The notes under the pieces: generated by a model
Seen by the model: only the letters and a program-made list of their open reading frames with translations
Databases searched by the model: none
What the model was told of the DNA's origin: nothing
In this document: positions 1 to 26,320 of the stretch, one piece after another
Position numbering within the stretch: position 1 is the first letter of the stretch
Layout: every line of letters starts with the position of its first letter
Source of the DNA: Candidatus Iainarchaeum sp.
GTDB taxonomy: Archaea; Iainarchaeota; Iainarchaeia; Iainarchaeales; DTGL01
DNA: 26,320 nt
Direction: 5' to 3'
NCBI GenBank assembly: GCA_038736825.1
Contig: JAVYME010000016.1
Location: forward strand, 1 to 26,320
Program-made: the position numbers and the translations under genes

Positions 1-1399
1 AGGCTTTTCTGATGCGGTTTTTTGCTTTTTCTGTTTTTGCTATGGCAAGCCATGAGCGCTTGCACTGTGGTTTTTTTGCCAAGCGGACTTCCACTATGTC
101 TCCGCTTTCCAGCTTTCGGTGCATTGGAGCGTTTTTTCCATTCACAATTGCGCTCAAAAATTTGTCGCCTATGTCTGAGTGTATTGCGTATGCAAAGTCT
201 AGGGCGGTTGCGCCTTCTGGAAGGGTGATTATTTCTTTTTTTGGGGTTAAAACGAATATTTCTGGTTCTCCAAAGACTAGTTTGAGGGAGCGCATTGTTT
301 CGCTTGTCTTTTTTATTTTTCTCTGCCATTCTATGAATTGTTTTACCCATGACAGTTTTTGGTCGAAATCTTGGTCTTTTTCTATTTGTTTGTAGCGCCA
401 GTGTGCTGCCAGCCCTTCTTCTGCATTGCGGTGCATTTCCATTGTGCGAATTTGCACTTCTGCTTTGCGTCCATGCCAGTCTATGACTGTGTGGATTGAC
501 TGGTAATTGTTTTTTTTGGGGTTTGCTATGTAGTCATCATATTCCCCTAATGGTTTGAATTTTAAGTGGACTAATCCGGCGGCACGATAGCAGTCTTCTA
601 CAGTGTTGCATATTATTCTTGCTCCGTAAAGGTCCCCTATTTCTCCAAATTTTTTGCCTTGAACAAACATTTTCCGGTAAATGCTGTTAAAGTTTTTTGC
701 TCTTGCTGAAACGCTTGCACTGATTTTTTCATTTTCAAGGAGTTTGGTGAGTTCCAGTTCAAGCTTTTTGGCGTTCAGTTCTCTTTGCGCTCTTTTTTCA
801 CCAACAAGCGACTTTATTTTTTCGTATTCTTTTGGCTTAAAGTATTTTAGGGCTAAATCCTGCAATTCCCATTCCATTTCATAGAGCCCCAGCTTGTGGG
901 CTATTGGGGCATAAACATCTCGGACAAGTTCTGCTAACGCGTTTTGTTTCTCTGCTGGGCGCTGGTCTATTTTTCTCATTTTGTCAAGCTGTGAGGCAAT
1001 CTCTACAAACAGGCTTCTGAAGTCCTTTGCTATTCCCATTATGACCTTGGATAGCTGTTGGTTTTCCAGTTCTCCATAATTGTTGTTTTTTACGCTTTTA
1101 AGCCTTGCAATGTCGTCCACGAGCCCAGTGATTTCTGAGCCAAGTTCCCTTTCCATTTGTGTTTTTTTTTCTGGAGTGTCAAAAAGGATTTCGTGAGCCA
1201 GAGCGGCTGCAATTGTGCTTGCATCAAATCCAAGTTTTGCAAGTATGAATGCTGTGTTTGCTTGGTGTTCTTGTTGTTCTCTGTTTTTGCTGTGCTGCAA
1301 AGAGAACTTGAATGCTTTTTCCACTAATGCAAAATCGCTTTTATTTAAGTGTTTGCATTGCGCTTTAAGTTCAGTGAACGACTGGTTTTTGTATTGCAT
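1..1399 (-). CDS. Long RelA/SpoT homologue (RSH), (p)ppGpp synthetase; N-terminal 466 aa visible (degenerate HD domain + synthetase domain + TGS domain); 3' part runs off the left window edge
   Basis: Absent from the ORF track because it has no stop in the window. The minus strand from ATG 1399-1397 is open to position 1; I checked every codon for stops. Translation starts MQYKNQSFTELKAQCKHLNKSDFALVEKAF. Synthetase motifs: RAKNFNSIYRKM, GDLYGARIIC, EYDDYIANPKKNNYQSIHTVI, EVQIRTMEMHRNAEEGLAAHWRYK. TGS motif: IFVLTPKKEIITLPEGATALDFAYAIHSDIGDKFLSAIVNGK. The HD region reads LAHEILFDT where canonical enzymes have LLHDxxEDT. Confidence 0.88.
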   Translation of the reverse strand, partial: MQYKNQSFTELKAQCKHLNKSDFALVEKAFKFSLQHSKNREQQEHQANTAFILAKLGFDASTIAAALAHEILFDTPEKKTQMERELGSEITGLVDDIARLKSVKNNNYGELENQQLSKVIMGIAKDFRSLFVEIASQLDKMRKIDQRPAEKQNALAELVRDVYAPIAHKLGLYEMEWELQDLALKYFKPKEYEKIKSLVGEKRAQRELNAKKLELELTKLLENEKISASVSARAKNFNSIYRKMFVQGKKFGEIGDLYGARIICNTVEDCYRAAGLVHLKFKPLGEYDDYIANPKKNNYQSIHTVIDWHGRKAEVQIRTMEMHRNAEEGLAAHWRYKQIEKDQDFDQKLSWVKQFIEWQRKIKKTSETMRSLKLVFGEPEIFVLTPKKEIITLPEGATALDFAYAIHSDIGDKFLSAIVNGKNAPMHRKLESGDIVEVRLAKKPQCKRSWLAIAKTEKAKNRIRKA

Positions 1400-1422
1400 A
1401 ATAATATTTTTGCTGGAAGTTG

Positions 1423-1434
1423 AATAAATATATG
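1423..1434 (-). promoter_or_regulatory. Putative TATA box for the RSH gene (minus-strand CATATATTTATT, about 25-35 nt upstream of the ATG; short or no leader)
   Basis: A/T-rich TATA-like element at archaeal promoter distance in the 139-nt divergent intergenic region. Confidence 0.35.
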
Positions 1435-1484
1435 CTTTCCTTGCAAGTCCTGAAATCCTTTTAACAGGCTGACTAAGGTTATGG

Positions 1485-1494
1485 CTTTAAATTG
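1485..1494 (+). promoter_or_regulatory. Putative TATA box for the tpiA operon (CTTTAAATTG), followed by the SD-like GGAGGT at 1527-1532
   Basis: TATA-like element about 49 nt upstream of ATG 1539. GGAGGT lies 6 nt before the start codon. Confidence 0.35.
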
Positions 1495-1538
1495 TTTTTT
1501 GGTATTATTCTTTCACTGCTGTTTTTGGAGGTATTCCA

Positions 1539-2213
1539 ATGAAGTTTCCGATTCTATTCATTAACTTTAAGTGCTATGAAGAGGCAACAGACAAAAAAGC
1601 AGTTGCTTTGGCAAAAAAAGCAGCATTTGCATCAAAAAAAACAAATTCAACGGTTGCCTTGGTGGTTCAAGCAACAGACATCAGGCTAGTGTCAAGCACA
1701 GTCACAATTCCAGTTTTTGCACAACACTTGGATCCAATAGAATACGGTTCTCACACAGGCCACATACTTCCTGAAGCAGTAAGGGCTGCTGGAGCCAAAG
1801 GCACTGTTTTGAATCACGCTGAAAACAAGCAAGAGAATTCTTTTCTGGAAAAGGCAATAGTTCGAGCTCACTCTGTTGGTCTTAAGGCAATGGTTTGCGC
1901 TGAAAGCACAGAGCGAGCGAGAGCGATTGCTGCCTTTTCTGAAAAACCGGATTTTATTGCAATAGAGCCCCCAGAACTAATAGGCGGCGACATTTCAGTT
2001 TCAACAGCCAAGCCAAGCCTTATAACTGACACCGTAATAGAGGTTAAAAAAATTGCACCAATTCCAGTAATAACTGGTGCTGGAATAAAGAATTCAGAAG
2101 ATGTCAGGATTGCCCTTGAACTTGGAACAAGCGGGGTTTTTGTTGCTTCAGGCATTGTCAAGGCGTCAGACCAAAAAAAGGCGATTTTAGAGTTGTTAAA
2201 GGGATTCAAATAG
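1539..2213 (+). CDS. tpiA: Triosephosphate isomerase, short archaeal type (224 aa)
   Basis: FINFKCYEE N-terminus, LNHAENK, IAIEPPELIGG and TGAGI motifs. The ~225 aa length is typical of archaeal TIM. Confidence 0.92.
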   Translation: MKFPILFINFKCYEEATDKKAVALAKKAAFASKKTNSTVALVVQATDIRLVSSTVTIPVFAQHLDPIEYGSHTGHILPEAVRAAGAKGTVLNHAENKQENSFLEKAIVRAHSVGLKAMVCAESTERARAIAAFSEKPDFIAIEPPELIGGDISVSTAKPSLITDTVIEVKKIAPIPVITGAGIKNSEDVRIALELGTSGVFVASGIVKASDQKKAILELLKGFK

Positions 2214-2245
2214 TTTTTTTGTTTAATTTGGGAAGGTGTTTTGTG

Positions 2246-3400
2246 ATGGAGCGCACAAGCGTTGAAGAAATAATGGATTCAAATTTTTTAAAGATTGGTG
2301 CAGAAGAGCGGGTTTCAAAGCTTTTCGGGCTTTTGAGTTCTGCCAAAAAACACCACGCGGTTGTGTTTGATTCCAACGGCGAATATGTTGGAATCACTTC
2401 TACAAGGGAAATGCTTCGCAGGCAAGCGGATTTTTCTCAAATGAAGGTAAGAAGCATTACGGACGAGAACAGGCCGCGCTTGACTAGGGACATGTCTTTA
2501 ATGAAAGCAGCTGAGTTAATGTATGTTTCAGACAGCCGCATTCTGCCAGTTATCGAGGAAAACAAAGTTTTTGGCGTTGTTTCAGCCAATGCAATAATCA
2601 AACAGGCTGCAGAGCGTTCACCGATTGCTTCAAAGAGAGCTAGAGATATTGCTTCAAAAAACCCAGTGGTTTTAAAGCAAACCGAATCAATTGGCAAGGC
2701 AATAACTTTAATGCGCGATAAAAACATAAAACGAGTGTTGGTGTCAGACAAAAAAGGCAATATTGTTGGCATTCTTTCATTACAGGAATTGATTGAAAAG
2801 CACTTGGTTCACGCCACTAGTGAACGGCTTCCCTTTGTTTCTGGCGCCAGAGGGCATTCCTCTGAAAGGGCTACTGCCTTAAAAATGCCGATTTCCAGTG
2901 AAATGTCCTCTTTTTTCATCACAGTCAAGCCAGACCAAAGAGTGGGGGCACTCCTTTCCGATATTGAGGGCGGCCGTGCCATAGTGCTTGTTGAAAAGGG
3001 CAAAGCAGTTGGAATTATCACCAGAAGAGATCTCTTGGAAGCCATTGTGAAGACTGGGGCTGTTGAGAGAAACATTCAGGTAGCCAATGTGCCAGCCCTA
3101 GATGAAATTGACAAGGCAAAAGTGGATAGCACAATCAATGCCTCTTATGACAGAGTCAAGAAAACGCTTGGAATGCCTTACTTTCTTTTAGTGCATTTCA
3201 AACAACATAAAGAGGCCGGTGCAAGAGTGAAGCACTCTGTTCATATTCGGGCTTCTGCTCCTGGAATGAATTTTAAGGCTGAAGCAACTTCTTGGAATGT
3301 GATCACCTCTTTACAGGATGCCTTAAGCGAGATTGAGAGGGAGATAAGGAAAGCCATTGGCAAAAAGCGCAAGAGTTTTAGAAAGGCAAGAGCCAAGTAA
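2246..3400 (+). CDS. Four-CBS-domain protein with a C-terminal HPF/RaiA (ribosome hibernation factor, S30AE)-like domain (384 aa from ATG 2246; the ORF opens at TTG 2219)
   Basis: Four CBS-like repeats, e.g. VVFDSNGEYVGITSTREML, LPVIEENKVFGVVSANAII, VLVSDKKGNIVGILSLQELI, VLVEKGKAVGIITRRDLL. The C-terminus (nt 3071-3397) has a beta-alpha-beta-beta-beta-alpha pattern resembling E. coli HPF: NIQVANV..DEIDKAKVDSTINASYDRVKK..YFLLVHFKQHK..KHSVHIRASAPG..NFKAEATSWN..VITSLQDALSEIEREIRKAIGKKRK. Confidence 0.8.
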   Translation: MERTSVEEIMDSNFLKIGAEERVSKLFGLLSSAKKHHAVVFDSNGEYVGITSTREMLRRQADFSQMKVRSITDENRPRLTRDMSLMKAAELMYVSDSRILPVIEENKVFGVVSANAIIKQAAERSPIASKRARDIASKNPVVLKQTESIGKAITLMRDKNIKRVLVSDKKGNIVGILSLQELIEKHLVHATSERLPFVSGARGHSSERATALKMPISSEMSSFFITVKPDQRVGALLSDIEGGRAIVLVEKGKAVGIITRRDLLEAIVKTGAVERNIQVANVPALDEIDKAKVDSTINASYDRVKKTLGMPYFLLVHFKQHKEAGARVKHSVHIRASAPGMNFKAEATSWNVITSLQDALSEIEREIRKAIGKKRKSFRKARAK

Positions 3401-3432
3401 AAATATTTTGTACCATGACCAGCATATTGCGC

Positions 3433-3441
3433 TTTTTTTTT
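3433..3441 (+). terminator. T9 tract, likely archaeal oligo-T terminator of the tpiA/CBS operon
   Basis: GCGCTTTTTTTTT lies 30 nt after the stop codon. Confidence 0.4.
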
Positions 3442-3465
3442 GATTGCCAAAAAACTGGGAAAAAA

Positions 3466-3740
3466 GTGTGGGCGCGCCAAGGAATCGATTCTGCTTAAAA
3501 GGACAGAGTGGCCCACTGCATTCCTCGCTTCCGTTTCCCTCAAAGCATTTCACTTAAAGGCCACCGTTGCTTTCTTCCGAACCTGGCGGGTTCACCCTTA
3601 AGCAAAACCTAAGAGGACAGAAGTTCCTTGTAGTGCAATGGCTCCGGCCTTCCAAGCGAAAACCTTTCCCAAGGCTTCAGCTCCAGCGTGAAGCGGATTT
3701 CCGGTTACAGGGAACCGCTGCCTCCCCAGCCTAGCCCACA
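3466..3740 (-). ncRNA. Signal recognition particle RNA (archaeal 7S RNA, ~275 nt; ends approximate)
   Basis: The minus strand begins GUGGGCUAGGCUGGGGAGGCAGCGGUUCCCUGUAACCGGAAAUCCGC (archaeal Alu-domain-like 5' end). It contains the helix-8 signature GGGUGAACCCGCCAGGUUCGGAAGAAAGCAACGGUGGCC (plus coordinates 3559-3597). The 3' end GCGCGCCCACAC pairs with the 5' GUGGGC and is followed by UUUUU. This is a GC-rich island in an AT-rich context. Confidence 0.9.
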
Positions 3741-3760
3741 AATAATTTAGGGCGAGAGAA

Positions 3761-3770
3761 GCTTTTAATT
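3761..3770 (-). promoter_or_regulatory. TATA box of the SRP RNA gene (minus-strand AATTAAAAGC, centred about -26 from the predicted 5' end)
   Basis: Spacing to the predicted RNA 5' end (about 3740) fits archaeal TATA-to-TSS distance. Confidence 0.5.
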
Positions 3771-3816
3771 GTTGGCTTTTTTTTGAAGGGATTTCTTCAC
3801 GCTTTTTGCATTATTT

Positions 3817-4209
3817 TCATTGGTTTGAGTCTTGTTCTGTTTTCTTTTTGGCTTCAGTTTCTGCTTTGGCTAGCAATTCCTGTTGCTTTTCGGCTAGTTC
3901 TCTTAGTTTTTCGGGTGGAATGTCTTCCATTGTTTCCATGGCCTGTTTTATTCCGTATTCAAGTACTGCTTTTTTCCATTCCTTGTAAAGGTTTGATTTT
4001 TTGAAGAACCAGTAAAGCAGTATTGCAATATAGACTGGGCATAGTAGAATTAATGCCAAAGCCAAAAAAAACAAGCCTGGAAAATAGATAATGATTGCAA
4101 TGGAAAGGATAAAGCCCGCCAAGGGCGGAATGACTGCCAAAAGCATTAGAATAATAACTGGCTTGTAGCAAGCCCAAAGAGGGCTTTTTGTTCTCATGAT
4201 TAGTTTCAT
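3817..4209 (-). CDS. Hypothetical small membrane protein (about 3 TM helices + C-terminal charged helix), downstream of kbl
   Basis: Hydrophobic stretches VIILMLLAVIPPLAGFILSIAIIIYFPGLFFLALALILLCPVYIAILLYWFF, then EK-rich LRELAEKQQELLAKAETEAKKK. ATG start. No family recognised. Confidence 0.6.
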   Translation of the reverse strand: MKLIMRTKSPLWACYKPVIILMLLAVIPPLAGFILSIAIIIYFPGLFFLALALILLCPVYIAILLYWFFKKSNLYKEWKKAVLEYGIKQAMETMEDIPPEKLRELAEKQQELLAKAETEAKKKTEQDSNQ

Positions 4210-4250
4210 AGTAATTTAAATAGTGCTCTTGCATTTTTAAATAGTTTTTC

Positions 4251-5435
4251 TTATTTTAGCACTCTTAATTCTTTTCCGATTTTTTCGAATTTTTCTAGGG
4301 CTATGTTCAAGTCTTCTTTTGAGTGTGCTGCTGAAACCATTGTTCTAATGCGGGCTTTGTCTCTTGCCACCATTGGATAAATTATGGGCAAAGCGAAAAC
4401 GCCTTCTTTGAAGAGCTTGCTGCTGAATTCTACTGCAATTGCGCTTTCCCCGAGCATTACTGGAGTTATTGGTGTTTCGCTTTCACCTGTGTCAAACCCA
4501 AGCCCTTTCAGTTTCTTTTTAAAGTATGCAGTGTTTTTCCACAGTTTTTTCACCAAGGAATCGTTTTTTTCAAGCAATTGCAGCGAGGCAATGCATGCTG
4601 CCACTGTTGCCGGCGGCGATGAACCGCTTAAAAGCCAGGTTCTGCTCTTGTTGTATGCAAAATCGCATATTTCTTTTTTTCCGCAGAGATAGCCGCCCAT
4701 TACGCCGAAGGCTTTGCTGAATGTGCCCATTTCAAACTCGATTTTTCCCTTTAAATTGAAGTGGTGGACTATCCCTTTTCCTTTTTTGCCTAAAACGCCA
4801 TCCCCGTGTGCGTCATCAACGTAAACCATTGCATTGTGTTCGTGGGCTATTTTTTCTATTTTGTCCAAGGGCGCTATGTCGCCATCCATGCTGAAAACGC
4901 CGTCTGTAACCACGAGTTTTTTTCCATAATTTTTTTTGTCGCTTTCTTCCAATAATTCTTTTAGTTTTTCCGTGTTTTTGTGTGGAAATATTTGCCTTTC
5001 AGCCTTGCTCAGCCGCATGCCGTCTATTATGCTTCCATGGTTTAATTCATCGCTTAATATTAGGTCTCCTTCTAACATCATTGCCGGAATCATTCCAGCA
5101 TTGACTGCAAAACCTGTTTGATAGTATGTTGCTGCCTCGGTTTCCTTGAATTTTGCTATTTCTTTTTCCAGTTTCAAGTGCAATTCCATGGTGCCAGCGA
5201 TTGCTCTGACCGAGCCAGAGCCAGCGCCATATTTTTTGACTGCCATAATGGCTGCTTTTTTTAGCACGGGGTGATTGCTTAAGCCAAGATAATTGTTTGA
5301 GCATAAAATTATGGCTTTTTTTCCATCTATTTTGCCTCTTGCCCCTGAAGCGCTTTGAAGGCTTCTAAGATTCCATTCCAGTTTTTTTTCTCTCAATTCT
5401 TTCATTGCATTTGAAAAGAATTCCTCTCCAACCAT
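4251..5435 (-). CDS. kbl: 2-amino-3-ketobutyrate CoA ligase (glycine C-acetyltransferase), PLP-dependent
   Basis: Alpha-oxoamine synthase family: SNNYLGLSNHP, DELNHGSIIDG, VDDAHGDGVLG, and PLP-lysine motif GTFSKAFG. Divergently paired with tdh, which favours Kbl over BioF. Confidence 0.88.
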   Translation of the reverse strand: MVGEEFFSNAMKELREKKLEWNLRSLQSASGARGKIDGKKAIILCSNNYLGLSNHPVLKKAAIMAVKKYGAGSGSVRAIAGTMELHLKLEKEIAKFKETEAATYYQTGFAVNAGMIPAMMLEGDLILSDELNHGSIIDGMRLSKAERQIFPHKNTEKLKELLEESDKKNYGKKLVVTDGVFSMDGDIAPLDKIEKIAHEHNAMVYVDDAHGDGVLGKKGKGIVHHFNLKGKIEFEMGTFSKAFGVMGGYLCGKKEICDFAYNKSRTWLLSGSSPPATVAACIASLQLLEKNDSLVKKLWKNTAYFKKKLKGLGFDTGESETPITPVMLGESAIAVEFSSKLFKEGVFALPIIYPMVARDKARIRTMVSAAHSKEDLNIALEKFEKIGKELRVLK

Positions 5436-5444
5436 TGCCTTTCA

Positions 5445-5469
5445 CCTTGCAAATTTGTTGTGTGCAAGG
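5445..5469. promoter_or_regulatory. Inverted repeat CCTTGCA-N11-TGCAAGG in the kbl/tdh divergent promoter region (candidate operator)
   Basis: Perfect 7-bp arms at 5445-5451 and 5463-5469. A TTTGCAAA palindrome sits immediately before the tdh ATG. Confidence 0.3.
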
Positions 5470-5510
5470 TTTTTATTGCTTTATTTTGTTTTCAATAATG
5501 TGTTTGCAAA

Positions 5511-6545
5511 ATGAAAGTTGTTTTAAAATCAAAACCAGGCAAGGGGCTTGAACTCTCAAAAGTGGAAAACCCTTTTCCAAAAAAAGGCGAGCTTTTGGTT
5601 AAAGTAATGGCTGCCGGCATTTGTGGAACCGACTTGCACATTTATGAGTGGAATGAATGGGCTCAGTCAAGGATTAAGCCCCCACTGGTTGTGGGACACG
5701 AGGTTGCCGGCAAAATAGTTGAATTGGGTGAAGGGGTTTCTGGTTTTGAAATTGGAGACCTTGTTTCAGTTGAAACCCATGTTTTTTGCGGCAAATGCTT
5801 TCAATGCCTTTCAGGCAACAAGCACATTTGCGAGAAAATGAAGATTTTTGGAGTTGACATGAACGGGGTTTTTGCAGAATACGCTGTTGTTCCAGCCCAA
5901 AATGCCTGGAAAAACCCAAAGAAAATGAAACCAGAGATTGCTGCAATACAAGAACCCTTTGGAAACGCAGTTCACTCGGTTTTTGCTGTTTCAGACAATT
6001 TCAAGGATTCCACTGTTCTGATAACCGGTGCCGGCCCCATTGGGTGTTTTGCTGTGGGCATTTTAAAGGCAGAAGGCGCAAAAAAAGTGATTGTTTCCGA
6101 TTTGAATGATTTTCGCCTTAAACTGGCTCAAAAAATGGGAGCAGATGTTTTGGTGAACGCTGAAAGCGAAAACCTTGTTGAACGCGTTTTGAGTGAAACC
6201 AATGGGCGCGGTGCCGATTTTTTTATTGAAATGGCTGGAAGCGGCAAAGCATTAGTGGACGGCTTTAAGGCTTTAAGGCCTGGCGGGAGGGTTTCAGTTT
6301 TAGGGGTTTTCGGAAAACCAGTTCAATTGGATGTAACCAACAATATTGTTTTCAAGTATGCAACGGTTTACGGCATCAACGGCAGGCTTATTTTTGACAC
6401 TTGGAAGAAAACCAGCGAGCTTCTTGGAAGAGGCCTTGTTGACCCTTCACCGGTAATCACTCACTCTTTGAAGTTTGAGGATTTTGAAAAGGGTTTTTCT
6501 TTGCTTGAACAGGGCATGGCTGGCAAAGTTGTTTTGACCTTTTGA
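5511..6545 (+). CDS. tdh: L-threonine 3-dehydrogenase (zinc-dependent MDR family)
   Basis: ICGTDLHIYEWNEWAQSRIKPPLVVGHEVAG, structural-zinc cysteines CGKCFQCLSGNKHIC, EPFGNAVH, GAGPIG Rossmann motif. Confidence 0.92.
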   Translation: MKVVLKSKPGKGLELSKVENPFPKKGELLVKVMAAGICGTDLHIYEWNEWAQSRIKPPLVVGHEVAGKIVELGEGVSGFEIGDLVSVETHVFCGKCFQCLSGNKHICEKMKIFGVDMNGVFAEYAVVPAQNAWKNPKKMKPEIAAIQEPFGNAVHSVFAVSDNFKDSTVLITGAGPIGCFAVGILKAEGAKKVIVSDLNDFRLKLAQKMGADVLVNAESENLVERVLSETNGRGADFFIEMAGSGKALVDGFKALRPGGRVSVLGVFGKPVQLDVTNNIVFKYATVYGINGRLIFDTWKKTSELLGRGLVDPSPVITHSLKFEDFEKGFSLLEQGMAGKVVLTF

Positions 6546-6554
6546 TTCTAATTT

Positions 6555-9500
6555 TTAATCTTTGCTTTTGTCTTTCACGTCTTCAATTCCCTTTTCAGTC
6601 ACTTGGTATAATGCTTCGCCGTCTGGAAGGCTTGGAGAGTCCACCAGTTTTGCTATTCTTTTTTCACCCTTGCTTTTCCTCAAGTACAAGCGAGTTTTGC
6701 TGTTGTGTACAACGAAACCATTCGCAATGTAGTTTTCTGTCAGAGGAACGCTCAAATCGTAAAGTGGCTGGTTATTTGTCATTTTTCTGATGGTTCTCAC
6801 TTTTTCAAATTTTACCTCTCCGTGGAGAATTGCCATTAAAAACTCTTTTTTATTTTTTAAGCTGTCTTCCTTTATTTCCTTGCCTTCGAGGGCTAGGGCT
6901 ATTTTTTCACCCTCTTGCAGGGTTATGTGCCTGTAATTTCGATAAGGAATTGGTTTTTTCTCTTTCTCGAAGGTTTTTGCTAAGAATTGCCATACCGCGC
7001 TTCTCTCCATTGGAATTATCCTTTTAGCTCTCTCTGGTTTGAAAGTGCAAATCCATTTTTGCAGTTTCTGGTTTTTGTCTGGAGCGCTCACCCCTATTAA
7101 TTCTCCATATTTAACAACGTTTTCGCTGAACAAGTCAAGCGAGTATGCTGGCTTGTTGTATCTAGTGAGCCTGGAACCAATTCCGAACCGCAATAATAGC
7201 AATTGAATAAATTGTAATATTTTTTTGTCGTTTTGGGCTATTGTTATCCTTCTTATCTTGCTGTCAATTGAACCTTCAGCGTCAACAAATCCTTTTATGA
7301 AGGCTTTCACTGTATCATCTTCTGATTTTGGCACAAGAACGACATAGTTTTTTTTAATCCATTGCATTAACTCCGTGATTTCCCTGCTGTTTATTCTCAT
7401 CCTAAAAGCATTTTTGCCATTGATTTTTGAAATTCGGCAATCACAGTTGAAAACTATCTTGAAGAGTTTTTGGTATTCTTTGAGCACTTCTTCTCTTGAG
7501 TCCTTGAATTCAATGTTCCTTTTTCCAATAAAACCGTCGCCAAGCATATAACCCGTTATTTGAGCAAGTTCTTTGGTGAAGAATTCTGGCATTCTCAGCA
7601 CCTTGTGTTTGTTTGAAGCGAGTGGCATGATGTTTTCCAAAATTTCTTCGCTTTGGCTCAATTCAGCGATCTTTTCCAGATTGCTTTTTGCTGTAGGACA
7701 ACCTTGATTCAAAACCCGCCTGAGCTGTCTTGGGGTTATGTCAAGGCAATGGCAGATTTCACCCCGGGTTTGTCCAATTTGGTTTAGGCATTGCTTGACT
7801 AGTTGGGCTCCATTTTTGCTGACCATTACAATTTGCACTGGCTCTTTGGCAGGTATTTTTTGGAGGGTGCCAAGCACTCGTATGCTGCCAGCATGCATCA
7901 AATAATCCCCTTTCCTTATTTGGCTGGCTTTAACTTCTTTAAGGCCAAATTTGCAGAGTTTGAAGAACCTGTGTTCTGGTGAAACAGTTATCTGGTGCCC
8001 GGTATCAATTTCATATACTGTTTTTATGTCATGTCTGACAGACCTTTGCATGGCCTGAGCGTTTACTATTTGCAGTTTATTTCTGTTGTCGACTGCTAAA
8101 AGGTTCCATTCGCTTAATTCTGCTATTGCCTGTATTGCGCCGCTGTTTGTTTGGACAAGGCTGTCGCCTGCAAGGCAAGCGTGTCCCACGATGTTGCCTC
8201 CAACTGGCGCTGTTGGGTCTCCAAACAAAATATCCGGTCTTTCCATTACTTGGTTTGTGACTAGGACAACCACGTTGTACATTTCCGCTATTTTCATTAG
8301 TTGTCGCATGTGTTTGTTGAGTTTTTGTTGTCTTTCAGCGAGTAAACCCCGCCCTATGTATTCTGACCTGAATTGTGAGGTGAGCGAGTCAACTATTACC
8401 AGTTTTATGTTTTTTTCTTTTATGATGTTTTCTGCTTTTTCAGCTAAAAGCATTTGGTGGTCTGCATTGTATGCTCTTGCCACATAAATGTTTTTTAGTG
8501 CTTTTTCTGGGTCAAGCCCTTTGGCTTTGGCTATTGCCATTATTCTTTCAGGCCTAAAGCTTGATTCTGAATCTATGTATAGCACGTTTCCGTTCAAGCC
8601 GCCTTTTTCTGGCGGAAGCTGTGCCATAACACACATTTGGAAGCACCATTGAGTGTTGTGTAGGAATATTGGCTTGTTGCCGCCTATAAAACTGTGTGTT
8701 TTTGGCACTACAAGGTCATACACCCAGTCATTGTATTGAATTTCTTTTTTTGTTGTGATTTTTTCCCATTGTATTTGTCCGTTTGCTAGGGTGATGAGAG
8801 TGTTTAAGTCTTTTTTGAGTTCTTTGTCTTCAAGCAGGCCATCTGTTTCTTTTTTTAGAACTGTGGCAATCTTTTCTGCAGTTGCACTTGACATGTGCCT
8901 TGTTATATAGTTTTGGAATGTTGATCTCTTTAGGCAGAGTTTTTCCCTGATTTCTGTTGTGCGAATTGGCATTACTGAGAGTGCTTTCATGACTTTACTG
9001 GGTGTTGGGTTTTCAAGCAGCCTTCTGGCTTCTTTTATTTCTCTTATTCTGGTTTTAAAGAATCCAAGCATGTCATTGAGGGTTTTTTCTGTCACGCGTT
9101 CCATGTGTGGGTGTTTTCCAATAAAGGTTACAAATGGGTTTTTGTAGCCTTTTTTGTACATGGCTTGCTTGCTCCACTTGTTGAAGTGCCTTCTTGAACC
9201 GCTTAGTTTTGAGTAAATGCGCCTGTAAAGTGGTTCAATGACTTTGATTGGAATGCAATATTTTGTTGAAAAATTTTTTTCTCCCGCTATTTTTTGGTTT
9301 TTTATGGTTTCACTCATTATTTTTTCTATTTTTTTCTTAGATTCAGTGTCTGTTATGTAAAGCACATAGTATTTTTTGCCTTGAGCGATTTTTTCTCTTA
9401 AAGTGACTTGAATGCCTAGGATTGCAAACAGGTATCCAAGTTGTTCGCTGAGCTTTTTTGATTTTGTGCACATGGAAACTGTCTTTGATATGTGTCCATC

Positions 9501-10526
9501 GCCTTCTAGATAGCCTTTCAAGAATGCTTCAATTGTGGCTTTTTGGCTTTGCATTATTTCTTCTGGGACAAATTTGTTGCCAGCAGTGCAATGTGCCAGT
9601 TCTTTAAGAAACTCTCTTGTCGGCTTTTTTAGTATTATTAGTCCTTTTTTCTTTACAAGCCTTGGCTTATACTTGAATTTTTTTTCAATGTAAGTCAAAA
9701 CTGTTTTCTGGATTTTTTCATTGTAATTTGTAATGCTCAACGGGTTTCCACAACCTTCTGCGACAAACAAGCCTAAAAAGTAGGCATCTTGTTTATCAAT
9801 CGTGTGCGAGCTTGGCGTTCTAATTATTTTTGGTGTTCCAATAAAGTCGCCTTCTTTAAGGAGCTCGGTGGATTTCCATTGGATTCCGTTTTCTGTCAAT
9901 GTTAGGAGGGGGTGAAAGCCAGTTAGTTTTATTATGCCGCCCCTTTCTGTTTCAATAAGTTGCAGGGTTTCCACTTTTTCTTTATACAGGTATTGTGCAT
10001 GGCTTTTCTCTATTTTTCCATACTTATTTATTCCAATTACTTTTACGGGTTTTTTCAGTTCAGCAATATAGCCGGAATCGAATTTTCTTTCGTTTACTGC
10101 ATACTTTTTGTAAAAATCCTCAATGGGTTCAAGGTGTGGTTTGTTAGGGTTCAAGTAGAATATGTTGGTGTCGCCTGAAATGCATTTCCCGCTCGCCATC
10201 TTGCCGTACACTTCTGTAATGCTTTGGGTTTCAAGTCCTCCGCCAAGCAATTCATCTAATTCTTTGCTGCCAGTGCGTATGCGCCCGATTTTTTCTCTTC
10301 TTTTTTGGATTGAATCTGCTGTTTCAAAGCCCATTTCGAGTGCATCCCTTGCTGCTTTTATTGCTTTTTCTGCTGTTTTTTCTCCAATTCCAGCCACTTC
10401 TGTTAATTCCATTGGGGATGCTACTGCAATGCTTTCAATGCTTCGATAGTTTGCTTTGAATAGTTTTTCTGCGGCTTGCGGGCCTATTCCGGGTAAATCG
10501 CTAACTTCTTTTATTTCTCCAGCCAT
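6555..10526 (-). CDS. radA: DNA repair and recombination protein RadA precursor with two inteins (1323 aa; predicted spliced RadA 321 aa)
   Basis: N-terminal HhH ([12 protein letters not shown]). Walker A GKMASGK|T is interrupted after the Lys. Walker B LVIVDS. C-terminal [26 protein letters not shown]. Extein segments are aa 1-114, 625-783 and 1276-1323. Confidence 0.95.
6702..8177 (-). mobile_element. RadA intein 2 (492 aa, aa 784-1275) with LAGLIDADG homing endonuclease; inserted at GGNIVGHA|SKTRLYL
   Basis: Block A CLAGDSLV. Block [20 protein letters not shown] motifs [12 protein letters not shown] and [13 protein letters not shown]. Terminal [21 protein letters not shown] followed by +1 Ser. 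Confidence 0.9.
8655..10184 (-). mobile_element. RadA intein 1 (510 aa, aa 115-624) with LAGLIDADG homing endonuclease; inserted in the ATPase P-loop (GKMASGK|TQ)
   Basis: Block [12 protein letters not shown]. Block [19 protein letters not shown] motifs [13 protein letters not shown] and [13 protein letters not shown]. Terminal [23 protein letters not shown] followed by +1 Thr. Confidence 0.9.
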
Positions 10527-10583
10527 TTTCTCACCATTTTTGTTTATTTTTTTGTTTAATCATTTAAATATGCTTTCGGGGGT

Positions 10584-11951
10584 TCAATTCCCCTGAATTT
10601 TTTCAATTGCTGTTTTTATTTCTTTTTCAAAGCTGAGGTTTTTCACTTCGTTTACTGTTAATTCAATTTCTTCTTTGTTGAGTGCACTCGCTTTTGTGAT
10701 TCCATTGAAAATGAATTTTTTTCCAAGAATGCTTCCTGAAATTTCTTCAATTATTTCCCTTGGGTTTTTTTCTTCAAGCATTTTTGTTATTTCCTGTGTT
10801 TGCATGTCCAGTATTTTTTCCGCGTTCCTGCCAAAGGCGCTTGCCCTTATTGTTCCAGAGCCATCATCTATTGCTATGGTTGCAACCAGCCTGTCTTTTG
10901 GTTTTGTTTCTCCGCATTTTTTGCAAAGCCATGAATTGCCTTCACTGTGTGCCTTTGAACCACATTTTGTGCAAACCTTGAATGCCAGTTTTCCCTTGTT
11001 TATTGCAGTTATTGTGCCAAGCACTTCAACTTGCTCGCCTGCCAGGATTTCTGCTATGTTCTTTCTTTTGAATTCTTTTTTGCTTATTTCGGTTAAGCTT
11101 GGAATTTCAAGTTTTGTTGTCGGGTTTTTAATTATTCTTGAGTTCCAGCCCAAGTGCAGTTCAATGCTGTTAAGCCCTTTTTTTGTGTAAGCGCCTTCAA
11201 TTTTTACCAGTTCTCCTGCTTCCAGCCGGTTTGCAGTCACTGCCAAATTGTTCCAAGCGGTTGCTCTTATTTGACCGCTTTCGTCTCCCAACAAAAAGCT
11301 CACTGCTTTTCTTTTCTCTCCTTCTTTCAAGAATTCGTTCATTTCAAAAACCCTTATCACTCTTGCAAACAAGTCAATGTTTTCCATTCCTTCGCTTAAG
11401 TTTGCAATTTTTAGCGTGCTTTTTTCTGTTTTTGGAAGTGCGTTTGTGTCTATTTTTGGATTGATTTCTATTTTTCCATCATATGGGATTGTTATTTGTA
11501 ATTGTCCCTTGTAGCTTGAAACAATGGCGTTTTTTAAGAGCAGGATTGTGCCTCTTTCAACCTTTTTTTCTTCTATTTCTGTTGCTTGTTCTCCCCACAA
11601 AGTTAAGGAGATTTCGCCTGTTTCGTCGCCCACTAAAAGCCTGCAGTATTTGCCCTTTTTTCCGTCTTTTTCAAATTCTTTTGCTGTATAAACGTGCAAC
11701 ACTTTTACTGGCAATTCTATTCCTTTCAAGCCTTCCTCCAGAGTGCTGATTTTTGTTTTTTCAGGGGTTTTTTCAAAGTCTATTTTTAAGCCGAGTTCTT
11801 TTGCCACCATGAATGCAGCTCCAGAATCTGTTAGCAGGCCGGTGAATTTTCTTTTTTTTTCCTCCACTAGTGCTAGTGCTTCTTTTTCGCTTTTGCCGCT
11901 TTCTTTGCATATTTTGGCTAGCAGTCCTGCAAAATCAGTGTTTTCCTCCAT
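10584..11951 (-). CDS. Replication protein A large subunit-like ssDNA-binding protein (multiple OB folds + zinc ribbon), RPA41-like
   Basis: N-terminal LLTDSGAAFMVAKELGL motif as in Thermococcales RPA41. Repeated OB-fold pattern (GDETGEISLTLWGEQA, GDESGQIRATAWNNLA, DDGSGTIRASAFGRNA). CxxC..CxxC zinc ribbon CTKCGSKAHSEGNSWLCKKCG. The ORF opens at TTG 11963; ATG 11951 preceded by GGGGG is preferred. Confidence 0.85.
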   Translation of the reverse strand: MEENTDFAGLLAKICKESGKSEKEALALVEEKKRKFTGLLTDSGAAFMVAKELGLKIDFEKTPEKTKISTLEEGLKGIELPVKVLHVYTAKEFEKDGKKGKYCRLLVGDETGEISLTLWGEQATEIEEKKVERGTILLLKNAIVSSYKGQLQITIPYDGKIEINPKIDTNALPKTEKSTLKIANLSEGMENIDLFARVIRVFEMNEFLKEGEKRKAVSFLLGDESGQIRATAWNNLAVTANRLEAGELVKIEGAYTKKGLNSIELHLGWNSRIIKNPTTKLEIPSLTEISKKEFKRKNIAEILAGEQVEVLGTITAINKGKLAFKVCTKCGSKAHSEGNSWLCKKCGETKPKDRLVATIAIDDGSGTIRASAFGRNAEKILDMQTQEITKMLEEKNPREIIEEISGSILGKKFIFNGITKASALNKEEIELTVNEVKNLSFEKEIKTAIEKIQGN

Positions 11952-12013
11952 TAATGCCCCCAAATAAGTGTTTCAGCATTGTATTTTTAACAAATTCCCC
12001 ATTCACTCCTATT

Positions 12014-12673
12014 ATGTTTGAAAGTGTTCTTCCAAACCTGCATGTTTTTTATTCTTCCAATTATGGTTCAAATGTTTATTTCATTTTGGGCAAAAAAATA
12101 GCGGTAATTGATGCAAGCACTGGCAATAATGCTGAGGAGATCCTTTCAGGATTGAAGAGTCTTAAGATTTCACCCAAGGATGTGGATTTTCTCTTGTTTT
12201 CTCACGGGCATGCTGATCATTTCGGTTGTGCCTCGCTTTTTTCCAGGGCTGAGAAAAGAATGCATGAGTTTGATGCTGAAAAGATTGCGTTAAAGGATGC
12301 TGATTTTTCTGGTGCCAGGGTTTTTGGCTCAAAGGAGTTTCCCAAAATAGATTCCAATTATTCTGATGGCGAGGAAATAGACTTGAAGCCTTTTTCCCTG
12401 AAAGTGATTTTTACGCCGGGCCACACCCAGGGTTCTGTTTGTTTTTTTGATGAAGAGCATTCGCTTCTTTTTTCTGGCGATACTTTGTTTGCAGGAAGCT
12501 GTGGTCGCACGGACCTTGTTTCTGGCAGTGAAAAACTGCTTGTTAAATCGCTTTTAATGCTTTCAAAACTTGATTTTAGTTTTCTTTTGCCAGGCCATGG
12601 CTTGATTTTAAAGCAAGGGCAGAGAGAGAATATTGCTGAAGTATTAAAAACTCTAAAGCACAAATATTTGTGA
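12014..12673 (+). CDS. MBL-fold metallo-hydrolase (glyoxalase II-like), 219 aa
   Basis: HGHADH metal motif, TPGHTQGS, GDTLFAGSCGRTD, LPGHG. The ORF track opens at 11870, but that part overlaps the RPA gene and is Cys/Phe-rich junk; ATG 12014 is preferred. Confidence 0.8.
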   Translation: MFESVLPNLHVFYSSNYGSNVYFILGKKIAVIDASTGNNAEEILSGLKSLKISPKDVDFLLFSHGHADHFGCASLFSRAEKRMHEFDAEKIALKDADFSGARVFGSKEFPKIDSNYSDGEEIDLKPFSLKVIFTPGHTQGSVCFFDEEHSLLFSGDTLFAGSCGRTDLVSGSEKLLVKSLLMLSKLDFSFLLPGHGLILKQGQRENIAEVLKTLKHKYL

Positions 12674-12698
12674 TTCTGGCTTTTGTGAGGGGGATTGA

Positions 12699-13493
12699 AT
12701 GAAAAAATGCAGGGGTTTTGGAAGGTTTTATTCTCGCATCCTTGAAATAATTGAAAAAGATGGCGGGCTGACTTTTTTGGTGGTTGATCCCCCAAACCAA
12801 AATCCAGAGATTGCTGGCTTGGAGGGAAAAATTGCTTCAGAAGCCGGTGTTGATGCAATTGCGGTTGGCGGTTCTGTTGGAGCTCAAGGAAAGCTTTTGG
12901 ATGACACTATTGAGAGAATAAGGGAAAACTCTGACTTGCCAATAATCTTGTTTCCTGGCAATATTGCCTCTATTTCGCCAAAAGCCGATGCGGTTTATTT
13001 TATGAGCATGCTTAACTCTGTTGATCCTTATTATATTACTGGAGCGCAAATTGCTAGCGCGCTTCCAATAAAAAAAATGGGTTTGGAGGCAATTGCAACT
13101 TCGTATATTGTAATAGAGCCTGGTCGTGCTGTTGGCTGGGTTGGCAGGGCGCAACTTATTCCCAGAGAGCTTCCATATCTTGCAGGAATTACTGCGCTTG
13201 CAGGCCAAATGATGGGTTCACAGATTGTAATTCTTGAATCTGGGGGTGGAGCGGAAAAGCATGCTCCGCTTGAAATGATTTCTGCCACTCGCAATCTAAT
13301 AGATATTCCGCTTGTGGTTGCTGGCGGGGTGAAAACCAAGGAGAATGCTTTTGAATGCATAAAGGCTGGAGCTGACATAGTGCATGTTGGCACTGCAGTC
13401 GAGAATGTTGCCAACAATCGCAAAAAAGCCTTGGAAACCTTGAAGGGCATCAGTGTTGCAGTGAAAAAAGCCGGAAGGGAAAAAAAGCCTTGA
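12699..13493 (+). CDS. Geranylgeranylglyceryl phosphate synthase (GGGPS/PcrB family), archaeal ether-lipid core enzyme
   Basis: TIM-barrel PcrB-like motifs: DAIAVGGS, ILFPGN, FMSMLNS, YIVIEPG, ILESGGGAE, VVAGGVKT. SD-like GAGGGGGA lies upstream. Confidence 0.85.
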   Translation: MKKCRGFGRFYSRILEIIEKDGGLTFLVVDPPNQNPEIAGLEGKIASEAGVDAIAVGGSVGAQGKLLDDTIERIRENSDLPIILFPGNIASISPKADAVYFMSMLNSVDPYYITGAQIASALPIKKMGLEAIATSYIVIEPGRAVGWVGRAQLIPRELPYLAGITALAGQMMGSQIVILESGGGAEKHAPLEMISATRNLIDIPLVVAGGVKTKENAFECIKAGADIVHVGTAVENVANNRKKALETLKGISVAVKKAGREKKP

Positions 13494-13501
13494 AAATGTC
13501 A

Positions 13502-13541
13502 AATCAACCAATGTTATATTTTTTTATAATTTTGGTTGATT
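13502..13541. promoter_or_regulatory. Perfect 10-bp inverted repeat AATCAACCAA-N20-TTGGTTGATT bracketing a TATA-like TTATATTTTTTTATAA; candidate operator/promoter of the AbiE-like operon, or hairpin terminator of the GGGPS gene
   Basis: Arms at 13502-13511 and 13532-13541. The A/T core lies about 25-35 nt upstream of ATG 13552, implying a leaderless mRNA. Confidence 0.4.
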
Positions 13542-13551
13542 CTATTTATTT

Positions 13552-14196
13552 ATGAGATTGCCATTGTTCAACAGGCTGAAAAATCGCTTGCACAAGGATA
13601 CAGCCCTCTTACAGGACGAGATTGTGGATATTGTCTATTCGGTTGAGCCATCAGCGGTTTTACATGGCGGTACCGCTGTCTGGCGCTGTTATTCAAGCAA
13701 TCGCTTTTCTGAAGACTTGGATTTTTACCTTGGCTCAGGAAAGGCCTTCAAGGAAAAATTTTTGCCCGTTATTGAATCCCGCAATCTCTCGTTGCAAAAA
13801 TTCAAGCAAACAAAGACAACAATTTTTTCCAAAATTGCAATTGGCAATGCTGAAGTTCGGTTTGAGGCAGCACTGAGAAAACCCGATAAAATTGTTGTTG
13901 CAAGCTATGAAAAGGTTGATGGAACCTTTTTGAGTATTTTCACGCTTGCACCTGAAGATTTGTTGCTTGAAAAAATTTCTGCGTTTGAAAACAGGCGTTT
14001 GGCTCGCGACCTTTATGATATTGTTTCCCTGCTTCCATTTGTGAGGGATGAAACTGCAGTTAAAAGCAAAGCACTTGCCTTTGTTGAGTCTGCCGAAAAG
14101 CCTGTTGATGAAAAGGCGTTAAAGGCACTGGTTTTTTCTGGTGCAATTCCATCTTTTGAACAGGCTATTGCCATTATAAAGAGGCGGTTCAAGTGA
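13552..14196 (+). CDS. Nucleotidyltransferase, AbiEii/AbiGii toxin family (DUF1814/COG2253-like), short form (214 aa)
   Basis: Pol-beta NTase motif LHGGTAVWRCYSSNRFSEDLDFYL. C-terminal family motif RRLARDLYDIVSLL. Confidence 0.8.
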   Translation: MRLPLFNRLKNRLHKDTALLQDEIVDIVYSVEPSAVLHGGTAVWRCYSSNRFSEDLDFYLGSGKAFKEKFLPVIESRNLSLQKFKQTKTTIFSKIAIGNAEVRFEAALRKPDKIVVASYEKVDGTFLSIFTLAPEDLLLEKISAFENRRLARDLYDIVSLLPFVRDETAVKSKALAFVESAEKPVDEKALKALVFSGAIPSFEQAIAIIKRRFK

Positions 14197-14777
14197 AATA
14201 TGCTTTAACTGTGAGGGAGCATTTTTCAAAGCAAGCGGTTTTCAGCGTTCGCGACATTTCAATCTTTTTTTCAACTAGAGGGATTTCCAAAGGGTATGCG
14301 CGTCTTTTTCTTCATAATCTTTTGAAAAAAGGCGAAATAGTTCGTATTTCCAGGGGTGTTTATTCTTTTGAAAGGGATTCCTTGCTTTGGGGGTTTGCTT
14401 TCTCGCCTTTCTATTATGGGTTGCAGCAAGCCCTTTCTTTGCAGAATTTGTGGGAGCAAGAGAGCATTCCAGTGATAATTACACCGCGCAAAATCCGAAC
14501 TGGTTTGAGAGAGATTGGCAGCGAGAGAATTCTTGTAAGGCGGATTGACAGAAAGCTTTTCTTTGGCTTTGAAATGCTGCCTTATTATGGTCGCTTTGTT
14601 CCTGTTTCGTGCCTTGAAAAAACCCTTTTAGATTTTTTTTATTTTAGGGAGCCATTGCCAAAAAACACATTGAAGGGTTTATTGCAAAAGGCGGACAGAA
14701 AAAATTTGAATTCTTTGCTTAAAAAATACCCTGTCCATTTCAGGAAATCATTTGAAAAGAAAATTGCAAGTGTTTAG
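14193..14777 (+). CDS. AbiEi-like antitoxin / wHTH transcriptional regulator (COG5340-like), 194 aa
   Basis: N-terminal wHTH FSVRDISIFF..GYARLFLHNLLKKGEIVRISRGVYSF. C-terminal VPVSCLEKTLLDFFYF. The GTG start overlaps the upstream TGA (GTGA). Confidence 0.72.
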   Translation: MKYALTVREHFSKQAVFSVRDISIFFSTRGISKGYARLFLHNLLKKGEIVRISRGVYSFERDSLLWGFAFSPFYYGLQQALSLQNLWEQESIPVIITPRKIRTGLREIGSERILVRRIDRKLFFGFEMLPYYGRFVPVSCLEKTLLDFFYFREPLPKNTLKGLLQKADRKNLNSLLKKYPVHFRKSFEKKIASV

Positions 14778-14845
14778 GGAAAAACAGCGCATTGTTGCTT
14801 AAAGTCTTTTCCTGAAATGTTGGTTTTGTTTTTCTGGAATGCAAT

Positions 14846-15745
14846 TCATTTCATTTTTAGTGCCTTTACTGTTTCTCTTATTCCTTCTTTTGTGCTCCAT
14901 TTCGGTTTCCAGCCAAATTTTTTGATTTTTTCTATGGAGTACTCTCTGTTTCTTGCAAGCCTGTTCAAGTGTTGTGGTGTGATCAAGGATTTTGGCGATA
15001 GCACCAGGAAAATGTATGCAAGCGGTTTGCCAATCCAAAAGGGCAGTTTGATGAGTGTTGGTTTTAATCCCAGCTCTTTTTTTATTTCAATGCAAAGTTC
15101 CTCCAAGGTAATGCCTTTTTCTTCTGCTAAAATGAATGTTTCGCCCATGGTTTCCTTGTTTTCAGTGCAAAAAACAATTGCGTCAATCAAGTCGTCAATA
15201 TAGATTGTTTGCCATTTGTTTTTTCCATTGCCTATTAATGGAAAGTTTTTTTTCAAAAGCCCTGTTATTTTTTTCCAGTATTCGTTTGGGCCGAGCACTA
15301 GTGCCGGTCTTAGTATTGTTATGTTTAGCAGTTCTTGGAATTCTTGGACTTTTTGTTCTGCTTCTGCCTTGCTTTTTTCATATTTTGTTTCGGGATTGAA
15401 GCCGGATTCTTCGGTGATGATGCTATCCTGTTTTCCGTGGACTCCCACGCTGCTCAAGTGAATGAATCTTTCAACTTTTTCTTCAGCGGCTGCTTTCAAA
15501 ATGTTTTCAGTTCCTTGCACGTTCACTTTCCATAACAAGGGGGATTTTTCGTCTAAAATGGCTGCAAGGTGAATGATTGTTTCAATGCCTTTAACTGCTT
15601 TTTTGCAGTCCTCTTCTTTTTGTATGTCAAAACCGTTTTCTAGGTCGAATTCTTTCACTGAATAGCCTCTTTTTCTTAATTGTAACACTAGTTTTTTGCC
15701 AATGAAGCCGTTTGAACCGGTTACAAGAATGCTTTGTTTTTTCAT
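14846..15745 (-). CDS. NAD-dependent epimerase/dehydratase (extended SDR), 299 aa from ATG 15745
   Basis: VTGSNGFIGKKL Rossmann motif and catalytic YEKSK (YxxxK). The ORF opens at 15796, but that start overlaps the ribD stop; MKKQSILVTG is the typical N-terminus. Confidence 0.82.
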   Translation of the reverse strand: MKKQSILVTGSNGFIGKKLVLQLRKRGYSVKEFDLENGFDIQKEEDCKKAVKGIETIIHLAAILDEKSPLLWKVNVQGTENILKAAAEEKVERFIHLSSVGVHGKQDSIITEESGFNPETKYEKSKAEAEQKVQEFQELLNITILRPALVLGPNEYWKKITGLLKKNFPLIGNGKNKWQTIYIDDLIDAIVFCTENKETMGETFILAEEKGITLEELCIEIKKELGLKPTLIKLPFWIGKPLAYIFLVLSPKSLITPQHLNRLARNREYSIEKIKKFGWKPKWSTKEGIRETVKALKMK

Positions 15746-15779
15746 TTTAATTGCCTCAAACATTATGCAGTTCTTTCTA

Positions 15780-16838
15780 TTAAAGGTATCCTTCAACGAG
15801 CAGGTCTCCGCCCAGCTGTCGCATGGAGCCTTTTTTTATGCGAAGTTTTTTGCTTAGCGAATCATGACAGAATTCAAGTCCCCGGCCGACTTCTTTCCTT
15901 GAAAAGATTAGGACTATTTTGTCTGCCAGTTTTTCTTCTAGGAATGAAGTGTTGATTTTTTGTCCTCCTTCAACCAGTACGCTCATATAATTTTTTTTTC
16001 CAAGGATTGCCAGCACTTGTTTCAAGTCCAGTTTTTCTTTTTTTGCTTTTACGGAAATGCATTGCACGCCTTTTTTTTCAAGTGCCTTTCTTTTCTTGGG
16101 GTTTGCTTTGCTGGAATGAAAAACCATGGTTTTTCCTTTTTCTTTTAAAAGCCTTGCATTCAATGGGATTTGCAGTTTTGGGTCAAGTATTACTCGCACT
16201 GGGTTTCTTGAGCCCGGTTTTCTACAACTAAGCCTTGGATTGTCTTTTAGCACGGTTCCAATGCCTACAAGAATGCAATCGCATTCTGCCCGATAATCTT
16301 GCACATACTTGTCTGCTTTCTTTCCAGAGATTTTTTTCCTTTTTCCGTTTCCCCAGGAAATAAAACCGTCTCTTGTCAGGGCTGATTTTAAAACAACAAA
16401 TGGTTTTTTTGTTTTAATCCATTTGTTGAAATAATCGTTCAACCTTAATGCCTCGCTTTCAAGAATGCCTGCTTGCACTCCTATGCCTGCCTTTTGCAAT
16501 CTTTTAATTCCTTTTTCCCTGTTTTTAGGGTTTGCATCTAACGCTCCAATGAACACTCTTGAAATTCCCGCTTTGATTATTTTTTTAGTGCAAGGCCCAG
16601 TGAAGCCCTTGCAAGAGCATGGTTCCAGAGAGCAATAAAGGTCTGCGTTTTTTGCATTTTTTCCAGCTTTTTCTAGTGCTATTGCTTCTGCATGTTTTCT
16701 TCCTTTTTCTCCATGAAAGCCGGTGGCAATAATTCTGCCATCTTTTACTATAATGCATCCCACAAAAGGTCTTGCCTTTACTTTGCCTTTTCCCTTTTGA
16801 GCCAATATTATTGCTTTTTCCATTAACTCTTCTGTCAT
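15780..16838 (-). CDS. ribD: Bifunctional riboflavin biosynthesis protein RibD (pyrimidine deaminase + reductase), bacterial-type fusion
   Basis: CMP/dCMP deaminase zinc motifs HAEAIAL and LEPCSCKGFTGPC. The C-terminal RibD_C-like reductase half has KSALTRDGFIS and LVEGGQKINTSFL. Confidence 0.88.
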   Translation of the reverse strand: MTEELMEKAIILAQKGKGKVKARPFVGCIIVKDGRIIATGFHGEKGRKHAEAIALEKAGKNAKNADLYCSLEPCSCKGFTGPCTKKIIKAGISRVFIGALDANPKNREKGIKRLQKAGIGVQAGILESEALRLNDYFNKWIKTKKPFVVLKSALTRDGFISWGNGKRKKISGKKADKYVQDYRAECDCILVGIGTVLKDNPRLSCRKPGSRNPVRVILDPKLQIPLNARLLKEKGKTMVFHSSKANPKKRKALEKKGVQCISVKAKKEKLDLKQVLAILGKKNYMSVLVEGGQKINTSFLEEKLADKIVLIFSRKEVGRGLEFCHDSLSKKLRIKKGSMRQLGGDLLVEGYL

Positions 16839-17040
16839 GTTAAAAAAAATGGTTGATGTTTTTTTAACACCAAGGCTTTCACTAAAAATTGAATTTGCTT
16901 TCTTTTTATTATTCTGGCAATGTTTAAACCGGTTTAATATCTTTATTCCAGCACTTGGATAAAATCCAACAGTTTTTGCGAGCAGTAGAAATGTTTTTTA
17001 AGGCTTTTATGCTTGATTTTCTGTGTTTTAGGGAAAAACC

Positions 17041-18984
17041 GTGGAATTAATTGGCTGGGAAGTGGAAGCAATGGGTTTGGCTGAGTGGAGCGAGCAAAAG
17101 GGCTTTTTTGCAAAAAGCACTCCAAAAAAAGCTGCCACCACTGATTCTGAAGCAGAATGGAATAAAATTGAACAGGCTCTTTTGCGAAGGAAAGAGCAAG
17201 CCAATTCAATGGAAGAACCAGACAGCGCGCTTATTTCTCTCATAAACCAGCTTGATTCAGAAATAAAATCCAAAAGGCAGGGAACTGCCAGCGAGCAGTC
17301 GTTGCAGCATTCCAAAGAATTGCTGGAAATGATTGATGAGCGCTTGCATGGCACAGCCTGGCCTGTAAAGGAATTGCAAAAAAAATTAAAGAAGCCGGCT
17401 TTGAGTGAAATGGAGGAAATTGTTCCTGTGGCTGAAAAAAAACCGGAGGAAACCAAAATGGGCTCAAGTTTTGATGTCAAAAAAGAAGAGGAAAGCATAA
17501 GGGCTGCCATGGAGGCAAAATTGAAGGCAGCCGAGCAAGAGCAAGCAAAACAGTCAAGCAAGACTGCAATCGAGCAACCTTCAAATATTGAAACCCATAA
17601 AAGCAATGCTTCAATTGTTGAGGATGACTTGTTTGAACCTGAAGAGCCTCCAAAGGATGCTCCGGAACCATTAGATGAAGCAGAAACAGAGGTTTTCGAA
17701 GAAGAATTTGAAGAAGTGGAGGAAAAGCCAGAGGAAAAGCCAAAACCTGAAAAAAAAGAAAAAAGAGAGGAAAAGCCAAAAAAAGAAACCTTGCGAGATT
17801 TCAAGGGCAAAATAGATGTTGAAAAAGCAGAATTTCTTTACAAAGCCTCAGTAAACCAATTGCTTAAAGCACAACTAGAAAATGGGGCAATTATTCCAAC
17901 AACAAGCGAGAAAAGCTATTTGAATGTTTATCCGCGCGATCTAGCCTTTTGCGCTCTAGCACTTGTAAAAGCTGAAAGGTTTGATGAAGCCAAAAAGGCT
18001 TTAGAGTTTGCCTTTAAATACCAAGACAGAAAAACAGGCAGTTTTCCGCAAAGATGGGATGAGGCTGGCAACAATACTGGGTATAAGCCAGTGCAGCCTG
18101 ATGCTGCTGCCTTAGTTCTTTATGCTTTTGCAGAATATGTTTTGGACAAAAACAACACTGATTTTGCAGAAATGAATTGGGACAGAATTGAGAAAACAGT
18201 TGATTTCTTGAATTCAAAAATTGTTTCTGAAAAAGACTTGGTTTTTGCTCCATCCTCAATCCATGAATTTCCTCCAATGGAGCAAGGGTACGAGATTTGG
18301 GCAAACGCAACCTGTTGTGCAGCATTCAAAAACCTTTCCAGGGTTGCAGAAAAAATAAGGGTTGACTATGCTCCGCTCAGCAAAGAGAATGTCTTAAAGG
18401 ACGCCATCCTGCAATACATGTGGAATTCCAGAAAACAGTGCTTTGTGAAAGCAATAAGGATTGGCGAGTCAAGCTCAGTAATGCTTTGGCCTGATGCCTC
18501 TCCCTTAGCACTGTCCTTTTTTGATGTTTTTCCCACAAACGACAAAAAAATGGCTTCAACAGTCAAACTAATTGAGGAAAAACTGTGGCATAAATCCTTT
18601 GGGGGAATTTCCAAGTTTGGCTTTGTTGAAGGCATAGAGAAAGGCGGCTTTGGAGCAAGCCCATTCTTCACACTCTTGTTGTCAGACTATTTCATTAAAA
18701 CAGGGGACAGAGAAAAAGCCGAAAAGTTTTTGGGCTGGGTGATAAGCATTGGCCAGTCAGGCTCTCTCCCAGAACACATTGCCACCAAAGAAGACTTTGA
18801 AGCATTTGCATCAGATTTCAGTGATGCTGGTCTTCTAAATCGGAACACAATGAAGCAAATAAATGCTGCAAGGGAAAGCCAAGAATTCAAGCAAGGAGTT
18901 GCCCGCATAACCGAGCCATTTTCAATGGCGCACGCAGCATTCATAATTGTTTGGAAAAACTATAAGGAAAAATTCCTAAAGTGA
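17041..18984 (+). CDS. Glycoside hydrolase family 15 (glucoamylase/glucodextranase-like) with a ~250-aa acidic, K/E-rich disordered N-terminal extension
   Basis: The C-terminal ~385 aa has (alpha/alpha)6 GH15-like motifs: ENGAIIPTTSEKSYLNVYPRDLAFCALAL, PVQPDAAALVLYAF, YEIWANATC, GGISKF, SLPEHI. The ORF opens at GTG 17041; ATG 17071 (MGLAEW) is an equally plausible start. Confidence 0.78.
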   Translation: MELIGWEVEAMGLAEWSEQKGFFAKSTPKKAATTDSEAEWNKIEQALLRRKEQANSMEEPDSALISLINQLDSEIKSKRQGTASEQSLQHSKELLEMIDERLHGTAWPVKELQKKLKKPALSEMEEIVPVAEKKPEETKMGSSFDVKKEEESIRAAMEAKLKAAEQEQAKQSSKTAIEQPSNIETHKSNASIVEDDLFEPEEPPKDAPEPLDEAETEVFEEEFEEVEEKPEEKPKPEKKEKREEKPKKETLRDFKGKIDVEKAEFLYKASVNQLLKAQLENGAIIPTTSEKSYLNVYPRDLAFCALALVKAERFDEAKKALEFAFKYQDRKTGSFPQRWDEAGNNTGYKPVQPDAAALVLYAFAEYVLDKNNTDFAEMNWDRIEKTVDFLNSKIVSEKDLVFAPSSIHEFPPMEQGYEIWANATCCAAFKNLSRVAEKIRVDYAPLSKENVLKDAILQYMWNSRKQCFVKAIRIGESSSVMLWPDASPLALSFFDVFPTNDKKMASTVKLIEEKLWHKSFGGISKFGFVEGIEKGGFGASPFFTLLLSDYFIKTGDREKAEKFLGWVISIGQSGSLPEHIATKEDFEAFASDFSDAGLLNRNTMKQINAARESQEFKQGVARITEPFSMAHAAFIIVWKNYKEKFLK

Positions 18985-18989
18985 TCTTT

Positions 18990-19208
18990 TCACTTTGGCC
19001 TTTTATGCTGCTGTCTTGGCTTTTTTTGTGTTTTAATCCTTTTTTGCCCGCGCCTAACTGCCTCTATTTGTTGGTCAAGCCATTTCACGTATTCCCATAA
19101 CTGGTTCATTTTTCTTGGCGGAATTGAATCCTTGTGGTCGCGCATCATTTGCAAAACATGCTGTCTTTGCCTTGCAAGGTCTAGTTCCCGGGAATGTTTT
19201 TCAGGCAT
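18990..19208 (-). CDS. Hypothetical small basic helical protein (72 aa)
   Basis: ATG start with a TATA-like CCTTTTAAAAAC about 30 nt upstream on the minus strand. Composition is not low-complexity until the basic tail (KRIKTQKKPRQQHKRPK). No family recognised. Confidence 0.5.
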   Translation of the reverse strand: MPEKHSRELDLARQRQHVLQMMRDHKDSIPPRKMNQLWEYVKWLDQQIEAVRRGQKRIKTQKKPRQQHKRPK

Positions 19209-19388
19209 GATAGATTATTGCATTATTGTTTTTAAAAGGCGATTTGTGCTTGCCGCATGCTTTTTAATCCTTTAGGCATCTATTTTTATTGAAAGGTGGA
19301 TTCTTTTTCTTTGCTTTCTTTTTGAGAGCAAAGGCTTCGCAAGAAGCATCCTTTCATTTTTTCAACAAAATTGTTCACGGGTGTTTTA

Positions 19389-19964
19389 ATGGGAGTGTTT
19401 GATGTTCCTGCAAGCGATTTGATTGAAGAGATTGCAGTGGATTTAAGGGAAAAATTTGGGGTTGAAAAACCGCCTTTTGCTGATTATGTCAAAACAGGCG
19501 TTTGCAAGGAGCGCGCTCCCCAAAGAGAGGACTGGTATTATGTAAGGGTTGCCTCGATTTTTTACCGCATTTTCAAGGAAGGCCCGCTTGGAGTGGGTTC
19601 ACTGAGAACCTATTATGGTGGCAGAAAAGCTCGCGGAGTCAAACCGCACAAGTTTGAAAAGGCTTCAGGCAAAATAATAAGGAAAGGCATTCAAGACCTG
19701 GAAAAAATTGGCTTTTTGAAAAAAGCTCCAAAGGGCAGAATTGTTAGCCCCAAAGGGCACTCTTATTTGGTTAAAAAAGCAAAAGAGGTAATGGCTCTTC
19801 TCCCGCAAAAAAGGATTGAAAGGGAAAAGCGCAGGATTGAACGGTTTGAAAAAATGGAGCGCTTGCGATTGGAACAAGCTAAAAGGGGAGAACCAGAAGC
19901 AGGACCAAAAGAAAAATTCAAGAAAAAAGGAAAAAGCGAAAAACAGAAAAAGGAGGAGGAATAA
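19389..19964 (+). CDS. rps19e: 30S ribosomal protein S19e with a ~53-aa K/E/R-rich C-terminal extension
   Basis: VFDVPASDLIEEIA, EDWYYVRVASIFYRI, GVGSLRTYYGGRK, IIRKGIQDLEKIGF. The ORF opens at TTG 19371; ATG 19389 fits the family N-terminus. Confidence 0.9.
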   Translation: MGVFDVPASDLIEEIAVDLREKFGVEKPPFADYVKTGVCKERAPQREDWYYVRVASIFYRIFKEGPLGVGSLRTYYGGRKARGVKPHKFEKASGKIIRKGIQDLEKIGFLKKAPKGRIVSPKGHSYLVKKAKEVMALLPQKRIEREKRRIERFEKMERLRLEQAKRGEPEAGPKEKFKKKGKSEKQKKEEE

Positions 19965-19972
19965 AGCTGGCG

Positions 19973-20308
19973 GTGTCTTTTTTGGCTGACCCTGAACTAG
20001 AACAAATAAAGGCAATAAAAATGGAGGAATTGCAGCAACAGTTAGCCCAACAACAGGCTGAAGCCGAAAAGAAAGCGCTTGCAGAGCAAAGGATTGAATT
20101 GCTTTTGAAAAAGCTTCTTTCACCTGAAGCAAAAGCAAGATTGAAAAACGTGAAACTTGTAAACCAAGAATTGTACTGGCTGGCAGTACAGCAAGTCTTG
20201 CTTTTGTTTCGCGCCGGCCATGTTTCAGGACAAATAACTGAAGCGCAAGTGAAAATGATTCTTGAAAAGCTTTCTGCAAAAAGGGAAATAAGAATAAAGA
20301 GGAAATGA
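19973..20308 (+). CDS. PDCD5/TFAR19-family DNA-binding protein (MTH1615-like)
   Basis: ELEQIKAIKMEELQQQ..LSPEAKARLKNVKLV..ITEAQVKMILEKLSAKREIRIKRK closely parallels the archaeal PDCD5 homologue. GTG start. Conserved position after S19e. Confidence 0.88.
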   Translation: MSFLADPELEQIKAIKMEELQQQLAQQQAEAEKKALAEQRIELLLKKLLSPEAKARLKNVKLVNQELYWLAVQQVLLLFRAGHVSGQITEAQVKMILEKLSAKREIRIKRK

Positions 20309-20574
20309 AAATGAGTTCAACCAAAGAAGAAAAATTCAAAGAGTTTTTGATAAGTGAAAGGAAAAAGATTGGTTCAGGCATTACCTCTGCCCCCGTTTGG
20401 ATTATGCAGAAAGCCGGAAAGCGTGTTTACAACAGGCGGCAGGCCAGGAGCTGGAAAGAAGCAGATTTTGGCTCTCGTTACAGGAAAAGAAAGTTGAACG
20501 AGAAAAGGCAGAGGCGCGGAAAACCGGTTAAAAATCCAGCTAAACAGTTCAACGTGAAAGAGGTGAACAAGTGA
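20305..20574 (+). CDS. rpl39e: 50S ribosomal protein L39e with N- and C-terminal basic extensions (89 aa vs about 50 typical)
   Basis: The core SAPVWIMQKAGKRVYNRRQARSWKE matches L39e (VPAWVMLKT..KRRHWRR). ATGA overlap with the upstream gene. Conserved cluster position. Confidence 0.8.
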   Translation: MKMSSTKEEKFKEFLISERKKIGSGITSAPVWIMQKAGKRVYNRRQARSWKEADFGSRYRKRKLNEKRQRRGKPVKNPAKQFNVKEVNK

Positions 20575-20996
20575 TGGCTGAAAAAATGATTGTTTCGCTT
20601 GTGCCAGTTTTTTTTGCGCCAAAAAGCAAGAGAGCCAAGAGAGCAATAAAAAGGATAAGAAGTTGCCTGGCAAAGCGCTTTCATGTTGAAGAAAAAGCAG
20701 TGTTCATTTCTGCTGGAATAAACCGTGCGGTTTTTGAAAAGGGCTTTCAAAAAATTCCAAGGCGCTTGGAAATAATGGTTGAATCCGAAAAAGACAGGGT
20801 TTTGGCTTTTTTGAAAGGCGAAAAATTGCCTGAAAAAAAAGAAGCCAAAAAGGAAAAAGCGGAAAAAAAGCCAAAAGAGGAATCAAAAGAGGAAAGAGAG
20901 GAAAGAGAAGAACTTGAGAGAAGAAAAAGGGAAAAACACGAAAAAGAACTAGCTGCAGAAAAAACCGCAATCAAAATGAAAACTGACAGGGTGTAA
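20574..20996 (+). CDS. rpl31e: 50S ribosomal protein L31e with a ~55-aa K/E-rich C-terminal extension
   Basis: APKSKRAKRAIKRIRSCLAKRFHVEEKAVFISAGINRAVFEKGFQKIPRRLEIMV matches the L31e core. Start is ATG 20574 or GTG 20571, overlapping the L39e stop. Confidence 0.88.
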   Translation: MAEKMIVSLVPVFFAPKSKRAKRAIKRIRSCLAKRFHVEEKAVFISAGINRAVFEKGFQKIPRRLEIMVESEKDRVLAFLKGEKLPEKKEAKKEKAEKKPKEESKEEREEREELERRKREKHEKELAAEKTAIKMKTDRV

Positions 20997-21002
20997 GCGC
21001 TG

Positions 21003-21662
21003 GTGAGGATTGACAAGCGCTCCATTGTTGCGAGCCCTTTCATTGGTGTTTTTGGCATTCTTACAGACAAATTTTTTCTAGTGCCAACCTCAATCCTTGA
21101 AAAAGAACTTTTTGGATTGCAAGAACTTGTTGGAGTTGAAGTGCTCAAAGCAAGCATTGCAGGCTCGCCTCTTTTAGGCGCACTTGGAGTGGGAGTTGGC
21201 GAAAAAATTGCAGTTTCAGAGCTTGCCAGAGATAAAGAAATAGAGGAAATGGAAAAAGCAGGCCTTAAAGTGAAAAGAATTCCGGGCATTACTGCATTGG
21301 GCAACCTAGCCCGCATTACAGAAAAAGGAGGCATTTTGTCCCCGGCACTCTCAAGCGAACAATGCAAAACCCTGAAATCCTTTTTTGGAACAACAATGAT
21401 TCAAACAACTATTGCAGGCTTGGATTTAGCTGGTTCCTGCATTGCAGCCAGTTCAACCGGCTTTATAGTGCACCCAAGCGTTTCAAAAACAGAATTTGAA
21501 AAAATCTGTGAAGCACTCAAAGTTAACGGAAAACCAACAACCGCCAACTATGGCGACCGCTTTGTGGGCAACAGCGTGCTTGCAAACAAAAACGCAGTGT
21601 TGCTGGGAGCAAACACCACAGGACACGAGCTTTTAAGAATAGAGGAGGCATTTTTTGGCTGA
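21003..21662 (+). CDS. eif6: Translation initiation factor 6 (aIF6), ribosome anti-association factor
   Basis: The pentein repeat pattern SPFIGVFGILTDKFFLVP, IAGSPLLGALGVGVGEKIAV, ITALGNLARITEKGGILSP, LAGSCIAASSTGFIVHP, FVGNSVLANKNAVLLG. GTG start. Conserved cluster position. Confidence 0.9.
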   Translation: MRIDKRSIVASPFIGVFGILTDKFFLVPTSILEKELFGLQELVGVEVLKASIAGSPLLGALGVGVGEKIAVSELARDKEIEEMEKAGLKVKRIPGITALGNLARITEKGGILSPALSSEQCKTLKSFFGTTMIQTTIAGLDLAGSCIAASSTGFIVHPSVSKTEFEKICEALKVNGKPTTANYGDRFVGNSVLANKNAVLLGANTTGHELLRIEEAFFG

Positions 21663-21724
21663 ATGTCTCAAACCATAAAAAACCATTCATTCATTTATTT
21701 TTTGGAATTCTGGTTGGTGATAGC

Positions 21725-21904
21725 ATGAAATTTGAATTAAAGGGTTTTTTTTGCAAAGAAAAACAAAAAAGGCCTTTTTGCAAAAAAGTTGAAGCGCCAA
21801 GCGAGGCAAGGGCAAAAGAAAAACTGTACAGTCTTTTCGGTTCAGAGCACGGCATTAAAAGGCGCTCAATTAAAATAACCGAAATCAATAAATTAGGGGA
21901 CTAA
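21725..21904 (+). CDS. rplX: 50S ribosomal protein LX (L18Ae/L20A family), 59 aa
   Basis: Below the ORF-track size cutoff. My translation is MKFELKGFFCKEKQKRPFCKKVEAPSEARAKEKLYSLFGSEHGIKRRSIKITEINKLGD. It has the LX hallmark ..A.EK.YS..GS.H..KR..I.I, the SD-like GGTGAT upstream, and the canonical position between aIF6 and prefoldin alpha. Confidence 0.82.
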   Translation: MKFELKGFFCKEKQKRPFCKKVEAPSEARAKEKLYSLFGSEHGIKRRSIKITEINKLGD

Positions 21905-21933
21905 ACAATAAGTATAGGCTTTGAGGTGAAGTT

Positions 21934-22401
21934 ATGGCCAAAGAGAAAGCAAGGGAAAGAGAGATTGTGCTAAGCCCGCAAGAACTGATTTCATTGTATG
22001 AAAACCAGCGCAATATCCTGGAAACAATCGTGCAACAAGAATCAGCAATGTTGAACGCATTAAGCGAAATTGCGGGAGCAGAAGAAGCCCTAAAAGAAAT
22101 AGAAAAGGCTGGCTCTAGCCCCAAAATCCTTGTTTTGCTTGGAGCAGGGGTTTTTGCTGAAGCCCAAGTAAGCAACAAACAGGTTAAAAGCGATATTGGC
22201 ACCGGCATTCTGGAAACCACTGAAATTGCAAAAGCACTCAACCATCTCGAAAACAAAAAGAAAAATGTTTCAGCAAACCTTTCAGCACTTCAAAAGAAAA
22301 AACAAGAGGTTGTTGCAGGGCTTACCGGTCTCGAGGACGCAATGAGGCAAATGCAGGCAGCTCTGGCCAAAAAAAGCACTTCACCCTCAAGCGTTTCTTG
22401 A
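21934..22401 (+). CDS. pfdA: Prefoldin alpha subunit
   Basis: Coiled coil, then beta-hairpin region (ILVLLGAGVFAEAQV..SDIGTGILET), then coiled coil. GAGGTGA SD. Conserved cluster position. Confidence 0.88.
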   Translation: MAKEKAREREIVLSPQELISLYENQRNILETIVQQESAMLNALSEIAGAEEALKEIEKAGSSPKILVLLGAGVFAEAQVSNKQVKSDIGTGILETTEIAKALNHLENKKKNVSANLSALQKKKQEVVAGLTGLEDAMRQMQAALAKKSTSPSSVS

Positions 22402-22413
22402 ACGTGAACAAAA

Positions 22414-24120
22414 ATGTTTGAAATTTTAAGGGAAAAAATAGCGGCTTTTGCAGGCAAGATAAGCAAAAAAGCCGCTGAAAAACAACCAGAAAGCAGGGAA
22501 AGAATTCAGTACAAGGAAACCGGTTTGCCTGCAAGTGAAAAAAAGGAAATCACGGATTTTCATGAAAAGCCGCCTGCAGCCCAGTTTGAAGAAATTGTTT
22601 TGCCTGAAACAGCCAGAGTGCAGGCTGAAAAAAAACCGCCGGTTTCTGAAAAACCCCAGCTGGCTGAGGAAACCCCTGTTTTTGAAAAAAAAGTCGGGCT
22701 TTCTGAAAGCATTTCCAGAGTGAAGGAAAAACTTGAGAGAACAGCCAAGCAAGAACCAGAAAGCACTAGAGAAAGCGCCACCACAGAAAAAATTCCCGAA
22801 GTAGAGGAAAAACCAAGTATTTCAAAAAAAGAGGTTTTTGAAGAAAAAACAGCTGAACCGAAAGCCACGGTTCAAGAAGAATTCACTCTTTCAAAAATCA
22901 GTGGCTTGTGGGGTTCAATGGAAGTGCCTGCAAAAGAAGAAAAAACGCCAACTGAAAGCAGGGGGCAAGCTGAAGTTGCAGAAATTAAACCCCCTGAAGG
23001 GGAAACACCAGAAGGCAAAGTGGAAACACAAGAGAAAGCCTTGAAAGAAAAAACAAAACTGCCAGACATTCCTGAAATAAAAATGGCGCTAGAGAAAGCC
23101 AAGGCCAGCATGGCTTCAGTTTCACGAGAAGAAAAAAAGCCAGTGGAAAAAGAAAGCAAAGTTTTTGAAAAAACAGAGACAGTTAAAGCCGCAATACCGC
23201 CAAAACTTTCAGTTGCAGAAAAAAGAGAATTGAAAGCAAAAGTTGGTGCAATCAAGACCCTGAAAGGGGTTTTGCAAGGCTATGTTCAATTAGGCGAAAA
23301 AGAAATAAACAGCCTGCTTTTCGAGCTTGAATTGTCCTTGCTTGAAGCGGATGTCAACCAGCAAACCGCGACAGCGTTAGTTCAAAAAATAAGGGAACTG
23401 CTTGTAAGCGAAAAAATCCCGCGCGGAAACGAGGTAAACGCTTTCCTTAGCGGAAAAATAAGAGAAGCCCTGGTTGAAATAACCGCCACAGAAAAAGTAA
23501 ACCTTTTTGAATTGATTGAAAGATCCAAAAAACCATTCAAAATTCTTTTCCTTGGACCCAATGGTGCTGGCAAAACAACAACAATTGCAAAGCTCTCTTT
23601 TGCACTCCAGTTAACCGGCAAAACAGTTATTTGGGCGGCAGCGGACACCTTTCGCGCTGCATCAATTGAACAACTTGAAGAGCACGCAAAAAAACTCAAA
23701 ATAAGGGTTGTCAAGCACAAGTATGGAGCTGACCCAGCTGCAGTGGCATTTGATGCAGTAAAGGCAGCCGAAGCAAACCATATTGATGTTGTAATGGTTG
23801 ATTCAGCCGGACGCCAGGAAACCAACAAGAATTTAATAGAGGAATTGAAAAAAATAGACCGCGTTTTAAAGCCAGATTTCAAGATTTTTGTCGGGGAAGC
23901 ATTTGCAGGAAAAGGATTACTGGAACAAGCAAAGGCTTTTGATGAAGCCCTTTCACTTGACGGATTCATTTTAACAAAAATTGACACTGACGCAAAAGGC
24001 GGAACAGTGCTATCACTTTTATGCGAACTCAAAAAACCAGTTTTGTTCATTGGAACAGGCCAAAACTATGAAGACTTAGTGCCTTTCACTCCACAATACA
24101 TTATTGACAGAGTGGTTTGA
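22414..24120 (+). CDS. ftsY: Signal recognition particle receptor FtsY with a ~290-aa E/K/P-rich A-domain
   Basis: SRP GTPase NG domain: LFLGPNGAGKTTTIAKL (G1), DTFRAAS, DSAGRQ (G3), TKIDTDAKGG (G4), GTGQNYEDL. Confidence 0.95.
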   Translation: MFEILREKIAAFAGKISKKAAEKQPESRERIQYKETGLPASEKKEITDFHEKPPAAQFEEIVLPETARVQAEKKPPVSEKPQLAEETPVFEKKVGLSESISRVKEKLERTAKQEPESTRESATTEKIPEVEEKPSISKKEVFEEKTAEPKATVQEEFTLSKISGLWGSMEVPAKEEKTPTESRGQAEVAEIKPPEGETPEGKVETQEKALKEKTKLPDIPEIKMALEKAKASMASVSREEKKPVEKESKVFEKTETVKAAIPPKLSVAEKRELKAKVGAIKTLKGVLQGYVQLGEKEINSLLFELELSLLEADVNQQTATALVQKIRELLVSEKIPRGNEVNAFLSGKIREALVEITATEKVNLFELIERSKKPFKILFLGPNGAGKTTTIAKLSFALQLTGKTVIWAAADTFRAASIEQLEEHAKKLKIRVVKHKYGADPAAVAFDAVKAAEANHIDVVMVDSAGRQETNKNLIEELKKIDRVLKPDFKIFVGEAFAGKGLLEQAKAFDEALSLDGFILTKIDTDAKGGTVLSLLCELKKPVLFIGTGQNYEDLVPFTPQYIIDRVV

Positions 24121-25740
24121 TTACAAAGAGATAAGCCCAGAAAAAGCCAAAAGAGCAATTATTACTCCAATCAATCCCTCGCCAGCAATAATTCCTGCAG
24201 CAATTAGTCTTCCCTTTTCAGTCAACTTTTTTTTATCTGCATACAATCTAATCATTCCGCCAACAAAAAGCGGAAAGGACAAGGTTATTGGAGCATAAAG
24301 CCCTATTCCGAATGCAACCATGACAATGCCTGCCCTGAAAAGCAGTGTGAGCAGGATTGTTGCAATAAAACCAATTAAAATTCCAGCCAGCATTGGCAAT
24401 TCAATTGATTGAGCTGAAATTATGCCCTTTAAAGCAAACGCTTGAGGTGCAGGAAACATTGGCGAGCCAATTTGTGATTGCAATGCTGTCAAAACAAAGC
24501 CTAAAACCAGTGCTCCAGCAAACACTCCCAAAACTTGTGTTATGGTCTGGCTTTCAGGGCTTGCTTTCAATATATGCCCTGCTTTTAAGTCTTGCATGAA
24601 ATCACCGCCCATTCCAGCAGCAATGCACACAATTGCAGCCAAAACCACTAAAGACATTGCTTGAAAACCCAAAAACAGTTTCGCTATAAGAAGAACTATT
24701 ATGGCAAAAACCTCCATTGGATCCACATTCATTTCCCCGGTCGCCCTAGCCCCAATGTATGCCATGAAAAAAGCACCCACTATTGCCACAATTGAAAGCA
24801 ATGGGTCCAAGTTTACAGCAATAGCCACCAGCAATACCACCACTAAAACGCCAAAAAACCAAAACCTGTTCAATTGCCTTTTTTCAACCTTAAAGCCTTC
24901 AAGCATTTTTTTTAGTGCAGGCAATCCCTTCAAAATAAAATATGCAACCGCTGCACCAATTATCACTCCAATGCCCAAAGGCCCAGTTATTGAAGCAATT
25001 GCGCTTGCCTTGTCAGAAAAGGCATTGCTTGAAACCAGCCAAGGCACAATAAAAAAATTGCTTGTTATTGCCCCCAAAAACCAAACCCCGGTAAAAAGCG
25101 GTCCAATCAAAAAACCGCCAGCGAAAGCCACAAGCGAAACCCCAAAACCAAGAGAAAAATATTTTGAAAAACCCAGTTTTAGCGTGTCAAAACTTACAAG
25201 GGATGGAATTGCCTTAAAATAATCCCTAATGATTGCAAGCAAAGCGCCAATCCCGAAAGCCATTCCAAGCTTTTTCGCTTTCTCTCCACCCTCATCGCCT
25301 GCCTCCACAAGGGTTGCAGCTGCAACACCATCCGCAAAAGGCAGTTTTTCCCTTTCAATCATTTCCTTTCTTAACGGAACAGTGAACAGCACTCCAAGCA
25401 ATCCGCCAGACAACGCTATCAAAACAATCTCCATTGAACTGATTTTTATTCCCAAAAGATAAAGCGCTGGAATTGTAAAAATTATTCCAGCAGCAAGCAA
25501 TCCGCCAGTGCTTGCAGCAGTTTGTGCCACAATTATTTCCTGTTTTGAGGTTTTACCCAACAATTTCAGCAAAGCCATTGCCATAAGCGAAGTCGTAACA
25601 ATCGGCCAATACACTCCGCCAACCATTAAACCCAGATAAGCAGAATACATTGCCACAACAATTGAAAGCAAAAAACCAACCAAAACTGCTTTCAATGAAA
25701 CTTCACTTTGCTTCAAATTAGTGCCCCCAAAAGACACCAA
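24121..25740 (-). CDS. OPT-family oligopeptide transporter (multi-TM permease)
   Basis: About 14 predicted hydrophobic segments. The N-terminal SLKAVLVGFLLSIVVAMYSAYLGLMVGG matches the OPT superfamily N-terminal motif. TTG (25740) or GTG (25737) start. Confidence 0.75.
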   Translation of the reverse strand: MVSFGGTNLKQSEVSLKAVLVGFLLSIVVAMYSAYLGLMVGGVYWPIVTTSLMAMALLKLLGKTSKQEIIVAQTAASTGGLLAAGIIFTIPALYLLGIKISSMEIVLIALSGGLLGVLFTVPLRKEMIEREKLPFADGVAAATLVEAGDEGGEKAKKLGMAFGIGALLAIIRDYFKAIPSLVSFDTLKLGFSKYFSLGFGVSLVAFAGGFLIGPLFTGVWFLGAITSNFFIVPWLVSSNAFSDKASAIASITGPLGIGVIIGAAVAYFILKGLPALKKMLEGFKVEKRQLNRFWFFGVLVVVLLVAIAVNLDPLLSIVAIVGAFFMAYIGARATGEMNVDPMEVFAIIVLLIAKLFLGFQAMSLVVLAAIVCIAAGMGGDFMQDLKAGHILKASPESQTITQVLGVFAGALVLGFVLTALQSQIGSPMFPAPQAFALKGIISAQSIELPMLAGILIGFIATILLTLLFRAGIVMVAFGIGLYAPITLSFPLFVGGMIRLYADKKKLTEKGRLIAAGIIAGEGLIGVIIALLAFSGLISL

Positions 25741-25751
25741 TTTTATGCATT

Positions 25752-25798
25752 AAAGGTTTAAATACTGATTTGGTTTTACTCCAAGCAAAGGTTTAAAT
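25752..25798 (+). promoter_or_regulatory. Two copies of AAAGGTTTAAAT (BRE/TATA-like) 35 nt apart in the OPT / 25822 divergent intergenic region
   Basis: Exact 12-mers at 25752-25763 and 25787-25798. The second lies 24-35 nt upstream of ATG 25822, implying a leaderless transcript. Confidence 0.4.
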
Positions 25799-25821
25799 TT
25801 TCCAAAAACACTATTATTGGC

Positions 25822-26151
25822 ATGGCTAAAAAAATCACTAGAATTGCAAATGTAACAAGAGGATTTGCCAAAACCGCTAAACAAAAAGGCATTGCCAGCC
25901 GCAGGAAAGCGCTTGAAAAACACGCTAAAGCCGTCAGGGTTCAACTCAACAGCCTTTACAAGGAATTGGGTGAAGTTAGTGAACGCTTGAGAGATACCTC
26001 ATCAATGAAACCAAAAGAGCTAAAGCGTTTGCAGGAAAGATATGATGTTTTGAGGCACAGGCTGGCAAAATTAAGCAGAATACGGGTTAGAATTCAAGAC
26101 CAGCGAATACTGCTTGACAAGAGAGAAGCTCGATTCAAGGATTCAGACTGA
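25822..26151 (+). CDS. Hypothetical basic coiled-coil protein (109 aa)
   Basis: ATG start with a TATA-like element upstream. Heptad-like charged sequence (LNSLYKELGEVSERLRD..LKRLQERYDVLRHRLAKLSRIRVRIQDQ). No family recognised. Confidence 0.55.
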   Translation: MAKKITRIANVTRGFAKTAKQKGIASRRKALEKHAKAVRVQLNSLYKELGEVSERLRDTSSMKPKELKRLQERYDVLRHRLAKLSRIRVRIQDQRILLDKREARFKDSD

Positions 26152-26184
26152 AAGCAGCATTTCTTTTACTGAAATGGTTTTTTT

Positions 26185-26320
26185 ATGATAAAAAGAGCCC
26201 ATGGTTTTGGTAAAAAAGTCAAGCGTTTTACAAACCGTCAAAAAGCAAAAATTTATAGTGCCAGGGCGTTTGTGCTGGAAAGCCGTATTGCAGTAATCAA
26301 TGAAGAAATCCAAAGGCTTT
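26185..26320 (+). CDS. Hypothetical protein, N-terminal 45 aa only (runs off the right edge); possibly related to the preceding gene
   Basis: Absent from the ORF track. ATG 26185 opens MIKRAHGFGKKVKRFTNRQKAKIYSARAFVLESRIAVINEEIQRL with no stop to the window end. It weakly resembles the N-terminus of the 25822 protein (GF.K..K....R.KA). Confidence 0.4.
   Translation, partial: MIKRAHGFGKKVKRFTNRQKAKIYSARAFVLESRIAVINEEIQRL

Follow-up and report, generated by a model that had tools for sequence, protein, structure and literature searches.

A long RelA/SpoT homologue with a degenerate hydrolase domain and a complete synthetase site in a Diapherotrites archaeon

(p)ppGpp signalling is a central stress system of bacteria, and on the bacterial ribosome the AH domain links the TGS and RIS domains of its long RelA/SpoT homologues (RSHs). 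To our knowledge, there is no biochemistry for any archaeal long RSH. A survey from 2011 reported long RSHs to be lacking in Archaea (PMC3153485), and the preliminary description of the present locus likewise treated them as rare there. For Diapherotrites this view is out of date and overstates the surprise, as a 2021 survey recorded RelA/SpoT genes in 69% of Diapherotrites genomes and ascribed them to transfer from Bacteria (PMC8407392). The alarmone itself has never been detected in any archaeon (PMC8646023). In proteobacterial RelA, an acidic ExDD motif and a dead hydrolase domain are hallmarks (PMC2666561; PMC3153485), and the significance of acidic ExDD versus the basic RxKD of bifunctional Rel/SpoT was described by Sajish et al. 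in 2009 (PMC2666561). In the literature consulted, we found no paper dissecting the DPANN RelA/SpoT genes and no description of a pseudo-hydrolase clade, a truncated linker, or a fixed pairing with a KaiC-like ATPase; the supplements of a 2019 preprint reclassifying RSHs contained no DPANN names.

The window analyzed here is a 26,320-nucleotide stretch of a contig from a "Candidatus Diapherotrites" (Iainarchaeum-like) MAG. At its left edge, an ATG at 1399-1397 on the minus strand opens a frame of 466 codons that is free of stops to the edge, and the protein runs on past the window, with its C terminus outside. The long RSH reading frame reported in the preliminary description is therefore real, with its coordinates corrected to 2-1399 (Table 1). 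The fragment is identical to NCBI MEM0360374.1, which is named [quoted passage not shown] and aligns without gaps to residues 1 to 466 of a 620-amino-acid homologue, P0002, at 80% identity. Pfam searches confirmed the HD_4 (E = 6.7e-26), RelA_SpoT (E = 2.1e-35), and TGS (E = 1.8e-19) domains, all so far over their gathering scores that a chance match is excluded. The best solved relatives are Bacillus subtilis Rel (6yxa, 1.3e-101), mycobacterial Rel (8fr8, 2.2e-99), and Escherichia coli RelA (5iqr, 6.6e-79). The NCBIfam model TIGR00691 (spoT_relA) has a cutoff of 499.2 bits, which is missed by the window fragment (444.9) and narrowly by full-length P0002 (493.4), whereas P0026, an archaeal RSH with an intact hydrolase site, passes it at 636.6. 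The public name, which conceals an RSH enzyme as an "HD domain-containing protein," probably stems from this small shortfall.

We consider it likely, at a probability of roughly 0.7, that the gene encodes a monofunctional, synthetase-only long RSH ([hS] type) and is native to its host, a DPANN archaeon from the Diapherotrites/Iainarchaeum group. The full RSH is about 620 amino acids long and consists of a pseudo-HD domain, the synthetase domain (SYNTH), TGS, a one-helix remnant of AH, a RIS zinc finger, and ACT. Its HD site lacks one metal ligand, the catalytic Glu, and the substrate loop, and its SYNTH active site is complete. A pseudogene was ruled out by the open frame, the intact synthetase residues, and a dN/dS of about 0.04; against P0002, the gene is under purifying selection (pN 0.12, pS 0.74).

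Table 1. Coordinates of the RSH gene fragment, its domains and motifs, and the adjoining tpiA region
Feature	Position (nt)	Strand	Basis
Long-RSH CDS fragment, N-terminal residues 1-466 of ~620	2..1399	-	translation
Single helix remaining from the AH domain, RSWLAIAKTEKAKNRIRKA; contig end	2..58	-	alignment
TGS domain, aa 381-438, including conserved His of "AIHSD"	86..259	-	Pfam and alignment
(p)ppGpp synthetase RelA_SpoT domain, aa 233-338	386..703	-	Pfam
EYDD motif, aa 286-289, before YIANPK, at the RxKD position of bifunctional Rel/SpoT	533..544	-	alignment
Pseudo-hydrolase HD_4 domain, aa 25-172	884..1327	-	Pfam
IASQLDK replacing LADRLHN: D144S (metal ligand), H147D, N148K	980..1000	-	alignment
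HEILFD replacing HDxxED: H77 kept, D78E, E81F, D82 kept	1178..1195	-	alignment
SKNREQQEH, aa 37-45, with 6-residue deletion removing the R44-Y50 "RxSGEPY" substrate-binding loop; H53 retained	1265..1291	-	alignment
Divergent intergenic region, RSH gene/tpiA	1400..1538		sequence
A/T-rich TATA-like element ATATATTTATT, ~30 nt upstream of RSH ATG	1423-1433	-	sequence
Triosephosphate isomerase (tpiA), archaeal size, 224 aa, divergent neighbor of RSH	1539..2213	+	Pfam TIM 7.4e-33

The missing 148-amino-acid C terminus, with the RIS zinc finger and ACT, is very probably P0132 (MEM0360229.1, 148 aa, partial), which lies on another contig of the same MAG. P0132 aligns to residues 473 to 620 of P0002 and bears CCNPLPGE...H...C and ACT, and the window protein ends at the equivalent of P0002 residue 466; this presumed 3' fragment was assigned to the same gene because of the complementary partial ends and nearby accession numbers rather than an assembled join. 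On this assignment, the contig break would span about 18 nt (six codons), with a 29.1-kb contig on its far side. In P0002, ACT_4 was detected at 5.6e-09, and RIS residues C496, C497, H518, and C522 are invariant. The distance from TGS to RIS is 83 to 89 residues in the clade versus 165 to 184 in bacterial Rel, and PF19296 (RelA_AH_RIS), which is found in E. coli RelA, SpoT, and Bacillota Rel, gave no match in P0002, P0026, P0041, or P0060. About 90 amino acids of the AH domain are missing from all these archaeal RSHs, with one helix left in the present clade. An AlphaFold model of P0002 (pLDDT 86, pTM 0.82) contains a helix at 457 to 467 followed by disorder at 473 to 487, and among PDB structures it most closely matches ribosome-bound RelA (5iqr), B. 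subtilis Rel (6yxa), and full-length SpoT (7qpr). By alignment, the TGS His that corresponds to H432 of E. coli RelA is conserved. Activation on the ribosome in the style of RelA is uncertain, because AH is nearly gone and the ribosome is archaeal.

Upstream, the RSH gene is flanked by the divergent tpiA, and the element ATATATTTATT may represent an archaeal promoter that would yield a near-leaderless mRNA. The same TIM<->RSH arrangement was found at loci L001, L012, L015, L016, L017, L018, and L019 and at 12 metagenomic loci. The order TIM<->RSH->KaiC-like ATPase is common to seven independent assemblies, in which RSH identity ranges from about 42% to 80% and the flanking genes are archaeal (RadA, RPA, PcrB, Trm56, TFIIE-alpha, and class I LysRS). 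The KaiC-like gene is codirectional with RSH and begins 50 to 200 nt downstream. RSH also sits directly upstream of a KaiC-like gene in 32 metagenomic loci; the HD region is readable in 27 of these, none of which has an intact hydrolase set, and SYNTH residues are intact in all 27 related metagenomic genes with a readable HD region. Hydrolase-intact archaeal RSHs occupy other loci, at which neither TIM nor the KaiC-like gene is present.

This pairing, kept in 7/7 assemblies checked and in the metagenomic loci, bears on what the enzyme senses. It is possible, if unlikely, that the synthetase is not under the control of the ribosome or uncharged tRNA and instead responds to other inputs, such as the KaiC-like ATPase or a metabolite bound by ACT, in which case it would be better described as an archaeal signalling module than as a classical stringent factor. 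The loss of most of AH and the finding that every KaiC-adjacent RSH with a readable HD region is of the pseudo-hydrolase type speak for such a module. However, the CCA-sensing His of TGS, the RIS zinc-finger motif, and ACT, which are tRNA- or ribosome-contacting parts in bacteria, are conserved; the adjacency could equally reflect plain conserved gene order in small genomes, as CBS, SerRS, Trm56, and TFIIE-alpha are also kept as neighbors; and KaiC-like homologues occur without RSH at 21 loci. A more specific proposal, which we put forward as doubtful, is that of a conserved archaeal signalling module encoded by two genes, one for the pseudo-hydrolase RSH and the other for the KaiC-like ATPase. 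In it, a tRNA- or ribosome-sensing synthetase of bacterial origin would be wired into KaiC-type regulation, and a non-RSH enzyme (for example, a Nudix protein) would clear the alarmone, unless it is not removed at all.

The monofunctional reading depends on the state of the hydrolase domain, for which residues were mapped against 120 homologues plus E. coli RelA and SpoT, using RelSeq/B. subtilis numbering. At positions H53, H77, D78, E81, D82, D144, H147, and N148, active enzymes read HHDEDDHN and the window protein reads HHEFDSDK. The Mn2+ ligands and catalytic ED dyad of bifunctional Rel/SpoT are thus not intact here (D78E, E81F, and D144S). Deletion of the substrate-binding loop was seen both in an L-INS-i alignment with E. 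coli SpoT, Bacillota Rel, and hydrolase-intact archaeal RSHs and in a HMMER alignment to B. subtilis Rel. The preliminary description had called the hydrolase signature degraded on the strength of LAHEILFDT and QHSKNRE, both of which are present in the translation, and the residue and loop losses bear it out. PF01966 (HD) gave no match in the window protein, unlike in hydrolase-intact relatives. Across the clade, mean pairwise identity of the HD domain is 0.40 versus 0.60 to 0.65 in hydrolase-intact groups, and in the same clade SYNTH and TGS stand at 0.59 and 0.58; the hydrolase domain is under relaxed constraint, whereas SYNTH and TGS hold. The HD-type fold itself is kept; the N-terminal domain of the P0002 model superposes on Thermus thermophilus Rel with a TM score of 0.84. 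When the pseudo-HD profile was searched against a set of 5.8 billion proteins, only 13 fragments matched, and these were mostly bacterial.

Could the enzyme still be bifunctional? In such a case, a remodelled pocket (H, H, E, and D plus the clade-typical S/D/K) would hydrolyze (p)ppGpp by a variant mechanism, and a separate hydrolase would be unneeded. H53, H77, and D82 are kept, D78E is conservative, and the ~17 nearest members of the clade share the pattern HHE[FY]xSDK. Among close relatives, purifying selection on the HD domain persists (pN 0.11, pS 0.69), which suggests some retained function. With three of the four metal-ligand positions occupied by plausible binders (H53, H77, and D78E) and D82 in place, residual or altered hydrolase chemistry is conceivable. 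We nevertheless judge bifunctionality improbable, as Phe or Tyr stands in place of the catalytic E81, Ser in place of the metal ligand D144, and Lys in place of N148, and the R44-Y50 loop is deleted; moreover, the wider clade varies or loses these positions (NFP--LCR, AALSEEVR, ELQKKGIE), and an HD domain that diverges while the other domains hold is the pattern of lost activity, as in RelA.

In contrast to the HD site, the synthetase site is complete: all seven residues examined (R241, K243, K251, D264 at nt 632-634, Y308, H312, and E323 at nt 458-460) are intact. The intact synthetase motifs of the preliminary description, YQSIHT and EVQIRTMEMHRNAEEGLAAHWRYK, are both present in the translation, and its EYDD motif of the acidic ExDD form was found before YIANPK. 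The further reading of ExDD as a mark of monofunctionality held less well. Equally hydrolase-dead members of the clade carry KFYD, KFED, SFDD, or HFDD at this position, and P0060, one hydrolase-intact archaeal RSH, carries EFDD, so that this census of motifs shows ExDD to be insufficient as a marker.

Divergence of RSH synthetase domains toward other products, such as (pp)pApp, or toward the modification of macromolecules, such as the tRNA pyrophosphorylation of some toxic small alarmone synthetases, is known. No archaeal product is known to have been measured, and the tRNA pyrophosphokinase CapRel is among the distant structural matches. That match is weak, however (TM 0.17 to 0.29), the closest matches in sequence and structure are bona fide (p)ppGpp synthetases, and every residue that typifies long-RSH (p)ppGpp synthetases is kept, including the guanine-stacking Tyr of YQSIHT; a different product is accordingly very improbable.

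The placement of the gene was assessed in a neighbor-joining tree of the 120 best hits only, a sampling from which the donor is not identifiable. The hydrolase-degenerate clade of Diapherotrites- and Micrarchaeota-labelled archaea is monophyletic at 100% bootstrap, with E. coli RelA outside it. A clade member is also encoded on Ga0209514_10000002 (locus L025), a near-complete contig of 1.19 Mb. All short (AH-truncated) archaeal RSHs group together at 74% bootstrap, a moderate level of support for one common origin. On the RelA equivalog model NF008124, the window fragment scores 298 bits and P0002 scores 337 against a cutoff of 728. The tree and these scores ruled out an origin from proteobacterial RelA. 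The term "RelA-like" in the preliminary description therefore stands for the ExDD motif and dead hydrolase, and fails for descent: the signature is convergent, since the clade groups with hydrolase-intact archaeal RSHs and not with E. coli RelA. With the hydrolase-dead archaeal RSH, the RelA-type design has arisen a second time, and independently.

The contig is genuinely archaeal, as had been claimed; RadA, RPA, GGGP synthase, S19e, L31e, eIF6, and prefoldin are encoded on it, and an archaeal SRP RNA lies 2 kb from the RSH gene. No tRNA genes were found in the window. An earlier concern about misassembly between RSH and tpiA is removed, as synteny in seven independent assemblies shows the join to be genuine and rules out a chimera. 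Although the RSH family is overwhelmingly bacterial and ExDD with a dead hydrolase is typical of proteobacterial RelA, a bacterial sequence brought in by misassembly, misbinning, or very recent transfer from a RelA-bearing proteobacterium can be dismissed given this shared archaeal-flanked gene order, the nearby SRP RNA, the distance from E. coli RelA, and the equality of gene and contig GC (0.413 for the RSH gene versus 0.406 for the window). When genome contigs were searched with P0002, the matches were confined to the source MAG, a single close relative in Iainarchaeum, and four bacteria. Exact-match queries with the window's TIM protein and with P0132 returned no record. The absence of a compositional anomaly and the saturation of synonymous sites against close relatives point to an ancient entry of RSH. 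Overall, we conclude that the RSH family in these tiny DPANN archaea is old and vertically inherited and that neither bacterial contamination nor kinship with E. coli RelA accounts for it.

Under the synthetase-only reading, an RSH of bacterial origin would have entered DPANN archaea long ago and then lost about 90 amino acids of its AH domain. The lineage leading to the Diapherotrites- and Micrarchaeota-labelled archaea would later have lost the hydrolase and the basic RxKD, in parallel to proteobacterial RelA. The enzyme most likely moves pyrophosphate from ATP onto GDP or GTP to yield (p)ppGpp. By analogy with RelA, the retained pseudo-HD domain is probably a structural or allosteric module. 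TGS with its tRNA-CCA-sensing His, RIS, and ACT suggest control by uncharged tRNA and/or the ribosome, which is the least secure step. Removal of the alarmone would need another enzyme encoded elsewhere, possibly a second RSH, a small alarmone hydrolase, or a Nudix protein.

One large DPANN lineage thus carries a vertically inherited, hydrolase-dead, AH-truncated RSH. If the enzyme is active, it raises the questions of how a bacterial ribosome sensor would work with an archaeal ribosome, which target the alarmone would have in a cell without bacterial RNA polymerase, and what would degrade it. Should the proposed RSH-KaiC module be true, the stringent-like response of this lineage would be unlike the bacterial RelA/SpoT circuit, and the gene pair would offer, for the first time, a concrete and clonable system in which to test (p)ppGpp signalling in Archaea. 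Although the host DPANN organisms are uncultured, recombinant protein offers a route to these questions.

Among known systems, small alarmone synthetases (RelQ/RelP/YjbM) share the synthetase-only output and a homologous SYNTH fold. They are single-domain proteins, however, and the archaeal RSH keeps a pseudo-HD domain (HD_4) and TGS in the window and RIS and ACT in the remainder of the gene. With the long-RSH group it shares the HD_4 fold, SYNTH with its catalytic residues, TGS, and (in P0132 and P0002) RIS and ACT; a full AH domain and a TIGR00691 score above the cutoff are absent. The hydrolase-intact short RSHs of Woesearchaeota- and Nanoarchaeia-labelled DPANN archaea (P0026, P0052, and P0060) have the same archaeal context and AH truncation (median TGS-to-RIS distance, 97), group with the present clade at 74% bootstrap, and were counted as RelA/SpoT in the 2021 survey (PMC8407392), but they keep HHDEDDHN and mostly RxKD, and P0026 passes TIGR00691. 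Bifunctional Rel of Bacillota and Actinobacteria (6yxa; RelSeq, 1vj7) is the most similar of the solved proteins (1.3e-101; 33 to 34% identity in structural alignment) and has the same catalytic synthetase residues. Unlike the window protein, Rel has HHDEDDHN, the RxSGEPY loop, RxKD, and the ~90 amino acids of AH, and it hydrolyzes (p)ppGpp. E. coli RelA (5iqr, 5kps) is not an orthologue (separate clade; 298 versus 728 bits), its AH is full with a TGS-to-RIS distance of 178 residues, its HD domain is degenerate at other residues (RFPDAEAH), and the ribosome of the archaeal host differs from its own. The ExDD motif and the loss of the HDxxED set, by which the RelA subfamily is recognized, are nonetheless shared, as are the domain order, a dead HD retained as a pseudo-domain, an intact synthetase, and the TGS His, and in the structural comparison of full-length P0002, RelA ranks first.

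The gene at the left edge of the window, a RelA/SpoT homologue (RSH), was translated as a single open frame (table), and every sequence string cited in the preliminary description was found at its expected position. The fragment exactly matches NCBI MEM0360374.1 ([quoted passage not shown]) from a contig of 26,320 nt. Pfam searches detected the three domains that had been proposed, HD_4, RelA_SpoT, and TGS, and the closest solved structures were B. subtilis Rel (6yxa, 1.3e-101), mycobacterial Rel (8fr8, 2.2e-99), and E. coli RelA (5iqr, 6.6e-79). Compared with P0002, the closest full-length homologue (620 aa, 80% identity, from a Lake Pavin 'Candidatus Iainarchaeum' MAG), the gene has a pN of 0.12 and a pS of 0.74 with synonymous sites saturated, a combination that indicates a working gene. 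We conclude that the feature is real and had been correctly described.

Coordinates of features in the window and at related loci
Feature	Position	Strand	Remarks
RSH gene fragment	window 2-1399	-	466 codons; ATG 1399-1397; continues past left edge
HD_4	aa 25-172		Pfam 6.7e-26, well over gathering score
RelA_SpoT	aa 233-338		Pfam 2.1e-35, well over gathering score
TGS	aa 381-438		Pfam 1.8e-19, well over gathering score
Archaeal SRP RNA	window 3466-3741	-	Rfam RF01857, 140 bits, full length; 2 kb from RSH gene
RadA gene	window 6555-10526	-	1323 aa
AbiEii toxin/AbiEi antitoxin pair	window 13552-14777	+	between GGGP synthase (PcrB) and epimerase genes
647-aa ORF	window 17041-18984	+	
KaiC-like gene	L001 (P0002 locus) 11930-12670; L012 11919-12659; L015 8892-9635; also L016-L019	same as RSH	directly downstream of RSH
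Nudix hydrolase gene	L019 1490-2005	-	
Nudix hydrolase gene	L019 2059-2532	+	

An alignment combined the window protein, 120 homologues, and the two E. coli enzymes, RelA and SpoT; hydrolase residues carry B. subtilis/RelSeq numbering, verified on the 6yxa alignment. At H53, H77, D78, E81, D82, D144, H147, and N148, every active-type sequence reads HHDEDDHN versus HHEFDSDK in the window protein, which has also lost the RxSGEPY loop (R44-Y50) through a six-residue deletion; the hydrolase site is thus degraded, as first proposed. The synthetase was likewise correctly called intact, with R241, K243, K251, D264, Y308, H312, and E323 all kept, and the TGS histidine equivalent to E. coli RelA H432 is retained. 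EYDD does precede YIANPK, at the site of RxKD in bifunctional enzymes, and matches the reversal of charge that Sajish et al. reported (PMC2666561). Together, these residues point to an enzyme that makes (p)ppGpp but does not hydrolyze it.

The last 170 aa of P0002 were used as a query for the missing C-terminal end of the protein. This search matched P0132 (MEM0360229.1), a partial protein of 148 aa from a Diapherotrites contig of 29.1 kb; P0132 has both the RIS zinc-finger signature (CCNPLPGE...H...C) and ACT. P0132 covers P0002 residues 473 to 620, the window fragment stops at the equivalent of residue 466, and the two accession numbers lie 145 apart. We infer that MEM0360374.1 and P0132 are halves of one gene of ~620 aa, interrupted where a contig ends, with a gap of about six codons. 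All archaeal forms are 605 to 650 aa long, versus 720 to 750 aa for bacterial Rel, and show no match to Pfam RelA_AH_RIS; an alignment gap of ~90 residues accounts for most of the alpha-helical (AH) domain. Spacing from the TGS 'IHS/T' to the RIS 'CC' is 83 to 89 residues in hydrolase-degenerate sequences, compared with a median of 97 for the remaining archaeal forms and 165 to 184 for bacterial ones. An AlphaFold model of P0002 (pLDDT 86, pTM 0.82) places one helix and a disordered linker where AH would lie, and its top PDB matches were ribosome-bound RelA, B. subtilis Rel, and full-length SpoT. In such a protein the pseudo-HD would act as a structural or allosteric module, and TGS, RIS, and ACT would mediate control, with uncharged tRNA on the ribosome as a possible signal. 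The last step is the weakest, as the AH bridge is absent and the ribosome is archaeal.

A neighbor-joining tree (117 sequences, with homologues limited to the 120 best matches; 466 columns; 100 bootstraps) placed all 31 hydrolase-degenerate sequences, labeled Diapherotrites, Iainarchaeum, Micrarchaeota, or 'archaeon', in one clade with 100% support. The short, AH-truncated forms all grouped together at 74%, with E. coli RelA and SpoT and Bacillota Rel outside. Within the degenerate clade, HD residues invariant in active enzymes are nearly all altered and variable; mean pairwise identity is 0.40 for HD, 0.59 for the synthetase domain, and 0.58 for TGS, versus 0.60 to 0.65, 0.62 to 0.72, and 0.66 to 0.69, respectively, in hydrolase-intact groups. 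The RelA-like signature reported at the outset is thus present, but kinship with RelA is not supported, as E. coli RelA falls outside the clade and the window protein scores 298 bits against the NCBIfam RelA equivalog cut-off of 728. Separate placement in the tree argues that the RelA-like features are convergent. Full-length P0002 reaches 493.4 in TIGR00691 (cut-off, 499.2), a 6-bit near-miss that probably explains why public annotation names the window protein and P0002 'HD domain-containing protein', 'TGS domain-containing protein', or 'ACT domain-containing protein', and that probably causes annotation-based surveys to under-count the clade. One short AH-truncated RSH, P0082 (contig DASPMU010000034.1, locus L014), is labeled 'Alphaproteobacteria bacterium' and clusters with Woesearchaeota sequences; its neighbors include UPF0113, TruD, and adenylate kinase, and the bin label may be wrong.

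Within the degenerate clade, only the Iainarchaeum subgroup and a handful of further members have ExDD, the remainder having KFYD, KFED, SFDD, HFDD, and similar motifs, and P0060, a hydrolase-intact archaeal RSH, has EFDD. Among 27 further metagenomic pseudo-hydrolase genes, none had RxKD, 15 had xxDD, and 6 had strict ExDD. Loss of the basic motif therefore tends to go with hydrolase loss but does not do so strictly.

Other markers in the window are archaeal, as had been stated: SRP RNA, RadA, RPA, GGGP synthase, S19e, L31e, eIF6, prefoldin, FtsY, and a short, archaeal-size triosephosphate isomerase (TIM). The SRP RNA is an addition to the markers of the ORF-based description. GC content of the RSH gene (0.413) matches that of the window (0.406). 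The P0002 gene is flanked on one side by divergent TIM-CBS, common to the window, and on the other by genes for a KaiC-like ATPase, SerRS, Trm56, and TFIIE-alpha. Six further assemblies (L012, L015, L016, L017, L018, and L019) share this arrangement, and the suspected chimeric join between RSH and tpiA is thereby excluded. Since the RSH of the Micrarchaeota-like L015 shares only 42% identity with the window protein, the junction is an old, conserved genome feature. The window RSH is native to the archaeon, with no recent borrowing.

Elsewhere in the window, the Rad51 domain of RadA lies in three stretches interrupted by intein splicing, LAGLIDADG, and homing-endonuclease domains, implying two inteins; same-position orthologues in L012, L016, L017, and L018 are intein-free (314 to 317 aa). 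The AbiEii/AbiEi pair looks like a local insertion, as its flanking genes adjoin in related L012. The 647-aa ORF showed only sub-threshold likeness to glycoside-hydrolase-like domains (MGH1-like, GDE_C).

The KaiC-like gene falls beyond the window's left edge and is known from relatives' loci. It encodes a single-domain KaiC-family ATPase of ~246 aa (nearest structure, P. horikoshii PH0186, 1.1e-69) and, in all cases examined, directly follows the pseudo-hydrolase RSH in the same orientation, with TIM divergent upstream. A metagenome scan with this protein returned 80 loci (L020 to L099); 32 had a co-directional RSH immediately upstream, usually 49 to 214 nt away, and at 21, counting those with enough upstream sequence, both RSH and TIM were absent. 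All 27 adjacent RSHs with a readable HD region were degenerate there and kept their synthetase residues. Hydrolase-intact archaeal RSHs occupy unrelated loci and have no KaiC-like partner. Judged from gene order, the pairing could reflect either a functional link or mere conserved synteny. In L019 only, a Diapherotrites MAG, two Nudix genes, assigned to no narrower family, lie 2.5 to 3.5 kb upstream of the pseudo-hydrolase RSH and are possible candidates for alarmone degradation.

Archaea were reported to be without long RSHs by Atkinson et al. in 2011 (PMC3153485). Li et al. in 2021 gave the share of genomes with RelA/SpoT as 69.0% for Diapherotrites, 41.7% for Woesearchaeota, 21.3% for Pacearchaeota, and 19.0% for Nanoarchaeota, and inferred a bacterial source (PMC8407392). 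By these counts, RSH presence in Diapherotrites is not new, and the initial view of a rare archaeal trait does not hold for this phylum. In the literature searched, neither the pseudo-hydrolase clade nor the AH truncation nor the pairing with the KaiC-like gene was described. Overall, the window RSH is a variant of a known enzyme type, and its phylum had previously been recorded as carrying the family.

Follow-up and report, generated by a model that had tools for sequence, protein, structure and literature searches.

A lineage-restricted gene cluster joining a bacterial-derived long RSH to a tpiA-hibA operon in Iainarchaeota

At the left end of the window, by which is meant the whole 26,320 nt stretch of DNA that was analysed, a gene for a long RelA/SpoT homologue (RSH) and a two-gene tpiA-hibA operon stand head-to-head, all of these parts coming from known families. 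The best explanation of the locus as a whole, advanced here tentatively, is that it is part of a vertically inherited DPANN (Iainarchaeota) gene cluster built around a bacterial-derived long RSH. The linkage itself is real, lineage-restricted and of single origin, and the conserved arrangement of tpiA, RSH, a KaiC-like gene and an HPF-domain gene has not been described previously. The contig is archaeal, from the Iainarchaeota/"Diapherotrites" (DPANN): it also carries an archaeal SRP RNA, an intein-bearing RadA, RPA and GGGP synthase, and the RSH exactly matches an NCBI protein labelled 'Candidatus Diapherotrites archaeon'.

RSH reads on the minus strand from an ATG at 1399 and runs off the left end of the contig, leaving the N-terminal 466 of about 620 amino acids (positions 1-1399). 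A divergent control region of 139 nt (1400-1538) separates it from tpiA on the plus strand (1539-2213), which encodes an archaeal-type triose-phosphate isomerase (TIM) of 224 aa (NF003302, 261 bits against a cut-off of 132; Pfam TIM, E = 7e-33). After a 32 nt spacer (2214-2245) comes hibA (2246-3400), encoding a HibA/AHA-family ribosome hibernation factor of 384 aa, and a T9 run at 3433-3441, 33 nt past its stop codon, is likely to be an archaeal oligo-T terminator. The original prediction had assigned all three products correctly, including a weak HPF call, and both the 139 nt divergent region and the 32 nt gap are as it described them.

The Pfam domains of the RSH are HD_4 (aa 25-172), RelA_SpoT (aa 233-338) and TGS (aa 381-438, nt 86-259 of the minus strand; PF02824, E = 1.8e-19). 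Its score of 445 bits against TIGR00691 falls under the cut-off solely because the gene is truncated at the contig end; full-length relatives are 605-625 aa long and carry RIS and ACT domains. Residue alignments to structure-solved Rel and RelA reveal a pseudo-hydrolase HD_4 domain (884-1327, minus strand) with decayed catalytic motifs: AHEILFDT (1175-1198) stands in place of LLHDVVEDT, and IASQLDKMRK (971-1000) in place of LADRLHNMRT. The (p)ppGpp synthetase domain (386-703, minus strand) retains ARAKNFNSIYRKM, DLYGARI, EYDD-YIANPKKNNYQSIHT and EVQIRTMEMH, with alanine at the position of the GRxK motif where most RSHs have glycine. In a motif table of the clade, variable residues replace the HD..ED and DxxxN hydrolase motifs in every member, while the GRxK, DxxxxR, YQSxHT and ExQxRT synthetase motifs are kept throughout; the other DPANN RSH type retains both sets. 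From these motifs the bacterial-derived enzyme is predicted to be synthetase-only, its hydrolase site decayed and its synthetase site intact.

The decayed HD motifs, intact synthetase and acidic EXDD-type motif (EYDD), rather than RXKD, recall the monofunctional long RSH RelA of Escherichia coli, as do the TGS, zinc-finger/RIS and ACT regions seen in full-length relatives. Orthology with RelA was considered and rejected (NF008124, 298 against a cut-off of 728), the hydrolase having decayed independently. Unlike RelA, the clade lacks the alpha-helical domain of about 110 aa between TGS and RIS, and it is encoded in an archaeon, with ribosomes unlike those of bacteria on which RelA docks. The best overall matches are to bifunctional Rel proteins (E = 1e-94 to 1e-105), and the N-terminal domain order is that of the Streptococcus equisimilis, Bacillus subtilis and Mycobacterium enzymes (1vj7, 6yxa, 8fr8), from which the window RSH differs in having lost HD, ED and D...N, in its acidic EYDD where they have a basic RFKD, and in being about 100 aa shorter. 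A survey of this gene family in these phyla had already reported RelA/SpoT in 69% of Diapherotrites and judged it bacterial in origin (Li et al., mSystems 2021, PMC8407392); the two RSH types with intact or decayed hydrolase, the missing alpha-helical domain and the tpiA, KaiC-like and HPF neighbourhood are not part of that survey. Given this report and the publication of the HibA/AHA ribosome-hibernation family in 2026 (PMC13324472; PMC12934967), the parts are not novel in themselves.

The hibA product is a genuine member of that family, combining an AMPK-gamma-like CBS tetrad with an HPF domain. It matches the ribosome-bound HibA of Pyrococcus abyssi over its full length (9sr9_H; phmmer 1e-24, profile 2e-45), as it does 9l96_a (4.6e-42), and an AF2 model of the whole protein has a pLDDT of 78.7. 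Pfam detects CBS in four stretches (E = 1.6e-34) across the four-domain CBS module (aa 1-270, nt 2246-3055), whose best Foldseek matches are the CBS tetrads of SriA/B, AMPK-gamma and Dri. Within it the AF2 model has a disordered loop (aa 189-207, nt 2810-2866) placed as the 'PTC loop' of HibA, and CBS4 bears the canonical ribose-binding motif GIITRRD (nt 3011-3031), in which G256, T259 and D262 are invariant in alignments with relatives. The Pfam S30AE/YfiA match to the HPF domain (nt 3056-3400) is weak (20.5 bits, E = 8e-4, below the gathering score). The best 34 PDB matches found by Foldseek with the model of this domain (pLDDT 82.3) are all bacterial or chloroplast HPF/RaiA/YfiA/pY proteins (TM 0.40-0.65, best E = 1e-5).

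Compared with P. abyssi HibA (PAB0961, PDB 9sr9; Madru et al., Nat Commun 2026, PMC13324472) and Haloferax volcanii AHA (HVO_2384; Souza et al., bioRxiv 2026, PMC12934967), the window protein aligns end to end, shares the four-CBS disc, the long CBS3 loop, the CBS4 ribose-binding motif and the C-terminal HPF/RaiA domain, and is of similar size (384 against 392-406 aa). It differs in being only about 25-30% identical, in its DPANN host and in its binding of ribosomes and AMP being a prediction; its gene is the second in a tpiA operon adjoining RSH, and in close relatives the CBS module was either lost or never acquired.

The tpiA-hibA spacer has a T7 run (2214-2220) immediately past the stop codon, followed by a Shine-Dalgarno sequence, GGAAGGTG (2231-2238), a layout shared with the related locus L001. 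The distance from tpiA to the HPF-domain gene is 114 nt in L101, 45 in L002, 28 in L014, 9 in L012 and 4 in L010, while in L015 the genes overlap; spacing between overlap and 45 nt, found in seven of the eight measured loci, makes an operon likely in most relatives.

For the control region, 1400-1538 was aligned with the same region of L001 and L002, whose RSHs are 80% and 63% identical to that of the window. Three conserved islands emerge and no others: the two TATA-like elements named by the original prediction, both present in the window and conserved in these two relatives, and the Shine-Dalgarno of tpiA (GGAGG, 1527-1531, plus strand; CCTCC in the reverse-complement alignment). The TATA/BRE-like 15-mer AGCATATATTTATTC (1422-1436, minus strand) is identical in all three loci despite spacer indels and sits about 23-37 nt upstream of the RSH start codon, which would imply a leaderless or near-leaderless mRNA; more divergent loci have an A/T box at a comparable distance. 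The TATA-like island AATTTAAAG (1485-1493, plus strand), also invariant, is about 46-54 nt upstream of the tpiA ATG, which would leave a short leader bearing the Shine-Dalgarno. With a GC content of 32%, compared with 41% over the whole window, the intergenic region is rich in A and T; a TATA-like string is by itself unremarkable there, and the weight rests on conservation. The spacer between the two TATA islands carries indels of 0-45 nt. Two back-to-back archaeal promoters may therefore fill the 139 bp, producing an RSH mRNA with almost no leader and a tpiA-hibA mRNA that has one.

Seventeen distinct related loci were compared, counts being taken over those readable at each position. Their conserved core is tpiA beside RSH with a KaiC-like ATPase gene downstream: tpiA is present in 14 of 14 loci, and the KaiC-like gene directly follows RSH in 15 of 16, on the same strand after about 10-280 nt (mostly 50-110); in L035 it lies 5.6 kb away. 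Single genes have entered between tpiA and RSH in L010 (PMT) and L022 (CorA), breaking the shared control region. An HPF-domain gene comes next after tpiA in nine of 13 loci, all on branches keeping Iainarchaeota-type flanking genes; since all the loci of the clade descend from one ancestral arrangement, these are not nine independent observations. Three of the nine (L010, L015 and L021) lack the CBS module and have in the same slot HPF-only genes of 113-119 aa that share homology with the window protein's C-terminal domain (E = 1e-21 to 5e-24). Unlike the window gene with its full CBS module, these are of the standalone HPF/RaiA-like kind, which is reported in 8% of archaea, chiefly DPANN and Nitrososphaerales (PMC13324472). 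No HPF gene follows tpiA in the four readable loci outside these branches (L016, L098, L099 and L035), which also lack the RPA-RadA and SerRS flanks, so the HPF linkage decays alongside general synteny; nor was it found at L017, of the other DPANN RSH type. Hence the proposed linkage holds in related genomes, RSH, tpiA and an HPF-domain gene remaining together down to about 39% RSH identity, but the HPF-domain gene occupies second place in the tpiA operon only on Iainarchaeota-type branches. The CBS-HPF gene is a less persistent partner of RSH than tpiA and the KaiC-like ATPase. About 75 RSH loci from bacteria or elsewhere served as controls: in their flanks BLAST found no TIM, and an HMM built from archaeal HPF domains only, which bacterial hpf may escape, found no archaeal-type HPF.

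The RSH-adjacent tpiA is archaeal-type in most loci and bacterial-type in L014 and in L016, L098 and L099. Among 124 bacterial-type TIMs these two sets rank each other only 118th-123rd, and they are 39-41% identical, compared with 55-69% for archaeal-type TIM pairs at equal RSH distance; furthermore, L101 groups near L014 in the RSH tree yet has an archaeal-type tpiA. This implies that the slot was refilled twice, in apparently independent replacements, both of which the core of tpiA, RSH and KaiC-like gene outlasted. Reuse of the promoter already in place at tpiA can explain such in situ displacement, which alone is no proof of selection for adjacency to RSH.

A bacterial RSH inserted once, in an ancestor, beside an existing tpiA-hibA operon, and held there by slow rearrangement with no functional or regulatory tie, would be a historical accident, a reading that is possible, if somewhat doubtful. 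The housekeeping flanks (RPA, RadA and GGGP synthase; SerRS, Trm56 and TFE) are kept over the evolutionary range of the HPF gene, and precisely those loci with altered flanks lack that gene; HibA family members are reported from 47% of archaeal genomes, of which nearly all have no RSH (PMC13324472), and a divergent HibA (35% identity, L100) is found in an unrelated context with neither tpiA nor RSH near. Accident fits poorly, however, with the core persisting where the outer flanks differ wholly (L016, L098, L099 and L035), with foreign tpiA twice refilling the same slot, and with the HPF-domain gene keeping its slot behind tpiA while the CBS module was gained or lost at least twice. The unit might instead consist of RSH, the KaiC-like ATPase and TIM, with HibA a bystander, for example if an alarmone or ATPase signal were coupled to flux through lower glycolysis or to purine economy in a cell with reduced metabolism. 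That no partners other than tpiA and the KaiC-like gene are clade-wide, HPF-less loci included, that the same-strand spacer from RSH to the KaiC-like gene is short and that tpiA was twice replaced in situ would suit this reading, which is nevertheless improbable: promoter reuse accounts for the displacement without RSH, the KaiC-like gene lies well away from RSH in L035, and we know of nothing that links (p)ppGpp biochemically to TIM or to single-domain KaiC homologues.

The original prediction pictured a co-transferred or co-regulated growth-arrest module, and in its strongest reading the CBS region would sense the alarmone. Co-transfer is unsupported, given the bacterial type of the RSH as against an archaeal-type tpiA and an archaeal HibA family. 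Direct sensing, in which (p)ppGpp made by RSH binds the CBS tetrad of HibA and toggles hibernation, draws on the role of CBS modules as nucleotide sensors, on the canonical, invariant CBS4 motif and on the adjacency of the two genes. It is nonetheless very improbable, and (p)ppGpp binding by the module unlikely, because an HPF-only protein maintains the linkage in three lineages, making the module dispensable for it, and because the P. abyssi CBS module, which binds AMP (Kd 12 uM) and more weakly ADP and ATP, gives no ITC signal with GTP or GMP (PMC13324472). AHA was likewise solved with two bound AMP molecules, and HibA proteins are common in archaea that have no RSH.

Under the preferred reading of a vertically inherited cluster, RSH, to judge from its motifs, would make (p)ppGpp and keep a TGS-RIS-ACT sensor region, while HibA, as shown for its homologues, would use its HPF domain to plug the small subunit's mRNA channel and tRNA sites, its CBS module docking on the large subunit and reading adenylate charge. 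As in bacteria with (p)ppGpp-dependent induction of rmf and hpf, the organism has both an alarmone synthetase and an HPF-domain factor, in this case even at a single locus. In bacteria stringent control of hibernation factors is transcriptional, acting via RNA polymerase/DksA or GTP pools on unclustered genes; to our knowledge archaeal RNA polymerase has no ppGpp site. A working link between RSH and the hibernation operon can only be inferred, and its most likely form, if any, would be shared or coordinated expression of parallel starvation responses. Coordinated expression of RSH and tpiA-hibA is plausible; transcriptional control of archaeal hibernation factors is no given, as Haloferax AHA levels are similar in exponential and stationary phases (PMC12934967).

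The left end of the window carries the RSH gene, which runs on the minus strand from an ATG at 1399 to the left window edge, where the protein is cut at 466 aa; Pfam places HD_4 at residues 25-172, RelA_SpoT at 233-338 and TGS at 381-438, and the fragment scores 445 bits with the RelA/SpoT family model TIGR00691. As Met1 is invariant across an alignment of 30 homologues, the start codon is secure. On the opposite strand and 139 nt away lies tpiA (1539-2213, plus), which encodes a triose-phosphate isomerase (TIM) of the archaeal subfamily (NF003302, 261 bits against a cut-off of 132; bacterial models, at most 18 bits). It is followed after 32 nt by hibA (2246-3400, plus), encoding 384 aa with four CBS stretches and a weak C-terminal match to S30AE/YfiA. 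The original prediction of a stringent-response and hibernation module at this locus had all of its coordinates, gap sizes and gene calls right, as judged from ORFs, Pfam and family models. The host can be identified as a DPANN archaeon because the window contains an archaeal SRP RNA (3466-3741, minus; Rfam RF01857, 140 bits), convergent with the hibA terminator region, and further archaeal genes such as those for RPA and GGGP synthase, while the RSH fragment exactly matches an NCBI protein from a MAG labelled 'Candidatus Diapherotrites archaeon' and has an 80%-identical relative, from Lac Pavin sediment, in a 'Candidatus Iainarchaeum' MAG. Archaeal genes on both sides, and the recurrence of the same arrangement in many independent assemblies, exclude bacterial contamination or a chimeric contig.

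The order of the RSH domains (HD-type, RelA_SpoT synthetase, TGS) is that of the long RSHs (Pfam, TIGR00691). The RIS/zinc-finger and ACT domains (PF28438, PF13291), corresponding to the region beyond the window edge, are found in P0002, the 80%-identical full-length relative, and in all members of the hydrolase-dead DPANN clade to which the window protein belongs, and the CC...H...C zinc-finger/RIS residues are invariant among full-length relatives. Full-length RSHs of this clade are only 605-625 aa in length. No match to the alpha-helical (AH) domain PF19296 was found in any DPANN RSH of 605-650 aa; it was matched in bacterial RSHs of 718-761 aa, and in the AH region between TGS and RIS the alignment sets about 22 residues of the clade RSH against approximately 110 of Mycobacterium Rel.

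The two catalytic sites were assessed by aligning the protein residue by residue with the Rel of Mycobacterium and Bacillus and the RelA of E. coli, and from a motif table of 37 sequences. At the hydrolase site AHEILFDT replaces LLHDVVEDT, such that the HD metal ligands and the ED dyad are gone, and IASQLDKMRK replaces LADRLHNMRT at the D...N site. These positions vary freely from lineage to lineage throughout the clade, a pattern typical of decay, which implies that the hydrolase site has degenerated clade-wide; the window RSH thus lacks the catalytic HD, ED and D...N residues of a hydrolase-active bifunctional Rel/SpoT. The synthetase motifs are present (ARAKNFNSIYRKM, DLYGARI, NNYQSIHT and EVQIRT), with the R, K, D, Y, Q, H and E residues all retained; the window copy has Ala for the first Gly of GRxK, which most relatives keep. 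On these motifs the protein would be a synthetase-only variant and probably an active synthetase.

An acidic EXDD-type motif is characteristic of monofunctional RelA, and the window RSH has EYDD at the site of the basic RFKD of bifunctional Rel. Orthology with the RelA of beta- and gammaproteobacteria is nevertheless ruled out by a score of 298 bits with NF008124 against a cut-off of 728, and the clade is separate from the sampled bacterial sequences in a neighbour-joining tree of RSHs. The likeness to RelA, in both the dead hydrolase and the EXDD motif, is convergent and reflects an independent loss of hydrolase function in a long RSH. With this loss comes the question of how the alarmone would be cleared from these cells. 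A second type of DPANN RSH, labelled Woesearchaeota or Nanoarchaeia (e.g. the protein P0085), retains the hydrolase motifs. In 2011, long RSHs were not known from any archaeon (PMC3153485); RelA/SpoT proteins of predicted bacterial origin have since been reported in 69% of Diapherotrites and 42% of Woesearchaeota (PMC8407392).

The hibA product has four tandem CBS domains at its N-terminus (Pfam CBS, four stretches, E = 1.6e-34), which form four beta-alpha units in the AF2 model, and the top matches in a Foldseek search with the whole model are the CBS tetrads of SriA/B, AMPK-gamma and Dri. As this search is dominated by the CBS tetrad, and the library is older than the HibA entries, the C-terminal domain was also searched alone. 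Pfam S30AE scores a sub-threshold 20.5 bits on this domain (threshold 23.7). Its model (pLDDT 82.3) consists of a strand at 10-13, a helix at 20-41, strands at 46-57, 60-71 and 74-82 and a helix at 85-116, and its top 34 PDB matches are all HPF, RaiA, YfiA or pY proteins of bacterial or chloroplast origin. Among solved structures, the best matches of the hibA product extend over the full length and are chains from ribosome complexes, namely 9sr9_H (392 aa; residues 5-370 at E = 1e-24 by phmmer and 4-372 at E = 2e-45 with a profile) and 9l96_a (406 aa; phmmer 4e-22, profile 4.6e-42). The former matches P. abyssi HibA as published (392 aa, with a CBS module at 1-269 and the C-terminal domain at 270-392). 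This 2026 account defines HibA by four CBS domains and an HPF/RaiA-like domain (PMC13324472), and an independent study of Haloferax volcanii named the same family AHA and describes two AMP molecules on its CBS tetrad (PMC12934967). Membership of the window protein in the HibA/AHA family is well supported by its sequence and predicted fold. In CBS3, a loop at residues 189-207 with pLDDT below 50 lies at the aligned position of the 'PTC loop', its sequence not being conserved with P. abyssi, and the ribose-binding motif GIITRRD is conserved in CBS4 in the alignments. By analogy with the family, the window HibA would be expected to bind AMP and the ribosome, at the 30S mRNA channel and the tRNA sites.

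The conservation of this neighbourhood was studied across 17 distinct loci whose RSH belongs to the hydrolase-dead clade, with identity to the window protein ranging from 80% down to about 31%. A genome-collection scan with P0002 returned no more than two Iainarchaeum and four bacterial loci, a number too small for statistics; an alignment of 30 clade sequences, scanned against metagenomes, added the clade loci L018, L021, L022, L024 and L035, and approximately 70 of its 80 loci, being bacterial or other RSHs, served as a negative control. In all 14 readable loci tpiA lies on the divergent side of RSH, with a single gene inserted between them in two cases (PMT in L010, CorA in L022). Directly downstream of RSH on the same strand, 15 of 16 loci have a single-domain KaiC-like ATPase of 245-258 aa (TIGR03877-like, 180-193 bits; PF06745), found at 9930-10670 in the related locus L001 and at the equivalent place in the others, a place that lies outside the window, beyond its left end; the exception is L035, where it is 5.6 kb from RSH. 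The scans gave about 75 loci with bacterial or other RSHs, whose flanks contained neither type of TIM and, with an HMM built from archaeal sequences only, no archaeal-type HPF.

An HPF-domain gene comes next after tpiA in nine of 13 readable loci, hence the linkage of RSH, tpiA and HPF on which the original prediction depended is retained in related genomes. The CBS-HPF form is found in the window, L001, L002, L012, L014 and L101, and an HPF-only form of 113-119 aa, with no CBS module, occupies the slot in L010 (5248-5595), L015 (6807-7148) and L021 (389-745). These short proteins are homologous to the C-terminal domain of the window HibA (blastp 1e-21 to 5e-24 for L010 and L015; HPF HMM 1e-42 to 1e-52). 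Two further co-locations of RSH and HPF are implied by contigs of equal length for the protein pairs P0003/P0124 and P0007/P0128. An HMM search of the flanks found no HPF-domain gene at L016, L098, L099 or L035, the first three of which are flanked by pilus genes and LysRS (L098 being labelled Micrarchaeota by NCBI) and the last by SUF genes, and none was found at L017, a hydrolase-intact RSH locus. A k-mer protein search with HibA yielded only 13 close relatives and gave a single sample of the tpiA-hibA adjacency in RSH-free archaea, at L100, where the two genes are not adjacent. All nine HPF-positive loci go back to a single ancestral arrangement, and most share outer flanks of RPA-RadA on one side and SerRS-Trm56-TFE on the other. 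The four HPF-negative loci have lost both of these outer flanks as well, and the adjacency of HPF and RSH is indistinguishable on this sample from ordinary synteny inertia. The core of divergent tpiA, RSH and downstream KaiC-like gene, by contrast, outlasts its surroundings.

One way in which this core varies is in the origin of its tpiA. Bacterial-type TIM genes, encoding PRK00042/PRK13962-like proteins of 244 aa, lie by RSH in L014 (7226-7960), L016 (7145-7879), L098 (7174-7899) and L099 (6715-7458), and all other clade loci have the archaeal type. The TIMs of L014 and the L016 group are 39-41% identical, against 55-69% for archaeal-type pairs at the same RSH distance; each set ranks 118th-123rd of 124 in the other's bacterial-type TIM ranking; and L101, near L014 in the RSH tree, carries an archaeal-type tpiA. 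This implies that the slot was probably refilled twice by foreign genes, through two independent displacements in situ. In L014 the foreign tpiA sits between hibA and RSH with neither disturbed. As proof of a joint function of RSH and tpiA these events were downgraded, since reuse of a resident promoter explains displacement in situ; they show that the expression context of tpiA matters, and not necessarily that adjacency to RSH is selected.

Alignment of the divergent region from the window, L001 and L002 reveals conserved islands at 1422-1436 (AGCATATATTTATTC), 1485-1493 (AATTTAAAG) and 1527-1531, the last being the tpiA Shine-Dalgarno sequence, with indels of 0-45 nt in the spacer between the first two. 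Both of the TATA-like elements previously noted in the 139-nt region fall on the first two islands. In archaea the centre of the TATA box lies about 26 nt upstream of the transcription start site. Because the island positions fit this geometry, we infer start sites that would make the RSH mRNA near-leaderless and give tpiA a leader of about 20 nt. The spacing between tpiA and the HPF-domain gene differs by lineage (overlap, 4, 9, 28, 32, 35, 45 or 114 nt), and as the genes overlap or are separated by short spacers they are likely to be co-transcribed. Inside this presumed operon, a T7 run directly after the tpiA stop codon (2214-2220), with a T6-7 run also in L001, could act as a partial archaeal terminator setting the TIM:HibA ratio; a T9 run (3433-3441) follows hibA. 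In L015, the tpiA-RSH intergenic region (7832-8000) contains a direct repeat of about 22-24 nt (GTTTAAAAAAGTTGATGATTACA), of which the second copy has two more A's and each copy has a TATA-like core.

The reading we favour, at somewhat less than an even chance, is that RSH and tpiA-hibA are parallel starvation-response genes in a compact, probably co-regulated locus built on the core of tpiA, RSH and the KaiC-like gene, in which RSH would act as an alarmone synthetase and HibA would act as published for its family. Nearly as likely is that the arrangement is purely historical, with no functional tie between the genes, as the shared ancestry of the HPF-positive loci would allow; the persistence of the core beyond its surroundings bears on the other side. 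That core, whose tpiA and KaiC-like ATPase are the most faithful neighbours of RSH across the clade, could also, with a rather low probability, belong to a metabolic module centred on TIM and KaiC with HibA as a bystander.

It is very unlikely that the CBS module of HibA senses (p)ppGpp directly, as the strongest form of the original prediction would have it. The CBS tetrad is a nucleotide-binding module in this family, but three lineages have an HPF-only protein in the slot after tpiA, and the P. abyssi study reports that its CBS module binds AMP (Kd 12 uM), ADP and ATP in ITC, with no signal for GTP or GMP (PMC13324472). The suggestion that the three genes were transferred together from bacteria also finds no support, as only RSH is of bacterial type, tpiA is archaeal, and HibA is of an archaeal family whose HPF domain is ancient in archaea.

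Both protein families, and the presence of RSH in DPANN, have been published. In the literature searched there was no account of the hydrolase-dead, AH-less RSH clade, nor a description of its conserved tpiA/KaiC-like/HPF neighbourhood, of HPF-only variants in the slot after tpiA, or of repeated tpiA displacement. It is a rather slim prospect that some DPANN run a genuine alarmone pathway, in which an AH-less synthetase-only RSH would act with a KaiC-like ATPase and have its product or its expression coupled to TIM and an HPF-type hibernation factor. If so, loss of the AH domain would represent remodelling of RSH for the archaeal ribosome, and the locus would encode an archaeal counterpart of the bacterial axis from stringent response to hibernation. 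Support for the functional link comes from synteny within a single lineage of uncultured organisms. As the AHA preprint considers the (p)ppGpp system absent in archaea (PMC12934967), a useful test case is offered by an archaeal lineage in which the genes for a hibernation factor and a probably active alarmone synthetase share one compact locus, and RSH, HibA, the HPF-only variants, TIM and the KaiC-like ATPase are clonable candidates for a direct test of archaeal (p)ppGpp use and of the targets of this molecule. Should the adjacency reflect inertia, a HibA-family gene in DPANN has still been correctly annotated, and the locus warns against inferring function from single-lineage synteny.

Elsewhere in the window, RadA (6555-10526, minus) is extended to 1323 aa by intein-splicing and LAGLIDADG homing-endonuclease domains, whose two and three Pfam stretches respectively suggest more than one intein; in L002, L010 and L012 the orthologues have no intein and are 314-317 aa long. 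An AbiEii toxin/AbiEi antitoxin pair (13552-14777, plus) lies between the GGGP synthase and epimerase genes, and as these are directly adjacent in the same three loci, the pair is a type IV toxin-antitoxin/abortive-infection module that was inserted recently. An ORF of 647 aa (17041-18984, plus) has no Pfam match at E<=1e-4. The window that holds the SRP RNA also has a gene for an FtsY-like SRP receptor (22414-24120), preceded by a string of translation-related genes (19371-22401, plus) for eS19, a dsDNA-binding (PDCD5-like) protein, eL31, aIF6 and prefoldin, of which aIF6 is a ribosome anti-association factor.

Follow-up and report, generated by a model that had tools for sequence, protein, structure and literature searches.

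An Iainarchaeota CBS-HPF fusion protein that is probably an orthologue of the ribosome hibernation factor HibA

The locus

The window, by which we mean the whole 26,320-nucleotide stretch of DNA that was analysed, confirms an archaeal host by its genes for RadA, RPA, GGGP synthase, S19e and aIF6 and an archaeal SRP RNA. The host is a metagenome-assembled genome (MAG) of the Iainarchaeota (Diapherotrites, DPANN), and relatives of the gene considered here are found in Ca. Iainarchaeum MAGs. The gene and its surroundings contain the following features:

2222-2229, forward strand: A/T-rich TTTAATTT, which could be a TATA-like element, read from the sequence
2230-2238, forward strand: Shine-Dalgarno-like GGGAAGGTG, 7 nt 5' of the ATG, read from the sequence
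2246-3400, forward strand: probable HibA/AHA-type gene (four CBS domains plus an HPF/RaiA-like domain) of 384 aa, with its TAA at 3398-3400, taken from the list of open reading frames
2246-3052, forward strand: N-terminal CBS tetrad, two Bateman modules (aa 1-269), from Pfam, the AF2 model and motifs
2801-2887, forward strand: long CBS3 loop HLVHATSERLPFVSGARGHSSERATALKM (aa ~186-214), the predicted equivalent of the 'PTC loop' or 'loop 3', from pLDDT and alignment
3053-3340, forward strand: HPF/RaiA-like domain core, from PF02482, AF2 topology, Foldseek, profile searches and both archaeal insertions
3341-3397, forward strand: basic C-terminal tail EIRKAIGKKRKSFRKARAK that continues the last helix, net charge +9, from composition and the AF2 helix 352-383
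3433-3441, forward strand: T9 run, 33 nt past the stop codon and read from the sequence, a possible archaeal oligo-T terminator
ending at 3466, convergent: SRP RNA gene (Rfam RF01857, 140 bits)

The ATG at 2246 is likely the start codon of the 384-aa frame. It is favoured by the homologues, 8 of 12 of which open with MERTSVEE or MEQTSVE, and a start at the alternative TTG, at position 2219, would lengthen the protein by only 9 aa. A TIM gene lies upstream and stops at 2213; the 384-aa gene may share its transcript or have a promoter of its own. A functional tie to the adjoining SRP RNA gene was considered and rejected, since the two genes converge and are neighbours in close relatives only.

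The encoded protein is very basic, with a pI of 10.0 and a net charge of +22 (+11 in each module). NCBI has an identical protein under the title 'MAG: CBS domain-containing protein [Candidatus Diapherotrites archaeon]', and close relatives have already been labelled 'ribosome-associated translation inhibitor RaiA' by the JGI pipeline; because the public name of the protein itself still mentions only the CBS domains, re-annotation is possible. The original prediction for this gene held that four CBS domains are fused to an HPF/RaiA-like domain in an archaeon, and a profile match, the predicted fold and a structural search all agree with it. The further suggestion that the architecture was uncharacterised has been overtaken by publications of 2025-2026, in which CBS-HPF proteins are described as HibA (Hib; PAB0961/Q9UYR4 of P. 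abyssi and TERMP_00697 of T. barophilus; Madru et al., Nat Commun 2026, PMC13324472) and as AHA (HVO_2384) of H. volcanii, which behaves like HibA (PMC12934967).

The C-terminal domain

The final ~115 aa of the protein are not CBS. A check against the Pfam profile PF02482 (Ribosomal_S30AE), proposed with the original prediction, gave a match for a 117-aa piece at 23.8 bits (E=7.6e-5) against a gathering score of 23.7, a borderline score (23.6-23.8 vs 23.7 bits); the same profile is matched by 11 of the 12 relatives, with a best E of 1.3e-5. The NCBIfam model TIGR00741 (yfiA) is matched with E=2e-4 and 21.8 bits, far below its equivalog cutoff of 40.9. Judged by sequence, the C-terminal domain is a member of the S30AE superfamily, yet no bacterial-type HPF/YfiA equivalog.

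The AF2 model of the 384-aa protein (pLDDT 79-82) gives this region a strand at 277-280, a helix at 290-308, three strands at 313-324, 327-338 and 341-349, and a last helix at 352-383. When the domain model was compared with the PDB by Foldseek, the top 35 matches were all structures of HPF, RaiA (YfiA, protein Y), pY, MPY or RafH, the best with E=2.4e-5 and TM scores of 0.63/0.73, and the first unrelated fold, a dsRBD, appeared only at rank 36 (E=0.014). This ranking led to the rejection of a dsRBD or ACT/ferredoxin-like identity for the domain. An ACT/ferredoxin-like top match had been named beforehand as an outcome that would speak against an HPF-like domain; it did not appear, nor did any other such outcome.

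Sequence comparisons point the same way. A profile search with the C-terminal domain matches Listeria HPF (E=4.5e-4), and a domain-only profile matches residues 283-373 of P. abyssi HibA (E=9e-5) and, in addition, about 15 HPFs from bacteria. An hhalign comparison of a 12-sequence C-terminal profile with the single E. coli HPF sequence aligned the last helix only, with a probability of 1.3%; a one-sequence template is uninformative, and so the Pfam and NCBIfam HMMs and the profile searches against the PDB were used instead. The register against E. coli HPF that had been proposed by eye was recovered in all four of its pairings when both sequences were placed on a profile built from 81 archaeal domains: FLLVHFKQHK pairs with VYVVLKVEK, KHSVHIRASAPG with SDATLHVNGG, NFKAEATSWN with EIHASAEGQD, and VITSLQDALSEIEREIRK with MYAAIDGLIDKLARQLTK, so that the strands and the terminal helix of the two proteins are in the same register. 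The resemblance to HPF is well beyond chance.

Similarity to the bacterial and chloroplast HPF, RaiA (YfiA, protein Y), long-HPF N-terminal domain and pY factors is thus detectable in sequence, with Pfam at threshold. The archaeal protein differs from bacterial HPF in its fused CBS tetrad and in two insertions, with a beta2-beta3 hairpin that is 5 residues longer. In bacterial long HPF a C-terminal dimerisation domain drives 100S formation. The 384-aa protein, in contrast, lacks that domain; no additional domain was found past the HPF core, and the chain stops 19 residues later, in a basic helix. In published trees the archaeal HPF domains form a clade apart from the bacterial ones (PMC12934967).

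The CBS module

The N-terminal part contains four CBS stretches (Pfam PF00571, E=1.6e-34), with the strand-helix motifs GITSTRE, GVVSANA, GILSLQE and GIITRRD. The CBS tetrad that is required of HibA and AHA is seen both in the four Pfam stretches and in the structural matches of the AF2 model, among which SriA (9znf_4) is best for the CBS module at E=6e-19, AMPK-gamma occupies ranks 2-5 for the full model at E of about 4e-17 to 5e-17, and Dri matches at E=5e-16; the MJ1225 tetrad is also among the matches, and all four proteins have E <=1e-15. The full-length Foldseek search covered structures to 2026-04-08, before the release of the 9SR* entries of HibA, and returned only CBS tetrads; HibA was recovered by a sequence-based search of the PDB.

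The motif of CBS4, GIITRRD, has the canonical form and does not vary among relatives. The CBS3 motif, GILSLQE, differs from that of HibA in having Glu in place of the canonical, ribose-binding Asp, and the position is variable within the clade, so that at most one canonical nucleotide site, that of CBS4, is clearly intact. AHA, in contrast, holds two AMP molecules, at sites 3 and 4. Judging from the homologues, an adenine nucleotide, preferably AMP, would most likely be bound by the CBS module at the CBS3/CBS4 interface. The module of HibA binds AMP > ADP > ATP and leaves GTP and GMP unbound (PMC13324472). The earlier proposal of (p)ppGpp as a ligand was rejected for this reason: a guanine-nucleotide alarmone is an unlikely ligand when the HibA module binds no guanine nucleotides.

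An extended CBS3 loop is a hallmark of HibA and AHA, and such a loop is present here. It comprises about 25 residues (aa 189-213), contains the sole segment of the AF2 model with pLDDT<50 (189-207), and aligns with residues 190-207 of P. abyssi HibA. In HibA the loop tip, E201-K202, touches nucleotides of the PTC (PMC13324472); the aligned residues here are E207-R208, and the E-K/R pair is conserved in 10 of 12 relatives. The CBS module itself is basic (+11, pI 9.8), which is what an rRNA binder would show.

Several other archaeal proteins bind ribosomes through CBS tetrads. Dri of Pyrobaculum, SriA-D of Methanosarcina acetivorans and ARC-P/ARC-A of Methanolobus belong to this group but have no HPF/RaiA domain; Dri, built as a double CBS module, likewise puts a CBS loop into the PTC, whereas Sri and ARC are separate proteins that act in tandem. 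SriA matches the 384-aa protein in sequence (E=2.9e-13), and the similarity to SriA and Dri is limited to aa 6-269. The HPF domain sets the protein apart from this CBS-only class, for which a largely mutually exclusive distribution with HibA among genomes has been reported, and ARC, as a distinct two-protein CBS system, was rejected as the same family. Eukaryotic AMPK gamma shares the four-CBS fold and the adenine-nucleotide sites at ~15% identity, but is a kinase regulatory subunit without a ribosome-binding domain.

Homology to HibA

Structures of HibA are available as PDB entries 9SR9-9SRF and 9T7H, of which 9SR9 is the HibA-ATP complex (PMC13324472). The top full-length sequence match in the PDB (phmmer) is HibA itself: P. 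abyssi chain 9sr9_H is matched collinearly over its full length, residues 5-370 against 5-371, with E=1e-24 and 25% identity. The second-best full-length match is a 406-aa CBS protein, 9l96_a (E=4e-22). The domain boundaries correspond as well, since P. abyssi HibA is divided into CBS 1-269 and HPF 270-392 (PMC13324472) and the present protein into CBS 1-269 and HPF 270-384. The two proteins share the CBS3 'PTC loop', the long last helix and the basic C-terminal tail. AHA, which is the HibA family under a second name and combines an AMPK-gamma-like CBS tetrad with an HPF domain, has the same long terminal helix, longer than that of E. coli HPF (PMC12934967), and its loop 3 reaches the PTC.

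The HPF domain of HibA has two archaeal-specific insertions, and both are present here. The first, SAL283-285 in HibA, reads PAL283-285 here, with the P and L invariant among relatives. The second, in the beta-hairpin, is KFRGVHL324-330 in HibA and AGARV-K324-329 here, where the HPFs of Listeria and E. coli have a gap of 4-5 residues.

The likeness to HibA is nonetheless one of low identity, 25% over the whole protein and 21% within the HPF domain. Of the 40 alignable C-terminal residues that touch 16S rRNA or r-proteins in the P. abyssi complex, the present protein shares 7 and has similar residues at 15, counts that depend on a 21%-identity pairwise alignment that may be off locally. In that alignment HibA R290, R292, R336 and R366 stay K or R, whereas other rRNA-contacting arginines are, with the same local uncertainty, replaced (R299 by A, R326 by A, R347 by E and R362 by S); the HPF domain retains a net charge of +11. 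The hosts also differ, a mesophilic-looking DPANN MAG of 41% GC as against the hyperthermophiles that carry HibA.

Function and alternative interpretations

We conclude that the gene is very probably an Iainarchaeota (DPANN) orthologue of the HibA (Hib/AHA) ribosome hibernation factor. Given that the CBS-HPF architecture was already in print, the protein would add one more ordinary member to an already known family, and the function of that family has been established by cryo-EM, by inhibition of translation in vitro and by the phenotypes of deletion strains (PMC13324472, PMC12934967). In HibA the HPF domain fills the 30S subunit's channel for mRNA and tRNA and the CBS module sits on the 50S; the protein inhibits in vitro translation and keeps 70S ribosomes in stationary phase (PMC13324472). 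We infer by homology that the 384-aa protein binds ribosomes, inhibits translation and senses nucleotides.

The mechanism modelled on its homologues begins with translation that has been stalled by energy or nutrient stress. The basic HPF/RaiA-like domain would then bind the small subunit in the decoding centre and the mRNA/tRNA channel, blocking the A and P sites, with the Lys/Arg tail extending toward the mRNA exit channel. The CBS tetrad would lie on the large subunit, where the long CBS3 loop could enter the peptidyl-transferase centre. Because a single polypeptide would bridge both subunits, the vacant 70S ribosome would be kept assembled, inactive and undegraded until regrowth.

The original prediction had described a ligand-gated ribosome silencer. 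The silencing half of that description is borne out by the experiments on the homologues, while gating by nucleotides bound to the CBS module is still a hypothesis, even for HibA, whose binding to the ribosome shows no visible change under AMP or ATP (PMC13324472).

A different division of labour is conceivable, in which the protein is a true HPF factor whose main target is the free 30S subunit, in the manner of a RaiA/pY-type or anti-association factor, and the CBS module serves only as an energy-dependent switch or sequestration handle and not for 50S/PTC binding. HibA-bound 30S particles with a disordered CBS module do exist (PMC13324472), the N-terminal residues that make contact in the PTC state show poor conservation (6 of 27 identical), and close stand-alone relatives with up to 56-58% identity to the domain of the 384-aa protein demonstrate that the HPF-like domain can exist without CBS. 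However, the CBS3 loop is kept together with its E-K/R tip, R157 is conserved, the basic character of the CBS module speaks against action on the 30S alone, purifying selection on the CBS module is as strong as on the HPF domain, and the module binds the 50S subunit in both characterised homologues, HibA and AHA. We regard this alternative as very unlikely.

A highly improbable reading is that the protein uses its CBS tetrad to regulate a different process, for instance transcription in the manner of HhpR or CM-3, or as a partner in replication or recombination, and that its HPF-like fold does not bind ribosomes. The stand-alone CBS tetrads HhpR and CM-3 do serve as transcription factors, and the CBS region has weak NCBIfam matches to HhpR (E=3e-10), CbpB, PrdR and others; these matches involve only the CBS repeats and fall far under the cutoffs, at 39.7 bits against 520 for HhpR (NF053603), which places the protein outside the HhpR/CM-3 class. 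Thermococcales HibA has been pulled down with replication and recombination proteins, and RadA and RPA are encoded a few kb from the 384-aa gene, but on the opposite strand, so that the proximity reflects synteny common to close relatives and no operon. The resemblance of the C-terminal domain to S30AE/HPF proteins and to the HibA domain extends beyond fold to sequence, and the full-length match to HibA argues in the same direction.

Distribution and selection

An exhaustive HMMER search with the C-terminal domain yielded 201 cluster representatives, whereas word-indexed searches with the domain or its profile alone returned only 1-3 matches, because the index requires shared 5-mers. Two length classes were evident among 163 domain proteins: 66 measure ~350-400 aa and carry the domain at their very C-terminal end, and 83 have <=140 aa and stand alone. 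These classes agree with the published split into AHA-type and HPF-only proteins, both of which are present across archaeal phyla (PMC12934967). The HibA architecture has been reported in ~47% of archaeal genomes (publications of 2025-2026), and the Iainarchaeota are included in the genome database of the published HibA survey, according to its genome lists.

The 384-aa architecture is found without frameshifts, and with conserved neighbours, in at least 5 independent assemblies. Purifying selection acts on both modules, with omega values of 0.06 and 0.08 in the unsaturated pair of relatives L002/L003, the only pair that is quantitatively usable because dS is saturated between the window and its relatives; the HPF domain is conserved at least as strongly as the CBS module. 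An annotation or assembly artefact, in the form of a chimeric frame or a decaying gene with a non-functional C-terminal part, might be suspected from the metagenomic source and from a relative labelled partial (P0035, 573 aa) that resembles a purD-fragment/HibA fusion, but its probability is negligible and it is effectively refuted by the independent assemblies with intact frame and neighbours, the low omega in both parts and an architecture common to 66 cluster representatives. With the HibA hallmarks intact and purifying selection acting in reduced genomes, ribosome hibernation appears to be retained even there. The result is mostly confirmatory; the locus adds a clean full-length DPANN (Iainarchaeota) representative to the family, and the real architecture had been correctly recognised by a reader working without search tools.

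The neighbouring RelA-like gene

The 384-aa gene is part of a block that is conserved in the Iainarchaeal clade, in which the TIM gene lies between it and a divergently transcribed, bacterial-type long RelA/SpoT homologue. The hydrolase motifs of this homologue are degenerate (HD to HE, DRLHN to SQLDK), the EXDD motif is present and the synthetase motifs are intact; by these motifs it appears to be a (p)ppGpp synthetase of the monofunctional RelA type. To our knowledge, (p)ppGpp signalling has been demonstrated in no archaeon. An alarmone-based stringent response in these DPANN archaea, coupled to HibA-mediated ribosome hibernation if the two genes are functionally linked, is an unlikely but conceivable arrangement. 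A long RelA/SpoT homologue next to a hibernation gene is unusual for an archaeon, and this neighbour could matter more than the CBS-HPF fusion itself.

Identification of a C-terminal HPF/RaiA-like domain

The reading frame at 2246-3400 (+) is intact, with 384 codons and a TAA stop. The ATG at 2246 is preferred as start over an in-frame TTG at 2219, which would lengthen the protein by nine residues, because the N-terminus MERTSVEE or MEQTSVE recurs in 8 of 12 homologues and the SD-like sequence GGGAAGGTG lies 7 nt 5' of this ATG. An identical protein is listed at NCBI as 'MAG: CBS domain-containing protein [Candidatus Diapherotrites archaeon]', and the nearest genomic relatives (63-70% identity) come from MAGs of Candidatus Iainarchaeum, which belongs to the phylum Iainarchaeota in the kingdom Nanobdellati (DPANN). 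The contig is clearly archaeal, since it carries an archaeal SRP RNA and genes for RadA, RPA, GGGP synthase (PcrB), ribosomal protein S19e and aIF6.

The protein contains four CBS stretches (Pfam, E=1.6e-34), followed by about 115 C-terminal residues that are not CBS. The original prediction had assigned this segment by eye to the HPF/RaiA family, and profile and structure searches bear the assignment out. The isolated domain matched PF02482 (Ribosomal_S30AE) at 23.6-23.8 bits (E about 8e-5), right at the gathering threshold of 23.7, and 11 of 12 relatives matched the same profile independently (best E=1.3e-5). Its sole match in NCBIfam was TIGR00741 (HPF/YfiA; E=2e-4, far under the equivalog cutoff). 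AlphaFold2 models built on a 12-sequence alignment (pLDDT 79 for the full protein, 82 for the domain) predict a strand at 277-280, a helix at 290-308, strands at 313-324, 327-338 and 341-349, and a last helix at 352-383. When the domain model was compared with the PDB by Foldseek, ranks 1-35 were all HPF, RaiA/YfiA/protein Y, chloroplast pY, mycobacterial MPY/RafH, or ribosome entries containing them. The top match was Listeria HPF (E=2.4e-5, TM 0.63/0.73), and the first unrelated fold, a dsRBD, appeared at rank 36. The findings that would have spoken against an HPF-like domain, namely a different fold with no S30AE profile match, or an unrelated ACT/ferredoxin-like domain as top structural match, did not appear.

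The finer details of the assignment were also recovered. A profile of 81 archaeal domains, to which both E. coli HPF (from NC_000913) and the domain of the window protein were aligned, reproduced exactly the strand-by-strand and helix register drawn by eye, with E. coli HPF showing a gap of 5 residues at the beta2-beta3 hairpin. [quoted passage not shown]

A further PDB chain, 9i5v_14 (401 aa, 'Ribosome-associated translation inhibitor RaiA'), has a C-terminal HPF-like domain at 309-400 (E=0.05 with the archaeal domain profile). Its N-terminal part may differ from that of the window protein, since the chain was not among the matches of the full-length window protein in the PDB.

Relationship to HibA and AHA

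By sequence, the full-length protein matched 9sr9_H best in the PDB (E=1e-24, residues 5-370 aligned with 5-371); this chain has 392 aa and bears the label 'Dehydrogenase'. Entry 9SR9 is 'HibA-ATP' (Madru et al., Nat Commun 2026, PMC13324472). HibA of P. abyssi (PAB0961) consists of four CBS domains (1-269) and a C-terminal HPF/RaiA-like domain (270-392), and was present on 76% of 70S particles in stressed cells. The C-terminal domain was placed in the 30S subunit's channel for mRNA and tRNA, and the CBS module in three positions on the 50S subunit: PTC, uL5 and L1 stalk. HibA inhibited translation in vitro, and deletion of hibA in T. barophilus lengthened the lag after stationary phase and lowered the 70S pool by about 60% (all PMC13324472). 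AHA of H. volcanii, described in an independent preprint, belongs to the same family; it carries two AMP at CBS3/CBS4 and a loop that extends to the PTC (PMC12934967).

The window protein is only 25% identical to P. abyssi HibA overall (CBS module 27%, HPF domain 21%), but the domain boundaries agree one for one. The long CBS3 loop (aa ~189-213), the sole low-confidence segment of the AlphaFold2 model, aligns with the HibA PTC loop (190-207). The tip of the HibA loop, E201-K202, touches the A-loop and A2834 nucleotides (PMC13324472), and corresponds to E207-R208 in the window protein, a pair kept in 10 of 12 relatives. Both 'archaeal-specific insertions' of HibA, as delimited by a published deletion construct (delta-283SAL285 and 324KFRGVHL330; PMC13324472), are present, as PAL283-285 and AGARV-K324-329, and so is the long last helix, with a terminal basic tail of +9. 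Of 40 ribosome contacts in the HibA HPF domain, 7 are identical and 15 similar in a pairwise alignment that is uncertain at 21% identity; in this same uncertain alignment a K or R stands opposite R290, R292, R336 and R366 but not opposite R299, R326, R347 and R362.

Every defining feature of HibA/AHA that could be tested clearly from sequence or model is found in the window protein, which is very probably a member of this family. The original reading of a CBS-HPF fusion therefore stands as to the domains and, by homology, their function; its claim of novelty does not, the architecture having been published already. The window protein, which comes from Iainarchaeota, adds a new and uncharacterised member; that phylum is probably covered by the HibA survey, since it was included in the genome sets of that paper. 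The interest of the case rests on the correct blind rediscovery and on the adjacent gene for a RelA-like protein, rather than on the fusion itself.

Several other known systems were ruled out. CBS-only factors (Dri, Sri, ARC) are excluded by the HPF domain, and long HPF by the missing dimerisation domain. The protein is not a member of the HhpR-type regulators, and it scores below the cutoff for the bacterial HPF/YfiA equivalog and has extra insertions.

Distribution of the domain

When 1.84 billion cluster representatives were searched exhaustively with the domain by HMMER, 201 proteins matched at E<=1e-3. Length classes were taken from 163 sequences, comprising 150 listed of the 201 representatives plus earlier matches. 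The HibA type, of at least 340 aa, accounted for 66, with the domain starting at ~244-278 and ending 0-16 residues from the C-terminus. A further 83 were HPF/RaiA-like proteins standing alone, about 97-140 aa long (e.g. P0015, P0016 and P0020), and the remaining 14, of intermediate length, were mostly fragments. The 66/83 split is the dichotomy of HibA and 'HPF/RaiA-like' proteins described in both papers, and the AHA survey of archaea counted 3,160 AHA-type and 926 HPF-only proteins (PMC12934967). The stand-alone form has been reported mostly in DPANN and Nitrososphaerales, and the published idea is that it derives from HibA through loss of the CBS module. This fits the closest relatives of the window domain beyond its own clade among the matches listed, which are stand-alone proteins of 105-107 aa (56-58% identity). 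Close homologues carry the JGI pipeline label 'predicted transcriptional regulator/ribosome-associated translation inhibitor RaiA'. In one related protein, P0035 (573 aa, labelled partial, from a Ca. Diapherotrites MAG), a fragment of PurD (GAR synthetase) apparently precedes a HibA-type protein with its HPF domain at 452-561, either as a genuine fusion or because two genes were called as one.

Selection and proposed mechanism

Purifying selection acts on both modules: in the comparison of relatives L002 and L003, the one pair whose dS is not saturated, omega is 0.06 (CBS module) and 0.08 (HPF domain). Identity to the window protein across the clade is 72-80% in the HPF domain and 55-69% in the CBS module, the former being no less conserved than the latter. 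With a pI of 10.0 and a net charge of +22, +11 per module, the protein is strongly basic, as would be expected if both halves touch rRNA.

By analogy with HibA and AHA, the window protein would bind ribosomes, inhibit translation and bind nucleotides. When energy or nutrients are limiting, the HPF-like domain would fill the 30S decoding/mRNA channel and shut out mRNA and the A and P tRNAs, the CBS tetrad would lie on the 50S subunit with the CBS3 loop able to enter the PTC, and one chain would staple both subunits into an inactive, protected 70S. The CBS3/CBS4 interface would hold an adenine nucleotide, preferably AMP. Each of these steps is probable, somewhat less so than family membership.

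The canonical Thr...Asp of the CBS strand-helix motifs occurs in CBS4 only (GIITRRD, invariant), and CBS3 has a Glu at a position that varies within the clade. These motifs would predict one robust adenine-nucleotide site, like the 1:1 stoichiometry measured for HibA (PMC13324472). [quoted passage not shown] The suggestion that (p)ppGpp might be a direct CBS ligand is unlikely to hold, since the HibA CBS module binds neither GTP nor GMP (PMC13324472).

Genomic neighborhood

Features of the window
1-1471 (-), RelA/SpoT homologue (RSH), running off the window start
1539-2213 (+), triosephosphate isomerase (TIM)
2246-3400 (+), hibA-like gene
3466-3741 (-), archaeal SRP RNA (RF01857, 140 bits)
between SRP RNA and the next gene, small membrane protein
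4251-5435 (-), KBL/AONS-like class I/II aminotransferase-fold enzyme
5511-6545 (+), Zn-dependent alcohol/threonine dehydrogenase-like (Zn-ADH/TDH-like) enzyme
6555-10526 (-), RadA with two inteins, 1323 codons
after RadA (-), RPA
after RPA, MBL hydrolase, then GGGP synthase
13552-14196 (+), AbiEii nucleotidyltransferase toxin
14193-14777 (+), AbiEi antitoxin, overlapping the toxin ORF by 4 nt
17041-18984 (+), ORF of 647 codons
19371-24120 (+), translation/protein-targeting cluster: S19e, aIF6, prefoldin subunit, FtsY-like GTPase

The order RSH(-)/TIM(+)/hibA(+) recurs in two other assemblies, at loci L003 and L006 (HibA identity 70% and 59%), and the TIM-hibA adjacency also in two more, at L007 and L008; this adjacency is absent from L009, which encodes a 35%-identical relative. 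The shared order is weak evidence for functional linkage, since the synteny is found only among fairly close relatives. The convergent SRP RNA directly 3' of the hibA-like gene is kept in three Iainarchaeum MAGs, at L002 (2167-2441), L003 (5171-5445) and L004 (2628-2902), and probably reflects plain synteny. Between TIM and hibA lies a spacer of 32 nt that, with its TTTAATTT element and oligo-T run, may hold a promoter for hibA itself; a T9 run follows the hibA stop codon.

The RSH gene, divergent from TIM-hibA, encodes a long, bacterial-type protein with HD_4, RelA_SpoT and TGS domains in the window. Its full-length orthologues (L003 1318-3228 and L006 2362-4221, both (-); 619-636 aa) have HD_4, RelA_SpoT, TGS, RIS and ACT domains, and match mycobacterial Rel at E=9e-105 and TIGR00691 at 493 bits (cutoff 499). 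In alignment the hydrolase motifs are degenerate (HD to HE, ED to FD, ADRLHN to ASQLDK) and the synthetase motifs intact, and the RXKD/EXDD position reads EYDD, the RelA-type signature according to established RSH literature. Judged by these motifs, the Iainarchaeal RSH looks RelA-like. Atkinson et al. (2011) reported long RSHs to be absent from archaea, and a 2021 study stated that (p)ppGpp had by then been detected in no archaeon.

Other genes on the contig

The KBL-like and Zn-ADH/TDH-like genes are divergent, and the pair, which is kept in L003, suggests threonine degradation. The window RadA is interrupted by inteins (Intein_splicing, LAGLIDADG_3 and Hom_end matches), and its orthologues in L006 and L007 are intein-free, at 316 aa. 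AbiEii/AbiEi is a type IV TA/abortive-infection system, found here in a DPANN archaeon. The 647-codon ORF had no Pfam match at E<=1e-4. In the translation/protein-targeting cluster, the FtsY-like SRP receptor GTPase (568 aa) has a long N-terminal extension, and aIF6 is a ribosome anti-association factor that was observed on the 50S subunit in the HibA study (PMC13324472).
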